Below, piece by piece: positions 1 through 62,171 of a stretch of 62,171 bases of DNA. Below the pieces are notes generated by a model, which saw only the letters and a list, made by a program, of their open reading frames with translations, did not search any database and had not been told where the DNA came from. The translations under genes and the position numbers were made by a program. The stretch covers positions 1-62,171 of the forward strand of contig CDRNVI010000198.1 of the NCBI GenBank assembly GCA_977017575.1, given 5' to 3'. The DNA comes from Paramoeba atlantica (Eukaryota; Protista; Discosea). Position 1 is the first letter of the stretch. The number at the start of each line of letters is the position of its first letter.

Positions 1-935
1 CCTAAACCCTAAACCCAAACCCTAAACCCTAAACCCCTAAACCCTAAACCCTAAACCCTAAACCCTAAACCCTAAACCCTAAACCCTAAACCCTAAACCC
101 TAAACCCTAAACCCTAAACCCTAAACCCTAAACCCTAAACCCTAAACCCTAAACCCTAAACCCTAAACCCTAAACCCTAAACCCTAAACCCTAAACCCTA
201 AACCCTAAACCCTAAACCCTAAACCCTAAACCCTAAACCCTAAACCCTAAACCCTAAACCCTAAACCCTAAACCCTAAACCCTAAACCCTAAACCCTAAA
301 CCCTAAACCCTAAACCCTAAACCCTAAACCCTAAACCCTAAACCCTAAACCCTAAACCCTAAACCCTAAACCCTAAACCCTAAACCCTAAACCCTAAACC
401 CTAAACCCTAAACCCTAAACCCTAAACCCTAAACCCTAAACCCTAAACCCTAAACCCTAAACCCTAAACCCTAAACCCTAAACCCTAAACCCTAAACCCT
501 AAACCCTAAACCCTAAACCCTAAACCCTAAACCCTAAACCCTAAACCCTAAACCCTAAACCCTAAACCCTAAACCCTAAACCCTAAACCCTAAACCCTAA
601 ACCCTAAACCCTAAACCCTAAACCCTAAACCCTAAACCCTAAACCCTAAACCCTAAACCCTAAACCCTAAACCCTAAACCCTAAACCCTAAACCCTAAAC
701 CCTAAACCCTAAACCCTAAACCCTAAACCCTAAACCCTAAACCCTAAACCCTAAACCCTAAACCCTAAACCCTAAACCCTAAACCCTAAACCCTAAACCC
801 TAAACCCTAAACCCTAAACCCTAAACCCTAAACCCTAAACCCTAAAACCCTAAACCCTAAACCCTAAACCCTAAACCCTAAACCCTAAACCCTAAACCCT
901 AAACCCTAAACCCTAAACCCTAAACCCTAAACCCT
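1..935. repeat. Telomeric array (CCCTAAA)n / (TTTAGGG)n, about 133 units
   Basis: Near-perfect 7-bp tandem repeat from base 1 to 935, with C-rich strand on + as expected for a left chromosome end. A few variant units: CCCAAA near 14-19, an extra C near 34-37, an extra A near 845. Confidence 0.98.
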
Positions 936-3900
936 TTAGTCTTCCTAGTATATCCTTCAAGTCTTCTAAATGTTTTTCAAAGGAATTGCTGAAACAGATA
1001 ATGTCATCAACATATGCAAAACAGCATCTCCATATGAGTCCATTCAATACAGCTTCAATATAACATTGTTGTGTTGCTGGAGCATTACACAATCCAAATG
1101 GCATTGAGAGAAATTCCCAAAGTCCATATTTGCTTGTAAAAGCTGTTTTTTCAACATCTTGTTGTTGGATCGGAATTGACCAAAAGGCATCTGTCAGATC
1201 AATTGATGAGAAATATGAGGAATTGCCAAGGGCTCCAAGAATTGTATCCATTCTTGAAAGAGGATATGCATCCTTCTTTGTGACATTATTAAGACGACGA
1301 AAATCAACACAAAATCGGATTTTGCCATTCTTTTTGTCTGCCAATAGAATTGGTGAAGCCCATGGTGAGGTTGAAGGTTGAATTACTTTTCTTTTCACCA
1401 TTTTATCAATATGTTTCCAAATAATGTAATCTTCAGCAGGAGTTGTTTTTCGAGGAACTGTGCAAACCAGTTTAGCAGTTGCATCAGTTTCGATCTTATG
1501 CTCCATTGCTGTTGTTTGGGTCAATGGATCTTCTCTTTTTTGTTCATCCCAAAGGTCTTTAAATTCAGTTAGCAGTTCTGCTAATTTAATTTGTTGTTGA
1601 GAATTCAAGTTTGTAGCATTGATTTGAAATGTCTCATATGCTTCTTTTAATTCAGATTTCATTTGATTTTCTTCACCAAAATCCAGTGGTTCATTTTCTG
1701 GATTTGCAAGGAGAGCAAAAACTTGATTTATCTTTGATTTGTCAAAAGCATCTGTTTCCATTGTTGGATTTATTTTGGGTTGTTTTTAACTTTGAATTGG
1801 GGAGATTTCTTCTGCAAAATTTTCTGAAAATTTGCGTTTTCATCCCTCTTTAAGAAACAACATCTTATTTTCTTTAGCAACCCAAGCATCAAGCCAAGGG
1901 CTGTTGAGAGCTTTAAAATAGTTTGCTCCCACTTTTGAATTAAATGGTTTCTTTTCTTTTGATTTTTGATCTTGTTCTTTTGTATTCACCTTTTTTACAG
2001 GTTGAATATCTTGAAGATCAAGGAGCGAACGATTTGATATTTGAAGAAGTTCTGTTTGTTCAACATCATCATCGTTAATCTCATGTATGGAACCAAGTTC
2101 CCATCCTTTTTTAAGTTTTACATATTTGTTTGTTGGATTAATTACCAATATGTTTGATTGATAGATGTTTTTCTTTCTTCCAGGTCTTTCTTTTTGGGTA
2201 ATTGAGATAAGACCTTGTGAAGCAATTAATTTGCCTTTTCCACTATCTCTTGGAAAGAAGAAACATTCCGGTGATGAGACTTGTCCTTTTGCTGTGAGTG
2301 GCACTATCACAGCCGATCTTGGGGGAATGCCACTGGTTACTGCTGTTGTGACCAGGGTCTTACTTCTCCGGTTCCTTCTGTCATCAAGAAGTTCCAAGTC
2401 CGGACTAAGTTCATTCATTTGAAGATTATTTTCTTTTGGCTTTGCCTGAACAAGCTTTTTTTCTTGCCACAGAATATAATTGCTATCCGTTCCAAGTTTT
2501 AGTCTTTTCATAGCTGGCCAGCCTATCAATGTTTGAACAGGAAGGTGGTCGAATATGAAGAACCATAAATTGGCTTCAAAATGTGAGAATTTTACTCTCA
2601 GTAAAACTTCTTCATTTACAACAACTTTGGAAGAATTTCCAACTGTGACTTTTAAAGTATGGATTTTTCTTCTTCTTAATATTTGAATACCAGGTCTTTT
2701 TAATTATTGTAAACTGATTGCATTAATTCCAGATCCTGTGTCAAGGCATGTTGTTGAATTTAGATTGCCTATTTTCGACTCAAATTCCAGAGGTCCCCCG
2801 ACATCACGGCTTTCTTCTCCTTTTTGTTCAATTTGACTTAAGGAGAGGATGCGGATGGGTTCTGAATTGGTTAATTCTGGAGAATTAATTGCCATTTTGT
2901 AATGTTCAGTTGGGATATCATGGACATCCATAAATTGTCTATTTTCTTTCTCTTGTGTATTTTCTTTCTCTTGTGGAGAAGGATTTTTACTTGAATTTTT
3001 ACAAGAAAGATCAGAATATGGTGTATCATAATTTATTGGAGTTTGTTGAGTTTGACCACTACTTTGTATGAAGAGACTTTTCAATTCATTGAATTGTTGG
3101 TTCATCTTTTCATCCATTTTGTGGGCAAATTCTTCAAATTCTTGTTTTCTTTTTTTATGTGGGTCTTGGTCTCTATTTGAACCTTGACCTTGTTGTTTTT
3201 GTTGTCCTCTTGGACCTTGATCTTTCAACCCTCTTTTCCTTTTTCTGGTTACTTTGCAGCGTTGCGTAATGTGGGTATCTTGATTACCACAATGGCGGCA
3301 ATATTTCAACCCTTTTTGCATCGCTTCTTTCACCAAAGGACAATTTTTGGGTACATGACCAAAGTCTTCACAGGCTCGGCATTGCAACTCCTGTGCCCTC
3401 TTTCTTGCCTCTTTCAGCTCTTGTCCATTAGGGTTCAAGGCTAATGAAAGGGAGTTTCAGGTCTTATCAGCGAATTGTTTTGTTGGGTAGTCCTTTTGGT
3501 ACTGGACAGTCAGAGCAATAGAAAGCATGTCACCTCCTTTAGCTGTAGCTTTCGCTCCCTCCCATGTCCGATGGTACGAAGAATCTTGTACTTGGGCTTC
3601 GAAAATGTCTCTAACTTCTTCAAGTTGGGTGTCCTCACTCCCCTTTTCCTTGACAGCAATGTTCAAGAACTTCATTGTATGAGTCATGAAGTCCTCAGAG
3701 ATATCGAACTTGTACGAGTAAAGAGCACTTGTATCAGTATCAAGGGGTTTGTAAATGTGACTTGAAGCCATGCAGAGATCAAAAACCAACTTCTGGAAGG
3801 TTTGAGGATGACCGATGATGTCAAGTCCGAATGCTATCAACTTGGGTCGTGCGAGGGTTACAGTGAGTTCATTATTTGGCCACCCATTGGTTTTCCAAAC

Positions 3901-4422
3901 TTGATAAAGAGCATCAAGCTTTTCTGTTTTGGTTAGATTCTTTGAGAGGCCATCGATTGCTCTTTCGATTGATTGTTGGAGAGCTTTGTCAGCCACAAAG
4001 GATTTCTCGTCTGGTATCGGTACCAAAGCATCCTTTCCCAAACGATGGTTTTGTGTTGTTGAAGATGAAGAGATACTTTGATCGAGTTCTTGGATTAGAG
4101 TTCATCTTGCACCCACATTCGAAGCAGCAACCATGACTTTGGGCAGGGGAATCAATTCAACTTTGCCTTTGTCATTGACCTTTTGCTGGTAGAGGGTGCC
4201 ATTTATGACTACTAGTTGCATTTCCAAGGAATCGGGAAGACCAGAAGGATCAGAATGAAGGGGAGAGGGGGTACTAGAATCAAGAGGGGAATCACTTTCA
4301 GTGCTGGGAGTTTTGCCAAGAGAAGGAGGACTGAGCTTGGGCATTCCAGGATGTTTCTTAGGCGACTTTTTCGTCTTACCAGAGGTCTCTCCTTCTTGTT
4401 TCTTATCTTTATCCCTTCCCAT
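936..4422 (-). pseudogene. gag-pol pseudogene (single frame, five in-frame stops, truncated in RT)
   Basis: ORFs 4102-4473, 3457-4041, 2704-3438, 1840-2529 and 913-1761 are all in one frame. Stops: TGA 4102-4104, TGA 3457-3459, TAA 2704-2706, TGA 1840-1842, TAA 1786-1788. Likely start is MGRDKDKK at 4422. Confidence 0.9.
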
Positions 4423-4802
4423 TGGAGCCTCCAAATGTAAAATGATAGTTTTTACAGTGAATAATAAAAGCAATCAAAATGTTGTTGTGCAATTTGAGAA
4501 TTTGAAAAGGTGAACATTGGACCGTTTCAGAATTTGGTGGTTCCACGTCAGCACTCATTCTCCTTTATTTAGTAAATCAAAAAGGCATAGATGTCTTTAT
4601 CAAGGAGTTGTTGATTTCTCCATTGCACCCTAATTGAAAGAACAGAAGAGTTGAAAGGTTTGGAAAGATACATGATAGATTGTTTGATTTACCAATGAAC
4701 TTTTTTATTCCATATTTCAAGTGAATGTTTTAGTTTGTTATTCTTTTTTTTTTTCTTTATTCACAAACTATTAAAAACAACACCACCAGATCAATCATTT
4801 TA

Positions 4803-5169
4803 CTTTTCCACACACAATCAAAAGAAAGAATTGAGAAAATCAAAGAAAAACAAAAGGTTTCTTTTTTAGCACACCTTATGCTTCGATGTTTTTCGTCTCT
4901 TTTGGATAGAATTGTCACCTTAATCAATTCGATTCGTAAATCTTTCGAAAAAATTCGTTAGTTTTTTGCAATGTATAGAAATTGATTATTTCACTTTTCC
5001 ACACACAATCAAAAGAAAGAACTGAGAAAATCAAAGAAAAACAAAAAATTTCTTTTTTAGCACACCTTATGCTTCAATGTTTTTTGTCTCTTTCAGATAG
5101 AATTGTCACCTTAATCGATTTGATTCGTAAATCTTTTGAAAAAATTCATTAGTTTTTTGTAATGTATAG
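4803..5169. repeat. Two 176-bp direct repeats (period 191 bp) in the retroelement leader/LTR region
   Basis: 4803-4978 and 4994-5169 align without gaps (cttttccacacacaatc...aatgtatag), with 12 substitutions by eye. Confidence 0.9.
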
Positions 5170-6250
5170 GGCTCAAAAGGAATATCTGAAATCACTTCAA
5201 CTCCAAAAAATGCCACAATTGCAAGTGCAGCTTGAGCTCACCCCCATGTGTGTTGTTGTAAGTGGTTGTTGGAAGTTTTATTTTTGTTTTTGTTGTGATT
5301 TTTTGTTTTGTCATGTAATTTTCAGTGGAAATGTACACTTGGAGGGAGTGTCAGGTTGTGAGAGTGTTTCAACTCTTGAAGATGTTTCTCAATTTGGTGT
5401 TGTTTTGTTGTTTCCTTTGCATTTTCCCAATTCAGGAGCATTTTATTTTGCCCAAAATTGTGTTTCATCATGAATTTGGTTTGTATTGCTTTTGTTGTGC
5501 TTTGAGCAGAAGTTGTAGAAAACCATAGTAAATTTAGGAGATTTAAACTGATCTGTTTCCTTGTTTTGTTTGTATTAGTAGTAGAGATGCACCACTCTGT
5601 ACTCCATCAATTGAAGATCCAAGAGTTGAAACATATTGTTGGAACCAGTGAAGAGTGGATTGTTCTAAATTCAACTTTGTGGAGTTGGATCAATTCCCCT
5701 CTAGTCTGTGAACTAGGTGCCTTCTCAATCCCTTCAATGAATTTTGTAAGAAAGTTCCAAGGAAACACACAGTGACTACTCCTCACATATTGTTTCCAAC
5801 TCAAAGTGCTCTTGAAAATGCTCTAATCCTCTCTCTGTCATTATTACTAAGGACATTCAGGAATGGATTCCCCAGTCCCAAGAGAAGGATTTTGTGAAAA
5901 ACTTTATGGAAGATGACTTTCAAAGGAATGTTAAAGAACTATGTGTTTAAGTCTTAATTTATCTCCCCTTTCCCCAAGTCCTTTCTTTTCCCCCTTTTCC
6001 ATCTTAGTGAAGGTTTTTTAATTTCAATAAATGGCATCTGGTGTCTGACAAACAAAAAAAAAACCCTACTACATGACCAAGCTACATTGTACAGCACATT
6101 GTACAGCACATTTTAATTTTCTTTTTTTGTTTGAGCTGGTTTTCTAGTTAGTCCCTAAATCAAAAAAACAAAAAGTGAGATTCCATTTCTTTCCCACACA
6201 ATCATTATTTTAAAAATGAAAAAAATTGAAACAAAAAAAATGAAAAAAAA

Positions 6251-9200
6251 TCAAACCTTTAATTGAATGATTAGTTCAACAATGCTTTCATCTTTTGCAA
6301 CATCAAGTACTGTTTGTCCATTCTAAAAACAAGAAAAGAAAAGAAGTTCAAAAAAAAAAAGCTCATTTTTCCAATAACCCCACAAATAAAAAAATAGCAA
6401 AATAAAGAAATAAAAAAGAAAAAAAAAACATCAAAAAAAAAAAAAGAAAAAAAAACTTTGTTTTGAATATTAACATTGGCACCATACCCAATCAAAATCT
6501 GTACAATTTCTTCAAAACCATTAGAAGCAGCTATGTGAAGGGGGGTCCAACCATTCTAAAATATTAAAAAAGAAGTGTTAAAAAAGAGAAAAAAAATAAA
6601 ACAATTATAAAACCCATTAATTCCCCTCTCTATCACAGCAATATAAAAAAAGAGAATAGATTTTTAAAAAAAGAGAAAGAAAATGAAAACTTTATCTTGA
6701 TGATGTATGTCAGACCCATGTTCAATAAGAATTTTTACAACTTCTTCAAAATCTTTGGAAGCAGCTGCATGAAGAGGGCTCTGACCAATCTGAACATAAA
6801 AAGAAGTTTAAAAAAGAAAAAAACATATATCATATATAATATCAGAGAATAACCAACACAGATCAGAAACACCAAAAAAAGAAAAAAGAAAAAGAAACAA
6901 TATCAACAAAAAGAACCTTATTTCCAAGATCAACATTTGGTTTTCCTTTTTCCAATAAAATTTGAATAATTTGTTCATGTCCATTATGAGCAGCAATATA
7001 AAGAGGAGTTACTCCTTTCTTTTTACATTAAAAAAAAAAAATAGAAAAATGAGAAAGTGAAAAAAATGAGAAAATGAAAAAGAAAACACAATCAACAAAA
7101 TAACACCTTAGTTACAAGATCAACATTTGCTCCTCCTTTTTCCAATAAAATTTGAACAATTTGTTCATATCCTTCTTGAGCAGCAATAAAAAGAGGAGTT
7201 GCTCCATTCTTTTTACATTAAAAAAAAATAGAAAAATGAAAAATGAGAAAAAGAAAAAGAAAAAAGAAAACAATCAACAAAAGAACCTTATTTGCAAGAT
7301 CAACATTTGGTTCTCCTTTTTCCAATAAAATTTGAACAATTTGTTCATATCCTTTTTGAGCAGCAATATAAAGAGGAGTTGTTCCACTCTTTACATTTAA
7401 AAAGAGAAAAATGAGAAAGTGAAAAAAAAAAAGAAACAATCAACAAAAAAGAACTTGGTTTGCAAGATCAACATTTGCTCCACCTTTTTCCAATAAAATT
7501 TGAACAATTTGTTCATGTCCTTTAAAAGTAGCAACAAAAAGAGGAGTTACTCCATCCTTTACATTAAAAAAAAAAATAGAAAAATGAGAAAGTGAAAAAA
7601 AAAAAGAAACAATCAACAAAAAAGAACTTGGTTTGCAAGATCAACATTTGCTCCACCTTGTTCCAATAAAATTTGAACAATTTGTTCATATCCTTTTTGA
7701 GCAGCAATATAAAGAGGGGTTACTCCTTTCTTTACATTAAAAAAAAAAAATAGAAAAATGAGAAACTGAAAAAAATGAGAAAATGAAAAAGAAAAAAAAA
7801 AACACAATCAACAAAATAACACCTTAGTTACAAGATCAACATTTGCTCCTCCTTTTTCCAATAAAATTTGAACAATTTGTTCATATCCTTTTTGAGCAGC
7901 AATATAAAGAGGAGTTGTTCCATTCTTTTTACATTTAAAAAAAAATAGAAAAGTGAAAAAGTGAAAAAAAAAGAAAAAGAAAAAGAAACAATCAACAAAA
8001 GAACTTGGTTTGCAAGATCAACATTTGCTCCACCTTTTTCCAATAAAATTTGAACAATTTGTTCATGTCCTTCTTGAGCAGCAATATAAAGAGGAGTTGT
8101 TCCATTCTTTTTACATTAAAAAAAAAAATAGAAAAATGAGAAAGTGAAAAATAAGAAAAATGAGAAAAAGAAAAAGAAAAAGAAAAAGAAACAATCAACA
8201 AAATAACCTGATCTGCAAGATCAACATTTGGTTTTCCTTTTTCCAATAAAATTTGAACAACTTGTTCATGTCCTTCTTGAGCAGCCATAAAAAGAGGAGT
8301 TGCTCCATACTTTACATTAAAAAAAAAATAGAAAAATGAGAAACTGAAAAAAAAAGAAAAAGAAAAAGAAACAATCAACAAAATAACCTTCCTTGGAAGA
8401 TCAATATTTGCTCTTCCTTTATTCAATAAAATTTGAACAATTTGTTTATGTCCATTTTGAGCAGCAATAAAAAGAGGAGTTGCTCCATTCTACATTAAAA
8501 AAAATAGAAAAATGAGAAACTGAAAAAAAAAGAAAAAGAAAAAGAAAAAGAAACAATCAACAAAATAACCTGATCTGGAAGATCAACATTTGCTTTTCCT
8601 TTTTCCAATAAAATTTGAACAATTTGTTTATGTCCATTTTGAGCAGCAATGTAAAGAGGAGTTGCTCCATCCTTTACATTAAAAAAAATTGAAAAAATGA
8701 AAAAAATGAAAATGAAAGAGAAAAAGAAACAATCAACAAATAACCTTCTTTGCAAAATCAACACTTGGTTTTCCTTTATCCAATAAAATTTCAACAATTT
8801 GTTCATATCCATTTCGAGCAGCAAAAAAAAAAGGAGTTCTTCCATCCTTTAGTTGCAAAAAAAAATCGAAAAATGAGAGAAAGTGAAAAAAAAAAAAAAG
8901 AAAAAAAATCAAATTCAAAATATCAATCATAATATCATAATATCATAAAAAGAGAAGAAACCTTATCTGCAAGATCAACATTTGGTTTTCCTTTTTCCAA
9001 TAAAATTTGAACAATTTGTTCATATCCTTCTTGAACAGCAAATTGAAGAGGAGTTGTTTCATGGAACTAAATAAATTTTAATAAAAGATAAAGTGTTTTG
9101 TTCAAAAAAAAAAAAAGAGAAAAAGAACCAAAATGAATTTCAAAAAAGAAACAAAAAAGAAACAAAAATTGTTCTTATTGAAATTTAAAAAAAAAATGAA

Positions 9201-10042
9201 AAAAATAACAAAACTTGTTCAACAGCATTGATATTAGCTCCTTGATGTAATAACAACTCAATTTTCTTTCCATCCCCTTTGAAAGAACCACAGTGGAGAT
9301 CTGTTATTCCAAACTGTTTTTGTTTTTTGTTTTTTGTTTTTTGTTTTTTGTTTTTTATTTTTTGTTTGAAAAAAAAAGTTAAAATTGTGGTGTGGTGAAA
9401 CCCCTCCAATTTCCACCCCCCCTCTCCCTCTCCCAAAAAAGTTGAAAAACATAAGGTCCATTTTTTAAAAAAGAAAAGAAAAAAGAATAAAAAGAACATT
9501 GGGGTATTCATGTTTTTCCACCATCTCAAAAAGTATCCCAATTTGAATCCAATTGTGATCCACAAAAGCAATTTTGAATAATTCCTTTTGTTTTTCAAAA
9601 ATATAATTAAAAAAGATTAATTTAATATTAAATTAAAATAAAATGTTGTTTCATTGAATCAAGACATAGACAAAAAGAGAAAGAAGAAGAAAGAAAACAA
9701 AGAAATAAACAGTCAGAAAAAAGAAGCAGAAAAAAGAAGCAGAAAAAAATGATTGACACAAACCTCAAATGATTTTTCTTTCAATTCTTTTCTCATTTTC
9801 TCTTCTTCTTCTTCTTTTCTCTTCTTCTCTTCTTCTTCAATTCTCAATCTCACTGCTTCAAGTTCTTCATTTTCCACTTTCGGTCTTTTAATCACTCCCT
9901 TTCTTTGTTTTTCTCTCCCTTTCTCTTCTTCTTCTTCTTTTCTCTTCCTCTTCCTCTTCCTCTCTTCGTCTCTTCTCTTCTCAGGACTCTCTCTTTCTCT
10001 CACCACCTCCTCTTCCATCATATTTCTCTCATTCGAATTCAT
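6251..10042 (-). CDS. Multi-exon ankyrin-repeat protein (charged N-terminus plus about 16 ANK repeats, one repeat per exon)
   Basis: GT-AG exons: 10042-9764, 9584-9498, 9313-9215, 9066-8962, then eleven 102-nt exons (8846-8745, 8671-8570, 8489-8388, 8309-8208, 8106-8005, 7924-7823, 7729-7628, 7556-7455, 7388-7287, 7208-7107, 7018-6917), 6789-6691, 6555-6457 and 6322-6257. They translate to xGxTPLxxAAxxGxEQIVQILLEKG..NVD. The 3' end is uncertain: stop at 6251-6253, or one more exon near 6155-6115. Confidence 0.92.
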
Positions 10043-11064
10043 TTTGGAAAAGTAAAACAAAAATAAAACAAAAATTTCCCACACCTCAGGTGAAACGAGT
10101 GATCAATTTTAGTGTATGATTTTGTTGAGAACTGATGAGAGAGAAAAAGAAAAAGAATTTTCAAAAAAAAAAAAAGAGAAAAATAAGAATGGAAGAATTA
10201 TCTCAAAAAAAAAAAGAAATTCAACCTCAAAATCTCAAACAAAAAAGAAAAGAAAAAAATCAAAAATCTCAAACAAACAAAATCAAAAAGAGAAAAAAAA
10301 GCCACACAAAAAATGAATAAAATATGGTTTGCTAAATAAGGAATAAATCCAAATAAGGAATGAAGTGATCCGTTTCCGAATTTTCCAAAAACGACAAAAT
10401 TTGGTTTTGCTTGATTGGTTGATTCGGTTTTCCGAAAAGAAAGATAGGGAAACAGAGGTTTCTCTCCTCTCTCTCCTCTCTTTCTCCTCTCTCTCTCCTC
10501 TCACTCTCCTCTCTCTCTCCTCTCTCCTTACTCTCTCCCTCTCCTTTCTCCTCTTGATTGAAAAAAATCCTTCTTCTCTTTCTATCCCTCATTTTTGAGA
10601 AAAATGTGTCAGCAGTGAGATATTATTGAAGAAAGATTTTCTCCTTCTTGTGTGTGGGAAAAATATTGGCTCAGAAAAAACTGTTGGAAAAAAGGAAAGA
10701 GAGAGCTTATCAACCTTAATTTTTTATCATTGAACTGACACAGAGAGAGAGAGAGAGAAATAGGGTTGTGGTCTGTTTTTCAACAAAAAAGAAAGAAATC
10801 GTTTAGCGTTGTTGTATGTTGGGGTGGGGGGAGGGAGAGAGGATATGGTTGGTTTGGAACGAGAGTGTGGTGGGGGTTGGGGATGTGTTGTGTAGAGAGG
10901 ATGGTGTATGTACTTCGAGAGTCCTCCGTTGTAATCAATGGATTCTTCTTTCATCAGTCCATTGGAGGGGTGAAGAGAGAGAGGGAGAGGGAGAGGAAGA
11001 GAGAGAGAGAGAGAGAGAGGGTGGGAGGGAGGATGGTCTTGTCAGTATGAAAAAAGAAGAAGAA

Positions 11065-12571
11065 TCAATCTTGTTGATGCGAAAATAGGGACGCTTCTCC
11101 TCCTTGTAAATAATTCTGAGTTGGTGCTGGGGGATCATTTTGTTGTTGGTGATGGGAGTGGGGGTGGTGGAGGTGGTGGTGAGATGAGTATTGGGGGGGG
11201 ATGTGGTGGTGATGTGGTGGCAGTGGAGGTTCTTTTTCTTGGAGTGGTAACAACAACCCACCACCCCTTGGCCAAGGTTTTAGAGCGTTTTTGGAGGTGA
11301 TGGTGGTGGTGGTGGGTGGGTGGTTGAGTGGTTGAAACCGCTTTGTGCTGCTGCTGAAGAGGAGGTTGTTTGGTGAGGGAGTGGAGAGAGGGATGGGAGG
11401 GAGGGTAATAATGGAAGAAAGAGAGGGGAGATGATGATGATGATGCTTTTGTTGTTGTTGTTCTGATTGTTGATGGGATGGTTTTGGTGGTGGTAGTTGT
11501 GGTGATGAATCAAAAATTGGTCCTCTGCTGCTGCTGATGGATTTAAAAGGAAGAATAATATTGGGGTGATGATTTCCTTCTTTTGAAGGGAGGACGGAGG
11601 GTAGAGAAGAAGAAATTTGTTGTTGTAGGGGAGGTAAGAGAGGAGTGGCGGCAGTGGTGGTGATTGTGGCGGCAGTGACAGCAGCAGTGGAGGAAGTAGC
11701 AGCGATGGCAGTCCGAGTAGCACTCCTTTTTTGTTGTTGTTGTTGTTGCTGTGAGGAAACAAAAGAAGAAAAAGAAGAAGAACCAGAAAAATGTTGTTGT
11801 TCTTGCATATTGTCATGTTGATCCACAGAATAATCATCAGAATGACCTTCTCCTATGGATTGTTGTGATTGTTGTTGTTGTGTTGCAACACATTGTTGTT
11901 GTTGTTGGAATGAAGTTGTTGTTGGAATTATTGATGAGGTTCTTGTCACCAACTCGCTCTCACCAATCTGCTGAAATCGAGAGTTTTCAACAACAACAGG
12001 GTGAGGAGAAGGATAATGATGATGAAAACATTCTTAGAAGAGATTGGGGTCATCTTTTCGAAGAACCGCTGCTGCTGCTGCTGCCTTTGAAAAATTCTTG
12101 GTGGTGTTGGTGATGGCATTAATATTTCTTGAGGACTCATCATCATCAAGTCCTCTTCCTCTTCCTCTTCTTGATGAATTTGTTGTCTCTTCTTCTGTTG
12201 CTGGGATGATGTTGAGTAGTTGGTGATGTTGGAGGAGAAGGAAGAGGAAGATAATGTTCACAGAAGAAAACTTTTGATGCTTGAGGAGGGGGTTGAGAGT
12301 GGCAATAGAGCCTGGCATAGTCTTCATTCCGCAAGACTCGAACACGACAAAAATTCTTTATCTTCTTTTCAAAATCTTCTGGAGAACAGGAAGAATACTG
12401 ATACAATTTTGGGGACTTTGAGTTGGAGATTATTGTCAAGGAAACTTGGCACCCACAGAGAATCGAGATTTCCATTGCTTTCTTGATTAGACCACTCTTT
12501 CTTTTCGAAAACGTATTTTGTTGGAATCGCCTATCTGAAATTTTCTTGATTGGTAGTTTCTTTCTTCCCAT
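11065..12571 (-). CDS. MADS-box (SRF/MEF2-type) transcription factor with low-complexity Q/S/P/H tail
   Basis: N-terminal MGRKKLPIKKISDRRFQQNTFSKRKSGLIKKAMEISILCGCQVSLTI is a MADS domain. Two inferred phase-0 introns (12271-12201, 12029-11968) join the three open frames. Confidence 0.85.
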
Positions 12572-13111
12572 TTTTCTTTTCTCCTCTCAGCTCTCAGCCT
12601 TTCTTTCTCAGCCTTTCTTTCTCTGTCTTTCTTTCTCTCTTTTCTTTCTCTTTTCTTTTGAAGCTTTCTTCTCTTCAGCCTCTCTCTATTTTGTGTGACC
12701 GTTTCGGGGCAGACTCCTTTTGTTCTTCGTGGCCTAAAAAAGAGTATTATTTTTCTGCAAGATTTCTACAACTAAACTCTTTTTGAACACAGAACTTTTT
12801 TTTGGCAAAAAAACTGTTTGGGAACGAAAAGAAACAAAAGAATAATAAGAAAGAATAATGTATTTTTTGTTTTGGTCTTTTTCTCTCCTCTCCTCTCCTC
12901 TCCTCTCTTCCTCCCCCTATTATCTTCTTCCTTTCCCTGTTCTCATTTTTTTTTTTGTTTTGTGATGTGATTTCTTTTTTTCTTCATGTGTGTGTGTTCG
13001 TTCCCTTGAAGTGAGGTAAAGAGAGAAATCAGATTTTTTTTTGAAAGTGATATCTAACAAACACTTTGAATAATAGACACATAAAGCACCCCCCAAGGAG
13101 CCCAAAAAAAA

Positions 13112-14210
13112 ATATTGTTGAAATCAACAAATGAAAAATATGTTCTTCTCTGAACGGCTGGGGTCAGTTTTCTTTTTGTTTTCTTTTCGCCAATTTGTGC
13201 GTCCCTCTTTTCCTTTTTTTTTTCTTTCTTTTGCTTAATTTTTTTTGTTTGTTTTTCTTTCCTTATTTTAGAAAAAAGAAAGGAGAGGGGTTGTGCACTA
13301 CTGGCTTCCAAAGGGTTCGCTGTGTTGCATTTTTCCCCTGAGGAAGGAATAAGGAATCATCCCCTGAGGAAGTGAGGGACTCCCTTAAGAAATCAAACAC
13401 TGCTATCCAATCTTCAGGGTTTAGATGTTCCTTCCTCCCAGCATGTCAATCCCCTCCTCTGGTGGTGCGGTTTCCGCGGATATAAATGCTTTCTTCAAAG
13501 TGCATTGCCTCGGAGGTTCTACGAAATGAGTCAGGAGCTCATATGGACACAGAGGTACCACTTTGAAAAGTTTCCATTCACTCAAGTGAAAGTGATCGTA
13601 TGCTTAGAGGAGGGCCTGACGCTGCTGGGGTGAGTTGCTTCTCCAGAAGTCTTCAAAAAGACATTTGGTGAGGTTTGGTTTGAACTCAAAGAGCGGGATT
13701 GGTAAACTGAAATCCAGGAGCCAAGAAAGGCTGTCTGATGGGTGTTCCTTCTAAGAGTAACTTAAACCCCCACCCTTAAACCTTTTGACTTTGGGATGCC
13801 AGCAGCTTCTATCTGGGAGCGGTGGAGTTCTTCATTTGGGTGGAAAATACATTGTTGAAAATCAACGATGAAAAAAATACTCTTCTGCGATCGCCGGGCA
13901 GTTTTTTTTTTTCTCCGTTCTTTTCGTTTTTTTTTGGGGGGGGGGCGGGATGAAAGAAATTTTTTTCTTTTCTTATTTTAGAAAAAGAAAGGAGAGGGCT
14001 TCACACTGTCCTGCATTCTGTAGTGAAAGGCCAGAGAAGATTTTTTAGAAGGGGTATTATTGAAATCAACAATGAAAAATACTCTTCTGTGAACGGGTCA
14101 GTGTTTTTTTTTACCCCCCCTTGTTCTTTTCGTTCTTTTGGCCAATTTGAGCGTCGTTCCTCTTTCTTTTGGTTAATTTTGTTTTTCATTTTATTTTTCG
14201 AATTTTTTTG
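13112..14210. repeat. Three related 150-200 bp modules (about 13112, 13849, 14056) flanking GC-richer degenerate sequence
   Basis: Shared core (a/t)attgttgaaatcaacaatgaaaaata..cttct. Two copies are followed by T-rich tracts ending in ttattttagaaaaagaaaggagaggg, which look like + strand GT..AG introns. Confidence 0.6.
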
Positions 14211-14762
14211 AATAAAGATAAAATTTTATTTGAGATCAAATGGTTTTCAAAGAAGGGGAATAACGGTCGAGGATGAAGATGCTGGGAGAAAGATGATACA
14301 TCACCTAGGAGATCGGAGAGAGGATAATATTTGTTTAAGGGTCTGTTTCTCCTCAGGGGTGGTGTCTTTGTTCCTTCCTGCATCATTGAAGTCTGCCTCA
14401 TTTAGTGGCCACTCTCAACATATTCCCCTTACATATCATAATTCTTTGTATTGGTGCGCGGGTGACTGAGGGTGTCACCCATGTGTGTCAGAGCGGGGCT
14501 TGTTGGGTTGTCGGATCACATGCCAAAAGCGTGTGGGGTTTCGTGGCTGGACACAACCCCCGAAACATCAATGCACAGTGCATCACCCAGGTTTTGGCCT
14601 CCAATGTCCCACAAAACCACACACACAAACTGTTGATTTCATTGAATTTTAATTTTATTTTTTGATTTGGTTTTCTCGAAGTATTTAGGAAGGGTTTGCT
14701 TTTGAGGAATCTTGCTGACTTGAAAAAAGAACGGAAATATAAAAATAAAGAAGAATTGAAAA

Positions 14763-17700
14763 TTATCCTTCCCATTTTAATATATCAACTTTGTCTTTGT
14801 TGTGTTCAACTTTTACATGACAACAAAAACTGTGAATACAAAAGATAACTGGAACAAAAAAGATGACAATCCCAATTCCCACAAACACAAAGAAAACTGG
14901 ATTGAATGTAAATTCACCAGGAGGATTCAATGGAAAACATGGAGTTTCTTCATCCATGACACACATCCCAGTCCCTTCTTCAGAACAACAACGGGGGAGT
15001 GGACAATTAATGAAATTGTTTCTCAGGTCAAAATCAATTGAGCAAAGCCAAGTTTCTGGATCAAGAACCCCACTCAAAGAATTGGATTTCAAATTCCTAA
15101 TGAAAAAAATCAAAATTAAACAAAACAACAAATTTGTTTGAAATAATAAATAATAAAAAAAGAACGAACAATTTTTGTAATTTGTAAAGGTCAAATAATT
15201 CAGATGGAACTGTTCCATTGAACTTGTTATGAGAAAGCAACCTAAAAAAAAAAAAATCAAATCAATTCAAAAAAAAATCTGAGGAAAAAAAAAAGGAAGG
15301 AATCACAAACAAGTTTTGCATTTTGAAAATTTCTCCAATTTCTGTTGGAATTTCTCCTTCGAATAAATTAGAAGTTAGATCTCTGCAAAAGAAAGAAAAT
15401 TAAAAAGTAGAAGAGAAGGTTTGAGAAAGAAAGAAGAAGAAAAAAATTATGTTATTCAATAATATTTGAGAAAGAAAATATTCATACAAATTCGATAATC
15501 GAGAGATTTCTCCTATTTGGGTTGGAAGAGTTCCATTGAATTGATTTCGAGAAAGGGACCTTTGAATAAAGGGAGTCAAAAAAAAAAAAAAAGATACAAT
15601 AATAAAAATTATTATTATTTATTATTTATTATTTATTATTTATTATTTATTATTTATTATTTATTATTTATTATTTATTATTTATTATTTATTTATTTAT
15701 TATTATTTATTATTATTTATTATTATTTATTTTAAAAAGAAAAAACATCATACATGACAGTCAAATGAGAGAGTCTTCCAATTTCGGTTGGAATTTCTCC
15801 CTCTAACAAGTTGAAATTGAGATAACTAAAAAAATTCAAAAAAAAAAATCAATCAGTTTCAACAAAATAAAAAGAAAAAGAAAAAAGAAAGTTGCATACA
15901 TTTCCTCTAATTTTGTAAGCTTTCCAAGGTGTGATGGGATTGATCCACTTAACAAATTGAATTCAAAATACCTAAAAAAATCAAAAAAAAAAAAAATTAT
16001 TCCAAAAACTCTTTGCATTTTTACATATCACTTTTTTGAAAAATTTGGGAAAGACATACAAGCCAAGCATTTGAGTAAATCTCCCAACTTCCGTAGGAAT
16101 TGTTCCAGTTAATGAATTGCAACAAAGATCCCTTTCAAAAGAAAAAGAAGAAAATGATTAACAAATTGATTTAAATAATCAAAAAAAGAAAAACAAAAAA
16201 GGAACAAAAAAAGGAAGAAAAGGAAGAAACATACAGCCATTCTAATTGGACAAGTTGTCCAAGTTGTGTAGGGATTTTTCCACTCAACGAGTTGGTTGCA
16301 CAATCGCTGTCAAAAAAGAAATAAATAAATAAGATTTTAAAAAATCAAAAAGAATTTCTCAAATCGTTTCTTCAATAATTTAGTAAAAAAAAAAACTGAA
16401 TTATTTTCTAATTTAAAAATTGTTGAATATTCAAAAAAAAAAAAAAAAAAGAAAATCATACAAATCTGCTAACTGAGAGAGTAATCCAAGTTGGGTTGGA
16501 ATTTTTCCAGTTAAAGAGTTAACGGAGAGGTATCTAATCAAAGAGAAATCATAATTAAAATTACTTCATTCAAAGCAAAATAAATGCAAATAAAAAATAA
16601 AAAATAAAAAATAAAAAATAAAAAATAAAAAATAGAATCCAAAATTAAGAAAATATAATACTCCAATTGAGAAGAATAATTCCTTTACATAAATTAGAAA
16701 ACACATTTAAAAAAAGAAAGAAAACATACAAAATATTTAAATGGGAGAAGTTTTCAATTTCTGTGGGAATTTCTCCATCTAAAATATTGGAACTCAAGTC
16801 CCTGAAAAAGATAAAGAAATTTAAAATTTAAATTTAAGAGTTAGAAAAAGAAAACAGAAAAAGGAAAATTAAAAAAAAACAAAAGAAAAATATTTTAAAA
16901 AAAAAAGATGAAAGAAAAAGGATTTAAAAAAAAAATCATTACAATTGTAACAACTGAGAAAATCGGCCAATTTCTGTTGGGATTGTTCCACTTAAAGAGT
17001 TGAAATTAAGAAACCTGAAAAAAAAAAGAAATGAATCAAAAGAGAAAAGAAAAAAAGAAAAAAAAAAAATTAAATATCACAAGAACAGAAAAGAAAGAGA
17101 CAAAAGGAAAGAGGCAGAAAATGGAGAGAAAGGGAGAGAAAACAACAACAACCAGAGAGAGAGAGAGAGAGAGAGAAAGAAAAAAAAAATCATACAAATA
17201 ATTGAGGTGGTAACTGTTTCCAATTTGAGTTGGAATTGTCCCCGTGAGAGAATTAAAACCAAGTTGCCTTGAAATTGAATGAATTAATTTTGTTTTGTTT
17301 CCTTTTTTTTTTTGCAAATGTGAAAATTGGATGAAAGTTGAATGAAAGAAAAAAGAAAAAGAAAAAGAAAAAAAGAAAAGAAAGGAAAAGAAAAGGGAGG
17401 GAAAAAAAAAAGAAAGAAAGAAAATGATACAAAAAATTCATTTGATTGAGTCTCCCAATTTGAGTTGGAATTCCTCCACTAAGCGAATTTGAAGAAATGC
17501 CACTGAAACATTATAATAAATAAAAGAAGAAAAAAAAGCTCTCCAAAGAGTCAAGGAAAAGAGAAAAGAGAAAAGAAAAGAAAAGAAAAAAGAAAAAGAA
17601 AAAAGAAAAGAAAAAAGAAAAGAAAAAAGAAAAGAAAAAAGAAAAAGAAAAAGAAACAGGTATTTTAAAGGAGAAAGATCTCCAATTTGAGTTGGAATGG

Positions 17701-20644
17701 TCCCATTAAAAGCATTGGTATTTAACGAACTGAAAAAAAAAAAAGAAAATGAAAAAAATATAAAAAATAAAATGAAAAAAAATGAAAAAAAAAAAAATGA
17801 AAAATGAAAATTAAACTCAATTTCAATATTTTTCATTCTTCAACAATCCAAAAAAAAAAGAAAAAAAAAGAAAAAAAATGAAAAAAAAAAAAGAAAAGAA
17901 AAGAAAAGAGAGAAATTAAACATTTTAGTGATGCGTTTGAGTTTCCCAATTTGGATTGGAAGAGTTCCCTCTAACAAGTTGAAATTCAAGGATCTAAATT
18001 GCTCACATCAACAAAAGAGATAAAGAAAAAGAAAAAAGGGAAAAAGGAAAAAGGGAAAAAGGGAAAAAGAACAAAAGGAAAAAAGGAAAAAAGGAAAAAA
18101 GGAAAAAAGGAAAAAAAAAGGAAAAAAGGAAAAAAAAAGAAAAAAGGAAAGGAAAAAAGGAAAAGATACAGTTCTTGCAATTGAGAGAGTTCTCCAATTT
18201 CATTGGTAATTGTTCCAGTTAATTGATTGGTCGAAAAGTCCCTAAGAAAAATGAAAATGAGAAAACGAGAAAAACAAAAACAAAAAACAAGAGAAAGAGA
18301 AAGAGAGAAGAAAAAAAGAAAAAAGAGAAAGAGAAAAAGAGAAAAAGAGAAAAAGAGAAAGAGAAAATCATACACTATTTCCAAATTACGGAGTTGTGCA
18401 AATTCGTTTGGGATTCCACCAACAATTTTGTTTTTGAAAAGACACCTAAAATTGAGAAAAAGAGAGGGAGAAAGAAGAAAGAAATCGAGGGACAAAAAAG
18501 GGGGAAATGGGAAAGGGGAAGAGAAGAGAAGAGAAGAGGAAGAGAAGAGAAGAGAAAGAGAAGAGAAGAGAAGAGAAGAGAAGAGAAGAGAATCAGACAG
18601 AAGCACCAGAAATAACAAGAAAACAAAGACAAAAAAAAAACCCCAAAAAGAAAAAAGAAAAAGAAAGAAAGAAATACATTGAAGTCAGAGAGGTCATATT
18701 TCCTACTTCAGTGGGAATTGTTCCTTCCAATGCATTCGAAGAAAGATCTCTTTTAGAGGAGAGAAGAGAGAGGAGAGATATGAAGAGAGAAAAAAAGGGA
18801 AAGAGGAGAAGAGAAAAAGAGAATAGATGAGAAAAAAGAAAAGAAAAAATAAAAATAAAATAAAAATAAAATAAAAAATAAAAATTAAATAAAAAATAAA
18901 AAATAAAAAATAAAAAATAAAAAATAAAAAAATAAAAAATAAAAAAATAAAAAAATAAAATAAAAAACAAAAAATATAAAAAAACAAACAATTTTTGTAA
19001 AGTGGTGAGCCCTCCAATTTGAGTTGGAATTGTTCCATTCAACGAATTCTTTGAAAGATCCCTTTGAAAGAAAGAAAGAAAGAAAGAAAATAAGAAGTAA
19101 GAAAAGAAAGAAATAAGGAATCTAAACAAAAGAGAGAGAGAGAGGGAAGAGGGAAGAGAGGAAAGAGGAGAGAGAAGAGAGGAGAGGAGAGAGAGGAGAG
19201 AGAGGAGAGAGAGGAGAGAGGAGAGAGAGGAGAGAGAGGAGAGAGAGAAGAGAAGAGAAGAGAGGAGAGAGAGGAGAGAGAGAAGATGAAACAAAATTCA
19301 TACAAAGTAATCAATCGAGGAATGAGGCCTGTTGCAGCCGGAATTGTTCCACTCAATTGGTTTGAAGAAATATCCCTATTATTAATACAATGAATACAAA
19401 AATAAGGAAAAGAAAGAGAAGGAAAGAGAAGGAAAGAGAAGAAAAAGAAAGAGAGAAAGGAAAAAAGAAAGGAAAAAAAAGAAAGGAAAGAAGAAAAGAA
19501 AAAAGAAAAGAAAAGAAAAATGATACAAATTATACAATTGAGTGAGGGTTTCAAGAGTTGGAACTGTCCCTGATAATAAATTGGAACCAAGATTCCTACA
19601 ATCTCATTGAATTAGAAAATTAAGAAGAAAAAAGAATAAAAAATAAAAAATAAATCAGAGGGAGAAAAGAGAAAGAAAAGAGAGAAAGGAGAAAGAAAAG
19701 GGAAGAGAGAGAAAAGAGAGAGAAAGAGAGAAAAGAGAGAAAGAGAGAAAAGAGAAAAAATACAAGAATTGCAATTGAGAGAGCTCTCGGAGATCTGCTG
19801 TGACAGTTCCAGATAAATAGTTTTTCGCAAGAAGCCTTTAAAAAATTTCAATAAATAAATAAAAATGTTTTGAAATTCGAAAAAGAGAAAAAGAGAAAGG
19901 AGGAAAAAGAAAATAAAGAACACAGAAAATAAAGACAATTAAAAAAAAAACACAAAATAAAAATACATAAAAAAAATACATTCTATTCTTCAAAAATCCG
20001 CATATCAAAAATAAATAAACAAAAAAAAAAAAAAAAATAAAATAAAATAAAATAAAATCAATTACAATTGAACAACAGAAAAAGTATTGTCATCAGAAAA
20101 ACAAACAACCTTTTCCCAATTATTTTGACAAGGACAAACAAAAAACAAAAAACAAAAAACAAAAAACAAAAAACAAATAACAAGAAAAAAGAAAAGAAAA
20201 GAAAAGAGAAGAAAAGAAAATCAATTACAATTGAACAACAGAAGAAGTATTGTTATCAGAAAAACAAACAACATTTTCCCAATTATTTTGACAAGGAAAA
20301 AAACAAAACAAAAAACAAAATAAAATAAGAAAAAAAAAAGAAAAGAAAAGAAAAGAAAAGAAAAAGAAAAAGAAAAGAAAAAGAAAAAGAAAATCAATTA
20401 CAATTGAACAACAGAAGAAGTATTGTCACCAGAAAAACAAACAACATTTTCCCAATTATTTTGACAAGGATCACCATTAAGCCACCCAGCTTTTGTTCTC
20501 CAATTTTTGCCGTCTGTTCCCCAATATAAATTGGACAGAGCTGTTTTTTTTTTTGTTTTTGTTTTTTTGTTTTGTTTTGTTTTTTGTTTTTGTTTTGTTT
20601 TGTTTTTGTTTTGTTTTTGTTTTGTTTTTTTGTTTTTTTGTTTG

Positions 20645-20675
<31 letters not shown>

Positions 20676-21174
20676 TGTTTTTTTTTTGTTAGAAGATCAT
20701 CATTAGAAATAAAAAATAGAAGAAAGAGAGAGGAGGAGGAGAGAGGAGGGAGGAAAAAGGAAGAGGAGAGGAAAAAGGAAGAGGGGAGGAAAAGAAAAAA
20801 GCTTCAAAAGAAAGGACGAAAGAACGCACAGAGAGAGAAAAAAAGCTTCAAAGGAAGAAAAAGAAAGAACCAAAGAGAGAGAAGAAGAAAAAAGAAGGAA
20901 AAGAAAAGAGAGAGAGCTTAAAGGGAAGAAAAAGAAAGAGGGAGAAGAGAGAGAGAGAGAAAGAAAAGAGAAAGAAAGAGGAAAAACCAAGAATTTCATT
21001 TGGTGGTGTCAGTCCTTTGATTGGAAACACCAACAAGAGGGAAAGAATCTGAGTTGAAAGAATTTAATAAAAGAAAAAGAAAAAGAAAAAAGGAAAGAAA
21101 AGAGAAAAAGAAAAGAGAGAAAAAAAAAGAAAAAAAATTCAAACCAAAAATGAGATCAAAGCAGGAGTCCTCAT
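14763..21174 (-). CDS. Plant-type LRR receptor-like protein (signal peptide, LRR N-cap, about 22 LRRs, TM, short tail, no kinase)
   Basis: Spliced start MRTPALISFL|ILSLLLVFPIKGLTPPNEIL|ALSNLYWGTDGKNW..GWLNGDPC..W..VVC. Then 21 phase-2 exons (twenty of 72 nt, one of 69 nt) encoding xLSxNxLxGxIPxxIGxLxxL. Last exon 15096-14763 has a Cys cap, a hydrophobic TM (VFFVFVGIGIVIFFVPVIFCI) and a TAA stop. Confidence 0.92.
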
Positions 21175-21578
21175 TTCTTCTCTTTTTTTTTTTACAGGAA
21201 AGGAAAAGTAAAAATGAGTCCCCAAAAAAAAAACTCCTCTTTTCTCTCTTTTCTTTTCTTTTCTTTTCTTCTCTCTTTTCTTCTTTTCTTTCTTTTTCTC
21301 TCTCTTGTTTTTTTTTCTTTCTTTTTTTTTCTCGAAACAAAAAAAAGAGAGCGCAAAAAAAACAAAAAAAGCGTTGCGTTTCTTCAAGGAACCGATTTTT
21401 TCTATTTTTGGTAATTTTTGGTTTGTTTGAGACGGCGTCGAAAAATTCGCTTTTGTCCCCAATTTTTTTGTTTTCTCTTCAAAAATTTTTAAATTGTTTT
21501 AATTTTTTTTGGTTCATTTTCAAGAAGGAGATTTTTGGTGTGAAAAAGGGTAAGGGCGAACTTTCATGAAGTCAATTT

Positions 21579-23144
21579 TCACCTTTTTTTTCTGAACCGA
21601 AAATTAGTTTAGAAAAAAAGAGGACAAAAGAAACCAAAAAAGAACTTTTACCTTTGAAGGTGTTGAATCTGTTGGTTGTTTTGGAGACACTGCTTTTGTG
21701 CTCCTTGGTTGCCTGACTTTTGGTGTTGTTGTTGTGGTTGTTGTTGAAACTTTTGTGGGTGATTTTGTGGGTGATTTTGTGGGTGATTTTGTGACTCTTG
21801 GGGATGGAGATGTTGGTTCGATGGTACTTGATGATGTTGGTGTTGTAATTTTTGAGGTTGTGGATGGTGTAACTTTTGGAGAGAGTGTTGCTGAAACTGC
21901 AAGATCTGATTCCAGAGGTGCTGTAGTTGTTGGAACTTCTGGTGTTATTTTTGGGATTGTTGATGTTAGAGTTGGTGATGTTGATGTTGATGTTGATGTT
22001 GGTGATGTTGATGTTGATGTTGGTGATGTTGATGTTTGTAATGCTGGTGTTTGTGTCGATGTTTGTGATGTCGATGTTTGTGGAGTTGAAGAAACAGAGG
22101 GAATGGAAGAAATAGTGGATTGTTGAACAGGTGCTTTTTTTCTTTTTTTTTTTTTCTGTACAAGATCCAAGGGGTTATTTGTTTTCCTTTTCTGAAAATA
22201 AGAAGAACAATCAGATAAGAGTTCTCTCAAAATCAAGAAATGATATCTTTTTTCCTCCTCACATGATGTGAAATTCTCTCTTTTCCCATCAGAATTCATT
22301 TTGTTCATTTCGGAATTGATTTGTTGTGTCTCAACAAATACCCAATAAAGGTTGTACATTTGATTCAAAAAAGGAAATAAAAAATAAGAATAAAAAATAA
22401 AATGAAACGAAGTACCTTTTTCTCATTGAAAATGGAAGTACGACCTTCTTCATCATCCCTCTCTTCCCTTTTTTGTTTCAAATCTTCTTCGTCGTCGTCA
22501 TCTTCATCTTCTTTCTGAGAGAAAACGAAGAGTTTGTTTTTTGGGGGAGAGAAAGAGAAAAAAGAGAGAAAAACAAACTCGAAGAGTCCGTCTTAATTTT
22601 GAGTCAATTGTTGTATCCACTTGCACTGCCTTTCATTGAAATAAAAAAAAAAGGAAAAAATTAAAACAAAAAAAGCCAAAAAGAAAAAAAGAAAAAAAAC
22701 TTTAAAAAGACCTGTGAATGAGCAACAAATTTTGCCCCCAGCCCAAGTCTATTGTTGATATAAGTTTCTTCTTTCTAGAGGGGTGTGTCTGTGACAGACA
22801 CATTCACACTAAATTCAAAAGAAAAGAAACCGTTGTGGACGAGGCTCATAAAGTTGTTGGAGTTGGGAATTCATCTCTGGACTCGATTCAATGTTTTCTG
22901 GGGGGTGGTAAAAAGAAAAAGAAAAAAAAAAAGGGGTGAGGAAGACAAAGGATTTTTTCTTCAAAAAAAAAAGAAATCTCACTTTCTTTTTGATGGTTCT
23001 GAGATTGCATCTGAGAAATCCAACCAGAAACAATATCATCAACCTGATTTGGTGGACACACAAAAGGTGAGTGGAAAAAAAAAAGAACGAAAAAATAATT
23101 TTTTGAAAATAGAAAATATTATCTTGTACCTCATTTGAGGCCAT
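21579..23144 (-). CDS. Hypothetical protein with RPxRLGLGAK motif (DUF3245-like), acidic/basic blocks and S/T/P-rich tail
   Basis: Manual splicing gives MASNE|VDDIVSGW..|..YEPRPQR|LGLGAKFVAHSQ|AVQVD..|KEDEDDDEED..EEGRTSIF|KRK..TSTSPT..KSPTKSPT|KKR*. The family call comes from motif recall only. Confidence 0.55.
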
Positions 23145-23397
23145 GGTGTGAAACCAAACCAAAAAAACAGACAACAAGCGAGCTCTGATTGAAGTGATCA
23201 ATTTGTCGAAAAGAAAACCAAAAAAAAAAAAAACTGAAAAACCACAACAACGACAAAGTCGACAAAAAAACTGAAAAAAATCCAAAATAAACGAAAAAGG
23301 ACAAAAATCTGAAAAAAAACTTTGTTTCGAGGAAAAAGGCTAAAAATAAGAAACCTAAAAACAGAACAAAGAAAAGTTGGACCCAAATTGAATGAGG

Positions 23398-23405
23398 TGA
23401 CGTCA
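23398..23405. promoter_or_regulatory. CRE/ATF-like palindrome TGACGTCA in a divergent promoter
   Basis: Exact 8-mer palindrome in the roughly 400-bp gap between ATG 23144 (-) and ATG 23542 (+). Function is untested. Confidence 0.25.
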
Positions 23406-23541
23406 GCAAAAGGTCCCTTTTTCTTGGAAAAAAAGACGAGTTTCTTTTCTCTCGCCCGCCTCTCGCTTTTGTTCTCGAGCGTCGCTTTGTCTCTCTCTCT
23501 CTCGCTCTCCCCCCGTTCGTTTTTTGAAAGATTTTGACAAA

Positions 23542-24459
23542 ATGTCGCAACAAAAGAAAGGTGCTGCCGCTTTCCTTCGTGATTTCGCCATGGGTGGAAC
23601 CATTGGTGCCATCTCCAAGACCATCATGTCCCCTGTGGAACGTGTGAAGATCTTGATGCAAACCATGGACTCCAACCCCAAGGTCATCTCTGGTGAGGTC
23701 AAGCCTTACTCTGGCATTGGAGATTGTTTCAAGCGTGTCAGTTCTGAACAAGGTGTTCGTGCTTTCTGGCGTGGTAACTTGGTTAACTGCTTGCGTTATG
23801 CTCCCCAACAAGGTTCCGCTCTTGCTTTCAACGATTTCTTCAAAAACTTGTTCCCCAAGAAGGACAAGAACACCGAATTCTGGATGTACATGGCCAACAA
23901 CTTGATGGCTGGTGGTCTTGGAGGTGCCATGGCTATGGTTGTCTGTTACCCTCTTGACTTTGCCCGTACTCGTCTTGCTTCTGATTTGCAAGCTGGAAAG
24001 GGTCAATTCAATGGTATTCTTGACTGTCTCACCAAGACTGTGAAACAACAAGGTGTTGTTGGTCTTTACCGTGGTACTGCTGTCTCCATTGCTGGTGCTT
24101 TCGTGTACCGTGCTGGTCAACTCGGTCTCTACGGAACCATCATGGGATTGAATCCCTACCAAAAGGATAGAGGATGGAAGGGTTTCACCTCTGCCATTAT
24201 TATTTGCACTGCTGCTCGTACTGCTGTTCTCCCCTTCAACTACCCCTTTGATACCGTCCGTCGTCGTCTTATGTTGGAATCTGAGAAGGCACCATCTGAG
24301 CGCATGTACAAATCTGGTGTCCACTGCTCTATCCAGATCTTGAAGAAGGAAGGTGTTGTTGGATTGTACAAGGGTATCTTCCCCGAGATCTTCCGTGGAT
24401 TTGGTGGTGTTATGGTTGTTGTTTGCTACGATCGTCTCAAGAACTACATGGGTATCTAA
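23542..24459 (+). CDS. AAC: Mitochondrial ADP/ATP carrier (SLC25 family), intronless
   Basis: MSQQKK start. Three carrier signature motifs (PVERVK, PLDFAR, PFDTVR), FWRGNLVNCLRY, and RRRLML at the position of the AAC RRRMMM signature. Confidence 0.93.
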   Translation: MSQQKKGAAAFLRDFAMGGTIGAISKTIMSPVERVKILMQTMDSNPKVISGEVKPYSGIGDCFKRVSSEQGVRAFWRGNLVNCLRYAPQQGSALAFNDFFKNLFPKKDKNTEFWMYMANNLMAGGLGGAMAMVVCYPLDFARTRLASDLQAGKGQFNGILDCLTKTVKQQGVVGLYRGTAVSIAGAFVYRAGQLGLYGTIMGLNPYQKDRGWKGFTSAIIICTAARTAVLPFNYPFDTVRRRLMLESEKAPSERMYKSGVHCSIQILKKEGVVGLYKGIFPEIFRGFGGVMVVVCYDRLKNYMGI

Positions 24460-24722
24460 GAACCTTTTTTGTTTTGAGGATTTTTCTCTTCTTTTTGGGT
24501 GTGATTAAAATGTGTGAGAGTTGGTTCCAGGATCAAACACAAAAAATCAATAAACAATCGATCTGTGTTCTCTCTATCAAAATAATTATTTTCTACTTAA
24601 ATTTTTTTTTAAAAAATCTTTGAAATTCTTTCTTTTTGGAACCACCAGTTTTTTTTTTTTTTAATCTTTTGAAACCACCACCGACATTTCCCCACCGGAC
24701 TCAAAAAAAAAAAAAAGAGTCA

Positions 24723-25932
24723 ATGACTCCCAATCTTCATGTTACTCGATTCTTTCTTTTCTTTCTTTCCTCCTCCTCATTTTCTCTCTTTCTCTCTTTC
24801 TCTCTTCCTCTCGTTCAAGGGGGGAAAATAGTCCCCCTTCCATTAATACTGACCGGGACACTGCCAATGCCAAACAATTCTTTTGGGCGGATTGACCATC
24901 TTTCTTTTGATAGTACGACTCAACAACTCTTTGTTTCTGGATTTGGGGATTCAACAGTTGCGGTGGTGGATGTAGAAGCTGGGGTGGTGGTTGAGACCAT
25001 CACTGATCAGTTGGCCAATCCTCAAGGCAATCTTGTCTTGCCTTTTCATGTGAATCACCCGATTGGGATTGGGGGGAAAATTGGACAAGAGTATGTTGCA
25101 AATGATGAGACAGGGGCAGTTGAGGTGTATGGAGTTATCTCTGATATCACCGCCATTGGTGGAGAGAAGAACCTTTATCCTCATTTGACGACCATTGATT
25201 TGGAAGAAGATGCGGATAATGTTCGATACAATTCAAATTCAAATTGTGTTTATGTTGGGTATGGTGATGGAGCTGAGGGTCTTGTCCCTCCTGCAATTGC
25301 AGTAATTGATCCTTTAACCAATCAGATCTTAAATCGACTCTCTGTACCAGCACATCCTGAATCTTTCCAGCTCAATTCTGCTGCCAACAAAATTTATGTC
25401 AACACACCAAATGACACTTCTATTACCGTTCTCCTTGATGTCAACACAACAAATCCCCTTTCTTCTTCTTCTCTTACTTCTTCTCTTACTCCTTCTCTTA
25501 CTCCTTCTCTTACATGGAGAGTACCAGGGAATGCACCAGGAGGAAATAACGAATGTTTTCCAATGGCTCTTGCAGAAGAATATGGAAAGAATGGAACTTT
25601 ATTCGTTGGTTGTCGCACACCCCCTCTCCTTGCAGTCCTCGACGCCATGACAGGAGAGATACAAACCACAATCTTTGGTGTTGGAGACCATGCCGATGAT
25701 CTTTGGTGGGATTCCCAAAGACAGCGTCTTTATCTCTCTTCCCGTGAAGGTTTTGTCAATGTCATTCAAGCTCAAAATAATGGAGAACAATATTCTCTGA
25801 TTGCGAATGTTACCACGGCGTATGGTGGTCAAACTTCTTATTTTGATCCATTGTCCAGTCGACTTTTTGTTCCAATTCCAAAGTTACAAGATGAAGATCC
25901 TCCTGCTCATATTCTTGTTTTTAAAGCAACCC

Positions 25933-25968
<36 letters not shown>

Positions 25969-25970
25969 AA
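24723..25970 (+). CDS. Secreted YncE/YVTN-like beta-propeller protein, intronless
   Basis: Hydrophobic N-terminus, GRIDHLSFD..QLFVSGFGDSTVAVVDV, HPESFQL, FPMAL..LFVGCR..LAVLD, DDLWWD..RLYLS..EG and poly-Ser tail. The ORF is uninterrupted. Confidence 0.75.
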
Positions 25971-26065
25971 TAATAATAATTTTATGATTGATCTTTTTTT
26001 TGAACACCTCATTCTAAAAATAAGAATTTATAATCCTTATTCCAAAAATGATTCTTCTTTATTTT

Positions 26066-26760
26066 TCACTTTTCTTTCTTCTTCCTCCTCTTCCTTTCTG
26101 CTTTCTCTGCCATTTCTTGACCACAATCAGGGACTGTTGGCTGTTTTTTCAATATCTTTTGTTGAAACACCTGAAATTAAAAGAAAAAAGAAAAAAAAAA
26201 AACCCAAATGAGAAAAAAGAAAAGAGAGAAACATCATCGAAAGAAGGAAGGGAGAGAGAGAGAGAGAGAGAGAGGAAGAGACCTGATTCAGAAGTTCAAA
26301 AGCCAAAGGGATTGCCAAATGTGGTTTTAAAAATCCTCTCTGTTTTTGGGTGAGTGAGAAAAGAGAAGAAAAGAAAAGAAAAGAGAGAAAAGAGAAGCAC
26401 CTTCGATTTTACACCAGTCATCATTTCACCAAACTCATCCAAAAAAGCTTGTCCCTGTGAAAAAGAACAGTGAAATTAATCATAATAAAAGAATAAAATA
26501 AAATAATAAAGTAATAAAATACAAATACAAATACAACAAAATAAAAATACAAATCCAACAAATTAAAATACAATAAAACAAAAAAAAAAATAAAAATAAA
26601 AAATAAAAAATAAAAATAGATAAAAAAAAAATAAATAAAATAAAAAACCTTTCTTGCTCCAACAACAGCCATAGCATCAAGAGCCATTGGAAATTTAACA
26701 AGAGTTTTTGCCATCATGGATGACCACCAAAAATCATCTCCAAATTCTACAAAATTTGTT

Positions 26761-26799
<39 letters not shown>

Positions 26800-27476
26800 T
26801 TATTGTTAAATTTTTCTCTCTTTTTTTAAATTTCTTTGTTCAATTATTTTTTTTTCCTTTTTGTGATTTGTAATTATTAAGTTGAGAAATAAATTATTTT
26901 TCTTTTCATAATAAAAAGAAAAAGAAAAAGAAAAAGAAACCTTCCATCCATCTTCGTTGATAGACAGCAGTGGAAGCAGCACTAAAATCTCCACTTTCAA
27001 ACATCTATATTTTTGATTAAAATTTGGTTCTCCATTCTTTTCAGTTTATTCTTTCTTTTTCTTTTCTTTTTCTTTTCTTTTCCTTTTCTTTTCTTTCATT
27101 TTTATTTTTCTGATTCTCTTAAACTTCGAAAAGAAAAAGAAACCTCACTGGTAACTTGAGCGGCGATTTTCCCTCCAATCATTGCTAAAAAAAAATGGAA
27201 AAGAGTTCAAAAACATCTCCAAAGAGGAATAAAAATAAAAATATAAATTTTAATAGAAAAATATAAATAAATAAATATAAATAAATATAAATAAATATAA
27301 ATAAATATAAATAAATATAAATAAATAAATTTTAATAAAAATAAATAAAAATAAATAAAAATAAATAAAAAAGAACCAGTATGAATACCCTCTCCAGTAA
27401 GAGGATCAACTTGGCCAGCCGCATCACCAATAATAAGTAAATGATCCCCATAAGTCCTATTTTTATTGTTTATTTG

Positions 27477-27519
<43 letters not shown>

Positions 27520-27524
27520 TTTGT

Positions 27525-27563
<39 letters not shown>

Positions 27564-30500
27564 TTATTTACTCTTTTTTCAATAAGATCAAAATCCAAAC
27601 TTAGATTCACCTCCAGTTCGAATTGGAGCAACTTTTGTTGTTTCTCTAAAAACAATAAATTTTAGAATAATAATAAAAAAACAAAGATTACTCAAAAATC
27701 ACTGAAAAAATCACTGAAAAAATCACTGAAAAAATACCGAAAATCAAGTTCCGAGGGAGGATGCCTCTTACTATTAGAAAAACAAAATAAGAAACCAAAA
27801 ATAAACAAGATTTTGAAGAAACTCGAGAAAGAGAAAGGGAAAAGAAAAGAGAAACCTAATTCCAAAGGCATTTTTAATATATTCATATGATTCGAATAGT
27901 TTCTCTTCAAATGGCTAAAATTAAACATTAATTTTCTTTAAAAATGGGTATTTTCAAGACAATTTGGACAGCACTAATTTACAGAAGGAAAACAGAGAAG
28001 AAAAGAAACAAGAAAAGAAAAGAAAGAAAAGGAGAAAAGAAAAATAAATTCTCAATTCAACAAAAACTAACTCAGATTTATTTATTAAAAAAAGAATAAA
28101 AATTCAAAAAAAAAAACCTTAATCCAAGCTGAAGTACCATACCCACCAGGAAGAATGTATGTTCCTAAATAAAGCTCTGCATGCAAAATAAACTCAAAAA
28201 ACTTGCAAGTAAAAAGAAAAAAAAGAGACGAGAAAAGAAAAAAGGGAAAGAAGAGAAAAGAAGAGAAAAGAAGAGGTACCCCCATCATAGTGCTTCAAAA
28301 TGGCACTGTAACCAGGCAAAAGGCTGTCACAGGTCGATTAATAAAAAATCAAAAATATAAATCAATAATAATAATAATACAACATAATAATAATACAACA
28401 ACAATACAACCAACAACAACAATACAACAACAATGATAATAATACAACAACAATAATAATACAACAACTTTTATAATACAACAACAACAATAATACAACA
28501 ATAAATAATAACACAACAACAATAATAATACAACAATAATAATAACACAACAACAATAATAATACAACAACAATAATAATACAACAACAACAATAATACA
28601 ACAACAATAATAATACAATAACAATAATAATACAATAATCCAACATAATTAAGAATAAGAATACAATAAAAAAAAATCAACATTCACCAAACCTTCGAGA
28701 GAAAAACATAACACCATCTGCATCAAATTTTTTCCTATGTCTCTCTGCAATCCTGACTGAAAAAAAAAAAAATAGATTTGAGTTTTAGAGACAAATGAAT
28801 TTCACATTTTTGAAAGCAACAAAAAGAAAAGAAGAGAAAAAGAAAAAAAGAAAAAGAAAAAAAGAAAAAGAAAAAGAAAAACTGTATTGATGTGAACAAA
28901 CAGAATCAGGAGGGGTGGTAACAACTCCAAGTTTCCGGGCAAGATAAGAATTTGAACCATCGGCAAGTACCAAAACTCTCGCATTAATCAGATGATCTCC
29001 CTTTTATTATTATTATTATTATTTAATATTAAATTAATATTATTTTTATTTTATTTCATGAATTAATCGTATTAAAGAAAGAAAAGGGTAAAGAGAAATA
29101 AAGAGAAATAAAAAAGAGAAGGAAAAAAGAAAAAGAGAGAAAAAAAGAGAAAAAGAAAAAGAAAAAGAAAAAGAGTGTTGATTCCCAAATCAAAAGAAAA
29201 ATAACATTTGCTTGAACTGCCCAAAAGCCCTCCTTTTCATCAAATATCATGCTTTCAACTTCACATCCTGTGCATCAAAGAATCAAAAAGAGAAGAGAAA
29301 AAAAGAGAAAAGGACCAAAAGGATAAAAAGGAAAAAGAGAAAAAGAGAAAAAAGAGAAAAAGAGAAAAAGAAAGAGAGAAAAAGAAAAGAGAAGAGAGAG
29401 AGAAGAAGAAGAAGAAGAAGAAGAAGAAGAAAAACCTTCCATCAACTCAACACCTTCTTCAGCAGCATGACGAGCAATAAATTCATCCATCACAAACCTC
29501 TTAATCGCATAGGTCCCTTTTTTGAAAAAAGAAATAAATAAATAAAAGAGAAAAGAAAAAGAGAGGAGAGAGAGAGAGGAGAGAGGGAGAGAGAGAAGAG
29601 AGAGGAGAGAGGGAGAGAGAGAGGAGAGAGGAGAGAGGAGAGATCATAATTTTAAAAGTGGCTGTTTTTTTAGGAAAGAGGACAGAGAGAGAAAAGAAGA
29701 GAGGGAGAGGGAAGAGAGAGAGAAAGAAGAGAGAGAAAAAGATACGGATATTTTTTTGAGAGCCATAAGGACCTCCAATACAAGAAAATCCTGCTGGTGA
29801 AATAAAACCTCCTCTCTGTTTTATTTTCTGTTTATTTTCTCTTCTTTTTCTCTCTTTCTTTTTTCTCTTTTCTCTTTTCTTCTCTTTTTTCTTCTCTTTT
29901 CTTCTTTTTTACTTCTTCTTTCTTTCTTAATTTTTCTTTTTTCGAACCTCCACTGGATGACAAAGAGGTTTGCCAGGGACAAAATCTTGGCGGACAGGAA
30001 GATCTGTCTCTCCAGTCTCCACATCTTTTAAAATTCCCATTTCCTTTTTGAAGGAAAAATAAGAAAAAATGAACCAAATGCTTTTGAATCAAAAACAAAT
30101 TTTTTTGAAAAGAAAAAGAAAAGAAAAAGAAAAAGAAAAAGAAAAGAAAAAGAAAAAGAAAAAGAAAAGAAAAAGAAAAGAAAAGAAAAGAAAAAGAAAA
30201 GAAAAGAAAACATCAAGAATATCAAGAGCAGGAGCACACCAGGCATCACCACAATATTTTTTTCTTGGGAAACTGCATCTGTCCGCCATGTTCACTCTCA
30301 ACTGTTAAAACAAAATGAGAAAAGAAGAGGAGAGGGGAAGAAGAGGGGGAAATGAGATCAAAAAAGAAGTAGAAAGAAGAAAAGAAGAAAAGAAAGAAAA
30401 GAAAGAAAAGAAGAAAAAGAAGAAAAGAAAACTTGAGGATTAGCTTTTTTGAGAAAATATGAAAAAGTTGCACCAGCAGGTCCTGAGAAAGGTAACATGA

Positions 30501-31028
30501 ACAGAGAGAAAGGAGAGAGAGAGAGGAATAGAAAAGAGAGAGGAAGGAGAGAGGAAAAGAAAGAAGAGAAAGGAAGAGAAAAGAGAGAGGGGCGGAAGGA
30601 AGGAAAGAAAGGAAAGAAAAGAAAGAAAAGAAAGAAAGAGAAACCTGCTCCAACAACAAGAACATCACATACTTCATCAAACCCTCCCTTTTTAAAACAA
30701 ATTCAGAGAAAGAAAAAGAAAAGAGAGAAAGAGAGAAAGAAGAGAGAAAAAGAAGAAAGAAGTGAAAAGAGAGAGAAAGAAGAAAGAAAAACCTTCAAAA
30801 ACTTTCCTTTCCAAGGACCTTGAGATTTGACTTTTGAGGGCAGTTCTCTTATTTTCGATCTACTCCCCCAATCAAACTTCAGAAAAGAAAAAGAAAAAAA
30901 GAAAAAGAAAAAAAGAAAAAGAAAAAAAAAAAAAGAAAAAAGAAAAAACAAGACCTCGATTGGTAAACAAAATAAAAGAGAACAAGAACAAACAACACAA
31001 CCAAACCCAAAAACAACAACAAAAACAT
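26066..31028 (-). CDS. Geranylgeranyl-reductase-family FAD-dependent oxidoreductase with N-terminal membrane anchor, multi-exon
   Basis: Exon translations include DVLVVGAG, DRCSFPRKKYCGDAW, VLADGSNS and IIGDAAGQVDPLTGEGIH. Start MFLLLFLGLVVLF at 31028; stop TGA at 26066-26068. Confidence 0.8.
28370..28640. repeat. Intronic (AAC/AAT)-derived minisatellite, unit about ACAACAACAATAATAAT
   Basis: Directly visible tandem units. They produce the spurious Y/C/I/V/L ORFs in the track. Confidence 0.8.
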
Positions 31029-31461
31029 TTTTTTGCTTTTGAGTCTCAATTAAAAAAAAAAAAAAATGTCTTGACTCTTTGGCTCTTTGACTCACTCTTT
31101 CTTTCTTTTCTCTCTTTCTTTTTCCTCTTTTTCCTCTCTTTCTCTCTTTTCACTTTCAGAAATCAACAAAAAAAAAAAAAAAAAACTCAACAAAAATGTA
31201 GTGAATCAAATCAATCTCTTTACTAATATTCCAAGCATAAAAAAGCACAATTTAATTTAGCTGACCGTGATGACGAAATATTTGCGGAGTCTCAGAAAAT
31301 AATTCCCGGAGCAAGGTCATAAACTCTTTGTCATAAACTCAGTTTTACACTCAGTTTTATTGAGGATCAGGGGGGTTTTGAAAGTAGTTGACGTCTTTTT
31401 CTTTTCTTTTGGTTCTCCGCTTCTTGGGTGAAAAGTTGTGCATCTTTGGTCCCCCAAAAAA

Positions 31462-34400
31462 ATGAAAACAAAGTTTGGTTTGTTGGGGGTGTTGGTTTTT
31501 TTGGGAGCTTTACTTCCTGGTTTAATCGCCAAACCACTCCCTCCGATGCCTCCAGCCCCTTCCCCCACCCGCGATCTTACACAACGGCCCAAATTAATCG
31601 GAAACCGTTTGCTCCAGAGAGAGAATAACATTTTAAACGCAAAGTATGAATATTTCCAAGCAGAACTTGAGTTTGATCAGGTTTTTTTTTTCTTGAGATG
31701 AAAAGAAAAAGGTCCTTGCTCACGCTCCACAACTCCAAATGACTTGTTTTTTTTTTTTTTCAGGATTTGTATATTAACGAACCTTTTGTTTGTGGTGGTG
31801 CTGAAAAAGACTGTGTAAGACAATATCCTGGTTGTGTTCCTTGTGACTGGTCTGACCCAAAGACAAACCCAGCACCAGGAGAGGTTCTCCCTTTATCTTC
31901 TCTTCATTTTGATTCATTTTTATTCCCCCCAAAAAATATTTCATAAGAATGAATAATAAATAATAATAAGAAATAAGAAATAATAATAAAGAAATAATAA
32001 GAAATAATAATAAATAAATAATAAATAATAAATAGGAATTTAGTTGTGAAGATCCTCAATGTTGTGGGCCAGCCACAGGAATCTCTGGGAGTGCAAGAAC
32101 GGTCCAAGACTTGTGGTGTCAAAATACTTCCGATTCGGGAGTTCCTTTTGAGACCATTCAGCTGAATCAACCATCAAAAACTAAACGCCTCTCAGCAGGC
32201 GGTTTGTGTTTTCTTTCTTTTCTTTCTCTCAACTTTTAACTTTTTTTTTTTTTTTACTTTTGTCTTCATTTTTTTTTTTTTTTTTTTTTAATTGAGTCTC
32301 AAAAAAAAAATGAAAAACAGAAATGTCTTTTTATCGATTTTTTGTCCCTGAAGAAATGTTTTGTCATGCCCTTCAAGTCTTTGTTCGCCCCATCTACGGA
32401 TCAACAACTCTCTTTGTTTCAAATCTTCATGCTTTTCCAGACCTGGCAGCATATGATGGAGATTTTAGAAGTATAATTCTTGAAGTTGATGTCTCATATT
32501 TTTCTTATGCACAAGCTGCAATTCATATCTGTCCAAATTCAAATGTTTGGTATATGCCCGGAACCTTTTCTATTGGTGTGACAGCTGGGACTGAAACAGA
32601 ATTCTATGTAGAAGTTATTGCTGCTGATGACCCATATCCTTTACCTGATCCCCCTGTTCGTTTATCATGCGCTGATGTTCCAGAGGAAGAGTTTATTATT
32701 GGCCAAGGAAATAGCTCCAGCAATTATGTTTTTTGTGCAGAAGATGGAATCACTAAGGAAATTAATCTTCCAACCACATTCTCGCGTGATTTTGTAGAGA
32801 TTATTTTGCCTGTTCCTCCTGGATGTCATGCTATCTCTACTATTATCAATATGTACACTCTTGGTGGAACGAATCATGATGCTGATATTTATTGCTTGTC
32901 TAAAGTCCCTTATGAAAGGATTTCTGAAAAAGAGCATGTTGCGGCAGCAAGGTTTTTTTTTTTTGTCTTTGTGTGTTTCAATTGAGCTTTTTTTTTTTGA
33001 TCAGAGGATTTGGAGAGCTATTTTTTTTTTTATTCCTCCCTTTTTTTCTCTCTTGTCTTTTTTTGATTCTTGAAAATAGATGGAAAGGCACTGATGATTA
33101 CCTTTTCTTCGCTGGGTGTTTTGATGAAACTGTTTATATCCACTGTGCACTCAATATTTTTTTCGTCAGTGGGCCATTTGAATTCGTGTGGTCTACTATG
33201 GCTAAACCTGTTCGAACTTTAATTACGGATATACACCCAACTTCTCTTACTCTGAATCAAGGTTTAATTGCTGCGAGTGGTCTTATTCAAGGTTTTCTCC
33301 TTTTTCTCTGAAATTTTTTATTTTGAAATGAAAAAAAAAGGTGATTTTTTTTGATTTTGTCATATTATTTTAGGTGAAGTTTTGTCTCCTTGTGCTGACT
33401 ATCGAACTTCTTGTTACTCTTGGATTGCTCCATCTTCAAATGATTCTCTTGTGTTCTGGCCTCCTCCTGGTGATACTGAGGTGATACAATTATTTGATAC
33501 TTTGATGGTGATGGTGTTGGTGTGACTTTTGGTTCTGACATTTTTTTTTTTTGAATAGCCAATTTCTGGACCTTTTGATCCAATTGCGCCCGATCTTTAC
33601 GCTAGCAATGGTTTATCCGTTCCAATGTCAAATCGATGTTTGGCTTTTCTTTCAAATTGATTGTGTTCTCGCATCTGCTAACATTTATTTCCTTCTCTCT
33701 TTTTTTTTTTGTGATTATTCTTCCGACTCTCTAGTGGTTGTCTTGGATTTCTCCATCAAAGCTGGGACCTTTGTTAATACCTTCGAAGACAAATTTGAAA
33801 AAGGGTCATTGGCGATCTTTACAGTGACAAACGAAATTGGTCTCCCCGTCGAACTCCCAAACAACGGACCAGTAAATGCAGCAGGAGACAGATCTTTTAA
33901 CCATTATATCCCCAATATTGCGTATCCTTCATTAAATCTTGTAGCTGAGACGTCTGGTGATTGTGTCTACGAATCATATTCTACTGTGGTAGATTTGATT
34001 TCAGAACAAGTTGCAGCGGGATTGGAGGAATTTGATCTGAATTCAGTGATCAGGAGAAATTATTACAGTGATATTTTTGGGGCTGGGAGTGCGAATCAAG
34101 CCTGTGTGGATGGTGCAGAAACATTGATGGAACAGATCAGCAAAGAGGTAACGAAAAGAGATATTACTCTTTGTCAATACGATGTGAATGAGGAGCCCGA
34201 TTTTTGGAATGCTGACCCTTGCTGTAATTTCCATATTTTGGTTGATTTTTTTTCTCCCCTTTCCTTCATTTTCTTTTTTTTAAAAAAAAATATTTTTTAG
34301 CCAGTGAATTGTTGTTTCCCGTTTCAACTCGAAACAGAGGAGACTGTCTTTTCGGATCCTGATACCGAAACAATCGAACTTTCTTGTGGAAATGATGCAT

Positions 34401-37400
34401 GTATTCAGAGCTTAACAGGAGATTTGGCTGACTCTCTGAACACTCTTGACGATCCTCTCAGTGGATGTAATTCTGGGATTAAGGTTTCTTTTTTCTTTTA
34501 TTTTTGTGTTTGTTGATTCAAATATTACACGAGCAAAAAGTATGGAGTTTGTGTGTGTTGTTTTGGAGTGATTTTCTCTCAGAAAAATGTTAATTTACAA
34601 TAAAACAACAGAGCCCCTCTTTGGAATCTAATTATGCGATCGAGCTTCAATTACAACGTGGTTATCGACAATGTCTTGATGAAACTGGGGCTGGAGGTTC
34701 TCTCTCTCTCTTTGATGAAAGAAAACATTTAAAAGAGACCTTTTTTTTGATATCTCTTGTGAAATGACTGAAAGAAAAAACACTGTGGCCAACTGATTTA
34801 TCTTTTTTTAGGACTTTTTCAGGGAGTTCCATGTGCTTCAGATGAAAATTGTACTGCAATTGGGACAACTTGTGATCTTTTGAATGAGATTTGTCGTTTG
34901 CCGTCTCTGAATGATTTTGAAAATTCCTTTTTGAATTGCTATATCACCAAATTAACTTCAAATCAAGAGGTTTATTTTCTTCAGTTAAATAATTATTTCA
35001 AAACTTGAAACTGAACACACACACACAACGATGATATTTATTTAGGATTATTTGAGAAGAAAAGTTCTCCCAAATTCTTTGGCGGAATCTCCTCGAGATT
35101 CTCTAGAATTTTTCGAGGCCGTAAAAGAAGCTTCTTTGGAATTTGATTGCGTTTCTCCGAGTGATCCTCTCGATCTTTCTTTCCGCACAAAGAGTTATTA
35201 TCGAAGACCTTGTTGGTCGAATTTCTTCTATCAATATTATTTCAATTATTCTTTCTGTAAGTTTTTTTGATTTTTTTTTCAGATTTCTTTCCTTCTCCTT
35301 TTTTTGGGGAGATTTTTTGAGCTCAATTCTGAATAACTTTAAAAAAGGGGAGACATGGGCTCACGTTCACGAATTCCGACCCTCATGTCCTGATTTATAC
35401 TGCCTTGGTGATACCTGTCGCTTTCCTACATATGATTGCGGGAATCAGTGGGGCAATTGTCGAGATGAAGGTTTGGAGGTCGCTACAGAAGAGAATTGCC
35501 CCGTTGAAGTTTCCGCATGTAACACAAATGCCCCAGTTTCTTCTTGTGATGGGTCTTTTGTATGCGCCTACTGTCCTGAGACAGGGCCTTGCATTGAAGC
35601 TGAAGGAGTGACAACAGAAGCAGAATGTAACCAATTGAAAGCTTGTTATTTTCCCGATAATTCAATGCAAATTGGTGTGACTGAACAACAGTGTCTAACT
35701 GTTGCTGGAAAATGTAGTGAGCCTTGTTATGGTCAAAGTTGTCGCCCAGCATTTGCTGAATATCAAAAGGGTGTCTGTCAATTGGATATTCCCCAAGATT
35801 GGCTCGGTTGCCAAAGATATGGTGGAGGAGTGTACAGTGGTCGTCCTTATGGAACAAACTTCCCTTTTGTTTGGTCTGAATGTTTGTTAACAGCTGTAAG
35901 AACTGAACAAGAATGTCTTCAGGTCTTCCTCATCCTTCTCTTCTTACTTTTCGCTTCTTATTTTCTTCTCAAAAAAAACATCCTTTTTTTTTTAACAGAT
36001 TCCAGATCCTACTTCATGGCACACTTGTGGTGATTTAAGTGTGGACGAATGTGTCCCTGGTAATTTCGGAGTTCCACAACTTTGGTTAAAATGTTTTGTT
36101 GATCAAATCCGTGACTGTGAAACCCCCGAAGAGTGTGTCAACTCCGGAGGGGGTTGTTCTGATCAGAGGTGGAATCGAAGAATCACAGATTGGGATCCTT
36201 ATAACATTCAATTTAACTATGGGGCTTGCCATAACTCTGGTTTTTTTGATGTGACTCTTGTTGAGAAAATTCCAAGTTGCAATCCAAATCCTCGAGGTCC
36301 AATTGGTTGTAGAAACGAAGATCTCGAAGAAGGATGGGTCTGTGCACCTTTTGATATTGGGACTGTAAGTGGGAATAATATGTGGGAATGGAATACTTGG
36401 GTTTCGATGGCCACAACTGAAGATGAATGTTTGGGAATTGGGGCTGAGGAGCCAAGTGGAAGAAATGGTTGTATGATTAAATTGGACACTGGTTATCAGA
36501 GGTGGTGGTATAATGAATCCGAATGTGTCTGTCGTGGTGGTATCTATGAGAATGTTTATAGGTTTGGGATTCAATATTTTGATTAAAAGAATAATTGAGA
36601 AAAAAGAGGAAGAAGAAAAAGGCGGAAAAAAAAAATTGAAAAGAAAAATATTGAATTCTTTCAAATTAATAGTTGGGCACCTGGAGTGTGGCAAGAACAA
36701 CAAACTTTCCCAATGACATGGATGGAAAGAACACCTCAATATACATATGAGTGGCAACCATCTGTTTCATTCTTTCAACTCGAGAGTTGGATTAAATTGG
36801 CTGCTGAAGTTTTTTTTTTTTTTAAAAAATTTTTACTCTTATTATTTTGCCTTTTTTATTATTATTATCTGTTTTCTTCTTTTCTCTCTCTCTCTCCTAA
36901 TTACACAAATAATTCAAAGGAAACTTTTGTGGATTCAATTAAATCACAAATGTTATGCGAGTCGAATATTGTTTCTTCATCTTTGTCTTCTATTACTTGT
37001 GATTGTCTTGCAGAAGATTCTCCAAAAGGTTTTTTGTTTTTAATTTTAGTTTTGTTATTGTATTTGTTAAAATATGGTTTTTTATTGTTTTTTTTTATTT
37101 TTTATTTTGTATTTTGTATTTTGTATTTTGTATTTTGTATTTTGTATTTTGTATTTTCTTATTTTTTTTTTTGGATATTAGATGCGACATGTTATGGAAA
37201 CACCTCTGTTGATATCCCTGTCGGAGTGTCAGGAGCTTGTGAAGGCGAACATTCTTTAATTAAAGGCCCGAGTTCTATTATTAGCTTCTTTCCTAATAGC
37301 ACAGCTGATCTTTGTACCAAGGTCTCTCTCTCTCTCTTTGATTCGTATTTTTTAAAGGAATTTTTAGTATCACCTTTTTTGATTCAAAAATATTGTCTCT

Positions 37401-39523
37401 TTTTTTTTCTCATTTTCTTTTCTCATTTTCTCTCTTTTGTATGAATAGGTTTCTTTGGCTTTGATTTACAGTTCATGGTTTGATGACCCAGCTCAAGAAG
37501 CCAAAGTTTCTTTCCAATTTGAAGAGAGAAAAGCTGCTGAGGCAGTACGAAATAAGAATGATGCTATTGTTGGGCAGGTTCTTGTCTTTCTTTTGTCTTT
37601 CTCTTGTCTTTCTCTTTTGTCTTTTCTCTTTTCAAAAATTCGTTTTTTCTTACTTTCTCTTCTCTTTTTCTCAGCTGGTTGGGGACGGATCAAAAATTGC
37701 TTTTGATTATCCCAGTAGAGTGATATCTATGGAAGTTTGCCTTGCAATTAAAGAAGAACCAAGCGGAAAATATAATACTCAGGATTTTGGTTATACTACC
37801 GATTATGATTTTATTTATCCTATGGGATATTCTGAGGTAAGAAAAGAAAAGGGAAGAGAAAAGAGACAAGAGGGAAAAGAGAGAAAAGAGAGAAAAAAAA
37901 GAAAAGGTTTGGAAACAAAGTTGGATTTTAAATTATTCTTTTTCTTTCTCTTCTCTAGGTGGAAGTGAGGATGTTAGGATCAGATTTAGAATATTGGTGT
38001 AAAAATGTGACACGTGAAGATGTCCCGTCAAATGACGAAGCAGTGCGTCTTTTCCCCATTTATAGATATAATAACTGGAAGAATCGAGATGAGGAATATT
38101 ATAGTGATTCTACTGTTGCTCTTGTTTATACTTTGGCTGCTTGTTATTTGTTGGATATGGTTTTGTTAATTTTGTTTATTTTGGGTTTGTTTTTGATTTT
38201 TTGATTTTTGATTTTTGACTTTTCTTTTTTTTTTTTTTCCCTCTCTCTTTTCTCTTCTCTTTCTCTTTCTCTCTCTTTCTGACCAAGTTATTTCCAGTCC
38301 TGCTGTACGAACTTCGCAGAACAGGAAAACCAGTCCCAATTGTAGCACATATTGCCTTTCTCCTGATAATTCTTTGTATTTTCCGTGTTGCATTCTGTTT
38401 CTTGTGGCCTGTGGTACTTTTTCTCTTTTCTCTTTTCTCTTTTCTCTCACAAAAAAAAAATAACTCACAAAAATTAATAAATCATTTAAAATAGGGAGGA
38501 TTTGATGGAAATCAATTGGCAGAATATGTTGTCTTCGAAATCCCAACCTTCCTTTTATTCACGATTGTAATTATGTCAATCGGTTTTTGGAGAAAACTGT
38601 CTCGAAAAAGTACATTCAATTTTCGAGAAACGGACAAAACTCTTTGGATGGCAGTGGGGTTGACGATCTTTCTTGTTTGGTGTTTGTTTGCGATTGTGGC
38701 GATTGTTTATGCTGAAGTTGTGTTGGAAGATTCTGAAGTTGAGAAGAGTCAGTGTCCTGGGAGAGTGGCTGATTCGAATCAGGAATTGGAGGATAATACG
38801 AGAAAGCTTTCGATTATTTATCAATCGATTGTTATCTTTTTTACGTTTTTGTTTGGGGCTTTGTTTTGGTATTCAAGTTATAAGTTGTTTAAATTAACAT
38901 CGAAAGGTCTTTTGAATTTCTTTTTTTTTTTTTGTGATTTTTTAATTTAGTTTTTATTTTTATTTTGGTTTCATTTTTTCTCTTTTCTTAATTCGTTATT
39001 CACTTCCCTCTCCCCCTCTCTCCCCCTCTCTCCTCCTCTCTCCTCCCCCCAAAAAAACGATAGGTGTCAGTTCAGCAAAACAATTTGTCTTCCGTATTGG
39101 CGCCGTGATTGTGTTAGCCTTTATGCTTCGTTGTGTTTTGTTTATTATTTTGTTGGCTGCTGATTTCACTTCTGCGGCGTATCTTTTTGTTACTTTGATG
39201 GTTACAGAAGTGTTTATGATTTTCCTTGTTCAATTGGAGTTTAATAAGAGGTTTTTTTTTGTTTCTCTCTCTCTCTCTCTTTCGTCAAGTCAATGTCTTG
39301 ATTTCTTTCTTTTTGTTTCTGAAAATTCATTTTCTAATCAAACATCAATCTTAGATTTTTCTCTTCAATGATCACTGGAGGATCAGCTCTCTTACCAACT
39401 GGTATGAATTTGACAACTCGTAGTGGGAGTCGAATGAGCAGTGTGATGAGTAGTGGCACCCCAAGTCAAGAAGAGAGTGTGAGTGGAAGTGGAAGTCTTC
39501 TTGAAAAAGATCATGATACGTAA
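31462..39523 (+). CDS. Large Cys-rich extracellular-domain 7TM protein (THH1/TOM1-GPR137-like membrane domain), multi-exon
   Basis: Signal peptide MKTKFGLLGVLVFLGALLPGLIA and more than 1000 aa of Cys-rich exons. Seven hydrophobic segments follow from about 38100 to 39240 (e.g. YVVFEIPTFLLFTIVIMSIGFW, IIYQSIVIFFTFLFGALFW, IVLAFMLRCVLFII), then a Ser-rich tail ending in TAA at 39521-39523. Confidence 0.75.
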
Positions 39524-39949
39524 GATCTCAGAAACTCTTTTTGTTAGTTTTTTAAAACATTTTTTTTTGAATAAAATTTCTTTTGTTATATTAAATAAAA
39601 AGGAAGGAGTTTTTTTTTTTCTCTGATTTACCAACATAATTTGAATGCAAGTCAAATTTGAGAGGTACAATTGAGAGGGAAAGAAAGAAGGAAAATCTTG
39701 CTTCCGAAAAAGTCCTTGGATGGTTTCCGACTCTACAAAAGGAAGGGGTATTTTTAACTTTTAGTTTGAGTGTCAAAACACTATTTTAATAAAAATAAAA
39801 GTATCACATTAACTTTCGAAGGTAACTTACCGTTTTCATTTTTGTCCGTGGATAAAAAGATGTTTCATTTTTTTTCTTTTTTTTCTTTTTCTGTCAAAAA
39901 CAAAAAAGAATATTAATACGAGAAGAAGAAGAATTACAAATTTGTTATT

Positions 39950-40992
39950 ATGGCAACGACTATTGTAAGGGGCCCAGGAGGCAGTTCTTTTGATGTTTGC
40001 AAATTTTGCAGGAAAAATATTCATGCTCGTCTTTTGCTTTCTCATCGGTTTGTTTTTTTGTTTTTTCTTTTCATTCTTTTATCATTTTGTCGAGTTCTTT
40101 TTTGTAACCACTCTCTTTCTCCTTTTTTCTTTTTCTAGATGTTCAACAATGCCAGAGAGTTTCGAATATATCCCTGAAGTAAAATTTAATATCGATCTTG
40201 CTTCTCCGAAAAAAGTCCCCTCGAAAAAGAGAAAGGTTGAAGGAGAGGAAGAAAAACAACCTGTAAAAAAAAGAACAAAAGTTGATAAAGAAAAGAAGGA
40301 AAAGAAAGAGAAGAAAGAGAAGAAAGAAAAGAAAGAAAAAAAAGAGAAAAAGGAAAAGAAAGAGAATCATATCAAAAGACCGAAGTCTGGATACATGTAC
40401 TTTTGTGAGGTTTTGAACTTTTTTTAATTCTAATTCATTTCAAATCACATTTTTGGGTTTGTGAAAAAGAAAAACTCAACTAACTTTCTCTCCTCTTTTT
40501 CTTTTCTTTTCTCTTCTTCTTTTCTCTCAGGAACGTCGAGCTCAAGTCGTGGCAGAAAATCCCGAAGCCAAACCGAAAGACATAATGAAACTCTTGGGAG
40601 AACGATGGCAAGCCGCAGAAGAAATCGACAAACAACCTTTTCTCGAGAAAGCAAAGAAAGATAAAGAGAGATATCTTCTTGAGAAAGAAGGAGAGAAAGA
40701 AGGAGAGAAAGAAGGAGAGAAAGAAGGAGAGAAAGAAGGAGAGAAAGAAGGAGAGAAGAGCTCAGAGAAGGTTCTTGAGGAAGAAGATAGTAATATGATT
40801 GAAGAGGTTGATTCTGTGATGGAAGAGGAGAATGAAGAAAAGAAAGATGAAGGAGAAGAGGAAAAGAAAGAAGAAGAGAAAGAAGAAGAGAAAGGAGAAG
40901 AGAAAGAATCTCAAGAATCTCAAGAAGAAACTCAAGAAGAAACTCAAGAAGAAAAAGAAGAAACCCAAGAAGAAACTCAAGAAGAAGATTGA
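39950..40992 (+). CDS. HMG-box protein with N-terminal C2HC-like motif and acidic tail
   Basis: Spliced CKFCRKNIHARLLLSHR|C..KRPKSGYMYFCE|ERRAQVVAENPEAKPKDIMKLLGERWQ..KQPFLEKAKKDKERY, followed by (EKEG)n and an E-rich tail. Confidence 0.88.
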
Positions 40993-41590
40993 AAAAGAAA
41001 AAGTTAAATTTATTCCATTTCCTGTAAACAATAAAATTAATAATTATTTTTGATAACAACAAACTCCCAAGAAATTGGTAGCTTCTCTCTTTTTGTCATG
41101 TCTCCAAAAAAAAAAGTTCTTTTTTGAACAAACAAGAAAAGAGTTTCCCTTTTTCCCCTTTTCCCTTTCTCTCTTTTTCTTGTGGGCAAAGAAAAAGAAA
41201 AGAAAAAGTGTCGAAAAATAACAAACCAAAACAAACCAAATAAAGAAAAACCAAAAACTAAAACAAACCAAATAAAGAAAAACACAATTCGCCAACAAAG
41301 CGAAAAACGTAAAATCGCAAAAACCGTTGTGCCCTTTTCAGAATAGTCCCATCCAGGTTTTTGCAATGCTTTTTTGAGCTTGCGAACACCTTTTGATTTT
41401 TTTGGTTGTTTTTTTCTCCCTCTTCTTTTTTTGTTTTTTTGTTTTTTTTTGTTTTTTCTTCTTCTTTGTTCTCTTTTCTTTCTTTCTTTCTTTTGTTTCG
41501 GTCTCTTTGGTCTCTTTGGTCTCTTTGATCTCTTCTCTTGTTTTTATTTTCCCTCTCGTTGTTCGCTTCTTATCGTTTTCCTCCGTCAAA

Positions 41591-44500
41591 ATGAGACGTT
41601 TCAATTTTTGTTTGATTCTTTTCTTTATGGTGGTGTTACAACCAACAACAACTGTGGCAACAGATTGGTTTGTTTCTCCAACTGGCTCAGATAATAATAA
41701 TGGAGAGAGTCGAGATTCTCCTTTTCAAACGATTGAGAAAGCATTTGTTGAGTGTAAGACTGGCGATACAATTTTTGTTTTAGAAGGAATCTATCCTTCG
41801 AAAGGAAATATTGGTTTGAGGATTAAAGAAGGTCAATTGAAAGATGTTGATATTGAGAACGGTGATGCTCTTGGTTCTGCGGTTTTGGATTTGTCTGATA
41901 ATGCTCAACAGCTTCCTTTTCTTTCGACCGAAAAAGGTGCTCAAGGGAATATCAAAATTAAAGGACTGTTTTTCCAGAATGCTGAAGCTACTATTTTTCT
42001 TTTGGAAGGAGGAACCCAATTCAAACTCCTTCTTTCTCGTTTCTCTTTCTCAACTGGAGGAGTTGCGGAGATCTCTGCGGTTGAGGATGTGGATATTCAA
42101 GCTACACTCTTTGAACAAAATTCTGGAAAGAATGGAGGAGTGTTGTCTGTAACCGATTTCTCAAATCTTTCCATCTCTTCTTGTGTCTTCTCCAACAATT
42201 CAGCAGAAGAAAATGGAGGAGCTTTATTTACTCAAAATGGAGATACAGTAACGGTTCAACAGACAGCTTTCGACGGCAATACAGCGGAGAATCAAGGAGG
42301 AGCGATTTTAGTTTCTTCTTCTTCTTTTTCTTTTGAACAATGCACTCTTTCGAATAATCAAGCGATGCAAGGAGGGGCGATCTCGGTTGTACAAGGTGAT
42401 TTGATTCTCAAAAACAATACATTTACATCGAATGTTGCTGTTCTTGGTGGAGCTCTTTTTATGGATAAGGAAACAAATCCAAATGTAGGAGGGGTAAATG
42501 CTTTAGACTCCAACTATTTCTTTTCGAATGAAGCAATTGACGATGGTGATGATGATAATAATGGAGATGGAGGAGCTGTTTATTTGAGAAATCCAACTCA
42601 TTTTAATATTTTGGGTGTAACTTTTTGGAATAATCAGGCCTCTTTTAGGGGTGGTGCTTTGTTTGTTATTGGGCAAGGAATTATTTCTTCTTGTATTTTT
42701 GAGATTAATCTTGCCCAGAGAGGTGGTGGCTTGGCTGTTGTTAACAGTTTCATGGTTTGTTTTATTATTATTATTATTTTCTATTTTTTTTTAAATTTTG
42801 AATGGAAATAGTTTGCATCAATTGGAAATAAATATGTCAATAATAATGCCCCCTTGGGAGGAGGAGTTTATATTGTGAATCAAGTCGCCGCTCTTTTTTA
42901 CACTGTATGATTTTTTCTTTTTCTTTTTCTTTCCTCTTTTTCCTCTCTTTTTTTTTAAATTTTCTTCTTTTTTTTTAAAGGATACTTTTTATGGGAATAA
43001 TGCTCCACAATATGGTGGGGGAATTTTCTTTGATGATGTGAAATTGCCAACACAAGTTGGCTTATCTTCATTTATTGTAATTTTCTTTTTTCTTATCCCC
43101 TCTCTTTTCTCTTCTCTTCTTTTCTCTTCTTTTGTTTTCCAATATTCATTTTTCATTTTAAAGAACAACTACTCGCCAAACGGGAATCATGTAAGTGGAA
43201 GTGTCTTTGATATCGATAATGACCTGAAATTTGAAGTTGTTGAATTTACAAATTGTCAATTTGACCTAGGTATTCTTTTTTTTTCTTTCTCGTCTGAAAT
43301 GAAATTTGAAGGGACTGATTTTTTCCCTCTTTCTTTCTCTTTTCTCCTTTTCTTCAAAGGACTTGGACCATCCGATATTTTCGCTGAAAAATCTCGATTT
43401 GTGTTTTTAAAGAGTTGTGATTTGCCAAGGATTGAACTCCATGAAAATTCAAAAGCTTTCATTTGTAATTGTGAAGGCACTGCCCAAATTTATAGTCTTC
43501 AGACTTCAAATGGTAAGTGAAAGAGAAAGGAAGAAAAAGAGCTTGAGAAAAAAGAGGGAAAAAGGAGAAAAGGGAAGGAGAAAGAGAAAGAGAAAGAAAG
43601 GGAGAAAAATTGTATGTTACTTGAGTAACTGTTGAGAATAGGAGAGTTTTATGTTGATAGCGACTTTCAATTTTCGAATCTCTCGGGTGATTGGAGTGCA
43701 TCCCTGATCTCTCAAATCGACAAGTTAATATTTGTTTTAAAATTTGAAATTCGTTATTTGAAGAAGATAAAAAAGCATGAGAGAAAGAAAAAGAATACAC
43801 AAGAAAAGAGAAAGATCATTTTCCTTCAAAATTACTTCACAATAGATATTTCATTTTTCAAAAGAATATTTCACTAATATTTTGAAAAAATCAGTTCTTT
43901 TTGTGTGAAAGGAGACAACACAACTTCTCTTACTTTCCCCACTCAAATTACTATGGAAACAAACGGAAAAACTCTTTCAATCCAACCAAACAACGACGAC
44001 AACAACCTTGACCTAAATTGGGTTAATTGGACCAATTATTTGGGAAATCTTCAAATTGAAAATGAAGGAGTTTTGGTCGTTGGGAATGGGACATTTTTAA
44101 ATCATGGTAATTTAAGTATTCAGGAGGGTTCTGAGATTGTTGTTGGTGATAGGCTTCTTAATTTTTATGGTGGGGAAATTACCTTGGTTGGTTCTTCGAG
44201 TGTTGCGGGGGATTTAGTTTTGATGGAGGGGGGAAGAATGGTTTGTTTTCTTTTTTCTTTTTTCTTTTTTCTTTGTGTTTATTTCCCAATTTGACAATTC
44301 TCTCTTTCTTTCTTTCCACATAACAGAAACTCGAATACGAAACTCTCCCATCCTCACTCAACAATACAGCCACTCTACAAAACACCCTAAAAATCTTCTC
44401 AAACGTCACTCTCATCATCTCCATCACAGAGAGCAGCACTCTCCCAGTAGACGAAGTAATCGCTCTCTTAGCCTGGGAAGACGTCAAAGGATTTTTCATT

Positions 44501-44749
44501 ACTTTTGATATGAATACACCAATTCCCCCTTCTACTGTCCCTCTTCTTCTTTATAGCGAAGAAGGATTGTTTCTGGTTGTTGAGAAAGAATCGAAGCCAA
44601 AAAGCAAGAAGGTGGAGTGGGCTTTGCCCTTTTCTCTTCTTGTTGTTGGGATTCTTGGTGTTGGGGGATATTATTTATATAGCCAGAGGAAGAAGGGGAT
44701 TGAAAATGTGGTGGGCACTGGTGAAGGGGAAAAAGATTCATTATTGTAA
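41591..44749 (+). CDS. Type I membrane protein with Pmp-like (GGA(I/L/V)..FxxN) right-handed beta-helix repeats
   Basis: Signal peptide MRRFNFCLILFFMVVL, then WFVSPTGSDNNNGESRDSPFQTIEKA, repeated N.A...GGA motifs, and a C-terminal TM (LPFSLLVVGILGVGGYYLY) with a short tail. Confidence 0.8.
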
Positions 44750-44974
44750 ATAATAATGAATTTCAAAAAAAAAATGTAATGGACACAATTTTTTTTATTA
44801 TTATTAACTCGATTTCTAACAGAAATAAATACATTTCGAATTAAAAAAAAAAAAAAAAGTGAGCATAACAGACATCAAATTTCTAATTCATTCATTCATT
44901 CATTTCTTTTTCTTACTTCTTTTTCTTGAAAATTTTCCAGGGAAAACTCCAAGAAGAAATCTATTTTAAAATTT

Positions 44975-47099
44975 TAATACTGCTAAAAAAAAAAGAGAAG
45001 AGAAAAAAAGAGAAAAAGAAAAATGATAAAACCTCAGGTTGTGGTTCTGGTTCTGGTTCTCCTGTTAATGATTCTTCCATCTAAAGAAAGAGAAAAAGTG
45101 TTTCAAAAAAAAAGAGAGAAAAGAAAAAGACAATCACATTTTTCTTTTGGGAAAGGAAAAGAAAAAAAAGAAAGGAAAAAACAAAGAAACCTCAACAAAC
45201 TGGAGACGATCTAACATCCCCTCAAGTTCAGCAATATTTTCTACACCATGTGCCAATTTTTCAATGAAACCTGGAATGGAAGAGAGAAGAAAAGAGAAAA
45301 GAGGGAGAGAAGAGAGAAGGAGGAGACATGGGATGAGGACAGAGAGAGAGGAGAAGAAGAGAGAAAAGAAAAGAAAAGAAAAGAAAGAAAAGAAAAGAAT
45401 GAAAAGAAAAGAGAATAAACAAAAATCAAAAAACAAACTCATTGGTTCATCAACTCCAATTTGACTCAAAGACATACCATTGAGAGTCTCGTCGATTGAT
45501 GTTCTCAAACACACCTATTTTGCAATAAAAAAAAAGAAAAGAGAGGAGAATCAGAGAGAAAGAAGAAAAAGAAAAAAAAAAAAGAGAAAGAAGAGAAAGA
45601 AGAGAAAGAAGAGAAAGAAGAGAAAGAAGAGAAAGAAGAGAGAGCAAACATCCGATTCAATTGTACGATCAACTTCAAGTTCACGAGTTAACTGAATGGC
45701 TCTCCCAACTTTTTCAGCCCTCACTTTAAATACAGCAGCTAATTTTTTCCACTGATAGAAAAATTAGAAAGAGAGAAAGAGAGAGAAAGAGAGAGAAAAA
45801 GAAAAGAGTCAAGAAAAAGAACAAGAAAAGAAAACACAAACAGTTTGGTCAGGGCGACTGAGAAGAATAGCAGAATACAAATTCAAATATTTTTCGCAAT
45901 ATGGTGTGAACTGAACAAAAAGATTAAAAGAGAAAGAGAAGAAAGAGAAGAAAGAGAAGAAAGGGAAAAAGAGAACAAAAGAAAAGAAAAAGAAATAAAA
46001 ACCTCAATTGCTTTTAATGTGTGATATTCTGCTTTTTGGTATGCTCTATTTAATAAAAATTAAGAAGAGAATAAAGAAAGAGAGAGAGAGAGAAGAGAAA
46101 GAGAGAAAGAGAGACAAACCCACAACGATAATAAAAAAGACCAAAAAGATATCGAACACGACAATCTCGATCAGAGAGAGATTTTAATGTTTCCAATTGA
46201 CTTTTCATTTCTTTTACCTATTTTATTTATTTATTAAAAAGAGTTTCAGAAGAGAAAAGAAAGAGGAGAGAAAAAAGAGAAGAAAGAGAGAAGAGAGAAA
46301 AAACAGTTTTGCCAAGTTGGTGTGACGACACAAAAAGATAGAGAAAAAAAGAGAGAAAAAAACATCAGGATCTTCAAGAGAAAAAACAGCTTTTCCAAGT
46401 TGGTGTGACGACCTCCAATCACACAAAATGATAGAGAAAAAAGAAAAAAATAGAAAAAATAGAAAGAAAGAAAGAGAGAGAGGAGAGGAAAGAGAAAGAA
46501 AGAGAGAGAAAAATAACATCAGGATCTTCAAGAGAAAAAACAGCTTTTCCAAGTTGGTGTGACGACCTTCGATCGGTGCGTTTTAACAACATAAAACGAT
46601 AGTGACTCACCGCTAAATTGTACTGTGTTTCTAAATCTTGTGGGTGTGAACTTATGATTTCTTTATATAGTTTCTGTTTTTTTTTTGGGAGAGAGGAGAG
46701 AGAGAGGAGAGAGAGAGGAGAGAGAGGAGAGGGAGAGGAGAAAGAGAGGAGAGAGGAGAGAGTGGAGAGAAGAAAGAGAGGAGAGAGGAGAGAGAGAGGA
46801 GAGGGAGAGAAGAGAGAGAGGAGAGGGAGAGAAGAGAGAGAGGAGAGGAGAGGAGAAAGAGAGGAGAGAGGGGGGGGGAGGAGAGGAGAAGGAGAGAAAG
46901 AGGTGATTAGAAAGAAGGAGAAAAATAAGAATAAGAAAAGAAAGAGAGAAAAAGAAAAAAGAGAGAGAAGAAGAAGAAGAAGAAGAAGAAGAGAGAGATA
47001 GAGGAAAACCTTTGCAGCTTCATACAATTTTAAAGCAGTTTCTTCTCCTCCAACTCGCCTTTCCATAGATCTTGCTTGTGAGTGATAGAAATTGGCCTA

Positions 47100-47158
<59 letters not shown>

Positions 47159-47483
47159 AGAATCAAGAAAGAAAGAAAGAAACAAAGAAAGAGAAAAGAA
47201 AAAAAAAACTTGAGCATTTTTGGCAATTTTCATTCCTTTAATTTTAACACGAATTTTCATTAAATCCGCCAAATTAAATGGTTTTTTGGCTTCATCTGGA
47301 AACTTAAAACTCCCATCCATTCTTTCTAAATGTTGTAATAAAGATATCAAAAAAAAAGAGATTTGGAAAATATGATTTGGTTTTCAATGGAAAAGAGAAT
47401 TGATAAAAACAAAAACAAACTAATTTTTGAAAGTATTGGAGAACAAGATTGAAATGGAGAAATGGAAACAATAATAACAATAA

Positions 47484-47514
<31 letters not shown>

Positions 47515-47633
47515 AAAAACAAACTAGTATAAGAAAGCATAGGAGAACAAGATTGAAATTGAGAAATGGGAACAACAACAACAACAATAAATAAATAAAT
47601 AAATAAATAAAATAAATAAATAAATAAATAAAT

Positions 47634-47664
<31 letters not shown>

Positions 47665-50475
47665 CAAACTAGTATAAGAAAGCATAGGAGAACAAGATTG
47701 AAATTGAGAAATGGGAACTTCAGAGATGCGAAACTCCATCAACTGAACCAATCTCCGAAATAATAAATACATTGGTGTTGGCCTGTTTTTTTTTATTTTT
47801 ATTTTTTATTTTTTATTTTTTATTTTTTATTTTTTATTTTTTATTTTTTATTTTTTATTTTTTATTTTTATTTTTATTTTTATTTTTTATTTTTATTTTA
47901 TTTTATTTTATTTATTTTATTTATTTTATTTATTTTATTTATTTTATTTATTTTATTTATTTTATTTATTTTATTTATTTTATTTATTTTATTTATTTAT
48001 TGATTATTCTTATTGATTATTCTTATCCTTATTTATTATTCTTAGTTATATTATTTTTGTTGGTTGATTTAATTCTTATCTCTTTCTCTTACCCTCTCTC
48101 TTACAAAAAAAAACAATAAAAAAAAAGAAAAGAAAAGGAAAGAAAAAAACCGATTTTCAAGATCAGAAGATTCCAAAATTTCTTGAACTTGTTCGACTGT
48201 AAATTCTTTTCGTTGAATAATCACAGAATGACTCATTCTCTCGACCCCTACAAATTTTATTATTGTAAATATCTATATATAGAAATAAAGTTATCTATAT
48301 TTAGAGATAACTTTATCTATTTAGATTTTCATTTAAATCTTTTTCTAATAATGTATTTTTTATAGAAAAAGAATCCTAATTTCTCTTATTTTTTTTTCTC
48401 TTTTCTCTTTCACTTTTTCTTTCTCTCTCTCTTCTCTCTTCTCTCTCTCTTCTCTTTCTTCCTCAATCAAAAGTTTTTATTTTATACCATCTCTTGGTCG
48501 TGACGGACCACGATATCCCAAAATCCCACGAACTAAAAAGAGACACGTATCCACCTTAAAAGTGAAATGTTAAAAAGAGAAAAGGAGAAAAAGAAAAGAG
48601 AGAAAGAAACAAAAAAAAGAGAAGAAATAACAATAAATAATAAATAAATAAATAATAAATAAATAATCAAATAATAAATAAGGAAGAAGACTTTTTCTGA
48701 ATACTAAATCAAGAATAAATAAATAAATAATAATAAAAGAAAAAAAAGAATTGAAAGAGAGAGAGAAAAAGAACCAATTGATTACGAATAAATCCGAGAG
48801 TGTTTTGTAAAATAGAGCGAATTGAGTTCCAGTTGTCTTCTGTCTATTTTTGTTTTGTTTAGGAAAAGAATAAGAAGTTAGAAAGAAAAAAAGAAAAAGA
48901 AAAAGAATAAAAAGCGAGAAAAAAGAAAAAAGAAAAGAAAAAAAAGAATAAAAGAAAGAAAAGGAAAAAAGAAAAAGAAAAGGAAAAAAAAAAGAAAAAA
49001 AAAAGAACCTCTTTTCTCTTTTTAACATCATCATCATATCGAAAAAAGATATTTAACTCATTGACCTTTTAGAAAGAGTTCTGAAGTTAGACAACTTTGA
49101 CATAGAACTTCGAAAACACAAATTTAAATAACAAATAATAATAATAAATAATAAATAATAAATAATAAATAATAAATAATAAATAATAAATAATAAATAA
49201 TAATAAATAATAAATATTAATAATTATAAATAATAAATAATAATAATTATAAATAATAAATAATAATAAATAATAAATAATAATAAATAATAAATAATAA
49301 ATATTAATAAATAAGAATAAATAAGAATAAAATACCAAAAGAATACGATAAGGAGCTTCAACAGACATAGACAATTTTGACATCGAAGTTCGAAAACACA
49401 AATTTAAATGATTTTTGATCGCTCTCGCAACTGCTTCGATACAAAAACATATTGCAGTTGGTATGTAACCTAATTTAGAGAGAGAGAAGAGAGAAGAGAG
49501 ATATTATTTTGAGGTACCTGTTTCTGAACAAAGGAGAGAAGAAAAGAGAAAAAAGAAAAAAGAAAAAAGAAAAAAGAAAAAAGAAAAAAGAAAAAAGAAA
49601 AAAGAAAAAAGAAAAGAAAAAAAAAAAAGAAAAAAAAAAAAAAAAGAAAAAAAGAAAAAAAGAAAAAAGAAAATAAAAAATAAAAAATAAAAAATAAAAT
49701 TACAATAAGGATCACGCAAAAAATTCCTCTTGGCAGTCAAAATATAATCAACAATAAAACCAATATATCGAAGATTTACTCCTTTTCGATGAATTGCTGC
49801 TGTTATATCTAACCCCTTTTTTTTTTTTTTGTTGTTGTTGTTTTTTTTTTTGAAAAGAAAGGGGGATGAGTTTTTTTTTTGATGGGATGAGAAATAATCA
49901 GATTTATGTTGGAAAAACTTTAAAACAAAAACAAAAAACATAAATATAAATTTAAACTTAAAAATAAATAAAAAACCAAAAAAAAAACAAAAAAAACCAA
50001 AAAAAAAACAAAAAAAAAACCTTATAAGGAGAAGGGAACATATCCGCAACAAAACTCTCCAAAATAGAACCAGAAGATTGATTCAAAGAAGAAGAAGAGG
50101 TGCTTCTTCTTTCTCTCTCTTTCTCTTTTGAAACTGAGAGATGTAAACTGTTTGATAATTCTGGTCTTCCTTTTGTGTCCCTTGAATCGAGAAGTGAATC
50201 TAAAAGAGAGAGAAGAGAGAATGAAGAGAAGGAGAAACAAGAAAGAATAAAAAGAATTTAGCAAAAGAAAGAGAAAAAGAGAAAGAGAAAAAGAAGGAAG
50301 AAAAAAAAACCCAAATTCAATTTTAGAGAAAGAGAAAGAAAAGAGAGAGAAAGAGAGAGAGAGAGAGAGAAAGAAAAAGAGAAAGAAAAACCTCTAAAAT
50401 CAAGATCAGGAGTACTAGAGAGCAACTTAGAATTAGGCTCAAGACACATATATCTTTGTCTCGCATCCATAATTG

Positions 50476-50516
<41 letters not shown>

Positions 50517-50630
50517 AAAGAGAAAGAAAGGGGAAAATACCTCTAAAATCAAGATCAGGAGTACTAGAGAGCAACTTAGAATTAGGCTCAAGACACATAT
50601 ATCTTTGTCTCGCATCCATAATTGAAAGAA

Positions 50631-50665
<35 letters not shown>

Positions 50666-51261
50666 AGAAAAAGAAAGGGAAAAATACCTCTAAAATCAAG
50701 ATCAGGAGTACTAGAGAGCAACTTAGAATTAGGCTCAAGACACATATATCTTTGTCTCGCATCCATAAATGTGTGTGTTGTCACTCTCGCTACTTCTGGT
50801 ACGTATTCCTGATTTGGAAATGAATTTTTGAGAGAGAGAGGAGGAGAGAGGAGGAGAGAGAAAGAAAAGAGAAAGAAAAGAGAAAGAAAAGAGAAAGAAG
50901 AGAGAAGAGAGAAGAGAGAAGAGAAAGAAGAGAGAAAAGAGAGAGAGAGAGAAGAGAAAGAGAAGAGAGAGAGACAGAAGAGAGACAGAAGAGAGAGAAG
51001 AGAGAGAGAAGAGAGAGAAGAGAAAAAAAAAAAGAGAGAAACTTTAACAAGATAAGTAGCAGCATAACAAATATCGCGATACATTTCTTTACATTTTGGG
51101 TCAAATCCCCCCATTTTTGTCTCGTGAATTGAATCTGGAGTTAAAAATTTCTTGTGATCTCTGTTTTTATTATTTTTTTTTTTTTGTTTTTATTATTTTT
51201 TGTTTTGTTTATTTATTTGTGGTTGTTGTGGGAAAATATAAAATAGAGAGAGGTGAGATAA

Positions 51262-51302
<41 letters not shown>

Positions 51303-51521
51303 GTGAAAGAACTTGTGAAAGGCTTTAAGAAACTCAGGTCGAAAACGACACACTAGTGGCGCAGCTCTTAATCCCTAAAAAAAAAATTATTTTATTTTAT
51401 TTATGATTTAATTTTAAAAAGAATTAATCAATAAAAGAATGAATAAATAAAATAATAATAATAACCTATTTTTCTATTTTATGAATATAAATGAAAAAAT
51501 CCATTCAAAAAAAAAGAGAAA

Positions 51522-51556
<35 letters not shown>

Positions 51557-52082
51557 AGAGAAAACAGATAGAAAAAGAAAAAGAAAAAGAAAAAGAAAAG
51601 AGAAAGGAACAAACATTAAACCAATCATGCATAAAAATAGGATCAGAGGGCATAGCTCTTGCAAGATCCAGAAAATAAAATCGCTCGTCTTTTCACAAAA
51701 AAGAAATTAATTTGAAGATAAAAAATGAAATTATTTTCAAAGACAAAAAAGAAATGAAGAAAGTGAATTATGAAAGTGAATTAATTCTTAATAGAAAGAA
51801 GAGCCAATGATTTTTATTATTATTTTTTTTTAAAATAATAAAAAACAAATCAAAAAAAAGAAAAAAAGAAAAAAGAAAGAAAGAAAAAGAAAAAAAAAGA
51901 AAAAAAGAAAAGAAAAAAACCAGTGCCAATGTGTCCTTCAACATCAAAAGCAGAAGAAAGAATCACTTCCGCTTCCTATAAAAAAATACATTTTAATAAA
52001 AAAAAATGTTTAAATAAAAAAATATTTTAATAAAAAAAACTTGTTTTTGGGCAGCATATTTGGCCATTTGATGAGGACAAAG

Positions 52083-52113
<31 letters not shown>

Positions 52114-52431
52114 AAGAGAGAAAGAGAGGAAGAGAAAAAGAGAGAGAGAAAGAGAGAAGAGAGAACCCCAGGAAAAGGACCACTGGGAGCCCAAGAGCGA
52201 ACTTGATGAGATCTCAAATAAAGTTTTTGAGCGGCATATTTTGCCATTTGATCAAAATCATTTGATTTGTTGAAAACGTTTCTTCCTGCGTCTTGGCTTC
52301 CATACACTAATGAACTTCCTGTAAAAGAAAGAGAGAGGAGGGAAGAGAGAGGAAGAGAGAGGGAGAGAGAGAAAGAGGGGGGGAAATTAGGAAAGAGAAA
52401 GAAAAGAGAGGAGAGAGGAAAGAGAAAGAAA

Positions 52432-52462
<31 letters not shown>

Positions 52463-52614
52463 AGAGAAAGAAAAAGAAACCAAATTTTGAAGAATTAATT
52501 GGGAGTAAAGAACAAGCAATTAAACGATATCCCAAAAAATTAACGAGTGTACAAAGAGGAAGATGAAGCCCTGGTGTGTTTGTACTAAAATATGCTGATA
52601 ACCCCAATAATTCC

Positions 52615-52645
<31 letters not shown>

Positions 52646-55600
52646 GAGAGGAGAGAGAGAGAGAGAAGGAGGAGAGAGGGGAGAGAGAGGAGAGAGAGGG
52701 GAGAGAGGGGAGAGAGAGGAGAGGGGAGAGAGAGAGGAGAGGGGAGAGAGAGGGGAGAGGAGAGGGGAGAGAGGAGATATGAAACAAAATTCAAAAATGT
52801 GGAGAGAGAAAAATGAATTGATTTTTTTAAAAAGAAATAAATTATTTTAAGAGAGAAAAAAAACTAAAATAATAAAATACAAATAAATAATAACACAAAT
52901 AAAAATAAAAAAGAATAAAAATAAAAAAGAATAAAAATAATAAACCAATCCTGCTGCTTTTGCAGCAAAATGATCAGCACCATATAATCCATGTACATCC
53001 ACAGCAAATTTGAAAACTATTTTAAAATTTATTAATAAATGAGAAAGAATAAAATAATTCAAAAAAAAAAGAAAAATAAAAAGAAAAATAACAAAAGAAA
53101 TAAAAAAAGAAAAAAAGAAAAAAAGAAAAAAAGAAATAAAAAAAGAAACCAATATTATTTACAACAAATTTTTCTCCACCCGCAATTCCACCAGTATCCG
53201 CTGGCGGGATTGTCTTTACAACTTGTTCTTTCTATTTTAAATAAAATAAAAAAAAAGAAAAAGAAAAAGAAAATGAATCAAAAGAATCAGAAAATAAATA
53301 AAAATAAAACTAAAATCAATGAAAATAAAATGAATAAAATAAAATAATTTTTTTTTTTTCTTCGAGTGAGCGAAAACTTGATCTTCCCTTTCTCTTTCTT
53401 TCTCTCTCTTTTCTCTCTTTCTTTCTTTTTCTCTTTTTTCTCTTTTTTCTCTTTTCTTTTAAAAATGATTGAAAACAAACGAGTCTCCATTCGCTTCCGT
53501 AAATTCTTTTCGCCCATTTTTTCGTTTTTAAAAACCTTTTGAAAAAAAATGAATTTAAGATTTTTATCTTTTTTTTTTTAGATTCGCTTAAAAAACAAAA
53601 GAAAAAGAAAAAAAAGAAAAAAAAGAAAAAAAAAGAAAAAAAAACAATTCTTAAATAAAAAGAAGAAGAAAAAAAGAAAAGAAAAAGAAGAAAAAAAGAA
53701 AAAAAGAAAAAAAGAAAAAAAGAAAAAAAGAAAAAAAGAAAAAAAAAAACCTTTCAAGAATAATGATTCGGCCATACATTTTGGCAACAGAATGAAAATC
53801 TTGAATTAATTGGAGTAAACAACTATTTAATTCCGGTTTTTCCTGTACAAAAAAGAAAGGAAAAGAAAAAGGAAAGAGGAAAAAGAGAAAGAGAAAGAGA
53901 AGGAATGAGGAAGAAAAAAATTACATTTTTTGAGAAAAATCGAATTTTAAAAGAATAAAAAATAGACTCAAATAAAAATAAAATTAAAAAATAAAATTAA
54001 AAAATAAAATAAAATCAAATAAAATATATTAAAAATAAAATAAAAATAAAACAAAAAAAAAACTTGAAGAGTTTCCCATTTTTCAAGAGAATAAATTTCG
54101 TGCATGACTTGTTGAAATTGTTCATTCCAATTTCGGTGAAGATTTGTTAGTGTGTCTTGTGGTTTTTGTGCTTTTTTTTTTGAATGAGAGAGAGAATGGA
54201 GAGAGAGGAGAGAAAGAAATGAAAGAAATAAAAGAAATTCAAGAAAAAGATAATAAATAAATAAATAAATAAAATAATAAAATAATAAAATAATAAAATA
54301 ATAAAATAATAAAATAAAATAAAATAAAAACCAGAAGGAGGAGGTTTTGGCAATTCATCTTCATACTCAACCAATATTTTCCTTCCTCCAACTCCTTTCT
54401 CTTTCTCTTTCTCCCTCTCCCTCTCCCTCTCTTTCTCTCTCTCCCCTCTCTCCCTCTCCCCTCCCTCTCTCTCTCTCACCTCTCTCTCACAACTCTCTCC
54501 CCCCTCTCTCTTTCTCTTCTTCTCTTCTTCTTCTTCTTCTCCTTCATAACCACTGCTACTTCCACTTTGAAAAATCATCGATTGTCGAAGATCTGATCCA
54601 TCAAATGATGCATCTGTAAAATATGATTCTACATCTTCTTCTTCTTCTTCTCCTTCTTCTTTTCTTTCTTCTTCTTCTTTTCTTTCTTCTTTTCTCTCTT
54701 CTTCTTTTCTTTTTTCTTCTTTTTTTTCTTCTTCATTTTCTTCATAAACACTTAAAAGCTCATAACCATCTTTTAATAGAACATCTTCTTCTTCTTCTTC
54801 GGTCTCCTCCTCTTTCTCTCTCTCCTTTTCCTTTCCTTTTTCTCTTTCTCCTCCTACCTTTTCCCCCTCTCTCTCCCTCTCTCTCCCTCTCTCCCTCTCT
54901 CTCTCCCTCTCTCTCTCCATCTCTCTCTTCATCTCTTTCGCAGCAGAATACTCCTCCTGAAATAACCTAATTTGTTCATCCAAAATCTCTTCACTCTCTT
55001 CACTCTCTTCTACTACTCTTTCTTCTTCTTCTGCGTTCGATCTTTTGAGACCGCAATATACTGCTTGTCTGATGTCCCATGATTCCATACTGCAAAAGAA
55101 AGAGAGAGAGAGAAAGAAAGAGAGAGAGAGAGGGAGAGAGGGGAAGGAAGAGAGAATGAGTTTGGGGTGGTTGGATGGGAGAGAATTAAAAGAAAAGAAA
55201 AAGAAAAAAGAATAAAGAAAACAAAATAGAAAACAAAAAAATAAACCAAAAAATAAAAACCAAAAGTCCCATTTCAAATAAATAAAAAAAAAAAAGAAAA
55301 CAAAAAACCCAAAAACCCAAAAACAAATAAATCAAGTTTTTTTTTTATTTAAAAAAAAAATAAAATTAAAAGAAGAAGAAGAAGAAAAAAAACAAAACCT
55401 TTTTTTTGAAGAACCAAATGTATAAACACCATCACCTTTTATTGATTTTTTTAATGCTTTTGATTCTTCTTTTACCAGTTTTTCGATATCTCCAAAATTT
55501 TCTCTTTCTAAAAAGGAGAAAAATGAGAAGAGAGAGGGGAGAGAAGAAAGAGAGAGGAGAAGGAGAGAGGGAAATGATAAAAAAATGAGGCGAAAAGAAG

Positions 55601-56974
55601 AGAATTCGTAGATTCGAAATTATTATCTTTCAAGATAAATAAATTAAATAAGAAATACAAAATAAATTAAATAAGAAATAAGAAATAAATGAGGAATAAT
55701 AAAAATAAAATAATAAAAATAAAAATAAAAATAAAAATACAAAACCAATAGTTTGATCATTTTTCAAATGAACAGAACGACGAATCCAAAGAAAAGCCTC
55801 AAAGCACAAAGAATAGATTATATCATTATTTATATCATTTATTTTTTTTCATTTATTTCGATTAAATAATTATAAATAATAATAAAATAAAGAAAGAAAG
55901 AATAATTAAAATAAGAAAAGAAGAAAATAAAAAAACCAATTGATTCATCATTTTTCAAATGAACAGAACCACGAATCCAAGGAAAAGCCTCAGTCTTTCT
56001 CAAAGCACAAAGAATAGATTATATCATTATTTATATCATTTATTTATACCATTTATTTATATCACTTTTTATTGATATTATATTAAATATTTTTATAAAT
56101 AATAATAAATAATAATAAATAATCAATTAATAATTAAAAGAAGAAAAGAAGAAAATAAAAAACCAATTGAATCATCATTTTTCAAATGAACAGAACCACG
56201 AATCCAAGGAAAAGCCTCAGTTTTTCTCAAACCATAAAGTTGAATTATATTATCCAGCGAATGTGAAAGTATTTTTCTTCTTAATTCTCTATTTTTATTT
56301 TTATTATTATTTATTTTATTATTATTTATTTTATTATTATTTATTTATTATTTATTTATTATTTCTTTCTTTCTTTATTCTTTATTCTTTATTCTTTATT
56401 TGTAATTCTTAGGAACTATTTTTCTTTCTTTTTCTTTCTCTTTTTCTCAAAGCATAAAGTTGAATGATATTATCCAGTGAATGTGAAAGTATTCTTAATT
56501 CTCTATTTTTATTTGTTTATTAATTATTTATTATTCATTATTAAAATTTATTAATTATTTCGACGATTATTATGTCTTATTATTTCTTTATTTTTTTTTA
56601 TTTTTATTTTTATTAACTATTATTCTCAAGTTAAATTATAATTATCCAATGAATGTGAAAGTATTTTTCTTCTTCATTCTCTATTTTTCTTCTTTCTTTC
56701 TCTTTCTCTTTTCCAACGAACACTTTTCTTCTCAATTTTATTTATTGAGAGAAAATATCTTATTCCTCTCAAAAGAGATCTCCACCTTAAGAGGAGAAAA
56801 GAAAAGAGAAAACCTCTTTTCTCTCTTTCTTTTCTCTCTTTCTTTTCTCTCTCTTTCTTTCTTTTTCGAATTTCCAAAGTGAAAACAAAGAAAAGATGAA
56901 CAAAAAAAAATCTTTCAAAAGAAATTCTGAAAACAAAACTGAATTTGATCGGTTGTCCAGGGATCTTCATCCAT
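44975..56974 (-). CDS. Large CLU-domain (Clustered-mitochondria family) protein with TPR-like C-terminal region, more than 25 exons
   Basis: Exons translate to RNWNEQFQ, DFHSVAKMYGRIII, GGIAGGEKFVVNNI|FKFAVD, AAKAAG|ELLGL, LVYGSQDAGR, SAFDVEGHIGTD|ERFYFLDLARAMP, FRPEFL, IHRKGVNLRYIG, EAVARAIK, EAPYR. Both ends are approximate and some junctions are unresolved. Confidence 0.8.
50391..50769 (-). repeat. Three identical 82-nt copies of an exon 3' end, each followed by a GT donor
   Basis: cctctaaaatcaagatcagg...tcgcatccataa starts at 50391, 50540 and 50687. Confidence 0.92.
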
Positions 56975-57285
56975 TTCTCTCCTTTCTTAATCAGAAAAGA
57001 AGTGAAAGAAGAGAGAAGAAAAGAGAAGAAAAGAGAAGAGAAAGAGAAAGAAAAAGTTGGTTCACAAAAAATAAAAAAAGCGAGGAAATTAAGTTGTGCG
57101 TTTTTGTATTTAAAAAATAATATTTTGGAATAATTCGATTTTTATGTGTAAAATGACTCGGAACAATTTTTCTTGTGTTTCTTTTTTTTTCTTTCGATTT
57201 TCCTCATTTTCTTCTCTTTCTCTCTTTCTCTTTTCTCTCTTCTCTCTTCTCTCTTCTCTCTTCTCTCTTCTCTCTTCTCTCTCTC

Positions 57286-57624
57286 ATGTTTTTGAACCTT
57301 TTTTCATCTCGATCACTCTATCTAAGAAACTTTCCTCGATTCATGCAACAATCTCCCACTTCTCCTTCTCTTTCTTCTTCTCTTTCTTCTTCTTCTCTCT
57401 CTTCTTCTTCTCTCTCCTCTTCCTCTCTCTCTCCTTCACCAAAAACAGAAGAGAAAATAGAACCAGAGAAAGAAGAAGAAGAAGAAGAAGAGAAGAAATG
57501 GAAGGTGATCGAAGTTGGAGAAAAGAGAGAAGAAGAAGAGTTTTGTTATCGACTTGATCAATTTTTGAGAGCTTTTCTTTCCTCTGATCTTTCTTTTCGT
57601 TCTGTTTGTTTTTATTTTGTTGAT

Positions 57625-57655
<31 letters not shown>

Positions 57656-60600
57656 TTCTTGTTTATTATTGTTTTTGAGAGCTTTTCTTTCCTCTGATCT
57701 TTCTTTTCGTTCTGTTTGTTTTTATTTTATTTTTATTTTTATTTATTTATTCTTTATTCTTCATTGAATAAATTACAAAAATTATCGAAATAAGAGTCGA
57801 ATCAGAGAAGAATAAATAATAAATAAATAATAAATAAATAATAAATAAATAATAAAATAATAAAATAATAAAATAATAAAATAATAAAATAATAAAATAA
57901 TAAAATAATAAAATAATAAAATAATAAAATAAAATAAAATCACAAATAATAAAAAAAAATCAGATTCAAAGAGCAATTCGAGAAGGGGATGTCACAGTTG
58001 ATGGTATTCCAAGGTATTTTTCTCTTTTCTCTCTTTTCTCTCTTTTCTCTCTTTTCTCTCTTTTCTCTCTTTTCTCTCTTTTCTCTCTTTTCTCTCTTTT
58101 CTCTCTTTTCTCTTTTCTCTCTTTTCTCTCTTTTCTCTCTCTCTTCTCTCTCTTCTCTCTCTTACATTTGTTGAAGGAATAGTGGGTGGCGGCTTTGGCC
58201 TTCCAATAAGGTTTTCTTCTTTCTTTTTCTTTTTCATTTTCTCAAAAAAAAAAAAATAACAAAATTGTAAAAAAAAAATAATATCTTTTTATTTTTTTAA
58301 GGTTGGAATTAATATGAAAAGTCGTTTTTTTCAAATGGACAAATCAGATCCTTTTTCTTCTTTTGATCCCAAGTTTTTTTTTTATTTTTTTTTTTATTTT
58401 TTTTTTATTTTTTTTTTTATTATTTTTTTATTTTTTTTGAGTGTTTTTTTGATTTTTTTAATTTATTTATTACTACTTCTATTTCTTCTTCTTTTGTGAT
58501 TGATTTCTCTCTTAACTTCTTTCTTTCTTCTTTCTCTTTCTCTTTCTTTTCTCTTTCTTCTTTTATAAAAGGGAATTGAATATTATTTATCAAGATGAAG
58601 ATCTTTTGGCAGTTAACAAACCCCATGGTATTTTCCTTTTTTTTTTTTTTTGATTTTTTTTTTTGAAAAAACAAAACTGAGTTAAAGATTTATTCATTAT
58701 TCATTATTTATTTATTTAATCTTATTTAATTTATTTATTCTTTCTCATACTTCTTTTTTCTTTTCTTCCTTTCTTGTAAAAAAAAAAGGTTTACTTTCAC
58801 ATCCATCTCGACATGAACGAACTTCTTTGATCAATCTTGTTCATCAATTTTATGTTCATCAATTTTTTCTTTCTTTCTTTTCTTTATCAATATTTTTTTT
58901 TCATTCATTTTTCGTTATTTTTTCATTCATTTTTTTTGAAAATTAGAAACATATGAAGAGTTCAACACCATCCCAATCTCATTCTTCTTCTTCTTCTTCT
59001 TCTTCTTCTCTCCCCTCTCCTATTCCCAATCTTTCTGATCTCTCCCCTCCTCCTCCTTCTCCTTCTCCTTCTCTTTCTCCCTCTCCTTCTCCCTCTCCTT
59101 CTCCCTCTCCCTCTCCCTCTCCCCTCTCTCCTTCTCCCTCTCCCCTCTCTCCTTCTCTCTCTCCCTCTCCCTCTCCCCCTCTCCCCCTCTCCCCCTCTCC
59201 CTCTCTCTCTCCCTCTCTCTCTCCCTCAACAAAAAAAAAACGAGCCCGGGAAGAAAGAAACACAAAAAGAAAGAAAAGAAAAAAAGAATCCATCGAAAAA
59301 TACTACAAAATGCACTCTTTTTCGCCCTCTCTTCTTCACAGATTGGATAGAGAGACGAGTGGCGTTATTCTTTGTAGTTTGTCTCTTTCTGCTCATCTTT
59401 CTCTTTATCGTCAGTTTGAGTCTCGTTTGATTTCTAAGGTTTTTTTTTTGTTTTTTTTTTGTTTTTTTTTGAGATTGTTCCCAAGAAAGAGTTTTTTGAA
59501 ATTATCATTAAAAATAATAATATGAATTATTCATTCATTCATTTTTCATTCATTAATTAAATATTCTAAATTTGATTTCTTTTTTTTTTTTGGTTAGAAA
59601 TATATGGCAATTGTAAACGGAGAAATTCCAAAAGAAGATGAAGGACAAATTTCTGTTCCAATTGGAGTTATTTCAAATGAAAAAACTGAAGAAGATCCAG
59701 GTTTTCTCTCTCTTTTCTCTCTTCTCTCTTTTCTCTCTCTTCTCTCTCTTCTCTTCTCTTTTCTTCTCTCTTCTCTTCTCTCTTTCTTCTCTCTTCTCTC
59801 TCTTCTCTTTCTTCTCTCTTCTCTCTTCTCTCTTTTCTCAAATTTATTTATTTTTAGATGGTCCTTCAAAGAAAAAGTGGGGAATTTGTTTCGATACTGG
59901 AAAAGAGAGTCACACACTTTTTAAAGTATTTTTTTAAATAATTTAAATAATGAAAATATGAGAATTCAATAAATAAAATCAAAATCATTTTTTTTTTAAA
60001 AAAAAAAAATAAGAAAACAGAAAAAAAAAAAAAGAAATTTAATCATAAAAATTAAAAAATATTAAAAATAAAATAAAAGGTAATAAAAAGATGGAAAAAG
60101 AGTAATTGTGCTCTCATGGAAATGAAACCAACCACTGGTCGCACTCATCAAGTTTTATTTCTTTTCTCTTTTTCTCTCTCTTTCTCTCTTTTTTTCTCTC
60201 TTTTTTTTCTCTGATTTTTTTCGTCTTCTTGTTATTATTTATTTTCTTTTCTTTTATTTATTTATTTTATTAATAAATGATTTTCAGATTCGGATTCATC
60301 TGTCACACCTTGGCTGCCCAATTTTGGGTGATTCTCTATATTCATCTCCCTCATCCTTATATCCTTCTTCTTCTTCTTCCTCTCCCTCTTCTCCCTCTTC
60401 TTCCTCTTCTTTCCCTTCTTCCTCTTCTTCTTCTTCCTCTTCTTCTTTCTCTTCTTCTTCTTTCTCTTCCTCCTCTTCCTCTTCTCTATCTTCTTCGCAA
60501 ACAACGCCAATCACAACAATAGCAACAAGACACCAACTTCACGCAGCAGAATTGTCTGTTTCTCATCCGGCGACTTCTCAACAAATTAAATTTTGAAGCC

Positions 60601-60799
60601 CCTATTCCTGATGATATGAAGGTTTGTAAAGAGAGAGAAGAAGAAGAGAGAAGAAGAGAGAAGAAGAGAGAAGAAGAGAAGAAGAGAAAAGAAGAGAAAA
60701 GAAGAGAAAAGGTGAAAACTGAAAATTAATCTTTTTTTCTTGTTAATTCAGAAAATTATTGATGAATTGACAAAATTTGAGGATTTAAAAGAGAAATGA
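57286..60799 (+). CDS. RluA-family (RluC/D-like) pseudouridine synthase with S4 domain and possible organellar presequence
   Basis: RLDQFL..|IQRAIREGDVTVDG (S4), LLAVNKPHG, catalytic HRLDRETSG, KYMAIV, TGRTHQ|IRIHLSHLGCPILGDSLY, HQLHAAEL. There is an apparent +1 T at 60591-60594. Confidence 0.88.
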
Positions 60800-60859
60800 A
60801 AAAAAAAGAAATGAAAAGAAAATCGAAACATGAAAAAAAGAGAATGCGTTCTCGAGAAT

Positions 60860-62171
60860 GATATATTTATTTTGTTTTGACGAAAGAAGAGAATGTGAGA
60901 AGAAGAAAGAGAAGAAAGAGAAGAAGAGACAGCCTCTCTCTCTCCTCTTATTTTGGTTTTCTTCGAAGAGAGAAGAGAGAAGAAAAGCCTCTAAATCTTT
61001 GTCTTTCTGGTGGTGTTTCTTCTGGTGGGTTCACTGCCGTTGGACATTCCAGCTTTTTGATTTTGTATTAGAAGAGAAAAGAAAGAAGGAAAGAGCGGAA
61101 AAGAGAAGGAGAAAAGAAAGAGAGAGAGAGAAGGGAAAAGGAGAAGAGAAAGAGAGAAAAGAGAAGAAAGAGAGAGAGAGAGAAAAAAACCTCAATAAAT
61201 TGGAGAGAATCAAGCATTTCTCGAAGTTTTTGTTTACTTGAAATTCCAAACGCAATTGACTCAACTGTGAAAGAAAAAAAGGGAGAAAAAAGAGAGAGGA
61301 AGAAAGAAGAGGAGAAAAAAGATGTTTTAAAAAAATGGATTTTTCTTTTCCCCCACTCACATTTCTTTTTCCTTCCTTTTCTCTCTCTTCTTCTCTTCTT
61401 TTCTTCAAAAAAAAAAAGAATGAAAAAAAAAAATTATATTAACTGATGTCAGGACTGATGAGAGAAGAAGAAAGTTCTTTTAATTTTGCATCAATTTCCG
61501 CTCCAGAATCCTGTTATTTCAATATTATTTTTTTTTGATTCTTTTATCTTTTTCTTTCTTTCTTTCTTTCTTTTCTTCTTCTCTTCTTCTCTCTTCTTCT
61601 CTCTCTTCTTCTCTCTTCTTCTCTCTTCTTCTCCCTTCTTCTTTCTCTCCTTCTTTTCTCTCTCTCTCTCCTTTACCTGCCGACCAGAAACACATCGCAT
61701 GACAGCCCGAATACCCTCAAGAACTTTTTTCATCATTTTTGCACGAGATTGAAAAACTGCTGCTACTTTTTTCCACTAAAAGAATATTGTGAGAGAGATA
61801 AAGAAAGAAGAGAAGAGAAGAGAAGAGAAGAGAAGAGAAGAGAAGAGAAGAGAAGAGAGAGAAACCGAATGGTTTGGTTGTGAATGAAGAATTGTTGAAT
61901 AAAGAAGCATATATTTTTCACAAAATGGAGCAAACTATTCAAAATGATTAAAAAAAGAAGAGAAGAGAGAGAGAAGAGAAGAGAGAAGAAAAGAGAGAAG
62001 AGAGAAGAAAAGAGAAGAAAGAAACCTCAATTGCTTTCAGTGTGTGATACTCGGCTTTTGAGAAAGCTCTATTTATTTAATCGATGAGAAAGAAAAAAAG
62101 ATATCTTGAGGTTCGAAAAGAAAGAGAAAAAGAGAAAAAGAGAAAAAGAGAAAAGAAAAAGAGAAAAAAAG
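60860..62171 (-). CDS. 3' exons of a paralog of the 45-57 kb CLU-domain gene (continues beyond the window)
   Basis: RAFSKAEYHTLKAIE, FAPFCEKYMLLYSTIL, WKKVAAVFQSRA and EMLDSLQFIE match RAYQKAEYHTLKAIE, FTPYCEKYLNLYSAIL, WKKLAAVFKVRA and GMLDRLQFVE at 45.2-46.1 kb, with matching exon boundaries. The end is approximate. Confidence 0.75.

Follow-up and report, generated by a model that had tools for sequence, protein, structure and literature searches.

Cassette-built ankyrin genes at chromosome ends of Paramoeba atlantica: a candidate germline-diversified binder family

In fungi, the ANK, TPR and WD repeats of NLR proteins (Podospora HNWD, het-e and het-d) are polymorphic in number, evolve in concert and are shuffled both inside single family members and from one member to another, and a few positions of their concave face, in the beta-hairpin/loop and the inner helix, are under positive selection (Dyrka et al. 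2014, PMC4986451). For Ectocarpus and other brown algae, 'highly dynamic exon shuffling' has been described in ROCO-LRR and NB-ARC-TPR genes (Zambounis et al. 2012, PMC3341825; Teng et al. 2024, PMC11378527), which have been proposed to form a variable receptor repertoire. Here we analyse a 62,171-nucleotide stretch of Paramoeba atlantica DNA (the window; contig CDRNVI010000198.1, hereafter C198), in which a cassette-built ankyrin gene lies about 5 kb from a telomere tract. The initial annotation had put this gene forward as a candidate for an undescribed system, which overstates its novelty, since the same logic is found in the fungal NLR repeats (PMC4986451) and in the Ectocarpus LRR and TPR genes (PMC3341825, PMC11378527). 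Inherited binder families that diversify fast have precedents in fungi and brown algae, and nothing in our analysis indicated a new mechanism for generating diversity.

With the brown-algal genes, the C198 gene has in common one repeat per equal-length phase-0 exon, the gain, loss and shuffling of such exons, and signs of diversifying selection; the brown-algal repeats, however, are LRR (72-nt exons) or TPR and are joined to ROC-COR or NB-ARC domains, whereas those of the C198 gene are ankyrin repeats without such domains. Like the fungal NLR repeats, the cassettes show number variation (11, 12 and about 14 units in the copies on contigs C198, C218 and C189, respectively), concerted evolution, repeat exchange and signs of positive selection at concave-face positions. 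High repeat conservation has been defined in fungi as more than 85% identity; the mean identity of the window's eleven cassette exons is 86.6% for nucleotides and 70.7% for amino acids, with 35% at 11 hypervariable positions versus 88% at the remaining 23. Unlike the situation here, the fungal repeats are contiguous coding DNA behind a NOD and an effector domain, while the C198 gene has one exon per repeat, a location at a chromosome end, a 34-residue repeat and a conserved C-terminal micro-exon tail. We consider it probable that the C198 gene is an intact member of a large, mostly subtelomeric family that constitutes a germline-diversified repertoire of ankyrin binders, shaped by recombination and selection.

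Gene model and cassette anatomy

The gene model was inferred from sequence, with its 19 exons translated separately; all introns are GT..AG and all exons are free of stops. Its features are as follows.

1–936, contig start: telomere repeat tract (CCCTAAA)n, read directly from the sequence
6113–10042, minus strand: inferred gene in full; 665 codons and a stop codon in 19 exons, each of them phase 0
9764–10042, minus strand: exon 1; N-terminal tail of 93 aa, rich in K, E and R and including the basic stretch RKRKRKRK
9498–9584, minus strand: exon 2; 29-aa helical N-cap-like exon, found in a 5-member subfamily only
9215–9313, minus strand: exon 3; N-terminal degenerate 33-aa ankyrin repeat, weak Pfam Ank match (E 0.018)
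8962–9066, minus strand: exon 4; 105-nt ankyrin exon, Pfam Ank E 1.2e-6
6917–8846, minus strand: cassette array; eleven 102-nt phase-0 exons and ten homologous introns of 66–101 nt
6691–6789, minus strand: exon 16; canonical 99-nt (33-aa) ankyrin repeat outside the cassette set, Pfam Ank E 4e-9
6457–6555, minus strand: exon 17; canonical 99-nt ankyrin repeat, family-conserved, Pfam Ank E 5e-13
6257–6322, minus strand: exon 18; C-cap half repeat of 22 aa, the same in C218
6113–6154, minus strand: exon 19; terminal micro-exon, 13-aa basic tail ..RKPAQTKKEN, then stop

The CCCTAAA repeats that fill the contig start confirm the subtelomeric location proposed earlier. Exon 1 lacks a hydrophobic, signal-peptide-like start and is 100% identical in the C218 copy; exon 2 has five copies in the genome, on C198, C218, C189, C142 and C153, and neither exon gave a Pfam match at E up to 1. 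About 40 related copies of exon 17 are spread across the genome, and among the loci fetched, 11 ankyrin genes end in the tail G.T[RI]KPA[QR][TA]KK(EN/GT)-stop. Searched exon by exon with Pfam, the gene contains no ROC-COR signalling domain and no LRR or TPR repeats; only Ank families were matched, without an effector, NACHT or NB-ARC domain, for which the 19-exon model leaves no room.

The initial annotation had described eleven 102-nt phase-0 ankyrin exons with homologous introns at 6917–8846, and splice sites, Pfam and Tandem Repeats Finder (6874–8912: period 182, 11.1 copies, 82% matches) all bear this out. While that anatomy stands, the description needs correction in two respects: the cassette repeat has 34 residues, not the canonical 33 found in the terminal repeats, and the array is preceded by a twelfth, cassette-related exon, the 105-nt exon 4, which is followed by a diverged 115-nt intron. 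The cassette exons start at 8846, 8671, 8489, 8309, 8106, 7924, 7729, 7556, 7388, 7208 and 7018, each running 102 nt downward, and since an AG acceptor, a GT donor and the absence of stops are found in 11 of 11, all junctions are phase 0. The ten internal introns differ in length within T/CT runs; their common 5' end reads gtt(a/c)ttttgttgattg and their common 3' end ...ttctatttttttaatgtaaag. No conserved element beyond shared ancestry and splice signals was found in the array introns, and their lengths show no multiple-of-3 bias. A special intron function was considered and rejected, as the introns diverge like synonymous sites and lack a frame bias in length. The membrane-domain repeats of human ANK1 are mostly encoded by single 99-nt exons; our literature search returned no citable statement on genes with one exon per ankyrin repeat.

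The cassette exons match Pfam Ank (PF00023) at E 1e-6 to 1e-10, with exon ends coinciding with the ends of the model; six exons scanned singly scored E 2e-6 to 5e-13 and 28–49 bits, at a cutoff of 21.1 bits. Alignment to ankyrin-1/2 and DARPin chains requires a one-residue gap, located in the loop after helix 2, and judged by its sequence the cassette is a length variant that still belongs to the ankyrin repeats. As had been noted before, helix 2 is near-invariant and exon positions 1, 3, 7–8, 11–12 and 32–34 are variable; positions 14, 26 and 27 have to be added. In DARPin numbering, exon positions 1, 3, 11, 12, 32 and 34 become 3, 5, 13, 14, 33 and 2, the positions reportedly randomised by Binz et al. 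2003. The proposal that the variable positions are the classical ankyrin recognition and DARPin positions is thus matched by alignment register, this mapping of the recognition face relying on register and literature, with protein matches made exon by exon. DARPins share with the cassettes a constant self-compatible framework and capping repeats, with the variable residues lying in the beta-turn and where helix 1 ends, and single cassette exons align to DARPin and consensus-ankyrin chains. DARPins, however, are man-made 33-residue consensus repeats with six randomised positions, while 10–11 positions vary here, including 7, 8, 14 and 26; the likeness is an analogy and not a family relationship.

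Turnover of units between gene copies

A near-identical copy of the gene on C218, another telomeric contig, is colinear with the window over about 10.4 kb, with 35 mismatches in 5526 aligned bases of flank (0.6%) and with 4 of 776 nt and 1 of 291 amino acids differing in the non-array exons. The arrays themselves have diverged in composition: C218 has 12 units versus 11 in C198, with two extra units, one chimeric unit and one unit carrying a swapped 3' half. The chimeric unit consists of the 5' part of window unit 8 and the 3' part of unit 9, with the breakpoint lying within the exon. The extra and chimeric units indicate that recombination in register alters both how many units the germline gene has and what they contain, so that the DNA-level change suggested by the initial annotation is seen directly between the two copies. 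A PHI test for recombination on the window's 11 exons gave p = 0.006, while at the level of the family it was not significant (p 0.06–0.11). Within the arrays, surface positions differ between C198 and C218 at 11 of 154 sites versus 6 of 475 in introns, a fast surface divergence that neutral conversion shuffling older differences could also produce.

It is conceivable that such an array, lying beside a retroelement in a repeat-rich subtelomere, is a decaying, non-functional minisatellite-like tandem repeat that resembles exons in appearance only. Yet in neither the C198 nor the C218 copy does any of the 19 exons contain a stop or lack canonical splice sites, core codons change at about 0.2 of the synonymous rate, and the non-array exons have remained nearly unchanged between the copies, as given above. 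We therefore regard decay as extremely improbable.

Since each of the 19 exons is phase 0 and the cassettes are of equal length, each skip or swap of an exon remains in frame, which would also suit programmed combinatorial diversity, with cells or clones varying their binders either through regulated skipping of exons or through mitotic or somatic recombination among cassettes. Sister amoebae would then express different binders, with the common ..KPA..KKxx tail plugging into one effector or trafficking partner, and an amoebozoan would possess an adaptive-like, contingency-type intracellular recognition. Ectopic recombination is favoured at such a subtelomeric location, units have been gained, lost and recombined into chimeras between copies just 0.6% apart, and the tandem one-LRR exons of brown algae are reported to be alternatively spliced (PMC11378527). 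The brown-algal genes, however, also harbour orphan and antisense exons inside introns, and neither these nor silent donor cassettes or inverted exons were seen in the C198 array, donor-only cassettes being absent within 5000–10600. Lamprey VLR-type systems operate with an incomplete germline gene and donor cassettes devoid of splice sites, while here the gene is complete and each cassette is bordered by an ordinary AG..GT pair. Introns evolving at the synonymous rate, with neither a conserved element nor a frame bias in length, likewise argue against regulated skipping, and the differences between the assembled copies are germline differences. We see no need for a somatic or splicing-based combinatorial mechanism, and no evidence of one, and consider it highly unlikely.

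Signs of selection at the predicted binding face

Selection was assessed by counting methods (NG86, independent pairs), not by recombination-aware codon models, the units forming a recombining network and not a tree. Across the family, NG86 yielded a surface pN of 0.417 versus an overall pS of 0.106, and random intron pairs differ at 0.090 when compared with a gapped aligner which, as calibrated by simulation, recovers true substitution up to 0.2. Among 61 independent nearest-neighbour pairs, nonsynonymous change at the surface amounted to 0.188 per site versus 0.052 at synonymous sites and 0.073 in introns (Fisher p ~1e-26), and versus 0.094 at the synonymous sites of the surface codons themselves (p 4e-4). 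Per-site tests on 82 independent pairs singled out positions 1, 3, 7, 8, 12, 14, 26, 32, 33 and 34, where nonsynonymous change reaches 2–5 times the synonymous or intron rate; core positions 2, 4, 5, 6, 9, 13, 18, 21, 22 and 24 change about 0.2 times as fast as synonymous sites. As an internal control we used the two ankyrin exons of these genes that lie outside the cassette set: across paralogs, exon 16 has a pN/pS of 0.57 overall and 0.89 at surface-equivalent positions and exon 17 a surface-equivalent pN/pS of 1.00, that is, ratios of 0.9–1.0 at a pS of 0.26–0.31, without excess. The dN/dS comparison that the initial annotation had proposed for the variable sites has thus returned a nonsynonymous excess in the cassettes that the non-cassette ankyrin exons lack, pointing to positive selection on the concave-face positions of the cassette repeats.

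The excess might nevertheless mislead if the protein were an ordinary scaffold ankyrin that expanded recently, with an unconstrained surface and concerted evolution elsewhere, an omega above 1 being an artefact of codon bias, conversion or short sequences. Throughout the ankyrin repeats, conservation is lowest at the surface positions, and DARPin design picked them for this reason; many framework positions lie near a ratio of 1 in the 82-pair tests, and the divergence between C198 and C218 is explicable by neutral conversion. In this AT-rich genome, codon bias may also play a part, as synonymous constraint would inflate the ratios, and synonymous differences are about twice as high in surface codons (0.097) as elsewhere (0.043), which could reflect a local increase in mutation or artefacts of multi-hit paths. 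Mismatch in ungapped intron windows is 0.13–0.27, as high as the surface rate, but indels, at 0.26 gapped bases for each aligned base, inflate these values, and we therefore rejected such windows as a neutral standard. The gapped intron estimate of 0.07–0.09, by contrast, agrees with the synonymous 0.05–0.11, and the surface nonsynonymous rate is 2.6–4 times the calibrated intron estimate. Homogenisation alone cannot make unconstrained sites more diverse than neutral ones, and within the same genes, repeats outside the cassette set have no excess at these positions. On balance, the scaffold explanation appears unlikely to us, although it deserves to be taken more seriously than the others.

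A probable family of inherited binders

According to the reading that we favour, a germline-diversified repertoire, the family genes would encode soluble ankyrin binders without a signal peptide or an enzymatic or signalling domain, the middle of each protein being assembled from recent copies of an exon-plus-intron cassette of 102 nt, phase 0 and one 34-residue repeat apiece. Because cassette length and phase are constant, unequal crossover or gene conversion in register leaves a protein that is in frame and able to fold, with altered repeat number or order. Such exchange would take place inside one gene and also between copies at different chromosome ends, and the resulting diversity of the inherited repertoire would be maintained by selection for new or different targets, which could include proteins of microbes, viruses, prey or the amoeba's own symbiont. 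The constant ends, that is, the charged N-terminal tail and the ..KPA..KK.. micro-exon, may tie the variable binders to a common partner or place.

If this reading holds, the amoeba possesses a large, heritable collection of free-standing ankyrin binders, a natural counterpart of DARPins, which would be diversified by the same means as the candidate immune receptors of fungi and brown algae: cassettes are duplicated, recombine in register and come under selection at the binding face. Hypervariable repeat receptors would thereby be extended to a new eukaryotic supergroup and to a new architecture, in which a variable binder carries a short constant tail, is encoded at chromosome ends and has no signalling domain; the family would also offer naturally evolved examples of framework and paratope in an ankyrin scaffold with 34-residue repeats. 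It raises the practical question of what the binders recognise and what reads the constant tail.

Large families at chromosome ends in which ectopic recombination makes variants are familiar as subtelomeric contingency families, such as Plasmodium var, trypanosome VSG and yeast FLO/adhesins, which encode surface or secreted proteins, often with mutually exclusive expression. The concentration at chromosome ends is alike here, whereas the proteins are intracellular-looking ankyrins. In the 45.7-Mb assembly, at least 260 matches to the cassette unit are spread over at least 14 contigs, for the most part close to telomeres; direct inspection of the ends of array-bearing contigs found a telomere repeat at the array-nearest end in 10 of 14. 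A strict filter was passed by 194 of 257 exon-like matches, the remainder being mostly intact variants, and C189 carries a third paralog with about 14 units.

The array adjoins a retroelement in a repeat-rich subtelomere. A search of JGI metagenomes with the conserved exon core gave no matches. Among the ORFs returned by a word search with the read-through ORF of the array, a counterpart of the C198 locus was absent, and nine were 97–100% identical to other loci of the same genome, which points to another assembly of the same species.

Cassette array and surrounding gene

The initial annotation had proposed an array of eleven 102-nt ankyrin exons with homologous introns, and the array is indeed built in this way. 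Over 6874-8912, Tandem Repeats Finder detects 11.1 copies of a 182-nt repeat (82% matches), and reverse-strand reading together with a scan for AG-exon-GT units located eleven minus-strand cassette exons, each exactly 102 nt long, open and flanked by AG and GT. They are separated by ten clearly homologous introns of 66-101 nt, whose differences lie mostly in the lengths of T and CT runs. Searched singly, each exon scores above the curated cutoff of the Pfam Ank model (PF00023), and its ends coincide with those of the model. The repeat comprises 34 residues; when one cassette exon is aligned to ankyrin-1/2 and to chains of designed ankyrin repeat proteins (DARPins), a gap of one residue has to be placed in the loop that follows helix 2. 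As judged from their sequences, cassette exons and introns share a recent common origin.

We infer that the complete gene spans 6113-10042 (-) and comprises 19 exons, all in phase 0, with 665 codons:

Predicted gene organization
Exon 1: 93 residues, K/E/R-rich with a basic cluster, no Pfam match
Exon 2: 29-residue helical exon
Exon 3: degenerate ankyrin exon
Exon 4: 105-nt ankyrin exon, directly before the eleven cassettes
Cassette exons, starts (-), read on the reverse strand: 8846, 8671, 8489, 8309, 8106, 7924, 7729, 7556, 7388, 7208, 7018
After the cassettes: two canonical 99-nt ankyrin exons
C-cap exon: 22 residues, after the two 99-nt ankyrin exons
Last exon, 6113-6154 (-): 42-nt micro-exon, basic tail ..RKPAQTKKEN-stop

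When the exons were translated and searched one by one against Pfam, no NACHT, NB-ARC, ROC-COR or other non-ankyrin domain was found in the gene, and the predicted protein lacks a signal-peptide-like start. A tail of the form G.T[RI]KPA[QR][TA]KK(EN/GT)-stop ends 11 ankyrin genes at the fetched family loci L011, L012, L013, L015, L016, L018 and L020. All 11 fit a C-terminal KKxx pattern reminiscent of the di-lysine COPI-binding signal, and might thus be candidates for such a signal.

A subtelomeric family with changing unit number

CCCTAAA telomere repeats occupy positions 1-936, about 5 kb from the end of the gene and about 6 kb from the start of the array, in line with the proposed subtelomeric location. 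A reverse-transcriptase ORF (RVT_1, Pfam, E 1.6e-23; 913-1761 (-)) runs straight into this tract, which ends at 936. Searching the 45.7-Mb assembly with one exon-intron unit gave at least 260 matches, spread over no fewer than 14 contigs; of the 14 array-bearing contigs, 10 have telomere repeats at their array-proximal end. Exon-like matches number 257, the majority intact; 15 fetched loci and the window together yielded 164 intact ankyrin exons of 102 nt and about 50 ankyrin exons of 99 nt. In a word search, the read-through ORF of the array matched only ORFs of an ENA assembly. Nine of these ORFs are 97-100% identical to loci of the P. atlantica genome, so the ENA assembly represents this species as well. 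A scan of JGI metagenomes for the cassette exon core gave no match.

The contig C218 of the same assembly, which likewise starts with telomere, carries a close copy of the gene. Its positions 9292-19727 match 5469-15883 of the window, while the DNA on either side of this ~10.4-kb segment is unrelated. Either the segment is a segmental duplication of recent, subtelomeric origin, or it marks a haplotype that differs in structure. The two copies differ at 35 of 5526 aligned bases in the proximal flank (0.63%), at 4 of 776 nt and 1 of 291 residues in the eight non-array exons, and at 6 of 475 nt in the array introns. Cassette number is 12 in C218 versus 11 in the window: two additional units lie between window units 4 and 5, one chimeric unit combines a 5' part corresponding to window unit 8 with a 3' part corresponding to unit 9, and in one unit the 3' half and adjoining intron start are of another type. 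A more diverged paralog on contig C189 has about 14 units. The PHI test detects recombination among the window's eleven cassette exons (p 0.006), and is not significant at the family level. The DNA-level shuffling suggested earlier is borne out for the germline: the genomic copies show that units have been gained, lost and made chimeric in register. Across nine positional pairs, nonsynonymous divergence at the surface codons (repeat positions 1, 3, 11, 12 and 32-34) reaches 7.1% (11/154; p 4e-4 versus introns). Neutral conversion shuffling pre-existing differences could produce this value, and we therefore take it to show fast reshuffling, rather than selection.

In the second cassette of the C218 copy (C218 12714-12815 (-)), Arg replaces the Gly that is invariant elsewhere at position 2, and the acceptor context is altered (ggtcaag); this unit may be damaged or skipped, in a gene that is intact in other respects. 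The ~10.4-kb segment also includes an ORF encoding a MADS-box (SRF-TF) DNA-binding domain (12146-12571 (-), E 1.6e-16), which lies immediately upstream of the ankyrin gene.

Amino-acid change at recognition positions

The window units are on average 86.6% identical in DNA versus 70.7% in protein, identity being 35% at eleven of the repeat positions and 88% over the remaining 23. Across the family, entropy is highest at positions 1, 3, 7, 8, 11, 12, 14, 26, 32, 33 and 34, which bears out the variable positions listed initially; their structural placement is based on alignment register and literature. By Nei-Gojobori counting, pN at the surface codons is 0.42 versus an overall pS of 0.11. Against non-independence, units were joined into greedy nearest-neighbour pairs, each used once, a pairing by exon distance that is conservative for surface sites. 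In 61 such independent pairs, surface nonsynonymous differences amount to 0.188 per site, compared to 0.052 for synonymous differences and 0.073 for intron mismatches; against the synonymous sites of the surface codons themselves (0.094), the ratio is still about 2 (p 4e-4). Per-site analysis of 82 pairs singles out positions 1, 3, 7, 8, 12, 14, 26, 32, 33 and 34, while the core residues G2, T4, P5, L6, A9, G13, V18, L21, L22 and K24 change at about 0.2 of the synonymous rate.

Ungapped intron windows had been tried as a neutral proxy, but their mismatch was as high as the surface rate; they were therefore replaced by a gapped aligner calibrated by simulation, which recovers true substitution up to 0.2. 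Measured in this way, randomly paired introns show a divergence of 0.090, which agrees with that of synonymous sites.

Ordinary ankyrin repeats were represented, as an internal control, by the two 99-nt exons that these genes carry outside the cassette set; compared across paralogs, they gave a pS of 0.26-0.31, and at the corresponding surface positions the ratios reached only 0.9-1.0. Together with the cassette rates, this indicates that the cassettes are both younger or more homogenized and enriched in amino-acid change at recognition positions. As far as counting methods can show, dN/dS at the variable sites exceeds that of ordinary ankyrin repeats, the opposite of what would have spoken against the initial proposal. 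These sequence comparisons show an excess of amino-acid change at the classical ankyrin recognition positions of the cassettes, and purifying selection on their core.

Synonymous and third-position differences are themselves about twice as common in hypervariable as in other codons family-wide (0.097 versus 0.043), which could reflect a multi-hit counting artefact, micro-conversion or a locally raised mutation rate.

Proposed mechanism and related systems

A splicing-based or somatic combinatorial mechanism, with exon skipping as initially considered, is not supported: every cassette has ordinary splice sites, donor-only cassettes were not found at the array locus, and the cassette introns evolve like silent sites. 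We propose instead that the genes constitute an inherited repertoire of intracellular binders, whose diversity would be generated by unequal crossing-over and conversion between cassettes, processes that the subtelomeric position may aid, and would be maintained by selection, while the constant protein ends might connect variable binders to shared partners.

In fungal NLRs, ANK, TPR and WD repeats are highly conserved internally and polymorphic in number; they evolve in concert, and positive selection acts on their concave face (PMC4986451). In brown algae, ROCO and NB-ARC-TPR genes devote each of their equal-length phase-0 exons to a single LRR or TPR; these genes undergo exon shuffling and alternative splicing and are under positive selection (PMC3341825, PMC11378527). 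The cassette ankyrin gene appears to work like these systems, yet is a member of neither: it lacks the signalling domains of the fungal NLRs and brown-algal receptors, and is set apart by its ankyrin repeats in exon cassettes, its chromosome-end location and its short constant tail.

Elsewhere in the window, the repeats of a 472-aa ORF (41393-42811 (+)) match PF02415 (E 4e-18), the type of Chlamydia polymorphic membrane proteins, and thus represent a bacterial-type beta-helix repeat on a eukaryotic contig.

Follow-up and report, generated by a model that had tools for sequence, protein, structure and literature searches.

Partial copies of exons lie in the introns of a CLU-domain gene of Paramoeba atlantica. 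We consider it probable, at roughly two chances in three, that these echoes arose by recurrent small tandem duplications spanning exon-intron junctions, were hidden in introns and are decaying there. The amoeba-like gene occupies the minus strand at about 45033-56290 of the window, i.e. the whole analysed stretch of 62,171 nucleotides. A blastn self-comparison with low-complexity sequence masked yielded seven families of direct local repeats in 10.4 kb, each with two or three copies and together involving six exons (Table 1). The original prediction had claimed partial copies of at least six exons in neighbouring introns, and the direct repeats were found where it had placed them.

Layout of the exon echoes and their host gene

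Families A, B, D, F and G each comprise a partial exon, a splice site and adjoining intron, while C and E are pieces of 42 and 30 nt from the interior of exons, without a splice site or an alignable intron part. The claim that the copies usually include the splice site thus holds for the five former families and fails for C, E and echo A3. In A, B, D and F the intron downstream of the intact exon holds one or two repeats of a segment that runs from within the exon through its 3' end and donor GT into the start of the intron. In G the 5' part of the exon and the sequence upstream of it are repeated upstream of the intact exon. Downstream echoes with a 3' part and donor, and upstream echoes with a 5' part as in G and in one further locus (L027, see below), are what junction-spanning duplication predicts. 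The copies are arranged head-to-tail with offsets of 83-420 nt. TRF reported a period of 147-149 nt with 3.0 copies and 93-94% matches at 50333-50768, and a period of 104 nt with 2.2 copies at 47403-47635. Where homology supports the gene model, each of the five echoes is found in the downstream intron; those of A, B and D are located at the 5' side or in the middle of long microsatellite introns. Echo C alone comes close to the next acceptor, lying 31 nt before it rather than abutting it.

Table 1. Repeat families, echoes and echo-bearing exons of the CLU-domain gene (window coordinates)
Feature	Position	Strand	Basis
Family A, three copies	46294-46568		blastn self-comparison
Exon bearing family A (source 46518-46574 + donor)	46518-46673	-	single open frame, alignment
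Echo A2: exon 3' part + donor GT + intron start; exon part identical except junction codon	46337-46420	-	
Echo A3: older 36-nt copy without donor; 1 synonymous (GGA/GGC) + 1 non-synonymous (GCT/ACT) difference	46294-46329	-	
Family B, three copies	47403-47718		blastn self-comparison
Exon bearing family B (source 47670-47718 + donor)	47670-47782	-	
Echo B2: 49 identical exon nt + donor + intron microsatellite	47479-47573	-	
Echo B3: older, with donor; 2 synonymous + 6 non-synonymous differences across full exon part	47403-47469	-	
Family C	49088-49129 vs 49368-49409		blastn self-comparison
Exon bearing family C (internal source 49368-49409)	49336-49469	-	
Echo C: 42-nt internal fragment; 2 synonymous differences + Thr/Ser	49088-49129	-	
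Family D, three copies of about 147 nt	50334-50768		blastn self-comparison
Exon bearing family D (source 50688-50771 + donor)	50688-50808	-	
Echoes D2 (50475-50624) and D3 (50334-50475): 84 exon nt + donor + CT-microsatellite	50334-50624	-	
Family E	52043-52072 vs 52223-52252		blastn self-comparison
Exon bearing family E (internal source 52223-52252; CLU domain)	52167-52318	-	Pfam CLU E=1.2e-4
Echo E: 30-nt island in 190-nt intron; differs only at three four-fold Ala third positions	52043-52072	-	
Family F, three copies	55695-56239		blastn self-comparison
Echoes F2 (55938-56027) and F3 (55756-55801 core): downstream 3'-partial copies with donor	55745-56030	-	
Family G, three copies	56221-56695		blastn self-comparison
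Echoes G2 (56441-56504) and G3 (56628-56682): upstream 5'-partial copies	56441-56695	-	
Putative 5' coding exon (G1F1), source of families F and G; 5' boundary provisional	56164-56290	-	single open frame

Every exon of the gene was aligned with every intron by the Smith-Waterman method. Five adjacent exon-intron pairs scored 22.5-81.5, while the 870 non-adjacent pairs had a mean of 8.1 (sd 2.1) and a 99th percentile of 14.2. As a set of duplications the echoes are far beyond chance and statistically solid.

The echoes form a continuum of divergence. A2, B2, D2 and D3 show no difference in 49-84 exon nucleotides apart from the junction, where D2 and D3 have a single deviating base in common. 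A3, C, E and G2 differ by 5-10% (A3 by about 6%), B3 and F3 by about 15% (B3 by about 16%). In addition, F3 carries a 10-nt deletion, and G3 is frameshifted with two stops. Each three-copy family contains one young and one old echo, which points to repeated rounds of duplication. The gene thereby offers a compact natural series of young-to-old duplicate splice sites, from 0% to about 15% diverged, which could be used to ask how the spliceosome chooses among several identical donors.

We propose that tandem duplications with units of about 80-290 nt recurred in a gene with microsatellite-saturated introns, either by slippage or by unequal exchange with minimal homology. Of the two breakpoints, one would fall within an exon and one in the intron next to it. 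The complete exon, along with its splice site, would be left undisturbed, and a shortened copy of it, in most cases accompanied by a second splice site, would land inside the intron and leave with it, presumably without any function. Existing copies may seed further rounds, giving rise to the three-copy families with their young and old echoes, and the copies would erode through point mutation and microsatellite growth. The frameshift and stops of G3, the echo donors that are out of frame or preceded by stops, and the lack of any match outside the locus support a reading as decaying tandem duplicates. Gene conversion with second-order selection on the echo was also considered and was rejected by reasoning, because frequent conversion would keep the copies identical, yet they have diverged by 7-10%.

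The gene model was built by hand from GT-AG boundaries and open frames and runs from 56290 to 45033 in about 32 short exons, separated by introns that are mostly CT- or AT-microsatellite. A single open frame runs through nearly every modelled exon, including all those bearing echoes; the few insecure boundaries (around 54063 and 53231) touch none of the echoes. Pfam searches were run on each exon of the model separately. PF13236 (CLU) matched at 52197-52619, with 34.2 bits for 52482-52613, above the cut-off of 24 bits, and 22.5 bits for 52167-52316, just under it. PF12807 (CLU-central / eIF3_p135) matched at 49720-49815, with 23.1 bits for 49705-49806 and a cut-off of 22 bits. The CLU_N domain was not found in this exon-by-exon search. 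Tblastn with homologues produced matches at 53216-53151, 53020-52949, 52616-52494 and 49812-49750, and the homologues from Amoebozoa agree with the modelled exons and frames. By its PF13236 and PF12807 domains the host is a gene for a CLU-domain protein. For the putative 5' coding exon no homologue was found elsewhere; its phases fit those of the next two exons (1+2 and 2+1 with 55507-55399 and 55089-54332).

Synonymous differences between echoes and exons

The original prediction held that echoes and exons differ mostly at synonymous positions, with a tally of 11 synonymous to 5 non-synonymous changes. Its three codon examples were exact (GCA/GCC, GCC/GCT and GCT/GCC in E; two synonymous changes plus Thr/Ser in C; two synonymous changes plus Gly/Ala in G2). 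The tally itself is reproduced when alignments are trimmed to their best cores, but full alignments give about 13:19. By the Nei-Gojobori method, the full local alignments of 12 comparisons had Sd of 13.5 and Nd of 19.5 at 139 S and 506 N sites, with pN/pS of 0.40; counted as single differences, 13 of 32 (41%) were synonymous. Local alignment drops the most diverged ends and so favours clean-looking cores; the end of B3 alone adds one synonymous and three non-synonymous differences.

These counts were compared with two nulls. With both copies drifting neutrally, 22% synonymous differences were expected by Nei-Gojobori counting (P 0.006), and 17% when the same substitution types were placed at random (P 0.0005); the neutral null is thus rejected. 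With the exon lineage constrained at an omega of 0.1, the corresponding expectations rose to 33% (P 0.18) and 25% (P 0.028), and the observed pN/pS stood against about 0.55 expected with constraint on the exon lineage alone (P 0.18). The premise of the original prediction that neutral decay leaves one quarter of the differences synonymous is wrong, because half of the divergence between exon and echo builds up in the real exon, and there synonymous changes alone are retained. Against the corrected expectation of 25-33% the observed 41% is barely above, or compatible with, a freely decaying echo next to an exon under purifying selection (P 0.03-0.18), i.e. a modest and mostly expected excess. 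The excess would then result from the exon adding synonymous changes only and the echo adding random ones, plus small-number noise. The number of differences is too small to show more than ordinary selection on the exon. Comparisons of an exon with a dead copy are expected to be biased towards synonymous changes without any special template, which corrects a tempting inference.

One observation counts against the decay reading: under random placement the synonymous count is marginally high even with a constrained exon lineage.

The surplus is unevenly distributed. In the junction-spanning families 8 of 26 differences were synonymous compared to 24% expected (P 0.27), and these families fit the ordinary decay model. 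C and E carry the surplus with five synonymous differences out of six, the sixth being conservative, while 1.3-1.8 synonymous ones were expected (P 0.0003-0.003; Fisher P 0.029 versus the other echoes). This subset of two out of 12 comparisons, with six differences in total, was picked post hoc.

Two observations on these short echoes also count against the decay reading. Echo E has changed at 3/3 four-fold sites and at 0/27 other positions, a rare outcome for a freely decaying copy. For C and E, moreover, an origin by junction-spanning duplication is something that we infer rather than see.

Templates and splicing of the echoes

The original prediction took the echoes to be copied from a protein-constrained template (another allele, a paralogue or mRNA) or to be recently functional alternative exon halves. 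The 45.7-Mb assembly speaks against such a template. In pattern and DNA searches of the assembly every echo matched its own locus only, the 30-nt and 42-nt echoes E and C having no other match at up to 3 mismatches, and a DNA search of the assembly with the whole region returned simple repeats only. The closest paralogous exons are 38-42% identical at the protein level. A scan of metagenome contigs with a 33-mer of the family D exon gave no match. A haplotype carrying the template may possibly have been collapsed in the assembly.

Some echoes, above all C and E, could formerly have been coding, e.g. as duplicated alternative exons eroded by microsatellite indels, or could have been written from a constrained template missing from the assembly (a diverged allele, a lost paralogue or cDNA). 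The synonymous pattern of C and E, with changes in E at three four-fold sites only, agrees with such an origin. E lies exactly 180 nt from its source, the GT that follows it keeps frame and phase over an open extension of 126 nt, and indels plausibly erode sequence faster than point mutation at a locus that is 58% low-complexity. On the other hand, this signal comes from six differences chosen after the fact, the template is absent from 45.7 Mb, and the other nine echo comparisons look like decaying copies. Echo C is out of frame with its exon, as its offset of 280 nt is not a multiple of 3. No AG acceptor was found by eye between the exon and echo E, so that E is not an internal cassette exon. 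We therefore regard formerly coding or template-derived echoes as unlikely, although the residual signal in C and E keeps the idea alive at low probability. For these two echoes in particular, we are similarly doubtful, and slightly more so, that the coding-type pattern was written from a constrained template during break repair or marks the last islands of long-translated duplicate exons. If true and general, this would be a route for seeding introns with selected exon sequence, a raw material for alternative exon ends. Were the signal of C and E to hold genome-wide, it would suggest that constrained sequence is copied into introns, which goes beyond the present data.

Could the echo donors instead serve as alternative 5' splice sites that provide longer in-frame isoforms in a regulated splicing repertoire? 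Over a 17-nt context, the A2, B2 and D2 donors match the real ones completely or almost so. Use of the D2 donor would lengthen the exon by 147 nt without a stop or a shift of frame, so that a 26-residue peptide would recur behind a hydrophobic linker, and the GT just after E would add its 126 nt in frame. Yet read-through to the donors of A2, B2, B3, D3 and F2 is out of frame or contains stops. The length of the extension is divisible by 3 in three of seven cases, one of which (B3) includes a stop. This is close to the one third expected, so in-frame placement is attributable to chance, and the CT-rich spacers are incapable of containing stops anyway. Moreover, the inserts would be low-complexity peptides rich in Ser, Leu and Phe within a conserved CLU domain. 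Functional alternative splice sites are thus very unlikely. Reverse-complement echoes able to form splicing-control structures were not found apart from one intronic palindrome, and no known RNA families were found in the region.

Known duplications and the genomic setting

The supposition that the echoes represent an undescribed route does not stand up to the literature. Intronic sequences homologous to adjacent exons have been listed as cases of tandem exon duplication (Ivanov and Pervouchine 2022, PMC9013439, where a 2002 animal survey of tandem exon duplication is cited). As with the echoes, part of an intron shares homology with the exon next to it, in tandem and on the same strand, as a product of local genomic duplication. 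Tandem exon duplications, however, involve whole exons with both splice sites that are often mutually exclusive (PMC9013439), while the echoes are partial, have one splice site or none and are in several cases frameshifted or truncated. No family duplicates a whole exon with acceptor and donor: A, B, D and F repeat the donor side only and G the 5' side only. Nor are length, phase and open frame preserved across copies, as seen from G3, from the deletion in F3 and from the offset of C.

Introns can also arise when an exonic segment containing AGGT is duplicated in tandem (Hellsten et al. 2011, PMC3265369; a potato RdRp case, PMC4974935). According to this model, short intragenic duplications are neutralised by duplicate splice signals (PMC3265369, PMC4974935), and the echoes likewise are short intragenic tandem duplications that leave the coding sequence intact. 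Yet in AGGT intron gain the breakpoints both fall in exons and duplicated exon sequence makes up the new intron, whereas here the introns already existed, one breakpoint is intronic and the duplication merely lengthens the intron. Intron ends of the kind expected from the AGGT model, with the 5' end equal to the start of the downstream exon and the 3' end to the end of the upstream exon, were not found in this gene; exons compared with their own upstream intron gave no match, all scores being 10.5 or less.

Intronic minisatellites or variable-number tandem repeats share with the echoes a unit length of 100-300 nt, two or three copies arranged head to tail, a microsatellite-rich environment and repeated expansion. 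A constant head-to-tail period was indeed seen in both arrays reported by TRF. What sets the echo unit apart is that it takes in a splice site and a portion of a coding exon. The original prediction also linked the echoes to the ANK/LRR arrays, rightly insofar as the exon-per-repeat ANK array at 6874-9062 was built by events of this broad class, tandem duplications of exon together with intron at a period of 186 nt. In that array the duplicated units are entire exons in phase, every copy of which is still coding, while the echoes are out-of-register partial copies outside the protein. The echoes are a junction-spanning variant of the event class behind tandem exon duplication and tandem-duplication intron gain, and lack the defining features of both.

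The locus stands out from its genome. Low-complexity sequence makes up 58% of it compared to a mean of 15% and a maximum of 35% in 24 other loci (a sample of 238 kb). About 7 duplication families in 10.4 kb contrast with about 0.9 per 10 kb in this sample, a rough count from match lists. Taken together, these values mark the locus as a hotspot for slippage-type events. No local duplication families were found in the 25 kb upstream of the gene, and the three other intron-bearing CLU paralogue loci, the exon boundaries of which are only roughly comparable with those of this gene, showed essentially no local duplication. With introns made up of microsatellite nearly throughout, a duplication becomes visible only if it takes in exon sequence. 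As the best reading we favor ordinary local tandem duplication in an unusually slippage-prone gene, with a small unexplained residue in two short echoes. A single gene thus shows how often small tandem duplications strike exon-intron junctions in a microsatellite-saturated region; such strikes are tolerated because an unbroken exon with its splice site is left.

The 238-kb sample yielded a single additional clear junction echo, of the upstream type (L027, 5196-5368 vs 5809-5977). It spans intron, acceptor and the first 23 nt of the exon. The other local repeats of the sample were mostly non-coding motifs, satellites or coding repeats, ORF-based frame assignment being too noisy there in a low-complexity genome. 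An assembly artefact, i.e. alleles or mis-joined reads set side by side so that the echoes would be absent from the organism's DNA, is highly improbable: the youngest copies (A2, B2, D2 and D3) differ from the exon copy in microsatellite length only, as alleles might, but at least four families have three copies, beyond what two haplotypes give, older echoes are 5-20% diverged and partly deleted, units of 80-290 nt are far smaller than haplotig duplications, a comparable echo exists on another contig (L027), and the contig reaches a telomere, which we take as a sign of long-read assembly. Nothing in the DNA resembled human sequence. At its beginning the window has about 930 nt of CCCTAAA telomere repeat, which places the CLU-domain gene 45-57 kb from the chromosome end.

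Placement of the echoes and a junction-spanning copy

All five echoes (partial exon copies within adjoining introns) in the homology-supported part of the CLU-domain gene (46294-52318) lay in the intron downstream of their own exon. This one-sided placement may be due to stronger selection against duplicate acceptors upstream of an exon. An echo spanning a splice junction was seen on another contig of the same assembly, in the sampled locus L027, where a CT-microsatellite intron, with its acceptor and 23 nt from the start of the exon, recurred 613 nt upstream, the copies differing by one Arg/Lys change.

Features of the CLU-domain gene, a paralogue and other sampled loci
Feature	Location	Strand	Description
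Junction-spanning echo	L027 5196-5368 vs 5809-5977		contig other than that of the window
Imperfect palindrome	window 48267-48329		63 nt, within a CLU-gene intron
Single exon	window 54332-55089	minus	758 nt; codes for 252-residue acidic Glu/Arg/Lys-rich low-complexity segment
CLU-domain paralogue	L011 (G000:C178:40500-48500), ORF 1517-5071		one open frame, 1185 codons
Telomere repeat	window 1-935		CCCTAAA (TTTAGGG-type), ~930 nt, at contig start
Satellite	L031 2944-8976 (G000:C184:110001-120000)		6 kb; basic period ~190 nt; GC 24%
Short non-coding motif	L020 8240-8286, 9062-9111, 9302-9325		three copies in 1.1 kb

Sequence composition and paralogues of the CLU-domain gene

Low-complexity sequence, made up of CT/AG and AT-rich microsatellites, accounted for 58% of the CLU gene (45033-57000), roughly fourfold the average over 24 other loci. 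Apart from the palindrome, no inverted repeat was found in the CLU-gene region. Many splice donors in the gene had the sequence GTTTTT, and the Glu/Arg/Lys-rich segment was located upstream of the CLU domain. The assembly contained at least five CLU-domain loci (contigs C178, C139, C200, C186 and C198). Because the paralogue in L011 occupied a single open frame, as opposed to about 32 exons in the window's CLU gene, intron density is strongly unequal among paralogues of one family.

Chromosome-end position and other repeats

With the telomere repeat at the contig start, the CLU gene lies within 60 kb of a chromosome end, as do both the ANK array and the LRR array. The L031 satellite had a higher-order unit of 577 nt with copies 99.9% identical. 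In the sampled locus L020 each copy of the short motif was followed by an ACACAC-rich stretch; a role as a promoter or a processing signal is possible.
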